The notes beneath the pieces are model-generated. The model saw nothing but the letters and a program-made list of their open reading frames with translations. It searched no databases and had not been told where the DNA came from. A program made the translations under genes and the position numbers. A DNA stretch of 63,991 bases, counting the filler, from Asterionella formosa (taxonomy: Eukaryota), in NCBI GenBank assembly GCA_002256025.1. It is 18 parts of 18 records of this genome, joined end to end, with 100 filler letters (N's around TTAATTAATTAA, not from the genome) between each part and the next. Parts side by side here need not be neighbours in the genome. Positions count along the whole stretch, not along the records: positions 48,153 to 50,045 come from NKIB01000913.1; positions 50,146 to 52,038 come from NKIB01000915.1; 16 more parts are not named here. One strand, written 5' to 3'. This document shows positions 1 to 63,991 of this stretch, piece by piece (the first letter of the stretch is position 1; each line of letters starts with the position of its first letter).

Positions 1-710
1 AGGATAACACTGGAGCGATTTTCCTAAGCAAAAACCAACAAGTTGGATCAAGGACAAAGCATATTGATGTCAGATATCATTTTATACGTGAGAAGACTGA
101 AGATGGATATGTTGTTGTGGTCTATGTACAAACATGTGAAAACCCTAGTGACCTGCTGTCAAAGAATGTAACTCAGAAGGTACATGAATCGCATGCATAT
201 GATATTTGCAATGGGACAATGGATTGTTGGAACTGGAACAGGGAGGATGTCAAGATTTAGTACTGCGTGCATATTAGTTCAGTCGAACTAATCAATCTTG
301 AATAATATTCCAGCCAAAATCCCGTATTGAAATGCTGTGAGAATTTGAACAGCATTGATTGCCAAGAACTATATCAGCAAACCAAGGTAAATATTCGAAT
401 GGAGAATGTTCTAAGTAATCAATATTTCAATGAAGGAAAGGTATATACGCAATGCAGATAGCATTGAATATTCACGATTGTTCTACTAAGTGAGTGGAGT
501 TGAGTTGTCAGTTGAGAATTGAATGTCTAACAACACAATGAATATCTATATACAAATTTGGGAAGAGAACCTTAATAATTGGTCATGTGAACGATTACAA
601 GATAGATCAAATAAGCTCACAATAAGGTGGGATTAGAACAGAAGGTTTTAATACACTGAGCTTGTCTAGAAAGAGCTAGCATTGCAGTCAGACTGCAGAA
701 GAATTTAACA
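1..710 (+). mobile_element. Ty1/copia element, 3' end (family A): RNase H end (1-260), polypurine tract and 463-bp 3' LTR (248-710)
   Basis: Translates to EDNTGAIFLSKN..RTKHIDVRYHFIRE..NPSDLLSK..REDVKI*. The PPT AGGGAGGA directly precedes TGTCAAG and the LTR ends GAATTTAACA. The end is defined by the near-identical reverse copy at 39084-39790, which diverges immediately after this CA. Confidence 0.92.
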
Positions 711-739
711 CAAGGTGACATTGGCGGGTCAATGATGCA

Positions 740-1235
740 TACATGTTGAATCGAATGAATCAAAGAGGGTACCGGTACGGTAACTAACATGTGTTACCAG
801 GTACCTGGTACCTGGTACCAGTATGTTGAAATATATGGCGCCTACTCTAGCGCGCTCCAGTACTGCCCTGGAATGACCGGTCAAGATCTTTCTCGCGCCG
901 CTCGTCTGCAGAATCTTCTGCTATATAAATCCTGTCTATTCCCGTTTAGACATTCCTCAGACTACCTAGTCTTCGGACACCTGTCGACATCAACAGCCTA
1001 ACAGACACACTCTGACACCAGTACTGTATGTAGATCAGAATTCGAAAACAATCTGCACCACCATCAGTAAAACCCATGATTCTATAAAGACATGAGGAAT
1101 GATTACAATCAGTCTCTGTCACATTGTTGTTCATATCTAATCCATACAGCTTATTTGGTCCCTGACGTATCCTTACAGGACCCCCTTACAGGATACAAGA
1201 AAGCAATAGGTAGGCTTCGGGATGCAATTTCAACA
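740..1235 (+). mobile_element. Older, interrupted LTR remnant (family C), homologous to the LTR at 53398-53664
   Basis: Shared blocks TTGAATCGAATGAATCAA, GAATTCGAAAACAATCT and TATTTGGTCCCTGACGT..TTACAGGATACAAGAAAGCA..GCTTCGGGA(T/C)GCAATTTCAACA, ending in CA. Confidence 0.8.
824..1017 (+). mobile_element. Probable short solo LTR inserted in the family C LTR
   Basis: Starts TGTTGA and contains TATATAAAT. Ends TGACA (1017), with an alternative TCAACA end at 995. CCAGTA flanks both sides (818-823, 1018-1023). The segment is absent from the homologous LTR at 53398-53664. Confidence 0.55.
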
Positions 1236-2157
1236 GTTTTAATGAAATTGCTTATCCAGCCAGGAAGTGCTGCACAGCACAAGAAACAACATCAAGGGGA
1301 CTGTGGAGAGTCCAAGTCAAGAATATTGTGTATTGTTTTCCATTTTTGCATGCTTTCATTTAAATCATTGACAACAACATCGGCTGCAACAGCATGAACT
1401 TGCTGTGTTGCAATTTCTTGACCCAAATGAAGATTTTGAAGCCACAATATCACAAGTTGTGGCTACATTGCAAGTTACAGAAGACCTTTTCCACCATTTT
1501 GAATCCTAATAATGTGGAAGACAAACAAGGAGGAGAAGATGGAGATTGAGGAGGAGTACTACTTAAAGTAGTTTTACTTAAAGTAGGACATGAACATGAA
1601 CCTCTAGGAGACAAAATGAGTAAATGTGAAAATTCATACTTGAGAGTGTCTCTTTCCTCTTCATGGGCCCCAGTTAGGAATTGTTGTCTTGTGCTCAATC
1701 AATTCAACAAATCTATTCTGGTATAATATGAACCATTTTTTGTATCAAGGGAGGATACATGTACACTATGTATTTATAGTCAGCGTTTTTGTTGAGATCT
1801 GACATTGCCCACAAAAAATGTAAATTTGGAAGATTTTTACCTGTATACATTTGCATACCTGCAATGGATAATATAGATTGATTGGTTATACATTTGATCA
1901 CAAATGCTTTTCTTTTTTATGTATAGAATATATACATTGAAAACGTAACAAAATGGACAAACGCAGAGATTTTGTTTTATTGTATACATTGATGACAGTG
2001 GTATCCATTGCAACTTTTTTATCATTTATCATCAAGATTCTGACTATAGTTGATTAGTATGAATAAGTAGACAGTAGTTTAGGATCACCAGCATCCATCC
2101 ATACAAAGAGATAACCCTTTTTATAGTTTTCCCGCTTCTTTCTTCCCACTAAACATT

Positions 2158-3696
2158 TTACTTCAAATACGTTTCAATCACATTTGCAATATCTTCCTTC
2201 CCTGTCACTGCCTCAAAGTCAAAGTCCTTCCCAGTAATCATTTCATACAAGGTAATGTACCGTCTTGCCAACTCCAAAACCAACTCCCGAGGTGCTTCTG
2301 GCAATACTGCATCCGCATCGTAAGGGTCGCAATTGTCACGAAACCACAGTCTCAAAAATTCCTTGTCAATATTTTCTGGTTCCAATCCAGCCAACAGGCG
2401 CTCTTCATAAGTCGATGCCAACCAATATCGACTACTATCGGGTGTATGGATTTCATCAATGAGCAATATTTCTCCTAATGATACTGAGTCAGAGTCATTC
2501 ACATGTTTACCAAATTCATATTTGGTATCCACCAAGAGCAACCCATGAGACAATGCCACCTCTTGTCCACGAGCAAATAATTTCAATGCTGCCTCATGAC
2601 AAATATCAAAGTCTTGTTGTGTCATCCATCCCTCCTCCACAACATCCTTGGGTGAAATGGGTCGATCGTGATGCTCTTCCTTGGTGGTGGGAGTTAGAAT
2701 GGCCCCACCTGGGAGGGATTGGTTCTTTACCATGTCGTCCTTCAAGGTATATCCACAATAGTCCCGTGAGCCGGCTTGATAATGCTTCCAGATGGATGTG
2801 TCTGTTGACCCTGTCAAGTATGCTCTCACAACAAATTCAATAGGGAATGGAGTGCATTTTTTGACGATACTAACATTGGGGTGTGGGACATGGATCAGAT
2901 GATTTCCAATAATATCCTTGGTACAGTCACACCAAAAGGCGGCAGTCAAATTCAAGACAGCTCCCTTGAATGGTACAACAGCCAATTGTCTATCGAATCC
3001 TGATTGCCGATCGGTCGTTACGAGTGCCAATGTCGTGGGACCTACATATGTGTCGCGGACCTTGCCAGAAACGGTGGGGTTGTTGGTTGTAACGATTTGT
3101 TGATGAGTATCAAAGCAAGTGGCAATGGTATCCAAATAATAGGGCGATTGAGTGTTGTATTGAGCATCCATGGCAAGGTGAGACAGTCTCGCTACTTGCA
3201 TGGCCTGTTGAATACAGCGCCGAGTTGTTTCTGATGCGAGGCCGCAATGTTTGGCAATAGCGAGAGCTGTGGCTTCGTTGTTGTTGTTGTTGTTGCTGCT
3301 GCTGCCGCTGAACGGAATGGTGAGGACAGGAGCTGGTGTCTCTAGAGCAGTAAATGCAGTACCAGCATGAGTACTACCGGTAGTCAAGTGCACAAACAAC
3401 ATGGGTGCGTCCGTAGCAAGGAATCGATCGAGAGGCACTCGAGCCGATCGCACTGAAACGTGCTTGACTGAGAATTTGGAAGACAGTAGCTGACAAACTT
3501 CATTAGCGCCCATTTGTTGCTCTTGGCTTTCGATGAGGAGGATGACTTTCATTTCGTTTGTCGTTCCAGCCACTGATGGGTGTTGTGTAGGATATCCTAG
3601 TAGTAGTAATTGCATGTACTCCGTACTTGAATTGAATTGTGGCCAACTCTGGGTAGTGATTGATGCTGGGTCGTCGTCGTTTGTCTGTGCATGCAT
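2158..3696 (-). CDS. purC: SAICAR synthetase (PurC/Ade1) with an N-terminal degenerate PurE-like domain; true start may be Met at 3552
   Basis: Motifs GKVRD, TTDRQSGFDR..PFKGAVLN, PIEFVVRAYLTGS, LTPTTK, LLVDTKYEFG, DEIHTPDSSRYW, ENIDKEFLRLWF. Uninterrupted ORF. Confidence 0.93.
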   Translation of the reverse strand: MHAQTNDDDPASITTQSWPQFNSSTEYMQLLLLGYPTQHPSVAGTTNEMKVILLIESQEQQMGANEVCQLLSSKFSVKHVSVRSARVPLDRFLATDAPMLFVHLTTGSTHAGTAFTALETPAPVLTIPFSGSSSNNNNNNEATALAIAKHCGLASETTRRCIQQAMQVARLSHLAMDAQYNTQSPYYLDTIATCFDTHQQIVTTNNPTVSGKVRDTYVGPTTLALVTTDRQSGFDRQLAVVPFKGAVLNLTAAFWCDCTKDIIGNHLIHVPHPNVSIVKKCTPFPIEFVVRAYLTGSTDTSIWKHYQAGSRDYCGYTLKDDMVKNQSLPGGAILTPTTKEEHHDRPISPKDVVEEGWMTQQDFDICHEAALKLFARGQEVALSHGLLLVDTKYEFGKHVNDSDSVSLGEILLIDEIHTPDSSRYWLASTYEERLLAGLEPENIDKEFLRLWFRDNCDPYDADAVLPEAPRELVLELARRYITLYEMITGKDFDFEAVTGKEDIANVIETYLK

Positions 3697-5249
3697 CGCT
3701 CACAGATGAATCACATTTTTTTATAGACTGCATATAATGCAATATATTAGGCATATGACATGCAATCTGCCTACCGGGTATACCTACATTTTATGCACAT
3801 ACCGGGTATTCATGTATACCTGTATCGGTCGTCCTTGGTCGGAGACAGAGTTCAAAATGATCATATCCATTCATTTTTCGGTTCTGCGGTCAAACAGCAT
3901 TCTAGCTACCGGTAGCAGTGGTCTACCGGTTGTTAGTATGTACTCCGAGTACCGGTACTGGAACTGTTACAGGAAGAAAAGGTTCCCTGATGAACACTCT
4001 CACTCAGACGAATTGAGCTTGCTTGTTGACCATCTTGTACCAGGTACCAGGGTACCACCATTGTACAAGCTAGTACTACAATCCTAGTCATTACCATCAC
4101 CACTATACACTCGAAACGCTAGCCTGCTACCAATAAAAGTAGGGTAAAGCTGGCTTGATATATAACAGTAACAGATTCAAGCTGCTAGTAGCAACTACCT
4201 GAGGAGCCTAACTACATAGTTCACTCTGGAGTGCTGATTATGAGGGGGTTGGTCCCTCCTTGCTATCAGGTAGCTCCTCCTAGCTACCTCCTGCTACCAG
4301 CATATATTGCCCCAATACTACTTTTAGATGCATCATTGCTTGCTGCTGCTGATTCCTGATTCACCAGAGCAAGAAGATGAAGAAGAAGCAGCATTGAGCA
4401 ATGAGGCAGCTATCCTATAGTTATATTCTTAAAGATATACTAGCATTGTACTATTGCCCGCCCTACTTCACTGCAGTACTAGGGAATGTAGGCTACAGTA
4501 CAGTCATCACTTATTATGGTCTGAATAAATGATCAGGGGGCAGCCATGGGGATTGAACAATGATGAACCAAGTTCTCAAAAGTTGGTTGAGGAGTTCTAT
4601 TTGCACATTACTAACATGTATGTTCACAGATTTAGATGAACTCTTACCCAGTAGCTTTATTAGCAATGATGTACTCCGTATCTTTATCCTATACAGTATA
4701 TTTAATTTTTTAAAGCCAAATGACCGCAACTTGCTGGTACGACCAGCATTTACATTCAATGACATGTACAATAGATACATAGTATTGAGTAGAAAGGATT
4801 GCTTCTACGGACGATGGACAGCCGCTGATACTGGTACTGAAAAGATCCAACACAAAGATATACATATATTTAAATAAATGGCATATCTAAGATATAACTC
4901 TAGATATTTGGATGATATATTACCGGCATATTTTATTCACTCTAAGATCGCATCGTCATTTTGCTAAATATCACCGTACCCGGTAGATTGTTTGGTTCCG
5001 CCCTTGCTATGCTCTGCCTGTGACAGTGCATGTCATAGTATCCATAATTTCCATTTAATCGTCGTCCCTGTTCTCAATGAAATGAACGACAAGCACAATA
5101 GCTAATATCTTTATGATTCCTGGGATTATATTAATGATAGCATCCTTCCTTCACAATCTTTCGACCTAATCTACCAGCACGGCGTATGTTGAGGCGAGAA
5201 TCCATTGAACCACACACACACACACACAAACACACACACATCAGTCAGT

Positions 5250-6809
5250 ATGGACATGACGCAGAGGAGCATGACTAGTGACAATGACGGCCAAAACGAC
5301 GACGACGACGACAGCACTGACGAAGAACACGAATTAGATCACGTTGCCAAACGACCTCGACGAGAATGGTCACCAGGACCTCAAGTTCCTCCGGCTCCGC
5401 CATCCACTCCGGCTTCGCTAGTCGAAGCTAGAACTCCCCATGGGCCCATTCCTCTCATTCCCTACATACAAAACGCAGACGCCTTGGAACGAGATCAGTT
5501 GGCCAGTGGAGAACTGGCGACGCCAGCTCCGACCAAAAGCAATGCAGCAGTCATGGCTAAAAACCAATTGGACGACTTTTATCAATGGACAGTGGGGAGC
5601 CGGTATGAACTCATCCGGATGTTGGGAAGAGGCTCCTATGGACAAGTAGCTCAAGCCAAGGATCTTTGGGACGACAACAGGTTGGTTGCCATTAAACGAA
5701 TCGCCAGCGCATTTGAACAAGAGGTGGATGCAGTTAGATTGTATCGAGAAATACACATTTTGACACAATTGCGGGGTCATGATTGTATTATTCGATTGTT
5801 GAATGTCATCGAGCCAGAATCGCTGGAGCAATTTACCGACCTGTACCTTGTCTTTGAATGTGAGTAATACAGCCATGCTCGGTACAGTATTCCCATGGAT
5901 CAGTCATGATTGCCGCAGGTAGATATGATTGATGATAAACTCTTTCCTCACTTCATGCATTCTCTCCTTCTTGGATTAGATGTTGATACCGATTTGTACA
6001 AACTGATCATGTCGCCCCAGTATCTAACAACAGAGCACATTCAGGTAACCCACAATTTTACAAGAGTTGTAATAAATTGTTTGCATATCATCCATCCAAC
6101 TCACTCCTGTTTTGTCAACTCGGTATTAGACCTTTCTATATCAAATGCTAGCTGGACTCAAGTTTATTCATTCATCCTCAGTGATTCATAGAGATTTGGT
6201 ACGTGCATGATATGGCAACTTCCAATGTTTACACTTGCATAATAAAATGGAAAGCACCTTTCTTCACTCACGCGGTCTTTCTTTTGTTGGGAATTCCTCA
6301 GAAACCAGCCAATATACTATTGAATGAGGATTGTTCGCTTAAGGTAGGATCAAAACAAAACAAAAACTGTTCAAACACTGCATCTCGTTGTGCATAAAAC
6401 CGTTTTCTCGGTGGAGACATTTCTATCTCTCTCTCTCACACACACACACACATGTATTTCTATCGTCATTTTTAGATTTGTGATTTTGGATTAGCAAGAA
6501 TCGTCGACACATCTAGCATGAGTCAGGGTGCTGCTGCTGCTGCTTCTGTTCCAAATGGTAATTTGAGAATAGGACAGCTTTCTCCGGTACGTTAAAATAT
6601 AATGCAGCAGAACATTTAGTACTAAGACCATTTGAAGCAGAATGAGCTTTGTATCTAACACATCACCTTCTAACAAAATAAAACAAAACAGAAAGGAGAG
6701 TTAGAAACAAACGAGGTACAAGTTGATAAGGAAGGGTTGTGTTCAACTCCAGTAAGTAGTTTGTCCGTCAACAATGAATAGTGAAACATATTTTTTCTAC
6801 ATGGCATCG

Positions 6810-6840
<31 letters not shown>

Positions 6841-7671
6841 AGGGGCGCTATCTCATCCTTTATTCTTTAATTACAATAAGAAACGAGGATTAACACGTCA
6901 ACTTACCAAACATGTCGTGACACGATGGTACCGAGCACCTGAACTAATCTTAGTCCAACCCTATACGTCTGCGGTTGATATTTGGAGCATTGGGTGTATT
7001 TTGGCTGAGCTGCTAAGTATGCAGGAAGGTAACTATCAAGATCGATCCCCGCTCTTCCCTGGAGGATCCTGCTACCCATTAAGTGGCAAGGAAGACGGCG
7101 GTGAAGATGATCGTCTAGACCAATTGAATGTCATCCTGGAAGTACTTGGTACACCAAATGCAAAAGAATTGGAATGGGTCGGAACGAAGGTAAGCACAAA
7201 AATTTGTTTACCGAAAGTTTTTATATTCATAGTCCCTTCAAGACACCGCTCATAGACACTTGTTTTTGTACTACTGCACTCTCTCTTAACCAGGGATTGG
7301 ACTACATCAATGGATTGGGTCCCAAATCAAGTAAAACATTTGAAACCATGTACCCCGTAGCTGACCCTGGAGCCATTGACCTACTCCGCCAGATGCTTCA
7401 CTTCAACCCTAAAAATCGAATCACAGCAAGTGAAGCATTAGAGCATGATTTTTTCAAGACAGTCCGACGAAAAGAGTTTGAATTGGATGGTGCTGCTTTG
7501 GAGGGACCAGCCTTTCTTGAAGCCTCAACAGTTGACTTGGAAACACTTCGACAGAAGACTTTTGAAGAAGTGATGTGGTATAGCAAGCAAAACAGTGGCC
7601 AGGAAAGGACAATGAATCATGAGGTTGCTGTCATCAATGGAAAGGCAACCCATGGAGGTGAAAACATGTAA
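5250..7671 (+). CDS. Atypical MAP kinase with T-K-H activation motif; 8 exons: 5250-5859, 5980-6044, 6130-6198, 6302-6343, 6476-6586, 6692-6751, 6881-7189, 7294-7671
   Basis: GT-AG splicing joins in frame [82 protein letters not shown] and [10 protein letters not shown]. Boundaries of exons 5-6 are less certain. Confidence 0.9.
6812..6840 (+). repeat. G29 homopolymer in MAPK intron 6
   Basis: Directly visible run of 29 G followed by AGGGG. Confidence 0.9.
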
Positions 7672-8219
7672 GAGGGAGCAAAATGTACATTTGTGTTGTT
7701 GAACTTCGAACTTGCAGTTCAGTTAAGGTTTGAAGCACCAATTGTGTGCATCCAACTGTCCATGTTGGAGCTCAAAAACATTTTTGTGATTTGTATGTCA
7801 CCCAATAATTAAACTGTATGATGATGGACTGTGTAATTGATGTGTACTGATGACTTGCCATTGATATGGTCTAATAGGTGGCTTCTCTACTACATGTCAA
7901 GTTTTCCATCATGTTTGTAATGACACATACACAACAAACACACACACACACACTTACCAGTAGAGTAGTGCATTTACATGTTTCGGCCATTTCGTAAATG
8001 ACACATATGGAAATACTTATTCTCTTGCTTCTGCTACTCCTGCAAAATTCCTAACTCCTCCAACCCCAATGACAGCATTCCTGAAACCCTCTGGGTTGCT
8101 CCAAATACTCTACATCGCCATTCCATGTTTCCTAGGTATGTCTGTTCTGGCGTTACAATCGGCGAAAAGTGCCACATCACTGCTAACATGCATGCATGTA
8201 GGTGAGGAAATGTGATCAT

Positions 8220-8545
8220 GGTACCTGGTACCAGGTACCAGGGTTCCAGGATACTACCGCTATACAGTGCCGGTACCTGGTACCAGTAGCAGGTACCGGT
8301 AGTCTAGTACATAAAGTAGGATGTCATGAGCCAGCGATGCGATGACCAAATCCAGCGATATCGTATCATGCTCTATGTATGTACTCCGTACCTAGTACCA
8401 TGTACCACAGAAATATTGAACATGTGCACAACAATAATATTTCAAAATGACTCCGTGCTGACGTCATGCGTCGCTGCACCACATTGTACCACTACCATAG
8501 ACCTACTGGTACCAGGTACCAGGTAACTCGTACCAGTACCAGTAT
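8220..8545. repeat. Cluster of palindromic (CCAGGTA/TACCTGG)n and TACCGGTA micro-repeats; similar clusters at ~796, 4037, 11195-11535, 23300, 23562, 31293, 31694, 44690, 44940
   Basis: Perfect palindrome GGTACCTGGTACCAGGTACC at ~8220 and many variants, almost all intergenic. Confidence 0.85.
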
Positions 8546-8638
8546 ACAGCACAAGATCAGATTCATTCCATACATCAACGGTATCATGTTTTATAAATAT
8601 ATTTTATGATATTTTTCATCCTGTAGCTATCCGTCCTC

Positions 8639-11051
8639 ATGTCATCAAGCCGATCGTCATCTACTCGCAGTTCGACCCCGTCGAAGCTGTCCCCGCCTCT
8701 GCTTCGGCAAGCACTTCGCTTGATCCATTGCTTGCAAAAGGAGCGAGGGGCGTCGTCCGCGTACAGCGTGTCGAGTCAGTTCTTATCCAACATGGAAGCT
8801 GCTCGCCAGCAGTCCGATGTGGCGCTGCTGTTATTTGCCAGGAAGGATCCACGGCTGCGCATTGCGACCACATTGGGTAAAATAAGAGCTCAGCTAGACG
8901 AGAATAACGCAGCAGCCGAGACGGACGAGGAGGAGCTCCTCATTACCAAATTCCATCGCATCCTTGTCTTGTTCAACACTCTCATTGGGTCTGTTGTGCA
9001 CACTTACATCTTGCAGCATGTCAACAATTCGACTTGCAGAATTCAAGTAAATGCTGCTGCTACGTCAAAAAATCAAATTATGAAGAGATCCAGCAGTGTG
9101 GAGAGCTTCGTTCCCTGCAAGGTCCCTCCTTTGCCTTCGAGAAATCCGAGAAATTCAAGTGTAGGGACTTTTGGCGACGTGAAAAACCTCGGGTGGACAC
9201 CAAAGCCCAACGAGAGTTTTAAGGAGGAACCTGCAACCGCTATCGGTCAGTCACCGAAATCTGCAGCTAGGAATGGATCGCGTCGAAAAATTATTAGTTT
9301 TGATGCCAAGACGATGGAGAGCTTTGTCAGACCAGATCCAGCGACCTGCTTGCTGAATCTATTGAGCTGCTTTGTTAGACTCAAGGAAAGCACCGGACTA
9401 GAGCGAGCGCTTTTATCGGGTATGCTTTCCATTGGAGCCGTGCATCCGAGACTACTGGCGGACTTAATTCTGGAAGTGGAGAATCAGTCCTCATTGGTGG
9501 AGGAACTGAGAGAGCAAACCATTGCGGAAGCATCGCTGCTTCAGTTGATTCGAGAAGGTGTGATACTACCACAGCAACTTCAAGAACTACAACAACAAAT
9601 TCTTCAAAGATTCAATCTATCTGGGATACAATTGCCATCCACTCAATCTGTCTGGAATATCATTACTGTATACATGGATCGACTGCACTCATTAGAGCTA
9701 CTGTTAATTGAAGAATTAGAATCAGCGCTAGCAACGAGCCCATCGCTCTCGGTGGAGCCTCCAAGATTAGAAGACACGCCTGCTATTCTACAGTCCATCC
9801 TCCGAGACTTGTACTGGGAAGACTTACCATCGGAATTAATAAAATCCAAACTCCTTGAATATATGGGAAGAAATGCGTCATCGTCGAATAGTATCATTGA
9901 TCGAAACATCCCGGGTCCCATTAGTCGCACCGAAACACAGTCATCGTTCGGCAACGAAGTAGCGCAAGAAAAATCTGAATGGGACATTAACCTCTATGAA
10001 ATTCAATTTCAAAAACGAATTGGCCGCGGCACAGCAGGGACGACGTACCTTGCTCTGTGGTCAGGCCAAGAAGTTGCTGTTAAGGTTGCTGCTATAACTG
10101 AAATGGGGTTGGAAGGGTGGAAGACCGAAACAGCATCGCTTCAGAGATTGCATCATCCCAATATTATCCGCTTACTTGGCAGTATCTACAACCCGTCCCC
10201 CCTCACGTATTGTTTAGTATTGGAATATTGCAATGCTGGAGATCTAGGGGCTGCTCTCTTACAGCCAGCACCATCCAACTTTTTTGATCGCGTTAGCAAG
10301 GATATGGCAAATGGATTAGCATTTCTTCATTCACGAGATGTGATTCATCGAGATATAAAGGTACGTTTGCCTCATGTTTTTCATTTTTTTGGTCTCGCCC
10401 TAACCACTTTTTTGGCTCACATTTTGCCATGGCCTCCATATGTACTACTACTATCAGCCTGCCAATGTCTTGTTGCATGGAAATGTAATTAAGGGTGAAT
10501 TTTCTGCCAAAGTAACAGATTTTGGTGTAGCTACCAACCAAACGTTCCATGGGACAAACCGAACCGCCGAAACAGGCACGTACCGATGGATGGCCCCAGA
10601 GGTGATTCGCCACGAGTCCTATACCGAGACTGCTGACGTTTACTCCTTCGCTGTTGTTTTATGGCAGTTGATAACTAGAGAAGATCCATTTTTTGATAAA
10701 TCGCCAATTGAAGCTGCAGGAAAAGTCGCCTTGGAGTTGGCGCGACCCGAGTTTCCAAGGGGCACGCCAGTATCTGTGTCAACTCTGATTCAATGTTGCT
10801 GGAATGAAGACCCCCATCGTCGTTTAGGCTTTGAGGATGTTTTAAAACAATTGTCACTCGTGGAGCTTAGTGAGTCTGAACGAATGTGGCTGCAAGAACC
10901 ATTTGGACATCCAATCTACAATATTAAGGAAGACCCAGAATTAGCTGCCGGGAGTAATCAGATTCCATTAAGATTACCATTATTAGAAGGGATATTGGAG
11001 GCCAATAAGCCAGTAAAGAAAGGGTTGAGGAAATTTTTCTCAAAGAAATGA
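8639..11051 (+). CDS. NIT (nitrate/nitrite-sensing) domain fused to a TKL/Raf-like protein kinase; exons 8639-10360 and 10458-11051 (~771 aa)
   Basis: NIT signatures LIHCLQKERGAS, FVRLKESTGLERALL and VWNIITVYMDRLHSLE. Kinase motifs GRGTAG, VAVK, HPNII, HRDIK|PAN (joined across a GTACGT..TATCAG intron), DFG, TAETGTYRWMAPE and DVYSFAVVLW. No obvious transmembrane segment. Confidence 0.88.
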
Positions 11052-11633
11052 TTGCAAGTGTTGAACGCTCGACATGAAATGTTTTTGTAAAAGTAAGTGA
11101 CTGCTATTTGAAATGTAATTTAAATTCGGAGATGGTAAATTCCACACAAGAAGCAGTCGAATTTTACTCGCCGGAGCCATCAAGTGAGATATCAGGTACC
11201 AGGTACAGTGCATTACAAGTCTGGCAGTAGTACCGGTACCACCGGTGGTACCAGGTACCAAGCACAGCAGTGTACCAGGTATGGTACCTGGTACCAAGTA
11301 ACCAGGTGCAGGATACGACAGCAACAACAACAACCCCCGTTCGTGTCCTCCTCCTCCATCAGCATTTCCTAAAATTATTGGCTGAGCGCGCGATGGGTAT
11401 GATAAAATAATTAATATCCTGACCTTGCTTGCTCGTTTCACTTCTGAGCATCAAAAGTGAATATCAGGTACCTGGTGGTACCAGGTGTAATATACCGTAG
11501 TAAGCCCAGGTACCAGAAACCTGGTACCAGGTACAATTTGTACCGCACCAGTAGCATAAGTCAGAGGATCGTTTGCCATCACCATCATAGCTACGACTAC
11601 TAATAATCAGTTGACTGTGACCATTCCATCATC

Positions 11634-14600
11634 ATGGCACCTCCTCCTCCTCGCTCTCGAGGTCGCCGACAGCGCACCGCGACCAAGCACTACACAGACG
11701 ACGATCCTGCCACATTTACAACGAAAGGATGTGAGGGCGGTGGCGTGATTGCCTCGTCGTCGTTGCTTCCGTCGTCGCTTCCATTGTCGCCATTCCTGAA
11801 GCGTTCCGGTGCCAGCAAGAAGCGCAAACGGCCGTCATCGTCACCGGATCAGCAACAGCAGCAGTATTATTCTATTACGCACACGGGTCGCTGCAGGCCC
11901 ATCGTGGAGGAGGAGTCAACAAATTCGACACCCAACAACGTCCGAATCAGTGAGGCTATTTTTGGCCGTGGCCTTGGTCCGCCCCCAGTGCTACCAAAGC
12001 CGCATTGGCAGTCTGTAGTGGCGGCCGGTAACAACATCACCTGCATCGGTCTCTCGGCAGATGAGTCCTATCTTGTGTTGGGACATGCCACTGGACAAGT
12101 AACTCTGTTCACCGCGACGCCTCGGTTGCTGGCCGTGGCGACCATTCGAACACTGGCACTGGTCAGGGAGGAGCAGAAACGGTCAGTGTCCTCATTATCT
12201 GACAACAACCAACATCACCATGAACAGAACAACAAAGTGGGAAGCAGAAAGTACGGCAAACAACGACTATTACATGATCATGAGGTGGAACTAGTGGCAA
12301 TAGCCATGTCGTCGGCGAAGTACGTAGTTCTTGCCACTCGCTTGGAATTGGAATGTTGGGATGCCGAGACCAACACATGTAGGTGGACACTGGCCCTAGA
12401 CGAGAATCAAGTACTCCAATGTCACGCCTTGGACATTCACTCCACGTCGAATCAAATATTGGCAAGTACTCTCATGACTCCTGCAGCAATAGACGCGGAA
12501 TCATCGCCGTTGTGTTGGCTGGACGACATGGCCAATAAAATAACTTTTCTGCCAATTGACAAGGAAGGAAATTCTATTCAATTTCACACCAAATGTACGG
12601 CCATTTGGGACAAGAGTCGTCCACACAGATTCTTGGTTGCTGGAGCAGTAGGCAACAGCATTATGCTGTTGCTCATTGATACTTCGACCGAAAACTCTAC
12701 TACTACCACTCAAGTCGTACAACAAGTTCAATTGCCACACAAAATGATCAAACAATTGAATGTGGAATCCTTGGTGCAATCACCAAATGGATCCTACACA
12801 CTCGTTGGATCAACTCGGGGGATACGACTTTTGGAAACTGACACGCTTGCAACACTTCAGGTGTATGGGGATAATTTTTCATTGCATGGACATTCCATCA
12901 TTTGGCAAACGGCATTCTTTCTTACTAAACAACAACAAAAACATACCAATAGTGAAAGTGGAAACAATAGCATCCATACTACTACAACAACAAGAACTAC
13001 TACTACTAATAAGAATGACGAGACAGAATGGAGGAATCAATCATCCGTATGGATTGTGGGGGTTCCCAACCGAAATCGACCACCGGCAGAATTGCACAAT
13101 GTATTACATATATGGGATGTTTTAGAGGGCAAGCATGTGGCACAAACGATGACAGGGCCAAATAAATGTGGCGGATTTACAAACATTGTACAATTCCAAA
13201 ATGGAACAGCACTATTGGCTGCAGTCAAATCAGGGGAATGTGTGACACTACAACAAACATTTCAAACAGACTTTGCTGGTATCATGTATCCACCAGGATA
13301 TCATATTATTGATGATAATTTAGAATACATTGAAGATGAAGATGAATGTGATATTATTATATCACCACAGCACCAACAACTAAAACAGGAAATACTGTCC
13401 AATGATAGCGACAATGATGACCATGATGATGTGGAAGCAGGAGACTTGGCCATGGCGATGCGATTGAGTATTTTAGAACAGCAGCAACATGCAGAAGAAG
13501 CAGAAGATGTTGATATACTCCATGATGGACTTGACAGCATCATGGTACCCTGTCGACCAGACATGACTCGACAGAACAACAACCAAACTATGGACGACAA
13601 CGATATTGATAAAGAAGAAGCGGGAGTTTCACCCAGTCGGCACTTGAAACATTTTGAGGAGGCAGCATCCTTCTTGGCCAATACGATGAAAAATATGCCA
13701 CATTGGAATGTTATGTTGACAGCTGAAAATAAATCATTCACCAAGGAAGAACCATCCGTAGACATTAAGCCAATGCCTTCACAAACAGTGCGCCAAAAAC
13801 GAACCAAAGCAGCAACATTGGAAGCACTTCGCCGAGCATCTTTGAATCCTAAATTGCGCAAGACTATGATTGCTATGGAATTATGGACTCAAGGGAAAGG
13901 GTCATCCCTGCAGCCGCCAGTGCAACAACAACAAGGTGACATCACAAACCAAACGGTTCACGTTGTTGATTCAAATATACAGGTCCATGTTAGCAGGTTG
14001 GATGGTTCCATCAACTCCATTCCCAAACTTGTGTCGCCATTAGATGGTGAATATCATGCTTTGGCTCCCGCAACGAAACCATGTAATGTTCCTTCAAAGT
14101 TTTATGGTACCGTTACTGGGCCGAAGGATACTAACCACTATGGGCATGTGCTATTGGGGAATAGTAGCCATGAGGAGTCTACAGGATTACCCCTTTTTCT
14201 GGATGATCTCCAAGGACTTGGAATGGACAGTGCGAGGCATAATTCAGGAAGCAACTGCATTGCATGCAGAGGAAGATGGGTAATTCATACTTGTGGAAAG
14301 CGTATAATTCCTGTTGACTATGACGAAGTTAAGCGAGCAGAGGAGGAACAGAAGTACCGGCAAGAAGAGGAATTAAAAAAAGAACGTGCAGCAAAGAGAA
14401 AGGTGGCTGATGCAAAGAGACGTATCATGAAAAAGAAAAAGAGGGCAGAGGAAGAAGCCATACGTATTAAGAAAGATGACCTACAACAACAACTGCTGCA
14501 GGATGAACGCAAACAAGAGGCTGAGTATCGTCGTCAGCATCACCCGCATCAAAACAAGGAACAGCGAAGGGCAGAAATGCTAGAACGCCTTCAACATGTC

Positions 14601-15593
14601 ATGGACGACGATCAGACTAGTTTTAGTCAACAACTGACCGCAACAGAGGCTTTTTTGAAAGCTCCAATTCAACAGGAGCATGAATCTAACTATACTTCAC
14701 TTGACCCACCGTTTCGACCATGCCATCTAGAATCTGTCCCCTTGACATCTTCTCCAGCTGTTGCGTCATTTTATCAGGATGAGCCATCATATCAACAGTC
14801 AACCACAGAATATTCAAATTTACCATATCCAGATGAGTCCGCTTATATTTCAGCATCCCCGCCAGTTACAACAGACGGAGTCGCGGTTTACGAGCAAATT
14901 CAAAGCGAGGTGAATGACGAGAATGCAGGTTCCCAGTCTGGGTATGAACAGGAAACGTATTCCAATGCTGAACTTTTGCAGGCTGCCACATATACTACAG
15001 ATAACGCCACCTCTTATTCGGAATTTGATCCAATTCAAGGTCATGGATACAGCAATGACAGCAGTGTTTACTCTGATCACCAACAAGTACCTGCTTATCA
15101 TGATGCTAGTGCCTCATATTCAACACTGGGTACTCATGCAGAGTATTCCTACCAGCATTCTGCCTACTTGTCGGCAACAACAACAACTGCACTGAATAAT
15201 ATGACCCCCTCCAGTTACTCACGAGAGCCCTATGGAACGCCCCCCTCAGACCAGATGGATGCCATTGATGCCTTAGCCGCACTGGCAAGTGTTGCAACTT
15301 CACGCAGTTTAGAATCATCAACTGGGAAAAATGGAATGACTTCATCACATCAACTGGAATTCACTATTAATAGTAGGAACAACAACTCCTATCACGATTA
15401 CAATTCAAATGAAAATCACACTGATGAAGGGGCAAGGTATCTCTCTGTGCAGAATGGATCATGGGAAAATGAAAATACCGCACTAGCATTCAGCAGTGGC
15501 ACAAATGGGCATGCCAATTTAGCAGATTCAGATGCAAAATCACAGTTTGCTGAAAGAAATCATGAGGGGTCAGATTCTTACCAGCAGAGATAG
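11634..15593 (+). CDS. RBBP5: Large divergent WD40 protein, RBBP5/Swd1-like (COMPASS subunit), with long low-complexity C-terminus
   Basis: 1319-aa ORF. WD-like N-terminal half (ITCIGLSADESYLVLGHATGQVTLF, LHIWDV) followed by FAGIMYPPGYHIIDDNLEYIEDEDECD, which resembles the RBBP5/Swd1 hinge (F.E..EN.EY.E.E.EFD), and an EDVDI segment like the WDR5-binding VDV motif. Confidence 0.65.
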   Translation: MAPPPPRSRGRRQRTATKHYTDDDPATFTTKGCEGGGVIASSSLLPSSLPLSPFLKRSGASKKRKRPSSSPDQQQQQYYSITHTGRCRPIVEEESTNSTPNNVRISEAIFGRGLGPPPVLPKPHWQSVVAAGNNITCIGLSADESYLVLGHATGQVTLFTATPRLLAVATIRTLALVREEQKRSVSSLSDNNQHHHEQNNKVGSRKYGKQRLLHDHEVELVAIAMSSAKYVVLATRLELECWDAETNTCRWTLALDENQVLQCHALDIHSTSNQILASTLMTPAAIDAESSPLCWLDDMANKITFLPIDKEGNSIQFHTKCTAIWDKSRPHRFLVAGAVGNSIMLLLIDTSTENSTTTTQVVQQVQLPHKMIKQLNVESLVQSPNGSYTLVGSTRGIRLLETDTLATLQVYGDNFSLHGHSIIWQTAFFLTKQQQKHTNSESGNNSIHTTTTTRTTTTNKNDETEWRNQSSVWIVGVPNRNRPPAELHNVLHIWDVLEGKHVAQTMTGPNKCGGFTNIVQFQNGTALLAAVKSGECVTLQQTFQTDFAGIMYPPGYHIIDDNLEYIEDEDECDIIISPQHQQLKQEILSNDSDNDDHDDVEAGDLAMAMRLSILEQQQHAEEAEDVDILHDGLDSIMVPCRPDMTRQNNNQTMDDNDIDKEEAGVSPSRHLKHFEEAASFLANTMKNMPHWNVMLTAENKSFTKEEPSVDIKPMPSQTVRQKRTKAATLEALRRASLNPKLRKTMIAMELWTQGKGSSLQPPVQQQQGDITNQTVHVVDSNIQVHVSRLDGSINSIPKLVSPLDGEYHALAPATKPCNVPSKFYGTVTGPKDTNHYGHVLLGNSSHEESTGLPLFLDDLQGLGMDSARHNSGSNCIACRGRWVIHTCGKRIIPVDYDEVKRAEEEQKYRQEEELKKERAAKRKVADAKRRIMKKKKRAEEEAIRIKKDDLQQQLLQDERKQEAEYRRQHHPHQNKEQRRAEMLERLQHVMDDDQTSFSQQLTATEAFLKAPIQQEHESNYTSLDPPFRPCHLESVPLTSSPAVASFYQDEPSYQQSTTEYSNLPYPDESAYISASPPVTTDGVAVYEQIQSEVNDENAGSQSGYEQETYSNAELLQAATYTTDNATSYSEFDPIQGHGYSNDSSVYSDHQQVPAYHDASASYSTLGTHAEYSYQHSAYLSATTTTALNNMTPSSYSREPYGTPPSDQMDAIDALAALASVATSRSLESSTGKNGMTSSHQLEFTINSRNNNSYHDYNSNENHTDEGARYLSVQNGSWENENTALAFSSGTNGHANLADSDAKSQFAERNHEGSDSYQQR

Positions 15594-16048
15594 AATGTAA
15601 CACAGATTTTGGTAGCAATGCGATATTCTGTACAAGAGCATCTCCACCCTATTGACTAAAAACCAATTGAAGCTGTAATGTAAAACCGCATCACTTGGTT
15701 GAATTTATTAAATCAATAGCACATAGTATTGGAGCACCATCAGGAAAAACGGTTGGATTGCATGACAAGGTCTCACATATGGACCATAGATTTGGACTGA
15801 GTCCATCTGCTGTCCAGCAAATGATGTATTTAGTGACTGGTGAGTTGACTGCAATCACCTTTAGCTATCTATAGTCGGGTGTCCTCCTAGAAAATAGTCA
15901 GGAGTAATACCTATTGATAGTATATCATTCTATTCTCACTACATACTACACAACAGTCCGTAATAACTTGTTCATGATCAGAACTGCAACAAACTTGAAA
16001 CCAGGACGAAGTTCGTGAAATCCTTCGACTCCGTTGTATAAGGACTTA

Positions 16049-18446
16049 GGGCCAATCTTAACAGAGAGGATACAAAAATCAAAAAAATGTTGCTCGGCCC
16101 AATTTTTTGTATCTCGCATATCTGGGTGATATGTTGCTTCCAGCAACACATTTTTTGTTGCTCCGAAATGTGTATCGCTGCAGATACAGCGTTAAGCAAC
16201 ACTAATTTTATAAATTTAATACATGTCATGTAATTAAATTAATCAGCAAAGACACCATTTTTATCTCTAACGGCAACAACAGAAATGAATTTTGGGAGGA
16301 GGGATTCTCGGCAGCAACTATTATTGTCACTAGCTGCTCATGGAATAATGCTTTTCATCACTTGTAAACAACTTGCGCAATGGCATCATTTGAATCTTTG
16401 GACATTGAAACATAATCTGCAGCAAGGAAACAGGATGACCAGTGGGTTGCAAGTATCACTCCTGCTGATTTTTTCATTGACAACGAAGAGTCTTTGACAA
16501 CGATAAAAGACATGCTCATTCAACAGATATCGCTACAACGACTTCGTCGTATTTGCACACTTGCCTCTCAAAGTTCCAATGCAGAATTTTTTCGAGCAAC
16601 TTTTCTTGTAAAACGAGAGAAGGAACATTATGGATGGTGTAAGTATGTACCGCGAAAAGTTAAAGGAAGCTCAAACTGAAGTAGCAAGCAATGAAGTGTC
16701 ACAAGCATGTGATGTTAAAGAGTATCAAGAGAATGTCAGTTTAGTTGAATATTTTTAAGTCAACCTTTTTGAAGCTATGGATGCACTGAACAAGAATTCT
16801 GTAGCTCTCTTACAAACAGCTGAAGAAAATGCATCTAATCATAATTAGGTTAACAATTATATTTCTACTTAGTTCTTGTTATTTCCTAATTCCTTCCAGT
16901 TGTAGTTGTATGCTACATTAATCCTATTTCAGTCAGTTCACACCATCGGCGCAACACATCAGCCGGAGGTTGCATAAACCCATTGTTGGTGACAACATCA
17001 AGAATAATTTGCCAAATCTGTGAAGTACCTTGTACTACATCCAACTTCCTCACAGTTGGAAGATAAGCCCACCCAAGAGGAGCATTGGGCATTGGATCAA
17101 CAAGCTCCTAACTATTCAGAAATTCCTTTCCATTAGCAAGTTCCTTCTTTTTATCATCATCCATGAGTAGGTAAAAATTGTGTAAGTGGGCACAAGCAGA
17201 AAGAATTGTAACTGATTTCTTCATCCTGAAGGACAAGGATGTCCTCAGGATCCTCCATTTATTGGTGAGCAATCCAAACGTCATCTCAATTCTGTGAAAG
17301 GAGATAGTTGTATGCATCTTTGTTTGTTGATTCCCTTTGACTTCCAACAAATGGACAGAGCACTTGATCAATCAATGTGTAAGCAGCATCACCTACTATG
17401 TATTGTCCTGGAAGAAGGTTGGATACAATCTGAAAAAGTTTTGTTCTTTCGAATGCCTTCTGATCTGTACATTTTCTTGGTGGTGCTATGACACCAAAGT
17501 ATAGGAAACAACAATTGCTGTCACAAACAGCTTGAACATTCAATCCATATGACATATAATGCCCAGACCAATATGCTTGAGGGAAGCCATAACAATCCTT
17601 TTTTCTTGGTTTAGAAATAGGCTGTAAATATCCATCTATAGCACCAATGCATCCACGAAATGGTTGCTGCTCGCTTTTTTCAAGGAATCCATTCATCACT
17701 TTGTGTTTCTCCTTGTTCGTTGTAGGGAATTTTATTGATAACGCTGTGCAGGAGTTCACCGCTTCAAGCAATGTGTTAGTGATGGCATAAACAGATGGAT
17801 AAGAAACTCTATAGACATGACAAATGTCCATGAGGTTTCCGCCTGCAAGCCAGCGAAGTCCAATGGCAAGGATCAACTCAGGATAAATGTGCTGATTTGG
17901 GCTGTATAAACCGGAACTTGCATTTGATTTTACAACATTAACTGTGATGGAAGGTCGAAGGAGTTCCAGTAGTTGATTGAAAGATTCAAGAGACATGCGA
18001 TATTCACGATGAAATCTGTTCTCATGAAGAAGCTTTGTGACATGTCCATTCCAGTCAATTCGTTGATGCTCCCATTTTGGAATTCGCACTGGCTTCGATT
18101 TTCGTTCACAGGACTCCAAAAATGATAATGCAACTGCTGCAATTAATAAAAAGCTTTCTTACTCCACTTTTATATCAAGATTGTCAATGACATCCCTACT
18201 GTCAGGTTCTTCCGGTCAATTTGTCATTGTCGTTACAGTAATGATAATTGTCAGACACATTGAATAATTGAAGTGCACATTAGAAGTATTTTTGCCGAGT
18301 CTGATGCACATGTTTGCAGAGGCATAAAGAAAACGGCTAACTGTTTTGCCATTACAGAGATATATTTGTGAAATGTATCTCTGTAAAGATTCATTTTTTT
18401 CTGAAGATACAACAAAAATAATTTGTATCTCTGTTAAGATTGGCCC
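16049..18446. mobile_element. PIF/Harbinger DNA transposon, 2398 bp, intact termini
   Basis: TIR GGGCCAATCTTAACAGAGA at 16049 and its reverse complement ending at 18446. TTA target-site duplication at 16046-16048 and 18447-18449. Encloses a Harbinger transposase. Confidence 0.93.
17108..18119 (-). pseudogene. Harbinger (DDE_Tnp_4-like) transposase, frameshifted near 17290
   Basis: FHREYRMS..F, LAIGLRWLAGG, CIGAIDG, LNVQAVCD and VGDAAY in one frame; RIEMTFGLLTNKWRIL..ACAHLHNF in another. No in-frame ATG at the 5' end. Confidence 0.88.
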
Positions 18447-20063
18447 TTACTAAGGTTGCAGCCCTGGCTTAACCCTAGTTTGGAGAAAAAATCGCTAGGA
18501 TTGTAGAAACGGCATGGAACAGGGAGCTTCCTACTACTATGAATTCCCATGATTTGAGTGTCCATTTGAATGTTTGAATTAAATAGGAATCGGCGCCAGA
18601 TTGATAGAGTTCCATTTTAAACAAAAATAATGATATTTAGAAGTATGCCAGCATGTATGCTCATGGTTCGTGTTTATATGTTATTGAACCATGGGACATC
18701 CCAAACAACCACCTCAACTGCCAGTGTCGAACCCATTTGGACAATGATGAATTCAATGATAAAGTCGAATATGCAATCAATGCAGCAACCGTTGCAATCT
18801 CCAACCACAACAATGCCAAGTAAAAATGCACTACAATCTTCATCTGCATCCATAGAATTTCAAACCCCAAAAATGAAAATCATGGTGACAATGAAAGCAG
18901 TAGTGATGATGAATAAGTCAAATGAATAAAGTTAATCTAAGTCTTTGAAACATTATTCTATGACTTAAAATGCATATATGTTAGCATGATGCTGCCAGTA
19001 GTAGTCATGTGATGATCATATCATCATCATCATCATCATCATCATGAGATGAAAGGAGAGGAGAGGAGAGGAAAGCCGCCATGGTCAGTGACTGAAAATG
19101 GTGAAATTATGAAAATTATTTACAATGAACAAGAGGAGGCGTAACACAAGCACAAGATGATGCCACATTGCTATGAAAATTTAACTGTTATAAATGATAG
19201 TAAAATTTTTATTTACTGTCAGATAACTAATCTTAAATAATTCGAGTATCAGAGCGCAATGATGATATTATATATTAAATCAGCACAGAATATTTGTGAT
19301 ATAATAGCTAGTTTTGGCATAAATTAATTTGTTATTTTGAAGCGCACCCAATATCAACTACAATGAACACGCTGTTCATGTTTATATGCCAAACTTAAAA
19401 AATACACTGTAGAGCTTGGTCTTTGAGTCTAAACCATAAACAGCTTCCATCCCGGAATCGCCCTTTCTAACAGAGTTACCCAGTTCATGATTTTCCAGCC
19501 AACAAACAAATGTTATTTACATATTTGAGTGTACTGAAAGTCAAAGACAGGAGCAATATTACTTCACAATTAATGGTGATGCTTTGTATTCTTGGTCCTT
19601 TGATGCATCCCATTTGACGTGGTGCGAAATATTAGTGGCACACTTTGATCAATGCTAATCTATTTTATAGGCTAATAGTTCATTCATTTTGTAAAATAAC
19701 ACCCAATTCGAACCATAACATGCAGGCTGATATGAGAGGCGCAAAATACAAGATCGAGTATATTGGTGCTCACCAGAAAATGGCAGTAGAATGTATCAGT
19801 AGTAGATTGCCTCAGTACCAGGTAGTATATTGCCTTGTCACCCTATAGCAGGAAGAAATTGTCTGAGGGAATGTTTCCTGTCATGTACAAGGAAATGTGG
19901 ATACATTGTAAAATGATATTGGTGCTGGTATGACATAATAGGGTAATTTTATGATCATTTATTATTAATGATGCACATTGCCTTATAGTAACTCAACGCC
20001 TACTATCGGAAAGGAACTGAAATGTGTTCCAATGCACATGGGCAACAGATATGGAGCGAACAG

Positions 20064-22646
20064 TTATAAATCTGCAGGGACTGAACCATTGAATAAATTG
20101 TTGCTCAAAAGTAGGCTATTGAGACTTGTGTTAAGTCCAGGCCATATCACAGCTGGCACTGTACCTGTGAGAGTATTGGAGGACAATAACAGTTCAGTGA
20201 GACTTGTCAAGAGTCCAATCTCTGTGGGAAGTGAGCCAGAGAAAGTGTTATAGGATAAATCTAGAGCAGTGAGACTTGTTAAGAGTCCAATCTCTGTGGG
20301 AAGTGTGCCAGTGAATGTATTGGAGTACAATAACAGTTCAGTGAGACTTGTCAAGAGTCCAATCTCTGCGGGAACTGTGCCATTGAATGTATTGTGGGAC
20401 AAATCTAGACCAGTGAGACTTATCATGAGTCCAATTTCAGTGGGAAGTGTGCCAGTAAAAGTACTGTAGGAAAAAGATAGACCAGTTAGATTTGTCAAGA
20501 GTCCAATTTCAGTGGGAAGTGTGCCATTGAAAGTGCTATAGGACAAAAATAAATCAGTGAGACTTGTCAATAGTCCAATCTGTGTGGGAAATATGCCTTT
20601 GAATGTATTGGACAAATCTAGACTAGTGAGACTTGTTAAGAGTCCAATCTCTGTGGGAAGTGTGCCAGTGAATGTATTGGAATACAATGACAGCTCAGTG
20701 AGACTTGTCAAGAGTCCAATCACTGTGGGAACTGTGCCATTGAATGTATTGTAGGACAAATCTAGACCAATGAGACTTGTCAAGAGTCCAATTTCAGCGG
20801 GAAGTGTGCCAGTAAAAGTACTGTAGGAAAAAGATAGACCAGTGAGACTTGTCAAGAGTCCAATTTCAGTGGGGAGTGTGCCATTGAAAGTGCTGTAGGA
20901 CAAATATAAATCAGTGAGACTTGTCAATAGTCCAATCTCTGTTGGAACTGTACCGTTGAATGAATTGGAGTACAAAGATAGACCAGTGAGACTTGTCAAG
21001 AGTCCTAGCTCTGTGGGAAGTGTGCCAGTGAATGTATTGGAATGCAATGACAGCTCAGTGAGACTTATCAAGAGTTCAATCACTGTGGGAACTGTGCCAT
21101 TGAATGTATTGTGGGACAAATCTAGACCAATGAGACTTGTCAAGAGTCCAATTTCAGTGGGAAGTGTGCCAGTAAAAGTACTGTAGGAAAAAGATAGACC
21201 AGTGAGACTTGTCAAGAGTCCAATTTCAGTGGGGAGTGTTCCATTGAAAGTGCTGTAGGACAAATATAAATCAGTGAGACTTGTCAATAGTCCAATCTCT
21301 GTTGGAAGTGTACCATTGAATGAATTGGAGTACAAAGATAGACCAGTGAGACTTGTCAAGAGTCCAATCTCTGTGGGAAGTTTGCCATTGAATGTATTGT
21401 GGGACAAATCTAGACCAGTGAGACTTGTCAAGAGTCCAATCTCTGGTGGAAGAGATCCTACAAGTTGAGAATAAGAAGGGGACAAATCTTTGATATCTGT
21501 CCCACCTTTACAATCTATTCTTTCCCAATCACAAAAATTGTATTGATAAGCAGTTCCATTAGTTTGCAACCATGCATTGATTGAAAGGGTTTCACCAGTG
21601 GCATAATAAAAAACTGCCAAGGCATACAATTGCAAAACAATATAGTCTGTGGCACTATTATATAGTGTCGACTGCTCCAACCACGCCAGTGCCTTTTGTT
21701 GTGAGGAGCCAGTAGTTGAAAGTGCTGTCCCATTATCAAATGAATGTACAGCCAAGAACCTAGCCAAGCTTTGAGACGAGCTTGCTGATGGATTATGTGA
21801 TGGTGTCAATGATGGAATACTGAATAGAGTTTCTGATGGAACCAATGATGGACTCGTAGAAACTGTAGTTGATGGACTTGGTGATAGACCTGCATTAGTG
21901 GCTGGAATAGGTGTAGTAGGACCCATTCCTAAAACCAGTGGAGTTGTAGGTGGTGCTGAAGTATTTGGTTCCGGCCTGGTGAAAACAACGGCAAGAACAA
22001 CTACAGTAACTAATAAGCAAGTCACCACAAATGCTGCCAACACTATCCACCCTTGACGGTTATGACACTGAGTTTTTCTTTCTGCTTCATAGTCAACAAT
22101 AGAGGCACTTGGAATTTCAGGATCATCTACAAGAACCGCATTGAGTAGTGTTGCAGGTACCTCGTTGGTGGCGCGAGCAGTGTCGATATCCAAAAGGGAA
22201 TCTTCGTGTGGAATGAATCCTGGTCCACTTACTGGAAATGCACCAGGACGAGATTGTTGTTGTGGTGCTGCCACAACATCTCGAGGCGGAACAAAGATAT
22301 GAGAGGAATCGTTGTCATCTTGAGGCAGAACTGAGGAGATTTCCTGCAGTGTAGTGGTGGCTTCCTGGTCATGGTCTTCCACTTTCGCCTCCTCTGCAAA
22401 CGGGACACCTTTGCTGGATTCAACTGAATTTTTCTTGGCATCTTGATGCACTTCTGCCGAATCCTCCAATACAGTGGCTTCCAGCTCTTCTTCTTTAGCC
22501 ACTTCTGCAAAAGGATGAGCATCGAGGCCAGCAGTTGCAAGAGAAGAATCAGACATTTTGGCAGAGACACCATTACTATCATTTGGATCCTTCTTCTTCC
22601 CCCGTCCACTAACACCATTCGTCTTGTTCTTGTTGCTTGACGGCAT
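20064..22646 (-). CDS. Type-II membrane LRR receptor-like protein (diatom-type), ~20 plant-like 24-aa LRRs
   Basis: Cytoplasmic N-terminus with PGAFPV motif, TM WIVLAAFVVTCLLVTVVVLAVVF, S/T/P stalk, QQKALAWL / QLYALAVFYYATG / CDWERIDC cap, then LxxLxLxxNxFxGTLPTEIGLLTS repeats. Confidence 0.9.
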   Translation of the reverse strand: MPSSNKNKTNGVSGRGKKKDPNDSNGVSAKMSDSSLATAGLDAHPFAEVAKEEELEATVLEDSAEVHQDAKKNSVESSKGVPFAEEAKVEDHDQEATTTLQEISSVLPQDDNDSSHIFVPPRDVVAAPQQQSRPGAFPVSGPGFIPHEDSLLDIDTARATNEVPATLLNAVLVDDPEIPSASIVDYEAERKTQCHNRQGWIVLAAFVVTCLLVTVVVLAVVFTRPEPNTSAPPTTPLVLGMGPTTPIPATNAGLSPSPSTTVSTSPSLVPSETLFSIPSLTPSHNPSASSSQSLARFLAVHSFDNGTALSTTGSSQQKALAWLEQSTLYNSATDYIVLQLYALAVFYYATGETLSINAWLQTNGTAYQYNFCDWERIDCKGGTDIKDLSPSYSQLVGSLPPEIGLLTSLTGLDLSHNTFNGKLPTEIGLLTSLTGLSLYSNSFNGTLPTEIGLLTSLTDLYLSYSTFNGTLPTEIGLLTSLTGLSFSYSTFTGTLPTEIGLLTSLIGLDLSHNTFNGTVPTVIELLISLTELSLHSNTFTGTLPTELGLLTSLTGLSLYSNSFNGTVPTEIGLLTSLTDLYLSYSTFNGTLPTEIGLLTSLTGLSFSYSTFTGTLPAEIGLLTSLIGLDLSYNTFNGTVPTVIGLLTSLTELSLYSNTFTGTLPTEIGLLTSLTSLDLSNTFKGIFPTQIGLLTSLTDLFLSYSTFNGTLPTEIGLLTNLTGLSFSYSTFTGTLPTEIGLMISLTGLDLSHNTFNGTVPAEIGLLTSLTELLLYSNTFTGTLPTEIGLLTSLTALDLSYNTFSGSLPTEIGLLTSLTELLLSSNTLTGTVPAVIWPGLNTSLNSLLLSNNLFNGSVPADL

Positions 22647-23584
22647 GCTCTTGTTGTGAATGGTCTCCAGGACGTCGAGAGAACAGAATTAATGGAGGAT
22701 ACATACATATATTGTAACAAGTACTGTGCAACACTATGTGTAGTAGGTACCGGGGTAGTCGTACCAGTTCAAATTTATATTACAGACAAGGACGGACGCG
22801 ATAGGGCCACGCAAAGAAGCAAGCGCCTACCGGTACTACAAATAAACTCGCAATCGAATCGAAGGAGTCGAAGCTGAGGAATTAATATACCCGGTAGTCT
22901 AAAAGCATCGCCAAGCCTTTCGCAATTAGTCTAAATCACCCACCCCAAGTCCCCCCCCCACGGCTGAGCGCAACTCGACTGCCGCAGAACCCAGAGGAAG
23001 GACACGGACCGAACCCGGAGCTAGGGAACGGGACACGTTACTTAGCAAAGAAATCAAAAAGCCATTTACGATATTTAGCTCATTCTTGGATCGCTATTCT
23101 ATTAGTCTACGGTTCGCTTTAGTCTTATTCCTATGACGTCTCTATGCCCCTACACAATAGACAGATGGAGAAAGACGAGACGGACGAGACGGACGAGATG
23201 GTAATTGTGTCGAAGTTACTTCGATTCCTGGGACAGCCGGAATCCCTTCTTATAACCCCAAATATATTCTTTTAGGGCAATTGCTTTGCCTGTACCTGTT
23301 ACCTGGTACCAGTAGACTACCAGTACCTGGTGAGCGATCTTGCGCATCAATACAGATGTATATAGGGTTAGTGATATATCATATATGCATAAGAACTCAA
23401 TAATGAGAGAACTCGACTAACCCTCATTGTATACTTTGGTGTCAACTTAGAGAACAAGTTACACACAAGGATTAACAAATAAGCTCATACATTCAACAAA
23501 TACTACTACTTCTTGTTAGATACTTCAACTGGTACCAGCACCACTACCGGTAGCCAGGGAGGGTACCAGGTACCAGGTACCTGG

Positions 23585-23825
23585 TACCAACCCAGCAGCA
23601 GCAGACAATGATGTACTCGGAGTAAGTTTTTGGTCGTCAAGGGACGAAATCCCCTGAATTCGCTCTTACCAACCTCTTTTTGCACAACATTCGCACTTGA
23701 AATTGCGCATAAAATCGAGCGCTTTTGATGGCGGCAGGGTGTGACAAATTGAACCAGCCAGCAAAAGATGCTCGATGCAAGATACAAGGACAAGTCTGAA
23801 TTTCTCGTTTGAATCCTTCCATCCT
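23585..23825 (-). repeat. Dispersed ~240-bp repeat; second copy at ~44383-44648 (+)
   Basis: Both copies read ATGGAAGGATTCAAACGAGAAATTCAGACTTGTCCTTGTATC...ACTTACTCCGAGTACATCATTGTCTGCTGCTG..GGTTGG. Confidence 0.85.
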
Positions 23826-26100
23826 TCATTGTTGTTTGCTGGTAGGAAATATTTGATATCCGTCTCATCATTTGCTTGTTGGAACTGTCCGTTGCCTCAA
23901 ACCTGCTTGGCATTCATACACACACTGCCGACTTGTTTTCATTGGTATGTTGTTCTTGTATTCACTGTTGAACTTGCTTGTCCGCATTTTTGTTACCATC
24001 AATAGAGCGACAAGTGGGTCTCTTCATTGTTGTTTGCTCCTGGAAAAGTCGGTGTCTGTGTCATCCTCATCAATAGAGAGACAAGTGTCCTTCATCATTG
24101 CGGTTTGCCGCTGGAAAAATTGGTACCCGTGGTATCGTCATTCGCTTGTTGGAACCACTGTCCATTGCCTCAAACCTGATTAGCGTGTGTGTATGTGCAC
24201 TGTCGACTTGTTTACATCACAGGAGTGACTTAGCTACTAAAGTGAGTGTTATAATATCATACTCCGTAGTACGATGCAGAATACTACAGTTCCCAATCAG
24301 CCACCTCATCATGATTGATGAAATGATAATGTGATATCACGATAGGTTTACATCGATGCATACATCGCCAAAGTATGATACATAATATTGAAAAAAAAGT
24401 ATATCACATAGCTATGATATATTGATCATAGAACTATGATGATTTTTTAAAATGTTTGTGATATAATTTTGATCAAAATATGATCATGTTAAAATAACAC
24501 AATGACAATAAAACACGATAAAATATGAACGCAAGTGTAATCGATACATCACAGAAAATAAATAAATAAATCATAATTATGTTACTTAATATATAAATTC
24601 CACTTTTAATGTATACAGTGAAAGCCAACAGTTAATATGATAGTATTATACGGTGGATAGGATCTAAGTATACGGATGCGTTGATATGTACATCACTATA
24701 ATATGATTTGTGACATGATGGATTGATGCATATCACATACTGGTATCCTCAACAACCAGCCATCACGTTCATTATTGTGTCGTTTTTCCTCGTTATAACT
24801 GTATTGATGCCGGCATGTGTATTGTGTAAACACTACGCTGGCGGAACATGCATATTACACCACTGCTGTGCTCTGTTCAACAATTACCACACTCGGTTAC
24901 CATCACACCAGCTGCAACTCCACAAGCGCCGCAAAAAGCTCCGCGGTTCCCTTCCACTGTTTTACATCATAGTCTTCTGGCCCTTTGACAACTTGCTTTC
25001 CAAATGGCATTTCATGGGTTTCATGCAAAGGATCAGTCAAACAAGAAACGTAACTTACTTCCATTTTTACACTACACAACTTTATGTTTTCAGAAAAGAA
25101 GATGAAGAAACTTATGAAATCAATCGAAGATTCCTTTGAATACACTCAAATAACAAATGAATAATCCAGAAAAATAATGAAGTATGCCGATACAATAGTG
25201 GCAGAGATTGAAAAGAAGGAAAGATTGCTTTCGAAGAGCCAAGGAAACCCAAACAGTTGGTCTTCGTGGATGAAGACTCTATTCCTACAGAGTCACAGTT
25301 CCATCCAGTGTCGTATTTTGCTCCTCATTCTCCTGAAATCGCTGAGAATGAAGAAGAACTCAGTGATTCTCATTCATTTGATGAAAAAATTCATGCGATG
25401 AATGAAAACACCGGCGGAAATGTGGCAGACAACACTTCTGAAGTAGAAATGGTTGAAAAGATGCAAAACCAAGAAATAAGTCTCACTATTCGTCCAGAAC
25501 ATCAAGATGAACATCATGAAAGCAGAGAAACTATTACATTTCTAAAAGAAAAGCAAGATATTCAAGAAAAAGTCCAAGCTAGATCAAGACCTCGAATTCA
25601 AGAAGATCAATGCAGACAGAGATGTGATACTGGCTAAGGCAGTTGATGCACTGAGTCGGGAACGAAGTTTGAAGAAAAAAATTTAATCTTTTTCCAAATC
25701 ATACATAAAAGAAAAAGAATTTCTCTGTAAAATCATCGAGAATAATCCCGAAGGCAGCTATTTTTTTAAGAGTCGCTTGGCATGTGAAATGTGTAGAGTT
25801 ATTATGCCAAAGCAAACTGCATTTTCCTTGAGTTTGCCGAAAACTCATGGACAACTAAAATTGTGGAAAGATTTGTACACACGTACCCCACAAGAAATAT
25901 GCAATGACGCCTCTGTATTTTATGGAGTCAAAGGTATCAAAAAAGTCATCTTCAGATTTTAAAGATCTTGCATATTGGGACCTTGAAACAATTACCTCTA
26001 TGATCCATTATATAATTCATGAACTTCATCCGACTGATGTAAAGGTTATATTTGATCTGGATGAGAACCCAGAAAAGGGCAATTACTTGCTTGTGGAGTC

Positions 26101-27050
26101 TCAAACTTCATCACGGAATGGTGGATCGGCAGTAGCAGTTGTAGAAGGAGAGGGAATAGCAACAGGAGGAGGTGCAGTAACAACAACCACAGCAATAGGA
26201 GGTGCATGGAGAGGGAATGGCGGCTGCTGGTCACCACGGTGATTGGTGTCGTCGAATCTTGTAATCAGAGCTTGCCTTGTTTGTGGAACCGGCAAATCAC
26301 CTGATTGTTTGTACCAACGCACCATTAATTTCAATTCTGGCACAGACATCTGTTCTTTTGTTTTGTTCTGTTCTATTCCTTCAATGTAAGTACTTTTCCG
26401 CAAAGTGAATTGATTTCTTGTTGCCTTTTGGTTTCTTTTGTACTAATGACAATGTCTGAAATTCGCTTCCCTTCCAGTGTAACAGCAAGAATATTTGGCC
26501 CAAGGGCAAAGGTTTGTGCAGAGGCCAGTAGTCCTGCTGTTATCCTCTTCTTGTGTCCCTCAATGTGTGAATCCGCTGTCTCCCTTCTCTGTCTAGCTTG
26601 GGTCTCCCGGTCGATTCAATTTCGCACATCCTCGCATTTGCAAAACTTGTTAATTCTTCCAACAATTGTTCCAGCAAAGCCAGTTTGGAGGTTTAACTCA
26701 TCAGGAGGGAGAGTGGCAGTCTCTGTGGGCGCATTGATGTTCTGTTGTGTCGTGGCTGGTTGGGTTAGTTGAATTTCAGGGTGAAGCAAGACATTATAGT
26801 TCAGGGGATACCATCCTTGTTCATAAATTGCTTTCTTGTTTGGTGTGGCAGAATTTGCAGGTATTCCATTCCTTTCCTTGGCAGCATCAATGATCAAAGA
26901 AATTGTTCCTTTGGAGGTACGTTTGTTGTTATTTTTGCTGTCTAGCATTTTATTCATGTACTCATCTGTTGCTTCAATCAATGCATTTTGCATCTGGGGT
27001 TTGTCGCTAATGGTGGAAGCAATGGTGGCACCTTTGGGCCGTCCACCAAC
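26101..27050 (-). pseudogene. Degenerate, internally deleted DNA-transposase-like remnant (pogo/DDE_1-like, family assignment tentative)
   Basis: N-terminal GGRPKGAT..KGTISLIIDAAKERNGIP joined directly to C-terminal-type NKKAIYEQGWYPLNYNVLLHPEI, then KRITAG and ELKLMVRWYK..D.PVP in other frames. A related N-terminal piece lies at ~46420-46690. Confidence 0.5.
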
Positions 27051-27185
27051 AGTTGTATAGTTGTACTACTCATGTCCTCCTTGTTTGTTTTCTTTGTGTT
27101 TGTATTTGCCTCCAAACTTCCCCAGGTAAGCACACCATTGTTTCCAGTTTCATATGCCAAAGTGCCCATCATTGTAAACTGACTA

Positions 27186-30099
27186 AAGGGGGCTGTATTT
27201 TTGTGGATCATGCATCAGGCCTTCTTTATGTCCACCATCAGGTGGGATTTTCGGCAACCGAAACACTCACTGGAAAGCAGCAATTCGAGAATTGGGCTTC
27301 CAATCACGGTGTTCTTGTTGCATTCTATATGACTGATAACAGAACATTCGGCGCTAAGGAGTTTGTTGACGCAATTATTGCGTGAGGACAACAAGTTAAA
27401 TACTGTGGAGTTGGTGCACACCATCAGAACGGTGTTGCTGAAAGAAGCATATGCACTGTATCCAATATGGCACGAGTCATGATGCTACATGCATCTATAA
27501 GATGGCCTGAAACTGCTGATGCGACCCTATGGCCTATGGCAGTTGATTATGCTGCGCATGTCTATAACCATGTCCCAGGCATAGAAACAGGTCAGTCACC
27601 AATGGATATATTTACTGGGTCTCTAGTACCCAGGCATGGTCTTAAGGATTTACATGTGTGGGGCTGTCCATCCTATGAATTAGATCCAAAGATGCAAAAT
27701 GGCATGAAACTGCCCAGATGGGAACCAAGATCTCGGCGTGCTCTGTTTGTGGGAATGTCCCCTAATCACAGTAGCAACGTGCCCCTGGTACTAAACTTGA
27801 AGACTGGAAGTATATCACCTCAATTTCATGTGGTGTTCGATGACTTCTTTTCTACAGTGATGTCCATTCCAGAGGGAGATGACCCCACAGCACACTGGGA
27901 GAATATTTTCAACGAATCACGCTTTCAGGCGTATTTTGATGAACATGATTTGCCTACCTTACAGGAGGAATGGACCGAAAATGATGATGCCTACCTAGAC
28001 AAGAAACGTCATATGGAGGCTAAGGTGTTACCCACCATGGGTCTACACAGAGATGAGACGCCGTCTTATCTTCAGAGGGAGTCACCAATGCAGGTGACTA
28101 TGACACAAGAAAGAGGGACACCATTGTCTCCTGGTGTTGCTGTACTTTCGCCCATTGAAATACAGAGTGTACCAGCACAGATTGATGCAATGGATGCTAA
28201 CAAGTGGCTGCATAGGCTACCACCCACTAGATTGGTACAAGAATTGGCAGTGACCATTCCACCAGGAACAGTAGTGTCACGGGAACCACAAGAGAACATT
28301 CCGCAAGGAACAGGAGTGGAGCAAGAACACGTGGAGATGCTGTCCCAAATGTCTCCTCGCCCACCACAGAGGCGTAGCATCAGAACAAACTGAGTACCGC
28401 AACGCTTTACTCCTGGTCTATGTGGGCAAGACGGTTATCTTGCAGGGTCATTTCTATCTAGTCTAAGTGAGCAGTATCATAGCCTGAGCCAATCAGAATC
28501 AGTCCTCGCCTATTTGTCATCTTTAATGACCGACCCAATGACTGGATATTTGGAATGTACTAACCCACTTGCTTTCGCTGCGATGACTAAACGATCCGAC
28601 CCAGACTCGCCAAGATATCACGAAGCAATGGCAAGCATTGATTCTGAATCATTTAAGGAAGCGATGGTAGCAGAAATAAATGCTCTTACGGCAAAGAATA
28701 CATGGACTGTAATACCACGGGCATCCCTTTCTGGCAAAAATGTTCTACCAGGAACATGGGCATTTAAGAGGAAGAGATTTCCTGACGGTCGTCTTCGAAA
28801 GTGTATAGCACGGTTTTGTGTCCGTGGTGATAAGCAAGTCGAAGGCGTTGACTACTTCGAAACGTATGCACCAGTGGTACAATGGTCTACAGTGAGATGC
28901 TTACTCATAATGTCGATTGTGTTGGACCTTAAGACACAACAAATCGACTATAGTAATGCATTCTGTCAAGCAGAAATTGAAGAAGAAGTCTACGTGGAGT
29001 TACCGAAAGACTTTGGTGACAAGCAAGGGTGCGATATGGTTCTTAAACTAAATAAGTCGCTCTATGGTACAAAACAGGCTCCACGGGCTTGGTTCTTGAA
29101 ACTTAAAGAACGTCTGGAAGATCGCGGTTTCCACCAATCTAAATTGGATCCATGTTTCTTTATTCACCCAGATATGGTGTACCTAAACTATGTAGATGAT
29201 GGGATACTAATTGGAAAAAATGGTCCCAAGATTGAATCCATGATTGATGATCTCAGTGCAACACTTGAGCTAACAAGAGAAGCAGACCTTTCGGCTTTCT
29301 TAGGAATACAAATTGATAAGATTGAGAATGGCTCTTTAAGGCTGACACAGGAAGGCTTAATCAAACGAGTGTTAGAAGCTACAAAAATGCAAGAATGCAG
29401 ACCCACAATGACACCAGCTGTCAAGGATACATTGGGTGCAGATGTTGATGGAGAACCGGCAGAAGAACAATGGAACTATAGGTCCGTGGTGGGAATGCTA
29501 TTATACTTGGAATCAAACTCGCGACCAGACATAGCCTTTGCAGTACATCAGTGTGCTCGTTTCTCCCATTGTCCTATGGTATCATATGAAGGGGCAATTA
29601 AGAGGATCTGCCGCTATCTGAAAGGAACTATGAAAGAAGGAATTGTTTTCACACCTTCTGAGGAACTTGCAATAGATTGCTATGTAGATTCTGACTTTGC
29701 GGGTTTGTACGGTACTGAGGATTCTCATGATCCGATTTGCGCTAAGTCCAGGACAGGATACGTCATAACGTTAGCAGGATGTCCGCTACTATGGGTATCA
29801 AAGCTACAGACCACTATAGCCCTATCTACTATGGAAGCAGAATACCAGGCTTTATCAGCAAGTTGTCGGGACCTAATCCCATTACGACATATTTGCAAGG
29901 AAGCCTCAGATGCCCTGAGCGAAGATAAATGGACCTTTCATAGTACGATCACACTCGAAGATATATGAAGATAATAGTGCATGTTTGTCTCAAGCAACAA
30001 TGCCCAAAATGACGCCACGTACAAAACATATAGCAGTGGCTTATCATTGGTTTCGAGAATATGTATTGTCGGGAGACATTGAAGTCTTGAAAATTGATA
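27186..30099 (+). mobile_element. Ty1/copia (CoDi-like) pol fragment: integrase-RT-RNase H, 5'-truncated, with stops and a frameshift
   Basis: GCIFVDHASG, TDN, HQNGVAER, HVWGCP, ISPQFHVVFDD, WAFKRKRFPDG, KSLYGTKQAPRAW, YVDD, SRPDIAFAVHQCARF, SRTG, STMEAEY, RTKHI. TGA at 27383 and 28391; frameshift near 29930. Confidence 0.93.
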
Positions 30100-30713
30100 N
30101 NNNNNNNNNNNNNNNNNNNNNNNNNNNNNNNNNNNNNNNNNNNTTAATTAATTAANNNNNNNNNNNNNNNNNNNNNNNNNNNNNNNNNNNNNNNNNNNNT
30201 AATTATGTGAAGTATTTCAAATAATTATGTGAACGTGATCACATAATATAGTGATGATCAGGAATGCATGCATGATACTTTGATCAAATATTTAACGTGA
30301 TGTATTCAGATAATATATAGATATATTCAACTACGTATTTTGATGTATTCAACTAATTCATGTGATGCATTCAAAATCAACTAGGCTTATTTATGTGATG
30401 GTCACTTCACGTAATACGCGGCTTAGATGTATTAGACAGAGGGAGTACCTAAGGTCATCTCTATCACATCGACCAAATACCAAAGCCAATTGTATTGCAT
30501 TTGAAATTATCAAAACAAGTCACTTCTTTGAGAAATCTTTTATCAATTGTCGAATTTTTCATATTTTTCCCACTACCAAATACTAAAATAGTCAAATCTT
30601 GTGCCCAAACTTTTAGCAAACAGAAATAGAGCTATATTATCATATATGTGTATCACTGATACAGCAGTGATGGATACTACTACATAGCTATATATACACA
30701 AAATGAAACAACA

Positions 30714-31010
30714 ATGAGCAACAATAGTGACTCATCAGATGATGATTGCCTCTACTACCATTTCCGCAAGATGCATCGTCAACAAAGAAGTGAGAATGAT
30801 GCACAGAAAAGACAAAGTAGGGGAGGAGGTTCCAAGGTTGGTAAGGCTACTACAAACGTGAGTCGTTTTCGTGCAGAGTATGACAAGCTGTTGAAGAGAT
30901 CTACTCTCATGCACATTTCAGGAGGCACTTTGGGATGCGTTGTTCCTTATTTGAAAAGATTCCTTAAGATTTGGTTGAGGCAGACTGATCCATACTTTCA
31001 ACAGAAGAAG
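30714..31010 (+). pseudogene. N-terminal fragment of a PIF/Harbinger (Plant_tran-type) transposase
   Basis: RGGGSKVGKATTNVSRFRAEYDKLL, then in shifted frames FRRHFGMRCSLFEKI and DPYFQQKK, matching the usual RGGS..R..FRRRFRM...LF..I..D.YF.QK pattern. Confidence 0.6.
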
Positions 31011-31088
31011 GAAGTTTCTATGTCAGACGACTTAACGCAGTGATTTTCATGAAGATTTGGTTCAAATTGAATACGTAATTGTCATACT

Positions 31089-31520
31089 GCGAGATCTTGG
31101 GTTGAACCCATCCGAAATGGTTCTGGAATTTGTTCACTTAAATTACTACCAAATATATTTCATAGCTTTTTACTCGTCGCTGTTCTGTACAATATCGTTA
31201 CGAGGTAAAGCTCCGAATAATTATGTCAAATTTTCGCTTGTGATATGCGACATTCGCTGTCGCGTCGCGGAAGGGTTCCTACCAGTCTAGTATGGTACCA
31301 CGTACTCGAAGTACCAGGTACCAGCAGTCGATAAATGCAGGGACCGTCTGTATTCGTCAGACCACTACAAAAGGTAGGAGAGACAAAATTCATTTGTTAC
31401 AAATAATACGATATTTTGGGTTGAATTCATCCGAAGCGGTTCTGGAATTCTTGTACATAAATTTCTTCCGGTAAATACACCCCCAGCATTTTTCTCGTTG
31501 CTGTTCTTCTTTACAGTATC
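31089..31520 (+). repeat. Diverged direct repeat, ~110-bp units about 320 bp apart
   Basis: TTGGGTTGAA..CATCCGAA..GGTTCTGGAATT...CTCGT.GCTGTTCT..TACA.TATCG occurs at ~31098 and ~31416. Confidence 0.7.
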
Positions 31521-32195
31521 GCTCCCCTATCTGCAGGTACGACCTGTACCGGAGTCACAGGCACTACCCCAGGAGACCAGGTGCTCTGGAGTACCATGTA
31601 CCGTACTGTAACCATCACGCACACAATCATGATTCACAAGCAAATGCCCGAACATGTGATAAATTGATTACGAAGTACTCGGAGGACCGTACAGGTGGTA
31701 CCTGGTACGGTATTATTGTCCTATTTGATGTTTATGTAACGGGGACTGGTACCGGTACTTATCTAGTGTGCAATATAATATCATGTATTGATAAAATATT
31801 CACCAGACGTCCTGAACAATGCACACGAAATACTATGTACCCGTATCATGATTGCTTTGTGGAAATCCGGGATTACCATTCGACTTTATGCATAAGACAA
31901 AATTCAACGTGATGATCGTGGCTTGCATTGTAACTCATAAAATAAAGTTCCTAACCTTCTACCCTGACTTCTTAGTTGGTCCTATTCGCCAAATGCAGAT
32001 CAAATGAATGAATCCAACAGATGAACTCATGATGCGTCCTTCTTCATATCACAACGAGGTACTCTCGAAGGCAAGGACTTTAACGGAGGAGCTAGNNNNN
32101 NNNNNNNNNNNNNNNNNNNNNNNNNNNNNNNNNNNNNNNTTAATTAATTAANNNNNNNNNNNNNNNNNNNNNNNNNNNNNNNNNNNNNNNNNNNN

Positions 32196-34098
32196 TCCAC
32201 AACACCTTTGATATGATGTCATCGACACCAACCAATTCTGCTTCAGTCGAACTTCTAGTGTTCACTTTCTGTTTCGTGGACATAGAACAAATAATTCCGT
32301 TTCCAAGTGACATTGTAGCTCCAGTGTGACTTTTAAAATCTTTGTGCACTGCAAACGCCGCATCAACGTACCATTTAATGCTCTGAGTGTCATCAGCACT
32401 CATAGATGCAACCTCGTTCTGAGTTGCTTTCAAGAAATTCATGATCTTGACTAATTTTGCCCAATCGCCTTCATTCGGTTCGATAGTTCGGGTTGCCAGA
32501 AATGCAATTCCTGGTTGAATGTCCTGTCTTCCTCGCTTACATAGGAACATTCCTTTCATAACAAAAGTATGAAATATTTTTGCTTTTTCATATTCAAGCT
32601 TCTTTGATTTTGTATCAACTGTGAACAATTTATCTGTCCAAGGAAATTTTCCAACACCTTCAAGTTTCACTGGAAAATCATCAATCATTGATTTGACATA
32701 TTTGGTCATGTCCACCCTTAACACTCCTGGAATAGAGTAATCTAGCGTCATAGTCAAATAATCATGCTTCTTTCCACGCATGACCTTGACTTCACCAATT
32801 TCGTCAGAAGCGTATTTCTGTTTGAGCCATTCCAAAAATTGATCATTCACTTTCCTGTCCACGTGACTTGATTTCAAATCGTCTACGTGCCAAGTAACTG
32901 TGTGCTGTTTGCCATTAACAATGCGATTTGCAACACATGGACGATCATATGGGTTTACCTTGAATCCAATTGACTCGATATCCTTCCGAAATTTCTTGTA
33001 ATATAATAATGATGACTGTAACATGCCATATAATGCCTTGATCATCCTAACATATAGGACCTTGTTGTTCCCTTCATAAACAACATATTTTTCATAAGTC
33101 TCGGGGCTGAGTTCTGTCAACATATTGACAAGCAAACCTCTAATCTTCATAATGATTCGCTCCCCTTTTTCTTTCTCATCGATATCCACTTGCACAAATG
33201 CATTGGGTATATCTGCAGTCATAACATCGCGATTTTGCTTCGCATCAATTGTTGCTGTTATCATAACAGATTCAGTCATGGTAGTTGGACTAGCTGCTTC
33301 ATCCCTTTCCATGTATTCACGTTGCGAACTGCCATTGGCACATGCTCTGCCTTTAATGCTCTTGTCTCTCTTTTCAACCAAAACAATTAGACTTTCCATT
33401 GCACGTCGCTTTTCAATATCGGTTAGGTCTTCAATCCTAATCAGTTCAAACACAACTCTATCATGTAGTTGTTTCATTTCCTTATAAGCAGCGTCTCTTC
33501 CTTTCTGGCCAAATTTCTTGAGGCCTTTCTTTAAGCTGTATGACTGAACAAAGTGAAATGCTTCTTTATCGATACACATCTCATTCATATAATACATTGT
33601 CTTTGCGATCACTTTCGCATTATCAGTCGTGTATTCTTCTCGACAGTGTGCTTGGGTATGCAAATGATTTTGGACCATAGTTAGTTTTGATGGTGGTCTT
33701 GAGACTCTTCCAGACCTTGTAGTTCTAACATTTGGGTCTGAGTCATCCTGAGTGCTTGGATTGACTTCTAACAATGCCTCTTCATTTTCAGTTTCATTTG
33801 CTGGCTCTTCATCCTCATCTTGGATATCTTCTGAATTCATTTCAATATTATTCTCATTGTTGCCCTCGTCAGGTTCAGGGTCATCCTCTTGATCTTGAGT
33901 ATTGTCATTTAATTCGAGCTGTTCTGCTTCATATATTTCATCCGGAGTCATTTCATCATAGTCTTCTTCTCCGAGAATTTCATCATTGCTTTCGTTGTCA
34001 CTAGCATCTTGATCTTCATAATCTTCATCTTGTGCATCTTCAAATGCTTCATTATCATAATCCACTCCTGCAATCCAAGCACTATCATAAAATAGTTG
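32196..34098 (-). mobile_element. Ty1/copia RT-RNase H fragment (family C), open reading frame across the whole contig
   Basis: TTRSGRVSRPP, KGRACANG, ADIPNAFVQ, KALYGMLQSSLLYY, WHVDD, WYVDAAFAVH, SHTG, SSTEAELV. Confidence 0.93.
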
Positions 34099-35289
34099 NN
34101 NNNNNNNNNNNNNNNNNNNNNNNNNNNNNNNNNNNNNNNNNNTTAATTAATTAANNNNNNNNNNNNNNNNNNNNNNNNNNNNNNNNNNNNNNNNNNNNTA
34201 ATTCATTACAAATAGGCAATGCCTGCGCTAACAATTCCGAACAAAGACGAAGGAGAATAGGAGAGGAGATCCGCCCACAACAAGCAACAGCAAACAATAT
34301 CAGCAGAAGCCAAGAAAACATTGCATTTGCTTACCATGCATACATTTGTCCCCTATGCACCAGAGGAATCCTTTCAACAATGCGACTAACAAATGATTGA
34401 TAGCCTGCCTGACACAGGATAGCCATCCTGACACAGGCAGAGCACGACGCATTTCATTATTCCCAAGGTTCAATCCTGCCCTGCCAAAAACAGATTGATT
34501 GTCTGTAGAAAAAGAACAAGGTTCGCAGAGTATGTTCATGACTGACCACTTTTCCAATTCCAAACGGCACAAGTAAGAGGAAGAACGAAATGGAGGTAAA
34601 GGAACTACAACAGCAATCAAACATAGTTCCGAACACAAGACGAAGAAAACGAGCAACAGTGCAGAGCAACAACAAAAAGAACAACAGCAATGTGACAAAA
34701 GACCTGTTTCCATTTCCCAAAATATTAACTGCTTACCATAATTTCTCGAACTTTCAGATGCATCCTTTCTGTGATGACAAGCAAGGAGAAACAAAAAATG
34801 CCTGCCTGTTTCTTCCAGAGGAACCGGCCCACAACAGAGTCCTTCTTGTTATCTGGAAGCGAAGAACAAGATTCACAGAGTCAGATGATGGCTGGTTTTT
34901 AACAAACAAGACCTTTTTACATTCCACATCAAACAATGCATGTTCAAGTTCAAACGCAGGGCGAGGAACACCAAGGCAGAGAAGGGGCATTATACAGCCA
35001 CAGTAGCCACAACGAAAGAGCAATAGAATAAGAACAAGAAAAATGACAGCAGAAACAGCAGGGACAGCGATAACGACAATGAGAACACAACCATGATAGC
35101 AGAAAAGACGACAAAAACGACAACAATAACAATAACAATAACAATAATTTCATTTTACCATGAATGTGATATTTTGTTCCTTTCATTCCAGCAGCTGCTT
35201 TTCGTTAAGAAAGCTGGCGCGGACGGTCCTCCTCGCCAACATTCATTTTGTACTAAATTTTTGTACATTTTACTTCAGAAAAAGCTGGC

Positions 35290-36092
35290 GCAGTCTATGC
35301 TTAGTCAGTATTGATCAAATTCGTCATCAGGATGCGTAAAATTTTCGGTGCTTGCTGTGGACTGATGACCAGTGCTGTAGCAACCTAAATTCCAATTCAT
35401 TTCTTTCTCAACCAATTTGATGCCGATTTCTATCTAATATATTATTTGATGTACCCGAAATCAAAGGCTTCTTGTCGAATGTCGATATGCTCAGAACGAA
35501 CGTATATTGTCCAAAGGAGGCATCAGGACGTGTAAATTTTAGGACCACTGCTTTAACAACCAAACTTCCAATTCATTTTTCTCTACCAATTCATTGTCAA
35601 TTTCTATCTAGCATAGTATTCGATTTATACGAGATTTCAATGCCGATATTTCGAATGTCGATATGCTCGCTCAGAACGAACATACATTGATCAAATTGCT
35701 CATCAGGATGGTGTGTAAATTTTCGGTACTTGTGGCTTGATCATTAGTGCAGTAGCAACAAAAATTCCAAACAACCCTTCTCAACCAATTTAAGGCAGAT
35801 TTGTATCTAGCATAGTATTTGATGTACACAAAATCAATGCAGTCATGTCGAATGTTCATATGCTCAGACCGAACGTATATTGATCAAAGGAGGCCTCCGG
35901 ATGTGTAAATAATCGGATGCTTGTGGACTGATCATCAGTGCTGTGGCAACAAAAAATACAAACCACCTTTCTCCACCAATTTAAGGCCGATTTCTATCCA
36001 GCATAGTATTCGATGTCCACGAGAGCAATACCGTCATGGCGAATATCGATATTCTCAGAATGAACATATATTGATCAAATTGGTCATCAGGA
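35290..36092. repeat. Tandem satellite, 180-196-bp units with alternating A/B types
   Basis: Unit anchors TTGATCAAATT..CATCAGGA (35311, 35687, 36071) alternate with TTG..CAAAGGAGGC (35507, 35880). Shared GAAT.TCGATAT.CTCAGA..GAAC and CCAATTT..TCTATC.AGCATAGTATT blocks. Confidence 0.85.
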
Positions 36093-36192
36093 NNNNNNNN
36101 NNNNNNNNNNNNNNNNNNNNNNNNNNNNNNNNNNNNTTAATTAATTAANNNNNNNNNNNNNNNNNNNNNNNNNNNNNNNNNNNNNNNNNNNN

Positions 36193-38086
36193 CCAAGGTA
36201 CCATTACGCTTGGGAGGGATAGCGTCAGGCCTTACAGTAGAAGGGATAGGTACAGTGCATTGGACATTTCTATCTGATGATGGACGACTCCTTCACTTGC
36301 ATCTGAAAGCGTACTATGTGCCGCTATGCCCACAGCGCCTACTATCTCCCCAACGGATATTCTCTAAGGAACAAGGTATTTCTGGGTGTTTTGTTGTACT
36401 GGATGACCACGCACAGCTACAAATAGCTGGTAAACCAGTACTGAGTATTGATTATGACCCGATTAATGACCTGCCAACAAGTAGAGCCATCCGTTCTTCT
36501 ACTGCGACACTACGTGAGGAATCCCTATATCTTTGCGTCACTGAGGATCGTAACCAGAACCTAACGGAAGCTCAGAAGGAGTATCTGCGCTGGCATTATA
36601 AATTGGGACATTTGGGCCCTGCTACTATACAGTGGTTGCTACGACAACCATCATTTGGTAATAATCTAAAAATTAGAGCAGCTGCCCGTTGTACTGCACC
36701 CAAGTGTGCAGCATGTGAGTATGGGAAGGCCCATAGGAAACCTTTAAAAGCCACAATTGGCACTCCATCGCCTGAGAGGGAGGGAAAGGTGAAGCTAGGA
36801 GACATTTATCCAGGCTCAGGAGTATCTGTAGACCATTTCGAATCACGAGTGCTTGGAAGACAATATTCTTCGCGAGGAAAGTCACATGACTCCTGTATGT
36901 ATAAAGGGGGCTGTATCTTTGTGGACCATGCATCCGGCCTTCTTTATGTCCACCACCAGGTGGGATTCTCAGCAACCGAAACACTCACGGGTAAGCAGCA
37001 ATTCGAAAATTGGGCTTACAACCACGGGGTTCTCATAGGCCGATATATGACCGACAATGGTACTTTTGGCGCTAAGGAGTTTGTTGATGCTATCATTGCT
37101 CGTGGACAACAGGTTAAATACTGTGGAGTAGGTGCACATCACCAAAATGGGGCTGCTGAGAGGAGCATACGAACTGTATCTAATATGGCAAGAGTCATGA
37201 TGCTACATGCATCAATTAGATGGCCTGAAACTGCTGATGCAACGCTATGGCCCATGGCAGTTGATTATGCTGTACATGTCTATAACCACGTGCCAGGAGC
37301 ACGGACAGGACAATCGCCAATTGATATATTTACTGGGTCTCTAGTACCTAGACATGGACTTAAGGACTTACATGTATGGGGCTGCCCATGCTATGTGCTA
37401 GATCCTAAAATGCAAAATGGCATTAAGCTACCTAGATGGGAACCAAGGTCTAGGAGAGCACTGTTTGTAGGAATGTCTCCTAATCACAGCAGCAATGTGC
37501 CATTAGTACTAAACCTAAAGACAGGAAATATATCACCACAATTTCATGTGGTATTTGATGATTTCTTTTCTACAGTTATGTCCATGCCAGAGGGAGATAA
37601 CCCACCAGCAGACTGGGAAACAATTTTCAATGAGTCACGCTTCCAAGCGTACTTCGATGAGCATGATCTACCTTCCTTACAGGAAGAATGGTTAGGACGA
37701 GGAAGCCTACCTAGACAAGAAATTACGTATGGAGGCTAAGATGCTACCCACTATGGGTCTACACAAGGATGAAATGCCTTATGCACCTCAGAGGGAGTCA
37801 CCAGGAGTAAAGGTGATTATGACACCAGTAAGGGAGACACAATTGTCCACTACCACCCGAAGTATTGCAGAGTGTACCAGCACGGATGGATGCGGTGGAT
37901 ACAAGTAAGTGGCTGCATAGGCTACCTCCCACTAGGAATATGGTACAAGATGCTGTAGGAATGATTCCACAAGAAACAGCAGCAGTGGAACAAGAACAAA
38001 TTGAGCAACCTCAACAACAAGAAATGTCACTTCCACAGCGACGTAGTACCAGAACTAACAGAGCACCGCAACGGTTCATTCCTGGT
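36193..38086 (+). mobile_element. Ty1/copia protease-integrase fragment, paralogue of 27186-28420
   Basis: RLLSPQ, WHYKLGH..CAACEYGK, VSVDHFES, GCIFVDHASG, HQNGAAER, ISPQFHVVFDD. Frameshift near 37695. Confidence 0.92.
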
Positions 38087-38186
38087 NNNNNNNNNNNNNN
38101 NNNNNNNNNNNNNNNNNNNNNNNNNNNNNNTTAATTAATTAANNNNNNNNNNNNNNNNNNNNNNNNNNNNNNNNNNNNNNNNNNNN

Positions 38187-39083
38187 ATGACTACACGACT
38201 ATATTTGGAAAGGAACCAAAGAAAGCCTCAACGCCGGGATTCCCGGGAACGGTCCTAAGTAAGAACCGAGGAGAGACGATCAAGAATAAGGAATATCGCT
38301 CCCTCGTTGGAAAGATACTTTACTTCGTGAAGAAAATATCGCCAGTATGCGCCAACGCATGTCGTGAATTGTCACAGCACCTCGACAACCCAGGCGAAAC
38401 ACACTGGCAAGCATTGGAACGCCTACTCGGGTATTTGTGTCTACATGGGGACATTGCATGCAGAATGAAACTACGTGCGCCCAACGAGCTACGTATACAA
38501 GATGTCGTGGACAGCGCCTTCGCCTCTAATCCTGATACACGAAAAAGTGTCAGCGGTTATTTAGGCACGATCGGAGGGTGCGCCCTAATTCACTGGATAT
38601 CAAAAGGACAGGATATCGTAACGCAATCAAGCACCGAGTGTGAATATGTCGCACTCAGTAACGGCTCAAAGGAAACTGTCTTCGCAACGAATCTACTGGG
38701 CGAAATAACCACTATCGTGATGCCTAGTCTAATGGGTGAGGACAATACCGGTGCGATTTATTTAACGCAAAATCATCAGGTCGGGGCACGTACAAAACAC
38801 ATCGACGTTAGATACCACTATGTACGAGAACAAGTCGAAAACGGAACGATTAAGGTTGACTACGTCAATACGGAAAAGAATCCAGCAGATGTTCTAACTA
38901 AAAATGTCACGGACAAGATTATGAACATGCACGGATATGCGATCCAAAACGGGATGATGGATTGTTGGAACAAGGAGAGTGTTAAAGTGAGCTCATCTAC
39001 GTAGTTAGGACTCGGAGTCAAACGAGTCAAACAATTCGAATGAGTCCACTTTGATGTACCAAGCTCTCATCAACCACACATTA
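38187..39083 (+). mobile_element. Ty1/copia RT-end/RNase H, PPT and first ~104 bp of the 3' LTR (38980-39083), interrupted by a family A element
   Basis: YRSLVGK, VDSAFA..DTRKSVSG, SSTECEY, EDNTGAI, RTKHIDVRYHYVRE, NPADVLTK. AAGGAGAG precedes TGTTAAAG. Confidence 0.88.
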
Positions 39084-40080
39084 TGTTAAATTCTTCTGCA
39101 GTCTGACTGCAATGCTAGCTCTTTCTAGACAAGCTCAGTGTATTAAAACCTTCTGTTCTAATCCCACCTTATTGTGAGCTTATTTGATCTATCTTGTAAT
39201 CATTCACATGACCAATTATTAAGGTTCTCTTCCCAAATTTGTATATAGATATTCATTGTGTTGTTAGACATTCAATTCTCAACTGACAACTCAACTCCAC
39301 TCACTTAGTAGAACAATCGTGAATATTCAATGCTATCTGCATTGCGTATATACCTTTCCTTCATTGAAATATTGATTACTTAGAACATTCTCCATTCGAA
39401 TATTTACCTTGGTTTGCTGATATAGTTCTTGGCAATCAATGCTGTTCAAATTCTCACAGCATTTCAATACGGGATTTTGGCTGGAATATTATTCAAGATT
39501 GATTAGTTCGACTGAACTAATATGCACGCAGTACTAAATCTTGACATCCTCCCTGTTCCAGTTCCAACAATCCATTGTCCCATTGCAAATATCATATGCA
39601 TGCGATTCATGTACCTTCTGAGTTACATTCTTTGACAGCAGGTCACTAGGGTTTTCACATGTTTGAACATAGACCACAACAACATATCCATCTTCAGTCT
39701 TCTCACGTATAAAATGATATCTGACATCAATATGCTTTGTCCTTGATCCAACTTGTTGGTTTTTGCTTTGGAAAATCGCTCCAGTGTTATCCTCAGCAAT
39801 TATTGCTGGCAGTTCCACATAGTAGACCTCATCCAATAGATTTGTAACAAATGTAGTATCCTTGACACCGTCGCTTAGGCTGACATACTCAGCTTCTGTG
39901 CTTGATGTTGTTACAATGTTCTGTCCTTTGGATGACCAAGTCACCAAGGAGCGTGCTCCAATAGTTCCGAGATATGCACTTGTACTTTTGCGAGTATCAG
40001 GGTTAATTGCAAATGCACTGTCAACAACATCCATTGGGCGCATTTCTTTAGGGGTTCGCATCTTCATATGCCGATGTTTC
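39084..40080 (-). mobile_element. Ty1/copia family A RNase H plus 3' LTR (39084-39546), near-identical to 1-710
   Basis: ORF 39534-40067 (VDSAFA..DTRKS, SSTEAEY, RTKHIDVRYHF). Only a few substitutions relative to 1-710. Confidence 0.93.
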
Positions 40081-40180
40081 NNNNNNNNNNNNNNNNNNNN
40101 NNNNNNNNNNNNNNNNNNNNNNNNTTAATTAATTAANNNNNNNNNNNNNNNNNNNNNNNNNNNNNNNNNNNNNNNNNNNN

Positions 40181-42074
40181 TTTTTTTTTGGCTGTTCCAA
40201 GGCGCCAGGAGAAAACCTATCCGGCCGCTTTGCCCGCCTGCCCCATCGTTGTGGGGTGCTTGGGGGGCATCATGGGAGGATTCGAACTCCTCCCACCAGT
40301 TCATGTGTTCAGGAATGTTTTTGAGGCACCCCGTCATCCAATCATGTCCCAGTGTCCGGTGAGGCACCCCGCCCCTCTCACCTGGGCGAGGTAGTGTGAG
40401 ACTTTCACTCACTAAAAACCTGTGTGCAGCCCCAGTCTTGACCAGTACGCGGTCTGCCCTACCCGTCGGGGCGTTGGCCCGTGGAGGTGTATGGGACCCC
40501 GTCAAATGCCTCACTTGCGTAAGACCCCCAACGGGACCTGATTATGTTAGCACGAAGGCTAACAACGCTCATCAGGAACCTGGCAAGGGTGGTGGCCCCT
40601 GCCGGGTTCCGTTCCATCTGGCTACCGTCCCCATCGGATGATGAGCTGTCAACCGAAGAGTCACAGTTTTGCTGTGCTGTGACTCCGGTTGGTTCACCCA
40701 TCATCCATCCATGTACCCAGCGGTTATCACAACTCCCTCCGAGGAGCCATGCCAACCGTTGTTGGTCAAAACCGAGGGCGAAATTCGGCCCTAACGTCCG
40801 AACTTTCGCAATCAATTCTGCCATTTGTGGCTCGGTGCGTAGAACACGCCACCGACCACACGTGAACACTAAGTGTTCCAGCGTTTCTGGTTCATCCATA
40901 CCACAAAATGGACACTTCCTCAAATACCTATGAGGCATTCGCTTCCACCCCACCAAGGTGGGGACAGTTACAAATGCCCCAATCCGACACCGAACTATCA
41001 AAGCCAGTCCTGCTTGGTCTTTGGGACTGCCCCCCACACGTGACCGTGTGAGTGGATGCTTGTCAAATCCGGCTCCCTCATACCACACTGTGCGGGCCCC
41101 CGACGGACGAGTCAAGTTCCGTCGGATCCCACACTCTCTCTCCAAGATGCATGCTTTCACTACCTCAGCCAGTACCTTTGGTTCCAGGCTCTGCCATCCA
41201 GCACCCAAGTACCTCTCCACAATAGACACCGGTGCATGGGGGAGCGCATAGCGTTTCAGCCAGCGCGGAACCCCTGAGCACCATGTCCATTTCTGACTTC
41301 GGAATGGTCTTAGGACCAATTCCTGAAGCCAGGTTTTGAGACCCGAGGCCTTGGCATAAGCTCTGGCCCGTCGGGCACCCGCCAAGGCACACATTGGCAA
41401 CATCCGTGCCTCCTTCCAAAGGCCTACTGATGGCACATCCCCTGCCCTCCTGGCTCCAATGCTAGCCCTAAGGCATCGGTTCAGAAGAACCTGCATTTTG
41501 TCCGTAAGGTGACGGTTCATACCATACAGCTCAGCCCCAAAAAGGAGGCGGGGGGCAACTACTCCTGCAACAGTCAGCAAACGCATGGCCATTGGTACCA
41601 CCGGGCACCGTAGAAACGGTACCAAGGTGGCAACTGTGGCCCGCCCTTGCTTGACTCTATGGTCCACCATAGACGAGATAGACAGACCTGGTGTCATGAG
41701 GACACCCAGATACATATATCTGTCCACAACAGGGAGTGGAAGTCCCTCCAGTTCCAGTCCAGCCACATCTTGTCCAGGGACAAGCGGTTCGGTGGCCGAA
41801 CCTGGGTCTGGCGGTAGGAATTCCATCAGCCCGCACTTCCCTATGCCCACACTCATCTCGTTAGCTGTAACCCAGTTGGTAACGTGCGTACAGAACCGTT
41901 TGGCCGCCTCCAGGGAGGGGCAGATTCCGGCCGCATCATCAGCAAAGAGGGTACATCCCACTGTCAGTGTGGGTGTGGAGTTCCGCCATGTGCGACTGTC
42001 CCCAGTTGGTACCAGGGCACCGCTCTCCTCCGTCCCCACTGCCAAGTCATCAATGAAGATGTTGAACAGTATAG
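40181..42074 (-). mobile_element. Non-LTR retrotransposon 3' part (RT C-terminal half, CCHC zinc motif, 3' UTR, poly(A)); copy 1
   Basis: LFNIFIDDL..LFADD..KCGLM..YMYLGV and CPFCGMDEPETLEHLVFTC; stop at 40459; T-run at the contig start is the poly(A) tail. Confidence 0.9.
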
Positions 42075-42174
42075 NNNNNNNNNNNNNNNNNNNNNNNNNN
42101 NNNNNNNNNNNNNNNNNNTTAATTAATTAANNNNNNNNNNNNNNNNNNNNNNNNNNNNNNNNNNNNNNNNNNNN

Positions 42175-44066
42175 CTATACTGTTCAACATCTTCATTGAT
42201 GACTTGGCAGTGGGGACGGAGGAGAGCGGTGCCCTGGTACCAACTGGGGACAGTCGCACATGGCGGAACTCCACACCCACACTGACAGTGGGATGTACCC
42301 TCTTTGCTGATGATGCGGCCGGAATCTGCCCCTCCCTGGAGGCGGCCAAACGGTTCTGTACGCACGTTACCAACTGGGTTACAGCTAACGAGATGAGTGT
42401 GGGCATAGGGAAGTGCGGGCTGATGGAATTCCTACCGCCAGACCCAGGTTCGGCCACCGAACCGCTTGTCCCTGGACAAGATGTGGCTGGACTGGAACTG
42501 GAGGGACTTCCACTCCCTGTTGTGGACAGATATATGTATCTGGGTGTCCTCATGACACCAGGTCTGTCTATCTCGTCTATGGTGGACCATAGAGTCAAGC
42601 AAGGGCGGGCCACAGTTGCCACCTTGGTACCGTTTCTACGGTGCCCGGTGGTACCAATGGCCATGCGTTTGCTGACTGTTGCAGGAGTAGTTGCCCCCCG
42701 CCTCCTTTTTGGGGCTGAGCTGTATGGTATGAACCGTCACCTTACGGACAAAATGCAGGTTCTTCTGAACCGATGCCTTAGGGCTAGCATTGGAGCCAGG
42801 AGGGCAGGGGATGTGCCATCAGTAGGCCTTTGGAAGGAGGCACGGATGTTGCCAATGTGTGCCTTGGCGGGTGCCCGACGGGCCAGAGCTTATGCCAAGG
42901 CCTCGGGTCTCAAAACCTGGCTTCAGGAATTGGTCCTAAGACCATTCCGAAGTCAGAAATGGACATGGTGCTCAGGGGTTCCGCGCTGGCTGAAACGCTA
43001 TGCGCTCCCCCATGCACCGGTGCCTATTGTGGAGAGGTACTTGGGTGCTGGATGGCAGAGCCTGGAACCAAAGGTACTGGCTGAGGTAGTGAAAGCATGC
43101 ATCTTGGAGAGAGAGTGTGGGATCCGACGGAACTTGACTCGTCCGTCGGGGGCCCGCACAGTGTGGTATGAGGGAGCCGGATTTGACAAGCATCCACTCA
43201 CACGGTCACGTGTGGGGGGCAGTCCCAAAGACCAAGCAGGACTGGCTTTGATAGTTCGGTGTCGGATTGGGGCATTTGTAACTGTCCCCACCTTGGTGGG
43301 GTGGAAGCGAATGCCTCATAGGTATTTGAGGAAGTGTCCATTTTGTGGTATGGATGAACCAGAAACGCTGGAACACTTAGTGTTCACGTGTGGTCGGTGG
43401 CGTGTTCTACGCACCGAGCCACACATGGCAGAATTGATTGCGAAAGTTCGGACGTTAGGGCCGAATTTCGCCCTCGGTTTTGACCAACAACGGTTGGCAT
43501 GGCTCCTCGGAGGGAGTTGTGATAACCGCTGGGTACATGGATGGATGATGGGTGAACCAACCGGAGTCACAGCACAGCAAAACTGTGACTCTTCGGTTGA
43601 CAGCTCATCATCCGATGGGGACGGTAGCCAGATGGAACGGAACCCGGCAGGGGCCACCACCCTTGCCAGGTTCCTGATGAGCGTTGTTAGCCTTCGTGCT
43701 AACATAATCAGGTCCCGTTGGGGGTCTTACGCAAGTGAGGCATTTGACGGGGTCCCATACACCTCCACGGGCCAACGCCCCGACGGGTAGGGCAGACCGC
43801 GTACTGGTCAAGACTGGGGCTGCACACAGGTTTTTAGTGAGTGAAAGTCTCACACTACCTCGCCCAGGTGAGAGGGGCGGGGTGCCTCACCGGACACTGG
43901 GACATGATTGGATGACGGGGTGCCTCAAAAACATTCCTGAACACATGAACTGGTGGGAGGAGTTCGAATCCTCCCATGATGCCCCCCAAGCACCCCACAA
44001 CGATGGGGCAGGCGGGCAAAGCGGCCGGATAGGTTTTCTCCTGGCGCCTTAACAGCCAAAAAAAAA
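42175..44066 (+). mobile_element. Non-LTR retrotransposon 3' part; copy 2 (ORF open from contig start, stop at 43790)
   Basis: Same sequence as 40181-42074 apart from a few differences (S/P, Q/H, 2-nt indel before the tail). Ends AACAGCC-A9. Confidence 0.9.
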
Positions 44067-46419
44067 NNNNNNNNNNNNNNNNNNNNNNNNNNNNNNNNNN
44101 NNNNNNNNNNTTAATTAATTAANNNNNNNNNNNNNNNNNNNNNNNNNNNNNNNNNNNNNNNNNNNNTGGACAGTGGACAGTGGATGGACACAACACACAT
44201 AATATCGAGAACTCCCATGGAAGCTGCGGAGCTGATGTGACCGCACGCTCGCGTATTCGACTATAATACCGGTAGCAATAGAGCAGCCTCTGTCAAGGCG
44301 ACAGGACAAGGAGGAGGAGGAGGAGGAGGAGGAGGAGGAGGAGTTAGCGCAGCAATTTGAGTGAATGGAAGAATTTGCATTCATGGAAGGATTCAAACGA
44401 GAAATTCAGACTTGTCCTTGTATCGTGCATCGTGCATCGAGCATCGAGCATCTTTTGCTGGTTCAATTTGTCACACCCCGCCGCCATGAAAAGCGCCCTG
44501 TGGATTTTATGCGCAATTTCAAGTGCGAATGTTGTGCAAAAAAGAGGTGCGTAAGAGCGAATTCAGGGGAATTCGTCCCTTGACGACCAACAACTTACTC
44601 CGAGTACATCATTGTCTGCTGCTGCTGCTGCTGCTGCTGCTGGGTTGGCTGACTGGGGAAGGACGGTTTTACCTACGCATCCGGTATTCCGGTACCAGGT
44701 ACCGGTAGTTTAAGATTCCGGGCGGTACCTGGTACCTGGTACCTAGAGGTCGCAAAGTTTCTCTTCACCATGATCTCCTTGGCTGGTGATTACTTACTGG
44801 TTTGTTGTCTACCAGTAGGTGGAGGTTCAGTTCAGTGTGTGCGTGCGTACGTGGTATTAAACTATATAGAATGATTGGATAAGAAAATCAATGTACACCC
44901 ACGTAAAAACTTGTACCAGGTTGTGGTTCTGGTTCTGGTAGTCTACCGGTACTGGTACCAATACCAGTACCAGTACCAGTACCAGTATACCGGGTATACC
45001 GCTTGCAAGTACACTGCACTGCTTGCCATCACACTGCAAAACCATCATTTCCATCTGTTGTCTGTAAAGGAATGCATTGCTGGTGAAAAAAGCGAAAGCT
45101 TGCTCTGCAATATTGGTAAGGAAATGAAGGGCATCACTGATATCTTATCATCCACTTTTGACTTGGATGCATACCTAGCTAGTTTATGCATAGAATTTCC
45201 CAATGCGGTGCATGCCCATCAGGTCCTTCATAAGAATGGTAGCGCGGCGCGCAGCGGCCAAATTTTCTAGACAGAGCTTTCTTTCAAAGGGAAAGCGGAT
45301 GGATTGCATCGCACTGGTCCAACAATGCATAATTTAACTAATTTCACTTTATTGACTTTCCAGAGCTTGAAAGCAGCTGATTCCGAAGCTTGCTTCTTTA
45401 GCGGGAACTTCGACACCACCAGTGGGGAAAATCAAGAAGGAGGACATTCCTATCATCAAGACGGCACCCCATTCCTTGGTACAAGCGCTTTGTTATAAAT
45501 TCCATACTGGTCCAATGCGCGCGCCTCTGGATAATGATCCATCTGTAGGGCGGTGTGGTACAGTGATATGGTGGTATTTTTCTTCGTTTCTTGTACAGAA
45601 GGCAGCTGCACCTAGCGAAGGGGAGGTTGAGACTTGGGAGGAGGCATTCGATTCTTGTTCCTTTCGAGTGTCGTTACAACTGGTCCGCTAAAGTTGATCG
45701 TCAAGATAGGTCATGAGTGAGTTACGCTAGAACAAATAACGGATTCGATAAGCAATCACAAAAGAGACTTTGACTTTGCCACTTGCCACTCCGCTACGCT
45801 CGCTTGCTTGCTTCCTTTCCATTGACCGGAAGAAGCAATACAACCACTCTCCATAGTGGACACGAACAAAGCTCAATAGCACAAGCGCGGCACTCACATC
45901 AGCCACCCGTTCTGCTCTGTTCTGTTCTGTTCTGTTCTGTTCTGTTCCATTCGCGTTGACTTGAATCTCAGTTACCACCGGTCACCCATTGCGCCGTGCA
46001 TCGCTCGCTTTCATTTCTCGTCATGCTCACACTGGAGAATACCGGCTCAGCAGCCAGCCNNNNNNNNNNNNNNNNNNNNNNNNNNNNNNNNNNNNNNNNN
46101 NNNTTAATTAATTAANNNNNNNNNNNNNNNNNNNNNNNNNNNNNNNNNNNNNNNNNNNNTTACTATCTGATTTGCAAGTTGAACAACAAAGATGCCATAG
46201 TCAAATACAACAAAGCGGTTTTTGGGATGGCAACTCAACTTTTTTTACTTCCCTCATCATTGTCTATCATGACACCAGCAAGTACAGATACTATGGTGGA
46301 CGACATGGAAGGCAAGTGTGCTGCTCCTAATACTATGATGTCGAAATGAATGGAAATAAAAATATGGCTAATAGTATGGTTACTATAAGTACAGTTGTAA
46401 CTACTGAAGCTACTAGTTC

Positions 46420-46690
46420 TGCTATTAGGGTCGGATGGCCAAGGGGAGCAACCAAATTAGCATCAATGTCGCTAGCCACAAAAAATCAAGCGGACAAGAG
46501 TGAAAAACCAGAGTAAACAGGAAGGTAAAACAAGACTAAAGAAAAGCGCACTCACTTGTATAGTTTTGGGTCAAAAGGAAGCGCTTGCTGGTATTCCTCC
46601 TGAGACGAAATTAAATTTAGAAACAATTAAAAGCAGATCAAAGCGCAACATGCATATCGCAGGAGGAGAACTTAACAGAATGACTGCAAA
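46420..46690 (+). pseudogene. Degenerate N-terminal fragment of the transposase-like family seen at 26101-27050
   Basis: VGWPRGATK...RLKKSALTCIV..K...GIP..LNLETIKSRSKRN resembles GGRPKGAT..KGTISLII..K..GIP. Confidence 0.4.
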
Positions 46691-48599
46691 ACATTTTATT
46701 ATTGAAAGCTTACCTCGTATATGTGGTTAAGCTAGATATATGGCTGTGCGAAATAGGAATAATTCATTTTCAATTTTCTTGGAGATATTGAGTCCGATGA
46801 GTTCATCATGGCCAAGAAAGGGATGATGAATCATCTACCCTCTACTAGTACAGCAGCGCAAAATCAAATTTACTTATGTATACCACCAAGAACCCGGTAT
46901 ACACATGGAGAACTTGCTTGTCATCTGCAGATAGGGGGATTCAGATGCCAGGGCAGGTATATCACGTTTTGGTCTTCAGACTTGAGATTCTTATGCTTTT
47001 CCCTAAATGCTCTCCCAAAAATCCAAACCATATAATATACTGGTACATATGGTGGTTGTTTGTCCTACATCTGTCGCTACCAGTAACTGGTACCAGTATG
47101 CCATCATTGTCACAAACAGGCGACACATTGCCTGTTTCAGGAAAATGACCGCAACTTGCAGTACTCCTTGTCAGGGACCAGTTCCACTGGTATAATCTTC
47201 TAGTAACTAATGTGTATAGTATATCAATGGCAAATAAAGGGAACGGCTAAGTGGTTTAGCACATTGCCTTTGATCTGAGGTTGCGAAGCTTGATTCCCAA
47301 ATCGTTTTGAGAAGCAATTGTTGGAATTCAACTCCCACACTCCTTACTGTCCCGCACGGTCTTGCCTGATGCGCAAGAAATAGTGGGTTGCCACTGTGGC
47401 TAATACAATAACCTTTCGCGAAAGGTGGTTGGGGACTCACCTACCTTGAGTCCAGTCCAGTATACTACACGTGCACTTGTTGCCTGTGTGGAAGAACAAT
47501 TCATAATTTCAGATCAAACAGTCTTGCTTTGCTAAGTTACAAGAATTTCTGACACCATGATCATTGACAATACACGCCAACGCATACCCCAATCATATTT
47601 ATCTCTGGGATATATGAAGGATTTGAGAGTGTATTCCTTTACCATACCAAAAAGATGGCAAAAGGTCAGTTAGCTATATTTTGGAGGAGAACTCATTGAG
47701 CATTGTTGTGTCATCCAATCATCACAGTATTATTGTCAATCAGGTGTCCACAGATATTGAGTAACAACAAGATCCTCAAGGTAGCAATGACCACTCGAAC
47801 AGATTATGTAGTTGTTGCAGCGGAGACGGATTCAAACCTTGATGCTCTGTTATGTACCATTTGTGAAGCGCTGGTGACCCTTGGAATCTCAGACTGTGAC
47901 AACAATGCAAACTTGCTGGCAATCTTAAAATGCCTTGGAAGAGGTTCAATGTTGTCTCAGTCCCACCTATAAGCACTGCCATTAACACATATTGCTCATG
48001 CAACGCCTCAACCACTGTAGTGTCATTGCATGAAGAGGAGCATTGAAGCATCNNNNNNNNNNNNNNNNNNNNNNNNNNNNNNNNNNNNNNNNNNNNTTAA
48101 TTAATTAANNNNNNNNNNNNNNNNNNNNNNNNNNNNNNNNNNNNNNNNNNNNACAATAATTGCGGTTGTCGATACAGAAATTATATGATCGGCCATAAAA
48201 AAATATTGTTAGTTTGCCCCAAAATTTATGTGGGTTTATAAAAAATTTAGGAAGTTGTCGAAAATATCTTAGTTCACTCCTATCATATATATTCTATGAT
48301 GCATCACATTTTATATTTTATATCATACCCTTAAATTATGTATATAGCCCAATTTGTCATAGTGGGCCACCCAAAATTTTAATTTGGGTGATCATATTTG
48401 ACTAGCGTTTTTTTTGTGGTGGCTGTACCAATAATCGGCGTTGTAGATGTGGGAACGATTGGGCAATATGAGCTCAGCCGTTTTGGATGGTGCCTAGTAT
48501 GTGGCACACATGATCAACAACCTACCGGAGAGCTACAAGAGTTTGGTAGTAGGAAGGTTCAGTCTGGCGTGCAACACGCTAATGGTCGACGAGATTAAG

Positions 48600-49700
48600 A
48601 CAGACATCCGGGACTACTACAATCGATATGTCCGGGATGACGTCAAAAAGAATAACAAGAAGAAGAGCGAGTGAACAGGCCTTCTACACGAAAGGGAAGT
48701 GCAAAGGTGACTGTTGTAAGTGTGGCAAGTATGGCCACAATGCAGCTGACTGTTGCAGCAAGGGCAATAGTGCCAACAAGAAGGAGCTCACTCCTGAGCA
48801 GAAAGTAAAGAGGAAAACAATCAAGTGTTTCAAGTGCCAATGCATGGGACACTACGCAAGTGAGTGCACTAGGCTAGTAACAGTGCATCTAAAAATAATA
48901 AAAGCGAAGAGAACAGCAAGGAATGGTCGTTGCCACGTGCGTCGAAATAGTTACAACAAGGAAGTCAACCTTGCTTGTGGCATCAGAAATCGCTGGTTGT
49001 TAGACAGCGGTGCTACCGTTCACATCTGCACGGACGTGCGCATAATGGAAGACAAGAAACAAGTAAGTGAAACGGTCGTGGTAGGGAATGGAACTGAGAT
49101 AGTATCAACTGTCTCTGGTACCATGACCCTGACAACTACGGACGAAGGAAAACGCTTGAAACTCACCGATGTACTTTATGCACCGGAGTTCAAGCGGAAC
49201 ATCATCAGTGTCTCTAGAATGATTGACAAGGGTAATCAAGTGATCTTCGAGGACGATACTAGCATGACGATATGAAACAAGAGTGGCTTTCTGACCTGCA
49301 AAAGAGACAAACTCGAAAACTCGGAGCAATGTATCATGTTGAAGGCAGGTAATCCGATTATCAAGCAAATGTTGATGGAAGTCGAGCAACTACAAGAGAA
49401 CACTACACAACAATCGATCGATGAATACAATGAAAATGATTGGACAAAAGTTTAAGCAAAGAAAACGAACAAGGGAAAGAACAAATGGAATCATCAAAAT
49501 GGTGAGTATGAAAATAATTATGTGATTGTCGATATTAATGAAGCGCATGTGATGCTTGGGCATGTGGGCGAGAAATGTTTGCACGATATGGCGAAATTTT
49601 TTGGATGGAAGTTGAGTGGCATCATGTCAGTGTGCGCAGGCTGTGCGGCAGCGAAAGCTAAAGCACGAGCCACCCCAAAAACAACACAAGAAAAATCGAC
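48600..49700 (+). mobile_element. Degenerate Ty1/copia gag-protease-pre-integrase fragment
   Basis: Two zinc knuckles (CCKCGKYGHNAADC, CFKCQCMGHYASEC), WLLDSGATVHIC, DVLYAPEFKRNIISVS, AHVMLGH..CAGCAAAK. Contains stops and frameshifts and breaks off at ~49700. Confidence 0.9.
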
Positions 49701-49726
49701 TGTAAAAGTATTTTGTGCAATGATAT

Positions 49727-49815
49727 CATAAGACCCACGCTCTGACCACTGAGTTACAAGAGCAGCAATTGAGAAGGCTTGCTTGAGGAGGGGTTCAAAC
49801 CCTCAACCTTGCACT
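49727..49815 (-). tRNA. tRNA-Ile(UAU)-like sequence in circularly permuted order (3' half 49815-49780, 16-nt spacer, 5' half 49763-49727), probably decayed
   Basis: Minus strand: A GTGCA AGGTT GAGGG TTTGAAC CCCTC CTCAAGC A (positions 38-73), spacer, then GCTCTTG TA ACTC AGTGGTCA GAGC G TGGGT CT TAT G (positions 1-37). The halves total exactly 73 nt with a perfect T-stem. Confidence 0.65.
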
Positions 49816-50830
49816 GTCTTTACAGACATGTCTATATTCATTAGGATTTGAATATTCAAATGCTAGCATCATCATATGTAACAGTCAAGTAGTGGTGGTA
49901 CCTGGTCCCGAATATAACTATTATACCTGGGACATCCGGAAAACGTGGTTAAAACCGTGTAAGAGCAATAATTTTGGGGTTAATTATTATTAGCTAATTA
50001 TACAGAACTTGATATATATATATATATTGTTGAGAGCGCATCGTGNNNNNNNNNNNNNNNNNNNNNNNNNNNNNNNNNNNNNNNNNNNNTTAATTAATTA
50101 ANNNNNNNNNNNNNNNNNNNNNNNNNNNNNNNNNNNNNNNNNNNNGACCTACCGGTTCCAGGTAACTGATCATCATTCGTCATAGTAAATGGTAGTGCAC
50201 GCTAACCAGTACCTTAGTACCGATAGTTTGCACATTCAAATATATTTTGCAGCCGCCGGGTCGTGCATGTGACACATATTTATGATACGAGTAGGTATAC
50301 TATCGGTAGAGTAGCAATATAAAACATTCATCGATGAAGAATCTATCTTTACATATTTTATGCATTTGAAATGGAATCTATATACGTACGCGCAAATTTC
50401 CACTCATTTGAATTTTTCACACGTAATCATTGATATTCAAATTAGCACATAAAAGTTCTTAGTTCCAGGGAATTTCGGCAACCCTAAGCAATATTTTAAT
50501 TTTTGCCTAGGGGTTCAAATGCAGGAACCTTAATAGTTTATCACCTACTATAAATAAAAATTGAGATAAGTTGGATCGCTTGCCTTGCCTACTGAAATAG
50601 GCGGGTGTTAGCACCTGCCAAACGTGGCCTATTGCAATCGCGAGAGAATCTTGTGAAGGATTGTTGAAAATTCTCAACAAAGCAACGTGGTTCCATTTGA
50701 CACCCCCTTGATTCATACTTTGAAACAGATGATACATGCATCTTCCATGTCTTCAATGATAATTCATAGCCTTGAAGCTTGCTCGTTTTGTGATTGGCGT
50801 CGAGTTTGTTCTGACGATTTTTCTCTTGAA

Positions 50831-51352
50831 CTAACCATATCGTTTTGCAACTTCATCTGTGGGTATGACTCCGTATTGAGAACATAGATCCTTGTACCAT
50901 TGCGGACTTCCCAATCCACTATAATCGCAACTCATTTCTTCTCCAGCCGAAACATCTCTCAAGGCACAGGACATGCCCGACCTACTTGTATTATTAAGAT
51001 CTGAGTCAAATTTGGCATACCCCACATTCGGATCGGACGAATGATTCATAAATCGGCCCTCATCATTGGGGTTGACACAAAAATGATTGTCGTCAGTCTC
51101 AAGTACAAAGCCTTGTCTCAAAAACTCGTGTGCCTTGCTTGCTGTCATTTCCTTCAATTGCATGGCAAGTTCCTCGCAGGTCAACATTGTAACCAACATG
51201 GGCGTCCAAACAGGAGTTCCTCTCGACACGTGTTCTCTGGCGAAGACGCCATGCCCAATCTCGTCACTTATAAACTTGACATCTACAGGAATGAAGAAAC
51301 CAACAACTCTGGTTTCATCCTTGTTCTTTTTCCTTGGCTCCTCCTCACTCAT
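50831..51352 (-). CDS. Small stand-alone SET-domain protein (putative lysine methyltransferase)
   Basis: GHGVFA, RFMNHSSDPN and ALRDVSAGEEMSCDY SET motifs; intronless 173 aa. Confidence 0.88.
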   Translation of the reverse strand: MSEEEPRKKNKDETRVVGFFIPVDVKFISDEIGHGVFAREHVSRGTPVWTPMLVTMLTCEELAMQLKEMTASKAHEFLRQGFVLETDDNHFCVNPNDEGRFMNHSSDPNVGYAKFDSDLNNTSRSGMSCALRDVSAGEEMSCDYSGLGSPQWYKDLCSQYGVIPTDEVAKRYG

Positions 51353-51493
51353 GGTGATGAATCATGTCACCAATTGAATTCAACAATTTTAGTAAAACGT
51401 CAAGACAATAAGTTCAGTACCGGTACTCCGTACAGTATATATCTTACCGGGAACGTAGTAAACTATGGTCCAGGATTCCTTGATGAAGCTAAA

Positions 51494-52038
51494 TGTCAAG
51501 AATATTAGCCCGAGTCACAAGGATTGTGGACTCGATTGTAATCGAACGAGTCGAATATTGCATTGCCACGTCAATCAGCTGTCTAACAAGATCAGAGATT
51601 GAAGATTTCTAAGGAAATGTTAAGTGGAAACTCGAAGAGAGTCTTAGAATGACTTTGCAGGAAGCAAAGATGCATGGAAAGGAAACATTTAGTTTAGCTT
51701 ATAATTTAATTTGAGTTTTAGATTATCAACCGAGGAAACAGTGTGTTAATTGACAGCAAGGTCAATTAGTCTATCTAGCAGGAAGGCTAGAAGCAGAGAC
51801 AAGAGAGAAAGTAAGTGGTACTAGGTAGTACTACGATCACGTAAGAGTCTACGTGAAGAGAGACCCAACCCGCGGGAAGGAGTACGGACCATTTCAACAC
51901 GCTTTAAATCGGATAGGTTTGAAAGGGTACTCAAGATGGGAATTGACGACGAATCGTCAGGAGTGCGGTTGCCAACATTTGATGGTACCGATGCCAAGTG
52001 GCATGTTTGGAAAGCGAAGTTTGTGGCCTATGCCTGCT
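51494..52038 (+). mobile_element. Ty1/copia 5' LTR (51494-51899) and gag start (ATG 51936)
   Basis: TGTCAAG...TTTCAACA termini, then MGIDDESSGVRLPTFDGTDAKWHVWKAKFVAYAC (copia gag FDG..W..W pattern). Confidence 0.8.
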
Positions 52039-52138
52039 NNNNNNNNNNNNNNNNNNNNNNNNNNNNNNNNNNNNNNNNNNNNTTAATTAATTAANNNNNN
52101 NNNNNNNNNNNNNNNNNNNNNNNNNNNNNNNNNNNNNN

Positions 52139-53397
52139 TTGGAAACCACGAGACAGTATCGCAGATTCTGATTGAACGTGTGTCCCACATCCAGATGCGG
52201 TAGCAGCGATAGGAATCCACAGCAGGGCCGACATACCAACCATCGAGAGCATGCGGAGCCCATGTGGTGCGGTGTTGGGGCTTGGCATGAACAAGGACCC
52301 GACAGCCAGGTGGAGCAAGGGGGACACGGTTGTAATCATAGGTTCCATTGACCTGTGCCCAAGCAGACAGTTTGGGGTTGATGCGTGAGCCACGGAGGAG
52401 ATTAAGAGTAAGTTCAGCTTGAACTAATAGTTGGTCCCACAAGTGGAGAGGAAAGTGTTTGTCGACACTGCATAGACCGGCAATGAAATGGTTTTGAAAG
52501 GTGCGAATTGCACGTTCAGCGGCATTGCGACGATGGACAGCCGGCGGGACCAACTGAAAGTCAATAGCTTCGGCGTCCAAGAACTCTTTGAGGAGTGTAG
52601 AACACTCATTGTCAAGGCGTTGAAGTTTGGGACGTAGGCCAGCTTTGCACAAACGTTGATGTAATGCTTTATATGCTGCAAGGAGGCAGGAAGCGGTTCG
52701 GTTATGAAAGGGCTGAACGAAAATGTAGTTGCTGTCATAATCATATAAAATCATAATGTAGTTGTTTCCAGTGCTGGAGGGGAGTATGAATTTTCCGGTT
52801 TGATCAGTGTAAATTTGGCCTGTGGGTGCAATAATGGACGCAAAACACATATGGGTAGGGGTTGCAAGACACTCAGGGTGGAAATCAGCATCACCCAGCA
52901 CATTGGTAGTAGGAATGGATGCAAGTTCAGGCTCAATGATAGTTGGGGGCACACGTGTGGATCGTACGTTTTGACGTGTTTGATCGAGGTGGCCTTTGAT
53001 GGTTGCGATGGAATGAGGGGGATGTTTGCGTAGTGTAGTTAAGGTTAGACCTGGAAAATTGACAAGATACCCATGGAGTAATGCGCTTTCCAAAGTGGAG
53101 ATAACAGGAGAAAAGAGGGCCGCATGGGCAAAGGCAACAAGGGCTGGTGCATTGGGACTGCCAATGGCGGTAGCAGCATAGTGGGTAGTGGGTAGGGGTA
53201 GGCAATGGTGGATCAATAGTGGCGGTGGTGACATGCCATAATCATTTGGTGGTGGAGCAGTGATGGCCCTGAAGGATGCAATGACCATCAGATAAGACAG
53301 ACATGTGTAGTTTAGTGAAGAGTACCTCGTAGCCAGACTCACATAGTTGTCCAATGCTCAATAAAGAGCAATTGTGTAGACCAGGGACAATGTGTAC
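52139..53397 (-). mobile_element. Ty1/copia (CoDi-like) protease-end/integrase fragment with frameshift, interrupted at 53398 by a family C element
   Basis: VHIVPGLHNCSLLSIGQLCESG, HAALFSP..FPGLT..KGHLDQ, IYTDQTGKF, LDNECS, HRRNAAERAIRTF, GWYVGPA..YRCY. Confidence 0.9.
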
Positions 53398-54031
53398 TGT
53401 TGAAATTGCGTCCCGAAGCACTCTATGCTTTCTTGTATCCTGTAAGGACACGTCAGGGACCAAATAGGCTGTAGATATAACAACGATGTCTCCGTGATCG
53501 ATTGTAATCGTTCCTAAGAGTTTTAATAGAATTATGGGTTTTTTACTGTTGGCGTAGATTGTTTTCGAATTCTCTGGTACCATATTCTTTCTTGATTCAT
53601 TCGATTCAATATGTAGTAGGTAATTTATACCGGGATTTTCTTTCCTAAAATATTTTCTCCAACACACTCCTGCTGGACACGGATGCTTACTTTGAATTCA
53701 TAATTTCCTGACGAAAATGAATAAATTTCATTCCAACCAGTGGTTTCGTCATGTAGTCTGCTAACATTGCATCCGATGGACAGTACTTGATTTGTACTTC
53801 CTTTCTTTCAATAAGATATTTGATGTTGAAATGTCGCATGCGTTTTCCTGAACTTGCTTTTCCATTTGCTTCTAGCTTCATTGCGCTAGTGTTGTCACGG
53901 TAAATGACATTCGTAGTCACCTTGTGTCCTTGTGCTTCAATAAATAATTTCGTCCACAACACCTTTGATATGATGTCATCGACACCAACCAATTCTGCTT
54001 CAGTCGAACTTCTAGTGTTCACTTTCTGTTT
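53398..54031 (-). mobile_element. Ty1/copia family C RNase H end, PPT and 267-bp 3' LTR (53398-53664)
   Basis: SSTEAELV..DNTSA..RMRHFNIKY..ADYMTKP. AGCAGGAGTG precedes TGTTGG, and the LTR ends TTTCAACA. The last 79 nt overlap the start of contig 32196 exactly. Confidence 0.9.
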
Positions 54032-56123
54032 NNNNNNNNNNNNNNNNNNNNNNNNNNNNNNNNNNNNNNNNNNNNTTAATTAATTAANNNNNNNNNNNNN
54101 NNNNNNNNNNNNNNNNNNNNNNNNNNNNNNNTGGGTCATTCAACCAAACAGGCAAGACTTCCAGACAGCACCCAAGCCCTCTGGCAGTAAGGGTGTAGCT
54201 CCAGGAGGTCCTCAGTGCTCTCCTCAACACAAATGCGCAACCCTTGTCTCTTTTTGTAGTACCCACCCTAAACCCACCCGGCCTTGTCACTCTCTCACTT
54301 GGCCACTAAAAATTCGCAATTCTGCAGATTTAGGGTTAATGGTTCACCGGGTCCCTAGTATTCAGCCATTACCACCAATACACTGCAGTGGCATAGAAAA
54401 ATGTATGACTAGTCTAGTAGGTGGCAAGGGCCGCTTTCCTTACCCTGCCTGGCTTCTATTCATACTTTCTACTTACTATACCTGGCTCTCCAAGTAGTTA
54501 TAACTTATAGTATATACTCGGAGTAGAGTTGACCTGACCTGTTCGACACACTCTTGAGCACGATAGATGTACTAGCTAAATATTTAAGACGGTAGAATCA
54601 CGTGCAAAATATGTTGTCTAGTGTGCTTGAATTCCTCTCATACTAGTTTAGTAGTTTAAACTGATGCTATTGGGGTTGCAGTAGCCCTCTACTCTCTACA
54701 GACACCAACAGATGCTTTAACAGCATTTATCAATCACTCTTTGTCCAATTTCATGACATTCACTGGTCGAGGGTCTGTGAAATACCTCGACATGTCCTGG
54801 AGCGCACTGCTTGTTTGTCCACATAGCAATCAGATCCTCATTATTTAAGGCTGCATCAATCCGTGTAGTTAAATCAGGCAAAATTTAAGATTTTTCTGCT
54901 CCAATGATGCTACAGCTGCCACCTTCTTTCTCTCCTTACCCTGGGTTTCAACTTTGCAATCAACCTTCTTGATTCCTTTGCCAAGTCATTTTCTCTACAA
55001 ATCTCACCAACAATAGACATGACTTCATTTATCTCTTTAACTCTTTCCATTTGGCTTTCTGAATTCAATACACTTGAGCAGCTGGCCACATTGCCCTAGT
55101 ATAACATATTGATTCTCCATTTTGCAATGTTCTTCTTTGCTCCAACACCAATTGCATCAGAAATTACAGAAGCAATACCTTGAATCTCATTTCTTTCTGA
55201 CAATGTTGAGAAAGATTTGGGTGAAGGATAAGTTAGGCGCAGCATTTCTATGGTTGCAATTCCCACTAAATTCTTTTTGTTTGGGTTGGCAACCTGGCTG
55301 CAGTCATTTCCTTGCATCATACAATGTTGATCTCAGAACTCTTTGAGTGTGCATCATGATTTTGGCATCATTCCCTCCCATGTTGTTCAATTCTTCCAAC
55401 AGTACTTTCATTTTACCAGGCAAGTTCCAGTTGTTGTATCAACTGCAAAGATTCTTCATCGAAACTAGAGATTGACTCACTAAATTTTCAACATCATTCA
55501 TTTCTTCTGTAATCATGACTGAATGGCTGTGCTTGGCCTTGCTGGTTGCCTTCATCGTTGTCATTCTTGCTTTTGCTGTTACTGTCATTGGTTTCTGGTG
55601 AGACAAAGCAGACTGATCCTTTGGAACTTCCTTTGGAGGTCGTCCATGCAGTAAAGGAATCCCTCTAACAGAACAAGTAAACTAGAAAATGAGCACATTG
55701 CAATAACTCTGGATGTTCATTGCTTATTACTGGCATTGTTACTCACCATCATATGTCACCAGACCCTTTCAGCCTTGCCTAGTCTTGGGCCTCCCAGACA
55801 TGGTTTGTTTGTTGGAATTGAATGTGCAGTGAGCAAAATTAGTTAGTAACGCAAATTAATGAAGATGATAAACATTCATCCACCAGTGCGCAAAAAATCT
55901 GAGTTGTCGATGTACATAAAACTTGTTGCGCTGCTATTGTGCACCTTTTTACGACGGATTCGGATAGCCCGCGCCAGCAGCAATCGAGATCATTTATAAT
56001 TACGAGAAATATGGACTAAAAATNNNNNNNNNNNNNNNNNNNNNNNNNNNNNNNNNNNNNNNNNNNNTTAATTAATTAANNNNNNNNNNNNNNNNNNNNN
56101 NNNNNNNNNNNNNNNNNNNNNNN

Positions 56124-58018
56124 GAGTAGCCTTGCTCATAGTGATTTTAGGAACACTTTTTGCTTTAGCCTTAGCTAGCGCACATCCTTCACATGTATAC
56201 ATCACACCTGTCATTTTGATACCAAGCGATTTCATAGTAGCCCGCAATGCTGCTTCCCCAATATGTCCGTATTTAGCATGAGCTTCATTAATGTCCATAC
56301 TGGTCAATTTCGTTGTGATGACCTCTGCAGATAAGATATCACTCCCACCTGGGTAAATTCCACGAGTTCCTTGGAAATAGTACAAAACATCTGAATGATC
56401 ACGTTTGATATCTAGCGTCTCAGTTTTTCCCGCTTTTGTCAAAGTCATTTTGTTGTGCTTCATACCAATTTCGTATTTACCATCACGTACAAAAGTACCA
56501 ATGCTGATAATATTATTTTTATGAAAGGTAGGTGTATAAAGGACATTCTTAAGCAAGAGTGTTTCATTGGTCACTTTGTTTCGCACGCAGACATCTCCGC
56601 GTTCCTTGCAAATGACTTCTTTACCATCGCCTACAACAACGCGTACATTTACTGCTTTCACATTTTTCAAATACTTATTGCACATAGTAATATGACTGGT
56701 TGCGCCTGTATCAGCTAACCAACGTTCATTTTCCTCGATTGATGCGCAAATTTTACTCTCACTGTTTTTGATGCTTGCATGGTGTGCTTGATTGATCTCT
56801 TCATCCACAATTTCAATCGTCACTCCAATAAATGCATATTCTGTTTCTTCGCATGTAATGTAGACTTTTGTGTCTTCAACATATTCATAGTCAAAAAACG
56901 TCTTGTTGTTTGTAGTCAAGTCAATAATTTCAAAATCATCATCTGTATCAGACTTTTCATCATGGATTTCGATCGTTTCAACAATAACAACAAACATTCC
57001 AGTTTCTTTCTTTTCCTTTGTTTTCTTTTCTTCAGGACAATCCTTAGCAATGTGACCTGCATACTTGTTGCAATTGAAACATTTGACACCTTTGCCTTTC
57101 GTTTCTTTGTTTGCGCCTGCTGTATTGTTCTTGGATCGGCAGTCAGCTGCCTTGTGTCCTTGTTTTCCACAATTCTTTCAAAGTCCCTTGAATTTACCAT
57201 TTGCAAACAAAGCAGTCTCGTTGGTATTTATATCCTTGAACTTCCTTTTGTAGAATGCACGAAGTTTAGATTTCAAATCTGATAAAGTAATAGTACCCAT
57301 TCCTTCAATAACAGTAATGACTTCACTGTACTCTTTTGGTAACTTGTTCATCATGTGCGCAATGACTTCAACCTCTTTCTTTTCCAATGATGAATCAATT
57401 TGACGCATTCTGTTCTTGATGTTATCGAGAGCAATGAACCATTCATCTGGGTCTGCTGTAGTACTCTCCAAAGTACAATCGTTGAATTCACCTGTTAGCT
57501 GAATCAAATCAGTAGCTTGATGAGGAGCATATCGATCTTCCAAATACTGCCAGGCAAGAAAAGCATCTCCATCCATCAAATCATCTGTCTTGGCAGAATT
57601 CACAATCCCAAATGCAATCCCACTGACACTAAGAATCAATAGCTGATATGCCTTGTCATTCAACTCATACTTCTTCTTCTCGTCATCATCAGTAGACACC
57701 AAATAGGCATCATCGTCGATTGGCTTCGTGTCTTTGGCATAAACATGCCTAAAACCTTTAGATTTCGCAAGCTGAAGAGTCTTGATACTTCACTCATGCC
57801 AAGCAGTTTCGCTTCCATCAAACTTGATCAAGCGAACAGTCTCACCTGATTTCTCATCGGCCGTAACCATGTCTCTAGACCTGTAGGTTTGTTTTAAAAC
57901 GTGTTAAATTGTCTAGTTGAAATATCACAGATCTTACTTTTAAGATCTCTAAAGCTGAAAACGTATTTTCACTTTACACTTTGTAATATTGTGAGCTTTC
58001 TGTTAATAGTCTATCTAG
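56124..58018 (-). mobile_element. Degenerate Ty1/copia 5' region: LTR end (57902-58018), gag (ATG 57870), zinc knuckles, protease, pre-integrase
   Basis: MVTADEKSGETVRLIKFDGSETAWHE*, AYQLLILS, AWQYLEDRYAP, KLPKEYS, CGKQGHKAADC, CFNC, WLADTGATSHI, AHAKYGH..CEGCALAK. One stop and frameshifts. Confidence 0.9.
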
Positions 58019-58118
58019 NNNNNNNNNNNNNNNNNNNNNNNNNNNNNNNNNNNNNNNNNNNNTTAATTAATTAANNNNNNNNNNNNNNNNNNNNNNNNNN
58101 NNNNNNNNNNNNNNNNNN

Positions 58119-60009
58119 TGGAAGCCTGTCGACCTCGTCAAATACAAATAATGCCGTCTGCTCTCACTTTTCAACTCAAAATGAAGAAGATGCAACCCAC
58201 AACTCGTGTCGAATCGATACACAGGGTATCAAGTGATGACTCAACCGAAAACAATGTGACTATCCATCATGGGAATAGTTACCAAACCCACGAATCATTT
58301 CGTTTGAAAGAGTGGGGTACAGTGGATTTCGATGATTTATTGAAGCCACCGCTTCTCTCGGATCTATCGAGCGCTCCGAAATTTGGCATCATGTCTATGC
58401 AAGAGTCGGAATCTAGTGGTAAATCTGCTGGTAGTATTACATCAAGCTTCGCGAGTCAGTTGTCCAACGCATTGGGCAAATCGTTTGACCATGGAACTCC
58501 ACAATCTAGTTTTCTTGTTTCGCTTCCGATCCCTCCAGTATCGCGGGCATCTACAGGAATTCAGCTTCAAAAGTCACCATCACTAGAATTCGAATCCTTT
58601 GGAGAGACGGAGTCGATTTTCTCAGAAAATAGCAGAAGTGATAGCTCTTTATCGACACATGAACCTGATGAGTATGGGGCCAAATCTTTGGCAGTCAACG
58701 AACGACCTGTTTCGTCGCCTGCTTTTGATGAAAACATAATTCGACGCTTGATGAGGCAGTATGACAAGAACTACTTTAAGACGGAGACCCAGAGGCTTCG
58801 ACCAACACCGGCCATCAATGGAGCCAATCCGGTCGGCTCGAGCTCATCTGCGAATTTCAGTTTCATTGAGGAAGAAAATCCTCCTCTAAGCTCCAGGTAT
58901 CATCCGAATAATTCTACGGAAAATCGGAACCGAGGTGGAGGCCTCGGAGCTGCACTGACCCAATTCAATACTGAAAGTGAGAGCAGTGGAATTCACCCGG
59001 ACCTATCGTCTTCTGCCATGCAAAGAATTGTAAGTAGCGTCCATTTGAGTCATCTGGGACCAAGATCTCTCGGAAGGATGGACTCAATGAATCGACCGAA
59101 ATCTCCATATTTTATGCCCCCCCAAGGTTTACTGGTGGGGGCTGGATCTGGTGTCCCGCCAGACGACATTCCACGACAATGGCACCTCCAGCGCATGTCG
59201 GAGGCCAATATCAAATTACCATCGGTGCATGCTATGCAACTAGTGCGGCGTGATTCTGAGAAAGCGCCTCGCCACGGGTTACTTGGAGACAAGAGGGAGA
59301 TCCCTATGCAAGTGATGTCGCGATCAATTGTGAAACCCTACCGGGCTCCAAATGTTGTCTCCAAATCTCCAACAGAAGGTCAAAGCCCACCGAGACACGC
59401 CTCCTTAAGTCGCAGCCTCGTGCCAACTAAGAACAAGAAAGACTCTCTCAATCATGCTCGCCACATTGACGCACCAAAAGAGATGCAGTCGACCAGACAG
59501 GGTGCCCGCCGACAGAAAGGCGCTTTTAATCCGTTCCGTCAAAGAGACGAAGAGGAAGAATTGGCAAAGAAGTCGCATAATCGCCGAAGGTGGAGCCATG
59601 TCTTTCCGCTCGGTGAGGTTGAGTTCAAGCGACACTCAGGGCCCAGTTGGAAATCTCTGTGTCAGCCGGCCATATTACCTTTGACTGTTGATTACCTCCC
59701 TCCGCTACGAGATGCGCAAGAGTTTGATGTACATCCCTATCAAGTGACACTGTTTGGCTCAGAGCAGTCACACTACACTACACACAAAGAGCTCTTTCTG
59801 GAAATGGTTCGGCATCGTTTGACCCAAGACTATCAAGTTGTCCCCACCTCTGTAGTCGCCGAGAGTAGTAGACGTGATAAATTCGACTACCTCGGTAGCG
59901 GGCCAAGAAATTATGGCATGATTAACCCCCAAAATATATTTAAGGGGAGTCTGGCCTCGGAGCCAGACAATGTAATTCAGCACACACTTTCGATGGGTCA
60001 CCGAGTCCA
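58119..60009 (+). CDS. DEPDC5: DEPDC5/Iml1 (GATOR1 subunit) internal fragment, haplotype 1; open at both contig ends
   Basis: SHNRRRWSHVFP, WKSLCQPAILPLTVDYLP, EMVRHRLTQDYQVV and LSMGH match conserved DEPDC5/Iml1 central (SHEN-region) motifs. Confidence 0.8.
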
Positions 60010-60109
60010 NNNNNNNNNNNNNNNNNNNNNNNNNNNNNNNNNNNNNNNNNNNNTTAATTAATTAANNNNNNNNNNNNNNNNNNNNNNNNNNNNNNNNNNN
60101 NNNNNNNNN

Positions 60110-62000
60110 TGGAAGCCTGTCGACCTCGTCAAATACAAATAATGCCGTCTGCTCTCACTTTTCAACTCAAAATGAAGAAGATGCAACCCACAACTCGTGT
60201 CGAATCGATACACAGGGTATCAAGTGATGACTCAACAGAAAACAATGTGACTATCCATCATGGGAATAGTTACCAAACCCACGAATCATTTCGTTTGAAA
60301 GAGTGGGGTACTGTTGATTTCGATGATTTATTGAAGCCACCGCTTCTCTCGGATCTATCGAGCGCTCCGAAATTTGGCATCATATCTATGCAAGAGTCGG
60401 AATCTAGTGGTAAATCTGCTGGTAGTATTACATCAAGCTTCGCGAGTCAGTTGTCCAACGCATTGAGCAAATCGTTTGACCATGGAACTCCTCAACCTAG
60501 TTTTCTTGTTTCGCTTCCGATCCCTCCAGTATCGCGGGTATCAACAGGAATTCAGCTTCAAAAGTCACCATCACTAGAATTCGAATCCTTCGGAGAGACT
60601 GAGTCGATTTTCTCAGAAAATAGCAGAAGTGATAGCTCGTTATCGACACATGAACCTGATGAGTATGGGGTTAAACCTTTGGCAGTCAACGAACGACCTG
60701 TTTCTTCGCCTGCTTTTGATGAAAACGAAATTCGACGCTTGATGAGGCAGTATGACAAGAACTACTTTCCGACGGAGACCCAGAGGCTTCGACCAACACC
60801 GGCCATCAATGGAGCCAATCCTGTCGGATCGAGCTCATCTGCGAATTTCAGTTTTATTGAGGAAGAAAATCCTCCTCTAAGCTCCAGGTTTCATCCGAAT
60901 AATTCTACGGAAAATCGGAACCGAGGTGGAGGACTCGGAGCTGCACTGACCCAATTCAATACTGAAAATGAGAGCAGTGGAATTCACCCGGACCTATCGT
61001 CTTCTGCCATGCAAAGAATTGTAAGTAGCGTCCATTTGAGTCATCTGGGACCAAGATCTCTCGGAAGGATGGACTCAATGAATCGACCGAAATCTCCGTA
61101 TTTTATGCCCCCCCAAGGTTTACTAGTGGGGGCTGGATCTGGTGTCCCACCAGACGACATTCCACGACAATGGCACCTCCAGCGCATGTCAGAGGCCAAT
61201 TTCAAATTACCATCGGTGCATGCTAGGCAACTAGTGCGGCGTGATTCCGAGAAAGCGCCTCGCCACGGGTTACTTGGAGACAAGAGGGAGATCCCGATGC
61301 AAATGATGTCGCGATCAATTGTGAAACCATACCGGGCTCCAAATGTTCTCTCCAAATCTCCAACAGAAGGTCAAAGCCCACCGAGACACGCCTCCTTAAG
61401 TCGCAGTCTCGCGCCAACTAAGAACAAGAAAGACTCTCTCAATCATGCTCGCCACATTGACGCACCAAAAGAGATGCAGTCGACCAGACTGGGTGCCCGC
61501 CGACAGAAAGGCGCTTTCAATCCATTCCGTCAAAGGGACGAAGAGGAAGAATTGGCAAAGAAGTCGCATAATCGCCGAAGGTGGAGCCATGTCTTTCCGC
61601 TCGGTGAGGTTGAGTTCAAGCGACACTCAGGACCCAGTTGGAAATCTCTATGTCAGCCGGCCATATTACCTTTGACTGTTGATTACCTCCCTCCGCTACG
61701 AGATGCGCAAGAGTTTGATGTACATCCCTATCAGGTGACACTGTTCGGCTCAGAGCAGTCACACTACACTACACACAAAGAGCTCTTTCTGGAAATGGTT
61801 CGGCATCGTTTGACCCAAGACTATCAAGTTGTCCCCACCTCTGTAGTCGCCGAGAGTAGTAGACGTGATAAAGTCGACTACCTCGGTAGCGGGCCAAGAA
61901 ATTATGGCATGATTAACCCCCAAAATATATTTAAGGGGAGTCTGGCCTCGGAGCCAGACAATGTAATTCAGCACACACTTTCGATGGGTCACCGAGTCCA
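60110..62000 (+). CDS. DEPDC5: DEPDC5/Iml1 internal fragment, haplotype 2
   Basis: Same 1891-bp span and identical endpoints as 58119-60009, with scattered substitutions and no indels. Confidence 0.8.
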
Positions 62001-62619
62001 NNNNNNNNNNNNNNNNNNNNNNNNNNNNNNNNNNNNNNNNNNNNTTAATTAATTAANNNNNNNNNNNNNNNNNNNNNNNNNNNNNNNNNNNNNNNNNNNN
62101 AAAATATTTAATTACGCGTTATAGAGCCTCGAATATAGTGGAGTTTGTTGGGTTGCACTATGGCCAAGAAGGCCAGGATTGTAGATGTAGGACATTGGAA
62201 TCAGGCAAGGAGCCCATGTGGCTCTTAGAGTATGGTGAATAAATAACATAAGTTGTCAAAAAAGCTTAAAGTAGGGCTTGAAAAAACTTGAATAGATATG
62301 TGATGTGTTGTATGCATTGAAAGAAAGAGAGAGAGAGAGAGATTAAAAAATAGATTGGATGCAACAGAAGATAAAATTGATAAGAGATCAATAATCAGAG
62401 GAATGAAAGGCTGCTGTCAAAATGAATTGATAGCTAATGGAACTCTGAAGTTCGTTCGCATCACAGCTTATTTAATTTGCTGGTAATCAAAAAGATAGTG
62501 TAAAACAGGGATGGTAGCATATTATTGCTGGAAGGGAGGTCTTGACAGTGCTGGGATCCTCGACTTGCTTGTTCTGAGGTGTACCTCTAGGATGCCTTTT
62601 TGTCCCCCTATATAGGATC

Positions 62620-62907
62620 TGGCGAGAAACTGCAGAAAAGAATTTCGGTTTTTTAACTTTGCTGAAAATAGTGGATTTTACCGGGCCAACTCGTTTATTT
62701 GGCCTAGGAAAAAACCGAAGTTAATTTCTGCAGTTTCTCGCCAAAAGTTCACTTCTGAGTCTATATGGAGATTCGTCATCATCGGAATGGTTGTCTTGTG
62801 CTAAACTATTTAGTTGAAAATAGTGGATTTTACCGGGCCAACTCGTTTATTTAACCTAGTAAAAAAACCGAAGTTCCTTTATGCAGTTTCTCGACGAAAG
62901 TTATCTT
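62620..62907. repeat. Inverted repeat (arms 62620-62656 and 62709-62743) plus diverged direct duplication (62664-62773 / 62816-62907)
   Basis: TGGCGAGAAACTGCAGAAA pairs perfectly with TTTCTGCAGTTTCTCGCCA, and TTCGGTTTTTT with AAAAAACCGAA. TGAAAATAGTGGATTTTACCGGGCCAACTCGTTTATTT occurs twice. Confidence 0.85.
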
Positions 62908-63991
62908 CTGGGGCTATATGAAGATTACCTATGCACTTAACTCTTCTTCAAAACCTGCCAATGTTGAGCTATCATTGCTCAAAAATTTGACAATATTGGC
63001 CTTTTCAACGGTCACCAAAATGTTGGAATCAGAATGACTAATCGCCGAAACACCATCATCGGAATAGGAGTCTTGTGATTAAATTTTTCGTCCTACAATC
63101 GCCTGTGCGAAAAATTCCATTGTAAGTGCGCGCTTCAGTATCAATATTTTGATTGGTCAAGTTCAATTACTTACCGACAATTGATTGGCCTGGTTTGCGT
63201 GGTCTTGCAAACCCAAGCTGGCCACACTGGATGCACATGTAACATTTTTTTGGGTGTTAGCTGGTACAATTTCCACAGGAGGTAGCTGATCATTATTGAT
63301 CATACGCATACCAGTATGATCAGGCACTTTGCCTACTGGTACATTGAATGGACAGAGTGCGCTGCTTTTCCTTTGATGATCATTGCGGCCACAATGATTG
63401 CAGAAATTTGTTCCTTTCCTTCTTCTTTCCTGATGTTCCCTTCTGAGCGAAATACCAGAACCTTAAGCTGCATGTATTTTTTCGCTTCGTTTCAACTTTC
63501 GTCGTTTGAATTGTGCCTTATAGGCTCCATCGTCACTTCGTCGCTTTTCTTTTTGTCTCCAGAAGGATTCTTGCAGTGCTGACATCTGCATTCCACATTG
63601 CTTGTATACATTCCTTGTGTATTGTGTTGCTCCTTTTTTCTTGGACAGCGTCGCGACACTGCATTGTCCATAGCCTCATTTATCTGCTTGTCAAAGGGAT
63701 GATACAATGATGGCAGCCTTTTGCCTTCGACTTTCGTTGCAACATGCAGCATTAACCATTCATATAAAATTTTCCCCTTTTCCTTGTCATGATATTTTTC
63801 GTTACTAAACAGTTTTCCTGCTTTTACAGGTCACCATGTCTCAGAGCAGTAATTGTGAAAGCCAAATAAATGGTTGATTGGTGCCTTGGAGGAACTACTA
63901 AACTCGGCCAGAGAGAGGTTACGGTTTTTTTAATCCAAGCGCCATAGTTAACTTTCAACAGGAGACAATCTGCTTTTGAGGGACGCTTGAG

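Follow-up and report, generated by a model that had tools for sequence, protein, structure and literature searches.

Structure and expression of the locus

The window analysed here, by which we mean the whole stretch of 63,991 nucleotides from Asterionella formosa, contains at 8639-11051 a gene that is intact, expressed as RNA and spliced, and that encodes a soluble protein in which a NIT domain is followed by a protein kinase (Table 1). Its ATG opens a stop-free frame on the plus strand that holds both NIT motifs and the kinase N-lobe and runs to HRDIK, and the spliced product is 771 amino acids long. The complete kinase reported in the preliminary description is obtained only once the intron has been removed, an intron that the gene limits given there implied but that was not named. 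A hydropathy scan, which is not a trained predictor of transmembrane segments or signal peptides, agreed with the earlier claim that a transmembrane segment is absent, the highest Kyte-Doolittle mean over 19 residues being 1.58; among 85 family members, the maximum is at least 2.0 in two.

Table 1. Coordinates of the NIT-kinase gene and of its parts in the window
Feature	Positions	Strand	Basis
Coding part of exon 1 (aa 1-574), with NIT, the linker and the N-lobe of the kinase as far as HRDIK	8639..10360	+	ORF, Pfam, RNA contigs 8609/8610-10360 in X1 and X3
NIT first half (aa 19-144, four helices; LQKERG 8732-8749; R36 at 8744-8746, aligned to NasR R50)	8693..9070	+	Profile alignment, model, family conservation
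Insert splitting NIT, low-confidence, Ser/Pro-rich (aa 145-233)	9071..9337	+	Mean pLDDT of 42-55 per block for most of its length
Candidate phospho-site motif, hydrophobic-x-R-x-x-S-x-x-x-hydrophobic, S153 (aa 148-157)	9080-9109	+	Motif enrichment in relatives
NIT second half (aa 234-366; KESTGLERA 9383-9409; R256 at 9404-9406, aligned to NasR R176; W339)	9338..9736	+	Pfam, profile alignment, model
Linker (aa 367-447), predicted as a short helical hairpin with a disordered stretch after it	9737..9979	+	Model of orthologue P0013, conservation profile
First part of the TKL kinase domain (aa 448-574), with Gly loop, K482, E497 and HRD	9980..10360	+	Pfam, PDB search, conservation
Intron, 97 nt, GT..AG	10361..10457	+	RNA joint, database protein P0206; intron-retaining contigs also in 3 of 4 RNA runs
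Exon 2, coding part (aa 575-771 and stop; kinase C-lobe with DFG and GTYRWMAPE to about 10859, then tail element 10887-10919)	10458..11051	+	Pfam, RNA

Seventeen RNA runs were listed, 15 of them with the stretch or part of it and eight, labelled as lake, freshwater or algal samples, with at least half of its words. The RNA evidence consists of assembled contigs from four runs, those with a small share (X11-X17) being left out. The splice joint was seen in all four of the runs, which come from three studies. Contigs of X1 and X3 begin upstream of the ATG and continue unbroken to the end of exon 1, so that a single RNA contig covers the two NIT halves together with the N-lobe of the kinase, while the link to exon 2 is a short joint contig with 28 letters on its shorter side and no listed single piece spans the whole gene. 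Taken together, the unbroken contig and the joint agree with the earlier expectation that both domains share one transcript. In the contigs of these runs, RNA cover is zero at 8300-8602, which argues against DNA carry-over. Additionally, a database protein of 720 aa (P0206), which belongs to the 90% cluster of the top match, agrees with the spliced product from M52 onwards without a single difference (720 of 720 positions), the splice junction included.

Intron retention is frequent in diatoms. Contig depth, a poor measure, was 43.5 for intron-retaining and 31.7 for spliced contigs in X1, 38.8 and 38.3 in X6, and 7.4 and 15.3 in X3, and no retaining contig is listed for X7. The retained intron would give a 617-aa protein that stops before DFG, that is, a NIT domain with a dead half-kinase. 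The position of the break, right after HRDIK, recurs in only five close relatives among the cluster representatives, and it is not a family-wide feature.

As for the neighbourhood, a multi-exon MAP-kinase-type gene (5251-7671, plus strand) lies upstream on the same strand and stops 968 bases before the NIT-kinase; it has Pkinase matches and a [12 protein letters not shown] segment, and a G run occupies about 6811-6840, where its activation segment should begin. Both flanks of the NIT-kinase gene (8210-8545 and 11190-11540) are rich in short palindromic repeats of the GGTACC/GTACCAG type. Downstream lies a 1328-aa open frame (11607-15593, plus strand) with weak beta-propeller matches (E 0.03-0.19) and a low-complexity tail. 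A SAICAR synthetase is found at 2158-3699 and an LRR protein at 20064-22688, and transposon remnants are present in 17286-18158, 27386-37739 and 48583-57177, among them a nuclease of the DDE_Tnp_4 type and several pieces of copia-type retrotransposons (domains RVT_2, SH3, gag-pre-integrase and protease region). A GC-rich (53%) block at 40459-43790 looks like a long inverted repeat, its two 555-aa open frames (40459-42126, minus; 42123-43790, plus) standing head to head around 42125 and both lacking a Pfam match; two consecutive 664-aa open frames at 58067-62052 (plus), which overlap by 4 bases and have no Pfam match, look like a tandem duplication. When the upstream MAP-kinase-type gene, the downstream open frame and the SAICAR synthetase were searched for in 80 loci, no tblastn match was found at 1e-8; the search is uninformative on synteny, as the majority of the NIT loci are short or resemble transcripts.

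The NIT domain

Pfam recognises NIT (PF08376) in two stretches with an E value of 2.7e-14 and a score of 54.6 bits, where the gathering cut-off is 24.9, and the kinase models PF07714 and PF00069 exceed their cut-offs in both exons, so the pair of domains proposed at the outset is borne out. Both half-site motifs lie where they had been placed (aa 32-37 and aa 249-257), as does the last NIT helix, whose W339 is encoded at 9653. A PDB search with the single NIT-region sequence gave no match at E up to 10, but a profile of 30 NIT regions retrieved NasR (4AKK; E 1.5e-7) as the sole match below 0.2, with both half-site motifs aligned. Once an offset of 27 is applied, the alignment positions of NasR carry the numbers that PMC7496416 gives to E175, R176, E191, R193, Q194, R199, D201, Q203 and Q204, and that paper places R176 in the predicted nitrate pocket. 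Since this numbering reproduces the named residues, R256 corresponds to NasR R176, and the same offset matches R36 with R50. R50 is probably a ligand residue of NasR as well.

An AlphaFold2 model of aa 16-370, built on an alignment of 95 sequences, is all-helical (pLDDT 83.9) with a low-confidence middle. It superposes on 4AKK with a Z score of 23.8 and an rmsd of 3.1 Å over 240 residues, the runner-up reaching 11.7, and Foldseek gives the same match an E value of 4e-4. The input to the model was an alignment of the family itself, and the fold match is hence silent on the ligand; the two pocket arginines are assigned by sequence alignment. The Pfam scan detected no haem-binding module and no ANTAR output domain, the place of the latter being taken by the kinase.

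Conservation was assessed on 85 full-length proteins, window included, which remained from 107 with a complete kinase and a NIT domain after removal of 21 same-cluster duplicates and of P0172, a degenerate long-branch row. R36 and E35 are kept in 84 of the 85, E250 and R256 in all, and W339 in 82. These pocket residues are thus near invariant while overall NIT identity drops to 25-35%, and the earlier proposal of a NIT domain with two candidate ligand arginines is upheld by the Pfam match, the NasR alignment, the model and this conservation alike.

The kinase domain

The catalytic motifs are intact (Gly loop, K/E salt bridge, HRDxKxxN, DFG and APE), and K482, E497, HRD, N577, DFG and E622 are each present in 85 of 85 proteins; DLG replaces DFG in the relatives P0022 and P0107. 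A tail element, W..GH..Y, follows the C-lobe, with W718, G724, H725 and Y728 kept in 79-84 of the 85. MLK1 (E 2e-43), CTR1, MLK4, TAK1 and DLK head the list of nearest solved kinases, which confirms the TKL type, while an NCBIfam scan gave kinase matches below threshold only. The preliminary description spoke of a MAP3K-like kinase. The likeness to MLK, CTR1 and TAK1, and to algal STY-type kinases with an ACT domain, stands, but MAP3K as a function is too strong, and from the sequence the term denotes resemblance only.

Distribution and evolution of the family

Searched with the NIT region, a set of 7471 candidates with lengths of 315-1005 aa yielded 84 homologues. According to precomputed domains, 64 have NIT and kinase, ten NIT only, nine kinase only and one neither, and none of the 84 bears any other output domain; in several of the NIT-only or short homologues, the gene call breaks off at an intron or at the end of a contig. 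An exhaustive search yielded 143 representatives, 48 of which were scanned with Pfam and showed NIT, kinase-type or no matches. Longer or differently fused forms (826-2355 aa) gave 17 matches, all of them kinase fusions, although only the 8000 candidates that shared most were scored, so that this is weak evidence of absence. The nearest Atlas cluster combines NIT and kinase in 56 members, with Haptophyta the commonest; an Atlas feature search also pointed, with low recognition, to NIT clusters of bacteria (0.89-0.91), which we regard only as a lead to the origin of the NIT half.

Named members come from Fragilaria crotonensis, Chaetoceros tenuissimus, Thalassiosira exigua, Amphora coffeaeformis, Triparma laevis and Conticribra weissflogii and, among haptophytes, from Chrysotila carterae (NIT region only) and Scyphosphaera apsteinii. 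Deposited diatom copies bear generic kinase names. Most matches carry no taxon, and "diatom" and "haptophyte-type" are therefore used here as clade labels anchored on few names. No match is named as Phaeodactylum, and none as Pelagomonas or another pelagophyte, although some of those lacking a taxon may be pelagophyte. The survey of orthologues thus finds the fusion conserved across diatoms, Triparma and haptophytes; the preliminary description missed the spread to haptophytes.

In quick trees, as all of ours are, the kinase and the NIT side both split the rows into 65 of diatoms and Triparma and 20 of the haptophyte type (99, starred), and both group the window protein, within a starred clade, with a protein that bears the name Fragilaria crotonensis. 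The two trees have 49 of 82 splits in common. The kinase tree repeats 31 of the 35 starred NIT-side splits, and none of the 35 is contradicted by a split starred in it; the two parts were thus inherited together. When 20 non-NIT kinases from metagenome loci, picked by a shared activation-loop pattern, were added to 41 of the 85 proteins, the 51 NIT-group rows lay on one side of a branch with a support of 83 (unstarred); three of these rows (L011, L012 and L018) are cut contigs in which no NIT was seen. On these sequences, a single NIT-kinase fusion is allowed. An ACT match was found in eight of the 15 non-NIT relatives scanned, three at or above the cut-off, and the algal non-NIT loci with an ACT and kinase layout are presumably of the STY/ACTPK type.

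Some relatives depart from the common layout. The nearest non-NIT kinases (L023:135-3314 and L025:1374-5147) have N-terminal regions of 700-900 residues without Pfam or NIT match. P0183 (1152 aa, from a three-member cluster) has the reversed order, with an N-terminal kinase and NIT at about 609-921, and is possibly an independent fusion. In the Conticribra cluster (P0224/P0222 versus P0226), complete 756-aa ORFs occur together with pieces of 595 and 152/160 aa, transcriptome ORFs that are split near the APE motif, for which a retained intron or an assembly error may account.

The diatom-specific insert

Between the two half-sites, diatom proteins carry an insertion of 30-350 residues, a feature that the preliminary description missed. 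The spacing from arginine to arginine is 151-464 residues (median 248) in the 64 diatom rows and 220 in the window protein, against 102-136 in the 20 haptophyte-type rows and 137 in Triparma, which lack the insert and have the same pocket residues. Rich in Ser and Pro, the diatom insert cannot be aligned, and its confidence is low in the two models, that of the window NIT region and that of the orthologue P0013.

Motifs were counted in the 57 inserts of at least 45 aa, eight short ones, including Thalassiosirales-type rows, being excluded. HxRxxS is present in 28 of the 57, compared with a shuffled mean of 2.5 (maximum 9 in 500 shuffles), and [HLMIF]xRxxS in 40, compared with 10.9. By contrast, neither R.[ST] (47 versus 49.3 of 65) nor S.D (39 versus 37.1 of 65) is enriched. 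The enrichment, though strong, is a lead, since HxRxxS was picked after viewing the alignment consensus, 11 + 9 patterns were tried and the rows are related by descent. The window protein lacks the His form and has the Met form of RxxS with a hydrophobic residue at +4. The hydrophobic form presumably resembles AMPK, SnRK1 and CDPK sites. HXRXXS is an NDR/LATS consensus, which has been tied to 14-3-3 binding (PMC4320110). Judged from these motifs, the insert is likely a disordered phospho-regulatory loop.

Proposed function and alternatives

Diatom nitrate sensing is considered an open question, in which a kinase trigger has been suspected but none identified (PMC6779911, PMC7408324). The NIT-kinase is a ready candidate for the sensing of internal nitrate, as it is conserved and soluble and has a nitrate-type pocket wired to an intact kinase. 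On balance, we think it probable that it is a cytosolic, nitrate/nitrite-gated one-component sensor kinase of diatoms. By comparison with NasR, R36 and R256 would hold nitrate and/or nitrite between the two halves of the NIT bundle, and the resulting helix shift would be passed on to the kinase domain, which probably packs against the NIT/linker region in a weakly modelled arrangement, and would change its activity. The direction would most likely be the release of an autoinhibited state, by analogy with NasR, which acts in this manner (PMC7496416). The active Ser/Thr(/Tyr) kinase may then phosphorylate nitrogen-assimilation targets such as transporters, nitrate reductase and their regulators, and the insert, to go by its motif enrichment, could supply a second input as a phospho-regulatory loop.

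The contact between the two domains was modelled in the orthologue P0013, whose full-length model has a pTM of 0.72. NIT plus linker (1-362) against kinase (400-700) gives an ipSAE of 0.57, while the best of three controls gives 0.00; the runs share at least 50% of contacts, and the partner pLDDT is at least 77. The ipSAE mark is reached by 51 of 78 solved pairs and by 2 of 108 mismatched ones. We grade the support for the predicted contact as weak, because scores of 0.60 or under comprise only 5 of the 78 solved pairs and all 4 passing mismatches.

The ligand is the point on which readings diverge most. Bacterial NIT domains bind nitrate or nitrite at low micromolar values, with a preference that varies between the two ions (PMC12358799), and this variation leaves room for a NIT domain that senses NO or its nitrite product as a stress or redox signal, or some other small anion, instead of nutrient nitrate status. 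In Platynereis, the NIT domain of NIT-GC1, the only eukaryotic one known to have been assayed, can gate an enzyme, and NIT-dependent cGMP appeared after addition of an NO donor, the only compound tested; its true ligand was left open, and its authors note that nitrate/nitrite could not be excluded (bioRxiv 2023.08.02.551600). The nitrate-induced genes of Phaeodactylum also include globins proposed to turn NO into nitrate (PMC6779911). We nevertheless consider the NO reading unlikely, as the motifs match those of the nitrate-responsive NasR residue for residue and no haem-binding module came out of the Pfam scan. It is rather improbable, in our opinion, that the domain binds nothing and serves as a structural or autoinhibitory scaffold, the kinase being ruled, like other Raf-like kinases, by phosphorylation of the insert and by 14-3-3-type partners. 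Non-binding NIT domains do exist (PMC13343842), such as that of PA4520, which binds neither nitrate nor nitrite (PMC6381276), and both the length of the diatom insertion and its strongly enriched phospho-motifs would suit such a scaffold. Set against this are the near invariance of the pocket residues in a domain whose overall identity has fallen so far, their retention in the proteins that lack the insert, and the model, which closes both halves into a NasR-like bundle around it.

That the fusion is itself an artefact of misassembly, read-through or two adjoining genes has a negligible probability. The genomic frame breaks after HRDIK and intron-retaining contigs are common, but NIT and the kinase N-lobe share one uninterrupted ORF, and dozens of relatives have the same fusion, some as complete transcriptome ORFs; the identity with P0206 and the splice joint in all four runs have already refuted it.

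If the nitrate/nitrite-gated sensor is real, a ligand-gated Raf-like kinase would operate in algae that dominate nitrate-driven blooms. To our knowledge, such a route is unlike the NRT1.1/NLP7 systems of plants. In a wider and doubtful extension, the NIT-kinases of diatoms and haptophytes would be direct intracellular nitrate/nitrite receptors, derived from an old fusion apart from the pelagophyte ones and placed at the top of a minutes-scale nitrate response; the phospho/14-3-3 loop inside the ligand domain would make the diatom form a coincidence detector of nitrate and energy or calcium status, and intron retention would tune the amount of active kinase.

Comparison with known systems

NasR of Klebsiella oxytoca, a NIT-ANTAR one-component regulator, is the best match to the window NIT domain in both sequence profile and fold, and has a cytosolic NIT bundle with both half-site motifs. 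Its output is the RNA-binding ANTAR, whereas that of the window protein is a kinase, and its arginine spacing (R50-R176, 126 residues) is like that of the haptophyte-type rows and Triparma, not the 220 of the window. Platynereis NIT-GC1/2 share with our proposal a eukaryotic NIT domain needed for control of a catalytic domain, but differ in their cyclase output, their predicted transmembrane region and the NO donor used to test them (bioRxiv 2023.08.02.551600).

The plant and green-algal Raf-like STY kinases with an ACT domain (ACTPK1 and STY46 type), like MLK, CTR1 and TAK1, are TKL kinases with the GTYRWMAPE activation segment of the window protein. They carry ACT where the window has NIT; the Pfam scan found no ACT match in exon 1 at E up to 1, and the NIT-kinases branch apart from these relatives at the unstarred support given above. 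Rice ACTPK1, in which a small-molecule-sensor domain is also joined to an STY kinase acting on nitrogen uptake, phosphorylates an ammonium transporter (PMC6760267).

The literature searched, with most subscription papers outside its scope, gave no report of a diatom or haptophyte NIT-kinase. Monteagudo-Cascales et al. (2023) reportedly treat NIT domains in eukaryotes and may already list diatom NIT-kinases. Other candidate nitrogen-sensing kinases are named in PMC7408324 and PMC6779911, in the searched parts of which no NIT annotation appears, and PF08376/IPR013587 is absent from the searched supplements of the latter, a Phaeodactylum nitrate study.

The closest precedent is Pelagomonas calceolata, in which Guerin et al. 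described two genes, e.g., Pca_1p31590, that combine NIT with a Ser/Thr/Tyr kinase and, like the window protein, have no transmembrane segment, and proposed a phosphorylation-based signalling of intracellular nitrate/nitrite (PMC9481584, PMC12054182). The novelty of architecture and of hypothesis implied in the preliminary description consequently does not hold. In that study, BLAST returned 60 homologues, only from pelagophytes, dictyochophytes and one putative cryptophyte, and Pca_1p31590 had its best NR match in a kinase from an oomycete (9e-33) (PMC9481584). The window's family spans diatoms, Triparma and haptophytes instead, and its diatom copies carry an insert that goes unmentioned in the available text on Pelagomonas. 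As far as that text goes, the diatom/haptophyte form is a variant of the architecture described in pelagophytes and, the idea being already in print, what this analysis adds is the lineage, the evidence for conservation and the insert.

Follow-up and report, generated by a model that had tools for sequence, protein, structure and literature searches.

Two tRNA gene fragments in permuted order on a retroelement-rich contig of the diatom Asterionella formosa: a probable relic of a tRNA cluster

Circularly permuted tRNA genes have been reported from Cyanidioschyzon merolae, from prasinophytes (Ostreococcus, Micromonas, and Bathycoccus), from the nucleomorph of Bigelowiella natans, from Thermofilum pendens, and from the Bathycoccus virus BpV1 (excerpts of PMC3978253, PMC13578239, and PMC3673656). 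None from a diatom is named in the excerpts of the reviews PMC3978253 and PMC13578239 or in the literature that we searched. Ile-UAU tRNAs are listed for the prasinoviruses OtV5, OtV1, OlV1, BpV1/2, and MpV1 in part of PMC3673656, and a tRNA-Ile is listed for CpV-BQ1 in part of PMC12085832.

The locus studied here lies in a window of 63,991 nucleotides (the whole stretch of DNA that was analyzed) from the diatom Asterionella formosa, assembly GCA_002256025.1. A preliminary description had proposed that it is a circularly permuted tRNA-Ile(UAU) gene. A working gene of this kind would give diatoms their first example of a rare architecture and extend that architecture to the stramenopiles, but the evidence says otherwise. 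Judging from its sequence, the locus is probably a nonfunctional slice across the junction of two head-to-tail tRNA genes.

The site is carried by a 1,893-nt contig (NKIB01000913.1) located between artificial separators at 48053-48152 and 50046-50145, the latter comprising 100 nt (44 N, TTAATTAATTAA, 44 N). It is one of 17 short pieces of about 1.9 kb each that were glued via such separators, of which there are 17 across the window. On this contig, a low-copy island of 126 nt (49705-49830) is wedged between two repeats, with boundaries at 49704/49705 and 49830/49831 that are marked by read depth and by the loose ends of contigs. The contig is of diatom type and rich in retroelement sequence, and no viral gene was seen on it. 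Within the window, it is the first 30-kb piece that supports the diatom origin.

On one side of the island is a fragment of a Copia-type retroelement polyprotein (48583-49704, plus strand), which has a very high copy number and ends abruptly at 49704. It contains a zinc knuckle, the Pol beta-barrel/protease region, and a pre-integrase zinc-binding region, with Pfam matches to Pol_BBD (E 1.8e-18), zf-CCHC (E 1.2e-3), and, below the cut-off, gag_pre-integrs (E 4e-4). Other copies run past 49704 with the coding sequence in frame (records 22 and 29). The truncation is inside the integrase region, and the junction is internal to the element and not an element end. On the other side, an AT-rich repeat (49831-50045) adjoins the island; nine contigs of run X1 reach 49831 from a preceding sequence other than the island. 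The summed depth of the Copia-type fragment is 30 to 300 times that of the island, and in run X1 the AT-rich repeat is 6 to 11 times as deep as the island bin. Nowhere on the contig is the depth lower than in this bin, with 1,706 in X1 versus 140,000 to 1,000,000 over most of the Copia-type part, and the bin's depth of 102 in run X2 corresponds to a single contig of depth 98. No second copy of the island was found elsewhere in the window, and a tRNA-derived SINE was rejected on the grounds of this low depth and the lack of another copy.

Read along the minus strand, the island consists of a 15-nt "leader" (49816-49830), a 3' tRNA fragment (49780-49815; nominal positions 38 to 73), a 16-nt spacer (49764-49779), a 5' fragment of a tRNA-Ile(UAU) gene (49726-49763; positions 1 to 38, anticodon TAT), and a 21-nt "trailer" (49705-49725). 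In the uncut window, neither ARAGORN nor Rfam reported a tRNA at this site. Each piece was excised before being scored with the truncated-match mode of Infernal. In addition, the whole window was searched with a family profile built from 18 tRNA-Ile(UAU) relatives.

The 5' fragment holds the 5' strand of the acceptor stem, the D arm with A10, the 5' strand of the anticodon stem, and the full anticodon loop, including an A38 of its own. RF00005 ranked first among 4227 Rfam families for the excised piece (16.1 bits, model 1-36, E 0.17), and nhmmer aligned the family profile to it from position -1 to position 38 with an E value of 2.1e-11. Together with the anticodon TAT, this bears out the proposed tRNA-Ile(UAU) identity. 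Searches with blastn gave 36/39 identity to three related loci (L011, L016, and L019), with alignments that always stop at 49726, and the fragment has 34 of 37 letters in common with each of these three and with a fourth (L002).

The 3' fragment comprises the variable loop, a perfect T stem, a T loop with T56, the 3' strand of the acceptor stem, and a discriminator A. Here too, the tRNA family RF00005 was the top match among the 4227 Rfam families (16.3 bits, model 37-71, E 0.16). The family profile covers positions 44 to 73 (E 1.3e-3 locally and 0.24 window-wide), which leaves positions 38 to 43, before the start of the alignment, unconstrained. The best local alignment scores of this fragment were 17 for Ile(tat) and 16 for Arg(tct). 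In the window-wide ranking, the 5' fragment came first (E 3.8e-9) and the 3' fragment second, followed by a match with E 3. The two best profile matches thus lie 16 nt apart on the same strand, which is more than chance. The order put forward in the preliminary description, with the 3' half preceding the 5' half on the minus strand across a 16-nt gap, therefore holds, both parts being tRNA derived by RF00005 and by the profile.

The claims that the split falls exactly at 37/38 and that the halves sum to 73 nt do not hold in the same way, since they are a product of the chosen cut. The 5' fragment aligns through its own A38 (49726), so that the locus has two copies of position 38, which is what remnants of two separate genes would show. 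An apparently exact 37/38 break can arise from how the pieces are delimited, and two neighbors in a tRNA cluster that are cut across, above all if they bear introns, can pass for one permuted gene; the locus may serve as a cautionary case in both respects.

The relatives of the 5' fragment are tRNA-Ile(UAU) genes, intronless or intron bearing, in which position 37 is unusually a G. The G37-A38 loop is found in 66 of the 74 unique relatives and is present in the 5' fragment too, which has the D arm and anticodon arm sequence with TAT, G37, and A38 that characterizes the family. A complete gene of 73 to 76 nt (plus an intron in some members) is absent, as the normal order covers positions 1 to 38 only and ARAGORN finds no such gene in the window. 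A 25-mer of the 5' part had two matches in viral contigs, both named GVMAG, 19 in metagenome contigs, and none among 185,579 prokaryote genomes. The label "giant virus" is used here on the basis of these IMG/VR contig names and the absence from prokaryote genomes, a cellular (diatom) origin being possible, and it does not extend to L007, L014, L021, and the other metagenome contigs. Patterns of the 3' fragment had no match in viral contigs, and a distant blastn search of the phage collection with the island gave none either.

The relatives usually stand head to tail in tRNA clusters, with spacers of 0 to 30 nt. Ile-Ile tandems occur in 5 of 19 metagenome loci (spacers of 7 to 26 nt). A tRNA neighbor on the same strand within 30 nt was found in 39 of 91 loci with Ile(tat), a count in which some contigs appear twice; in 17 of those 39 the neighbor is upstream, and 7 of these 17 neighbors are themselves Ile(tat). 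Of eight variant loci, two have an intron at the canonical site (76 nt in L096 and 11 nt in L099), and a tRNA-Asn with a 27-nt intron is present in four loci. All 103 related loci, which were drawn from viral and metagenome contigs, lack the permuted order. The preliminary description had named ordinary head-to-tail tandem arrays at other loci, of which the site would be a slice, as one of two findings that would speak against it, and such tandems, Ile-Ile pairs included, are what the relatives normally form.

These observations suggest that the island preserves the 3' part of one gene, the 16 nt that separated it from its downstream neighbor, and the 5' part of that neighbor, a tRNA-Ile(UAU) gene. 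The source genes would have belonged to the G37 family, which in public data is typical of giant-virus tRNA clusters and has some members with an intron at 37/38. In those clusters, the 3' end of a tRNA is normally followed, after a short spacer free of T runs, by the 5' start of a tRNA-Ile(UAU) gene, as it is here, and the clusters share with the 5' fragment the G37-A38 loop and the 34 letters mentioned above. The spacer of the island has no T run and hence no Pol III stop between the two fragments, which fits cotranscribed genes of a cluster.

The outer parts of both genes were presumably lost at or near the anticodon loop, leaving the 126-nt island as what appears to be a descendant of such a cluster. 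Given that some relatives carry introns at the canonical site, the abrupt end of similarity at 37/38 in both fragments fits a cut through two intron-bearing neighbors. The 15-nt and 21-nt flanks would then be intron ends, although the flanks themselves match nothing. The leader had no similarity to the relatives or their flanks, the trailer had none to the relatives, and comparison of the flanks and spacer of the island with all related loci yielded only chance matches of 8 to 13 nt. No intact cluster with the same spacer, and no ancestor of the locus, was found among the related loci. One point counts against a slice across two neighboring genes: both breaks lie only a few bases from position 38, a coincidence that we estimate at about one in ten if the breaks were independent and random (a 7-nt window out of 73). 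The island also differs from giant-virus clusters in that it retains only the inner halves of two neighbors, is mutated at invariant positions, and lies on a retroelement-rich contig. A fragment of a giant-virus-linked tRNA-Ile(UAU) gene in such a diatom contig may be a trace of past uptake of viral DNA.

After the loss of the outer parts, the island would have decayed further, and the molecule obtained by rejoining the two fragments is not a credible tRNA. Using ARAGORN together with a ViennaRNA script, we found that the rejoined 73-mer is negative at the default and at the slightly lowered (-ps) threshold, a gene being reported only at -ps50 (50% threshold). Failure of the rejoined sequence to score as a tRNA was the other finding that the preliminary description had named as speaking against it. 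The acceptor stem, for which a single U-U mismatch had been claimed, has three mismatches (4-69, 5-68, and 6-67) and pairs at 4 of 7 positions. The D stem pairs at 3 of 4 positions, and the anticodon stem has two Watson-Crick and two GU pairs out of five. The cloverleaf energy is -7.6 kcal/mol, which is about 12 to 18 kcal/mol weaker than in 17 of the 18 relatives (-19.2 to -25.5 kcal/mol). Position 56 is T, compared with C in all 74 unique relatives, and position 10 is A, compared with G in 72 of the 74. The earlier caveat that the locus is a decayed copy is thus supported by A10, T56, and the stem mismatches. A working tRNA is not to be expected from such a sequence.

Like the permuted genes of the type described by Soma in 2007, the locus has its 3' part upstream of the 5' part on the same strand, and its 16-nt gap is within the 1 to 74 bp known for the intervening sequence of permuted tRNA genes (excerpt of PMC3978253). 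With its nominal junction in the anticodon loop, the locus resembles type II permuted genes. If the locus were, or had recently been, a true permuted tRNA-Ile(UAU) gene, its transcript would contain the leader, the 3' half, the spacer, the 5' half, and the trailer. Cleavage by the splicing endonuclease at the 37/38 junction, followed by ligation, would yield a circle, to be opened at the acceptor ends by RNase P and tRNase Z. The layout of a tandem pair that has lost its outer halves, seen here, is also that of the proposed evolutionary intermediate in the accepted origin model of permuted genes (excerpt of PMC3978253).

Processing by this route calls for a bulge-helix-bulge at the junction, which is not formed: the idealized motif has 3 of 4 pairs in the central helix and 0 of 3 in the outer helix. 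The leader does end in AAGAC, as had been pointed out, and its G at -3 can pair with C32, giving a possible 3-bp helix between positions 32 to 34 and -3 to -5 beside a 3-nt bulge. This part of the proposed leader pairing stands, but under the relaxed eukaryotic rule only the single 32:-3 pair is possible. In the minimum free energy dimer, the trailer pairs perfectly with positions 39 to 43 of the 3' fragment in place of the proposed anticodon stem, and the leader folds on itself in a 5-bp hairpin. An anticodon stem built with the trailer was rejected, as it gives no loop with U33. The precursor region as a whole does not fold more stably than shuffled sequences (z = +0.51), 135 of 200 shuffles being equally or more stable.

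Letters that resemble transcription signals are present on both sides. The TTTT run noted after the 5' half, at +20 to +23, straddles the retroelement junction, and a longer T run at 49690-49694 is inside the retroelement coding sequence. The 3' fragment is preceded by AT-rich, "TATA-like" letters, which lie in the repeat that begins at 49831. The locus is found in DNA contigs of three other runs with 0 to 1 differences, which would favor a maintained gene; however, these runs most simply come from the same species, so the identity is no proof of conservation. With the weak cloverleaf, the loss of G10 and C56, the second A38, promoter- and terminator-like letters that lie within or straddle flanking repeats, and neither a permuted order among the related loci nor a second copy in the window, the locus departs from known permuted genes, and we consider a working or recently working one unlikely.

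Other parallels can be drawn. Pseudogenes and gene fragments of tRNAs occur in repeat-rich eukaryotic DNA. Like them, the island is of single or low copy number, has mutations at conserved positions, lacks parts of the gene, and sits among transposable elements. It differs from ordinary tRNA pseudogenes in that fragments of two neighboring genes happen to be arranged as they would be in a permuted gene. The YrlA-type tRNA mimics (RF02553) also have the T arm and D arm swapped and a loop that connects the acceptor ends, whereas here there is a TAT anticodon loop, the setting is eukaryotic, and the acceptor pairing is poor. RF02553 gave no match at E values up to 10 in 49400-50100 and none at the gathering score in the window, and a mimic of this type was rejected.

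Breaks in both anticodon loops could also result from retro-copying of an RNA. A precursor carrying two tRNAs would be cut in both loops, in the way that tRNA halves form or anticodon nucleases act, and the middle piece would be reverse-transcribed beside retroelement cDNA. This would account for the breaks without introns and for a site that adjoins an internally truncated Copia-type element, and reverse transcription of permuted or circular pre-tRNAs features in a published origin model (excerpt of PMC3978253). The sense strand of the tRNA fragments is, however, opposite to that of the retroelement, which is not expected from template switching; no microhomology or poly(A) was seen at the island junctions, and the 15-nt and 21-nt flanks are left without an account. 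On balance, retro-copying seems improbable.

A further proposal takes the slice of a tRNA cluster as its starting point. Two intron-bearing, virus-type neighbors could have lost their outer halves through rearrangements by mobile elements, and the island would then be an intermediate in the birth of a permuted tRNA gene in a diatom, perhaps still transcribed from a flanking repeat, cut, and circularized at a low level. Its layout is the one predicted by the model in which a duplication is followed by loss of the outer halves. This proposal is decidedly improbable; if true, a piece of a giant-virus tRNA cluster would have become fixed in a diatom genome.

Site-specific insertion into both anticodon loops, at integrase-type attachment sites or by cassettes, would explain the position of both breaks, the flanks being remnants of the elements. 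Against this, no integrase, attachment-site repeat, or replacement 3' tRNA part was found after the 5' fragment, distances of 15 and 21 nt separate the tRNA breaks from the points where the repeats begin, and the Copia-type element is joined to the island at an interior point and not at one of its ends. Such insertions are therefore very unlikely.

An artifact, be it chance resemblance or an assembler chimera, might be suspected in a contig that is a short leftover with repeats on both sides of the island and a 3' fragment that is weak on its own window-wide, but it is hardly plausible in view of the E value of the 5' fragment, the second-best match, which is on the same strand at a distance of 16 nt, and a 204-nt contig of run X2 (record 15, 49654-49857) that crosses both junctions with zero differences. 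The 49830/49831 junction is also present, with a single difference in each case, in contigs of two further runs (records 24 and 31).

The primer-binding site of the Copia-type element, or primer read-through from it, was considered as a source of the fragments and rejected, since the pieces lie inside the integrase region and not after an LTR, and there is no CCA complement. Weak Rfam matches to HSUR, sau-31, and GlsR14 were also recorded near the site, with E values of 0.5 to 0.9 and scores far below the gathering scores, and are taken as chance.

On the minus strand of the 1,893-nt contig at 48153-50045, the sequence reads as the 3' part of a tRNA (49815-49780), a 16-nt spacer, and the 5' part of a tRNA with the anticodon TAT (49763-49727). 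The swapped order, the spacer, and the anticodon are as stated in the preliminary description, which proposed a circularly permuted tRNA-Ile(UAU) gene. ARAGORN reported no tRNA gene in the whole window, and Rfam gave no match at gathering scores and no tRNA match within 49400-50100 at E values up to 10. When each piece was cut out so that Infernal could score a truncated match, tRNA was the top of the 4227 families compared, both for the 5' piece (16.1 bits, model positions 1-36, E of 0.17) and for the 3' piece (16.3 bits, model positions 37-71, E of 0.16). A family profile built from 18 relatives matched the 5' and 3' pieces with E values of 2.1e-11 and 1.3e-3 in a local search and of 3.8e-9 and 0.24 over the whole window, where the next match had an E of 3. 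Judged by their alignment to the profile, two matches 16 nt apart on the same strand are not a product of chance. For the 3' piece, the isotype call is nearly tied, with best local alignment scores of 17 for Ile(tat) versus 16 for Arg(tct) in a comparison set dominated by Ile.

The window is a pseudo-molecule of one 30,099-nt piece and 17 leftover contigs of 1,891 to 1,903 nt each. Within 30100-63991 the contigs are joined by artificial 100-nt separators (44 N, TTAATTAATTAA, and 44 N; e.g., 48053-48152 and 50046-50145), so that adjacency across separators is meaningless. The 30,099-nt piece is of diatom origin: among the best 120 of 7,987 matches of its SAICAR synthase, all that are named are diatoms, at 64 to 71% identity. 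The small contigs presumably derive from the same organism.

A Copia-type polyprotein fragment was identified by Pfam on the plus strand at 48583-49704 (Pol_BBD, E of 1.8e-18, and a zinc knuckle; the pre-integrase domain, E of 4e-4, is below the cut-off). Contigs of four public sequencing runs (X1 to X4) were aligned to this contig. The Copia-type part is present in very high copy, with a summed depth in X1 of about 140,000 to 1,000,000 in most bins, and over 49753-49816 the X1 depth falls to 1,706. X3 and X4 contigs that follow the retroelement carry a different sequence after 49704 that extends the reading frame, and nine X1 contigs reach 49831 from another preceding sequence. The depth drop and the contigs diverging at 49704 and 49831 therefore delimit a low-copy island of 126 nt (49705-49830), in which the 3' piece (36 nt), the spacer (16 nt), and the 5' piece with A38 (38 nt) are flanked by unassigned sequence, 15 nt before the 3' piece and 21 nt after the 5' piece. 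Its bin depth of 102 in X2 amounts to one contig of depth 98. The junctions at both ends of the island are real: X2 record 15 matches 49654-49857 throughout with no difference, and X3 record 24 and X4 record 31 both cross 49830/49831, each showing a single difference. The X2 to X4 contigs probably come from the same species in other lakes, and identical copies are thus no sign of conservation. The proposed TTTT run is present at 49707-49704 but straddles the retroelement junction, and a longer T run (49694-49690) lies inside the retroelement coding sequence. TATA-like letters are also present, but within the other repeat, which starts at 49831.

Relatives were sought with a 25-letter query taken from the start of the 5' piece and made degenerate at three positions. 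This query matched two viral contigs, both named giant-virus MAGs, and 19 metagenome contigs, and had no match in 185,579 prokaryote genomes. Among the 19 metagenome loci, 15 have a tRNA-Ile(tat) gene that is complete and lacks an intron, one is truncated at its contig end, and three are of other isotypes; Ile-Ile tandems with spacers of 7 to 26 nt occur in five of the 19. The anticodon-arm motif recovered 74 viral-contig loci, each with an ordinary tRNA-Ile(tat) and mostly in head-to-tail clusters with spacers of 0 to 30 nt. With some contigs counted twice, Ile(tat) is present in 91 of 95 loci, 39 of which have a same-strand tRNA neighbor within 30 nt; this neighbor is upstream in 17 of the 39 and is itself Ile(tat) in 7 of those 17. 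A variant motif free to diverge after G37 yielded eight further loci, six with ordinary genes and two whose gene is interrupted at the canonical intron site, by 76 nt in L096 (280-430) and by 11 nt in L099 (280-365). Four of the 74 viral loci (L031, L040, L045, and L082, 125-226) hold a tRNA-Asn(gtt) whose intron, 27 nt long, is likewise at the canonical site. All of these intron-bearing genes lie inside viral tRNA clusters. None of the 103 related loci has the permuted order. The contig names and the absence from prokaryotes suggest that the relatives are mostly giant-virus genes. According to one published account, tRNA-Ile-UAU is known from prasinoviruses and a permuted tRNA from one Bathycoccus virus (PMC3673656).

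The rejoined molecule does not look like a tRNA. ARAGORN reported nothing at default or -ps settings and a tRNA-Ile(tat) only at -ps50. Pairing is 4/7 in the acceptor stem, 3/4 in the D stem, and 5/5 in the T stem, with two Watson-Crick and two GU pairs among the five positions of the anticodon stem. The cloverleaf energy is -7.6 kcal/mol, versus -19.2 to -25.5 kcal/mol in 17 of the 18 relatives; the 18th, with its one-base deletion, fell out of register in the fixed cloverleaf template. Between the halves, 8 of 12 positions pair, GU included, a count matched by random sequence about 4% of the time. Folding of the 156-nt precursor region is no more stable than that of shuffled versions (z of +0.51; 135 of 200 at least as stable). 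An idealized bulge-helix-bulge junction has 3/4 pairs in the central helix and 0/3 in the outer helix, and in the minimum-energy pairing the 21-nt trailer pairs with positions 39-43 while the 15-nt leader folds on itself. Position 56 is T and position 10 is A in the island copy, where C56 is found in all 74 unique relatives and G10 in 72 of them. The variants C20 and G28 of the island copy also occur naturally (e.g., in L088). Within the 5' piece, A10 is the sole mark of decay.

A split exactly at 37/38 cannot be claimed, because alignments of the 5' piece with its relatives run on to A38 and always stop at 49726, which places position 38 in both pieces. G37-A38 is present in 66 of the 74 unique relatives, as in the island copy. 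The family profile aligns the 3' piece from position 44 only; at positions 38-43, by our own reading, 4/6 letters agree with relatives sharing its 27-31 strand. The sum of 73 nt for the halves is a consequence of the cut points chosen. Coincidence of the two breaks holds only to about seven bases; we estimate that random breaks would agree this closely roughly one time in ten, which is unremarkable in a scan seeking oddities.

The simplest account, which we consider somewhat probable, is that the locus is a decayed slice across two neighboring genes of a tRNA cluster. The slice would run from the 3' part of one gene across the spacer into the 5' part of a tRNA-Ile(UAU) gene. Both genes would have lost their outer parts through breaks in or close to the anticodon loops, perhaps inside introns, and the remnant would have decayed between two repeats. 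The spacer has no T run and so fits co-transcribed cluster genes.

That the locus is, or once was, a true permuted gene seems improbable. The features of such genes, as given in a review, are swapped order, an intervening sequence of 1 to 74 bp, a cloverleaf with conserved nucleotides, a bulge-helix-bulge junction, and a circular intermediate (PMC3978253). The island shares with them the swapped order and the intervening-sequence range; unlike them, it fails in the cloverleaf and the junction, and its promoter-like and terminator-like letters lie in or across repeats, from which they may be borrowed. The same review describes an origin by tandem duplication of an intron-containing gene with loss of the outer exons (PMC3978253), and the island resembles that intermediate in layout. 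In passages of a 2026 review, the permuted genes named are from red algae, green algae, a chlorarachniophyte nucleomorph, and archaea, with no other lineage mentioned (PMC13578239), and among the matches listed by a literature search for "permuted tRNA" with "diatom" no diatom case was found. A rival is that anticodon-loop-specific insertions split both genes, against which it speaks that no element features were seen at the locus. Retro-copying of the middle piece from a precursor that had been cut twice is disfavored by the strand orientation. An artefact is likewise disfavored, since an independent contig spans both junctions.

In tRNAs that read ANN codons, the t6A modification is expected on A37. 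Position 37 of the relatives' tRNA-Ile(UAU) is G in 66 of 74 unique sequences and C in six, and G37 is an odd trait of this mostly giant-virus family. The Copia-type element (48153-49704) reaches an X1 summed depth of about 1,000,000, versus about 1,700 for the island, and shows many internal deletion joints, which suggests a large, heterogeneous family. Equal, very weak matches to the 3' part of the tRNA profile (E of 4.7, 3.2 bits) lie at 43946-43979 (plus) and 40270-40303 (minus) in neighboring, GC-richer contigs (GC of 0.53 over 40001-44000) and are probably a shared repeat. On the contig that follows the one with the tRNA pieces, an open frame at 50831-51361 (minus), unrelated to those pieces, resembles a SET-domain protein by eye.
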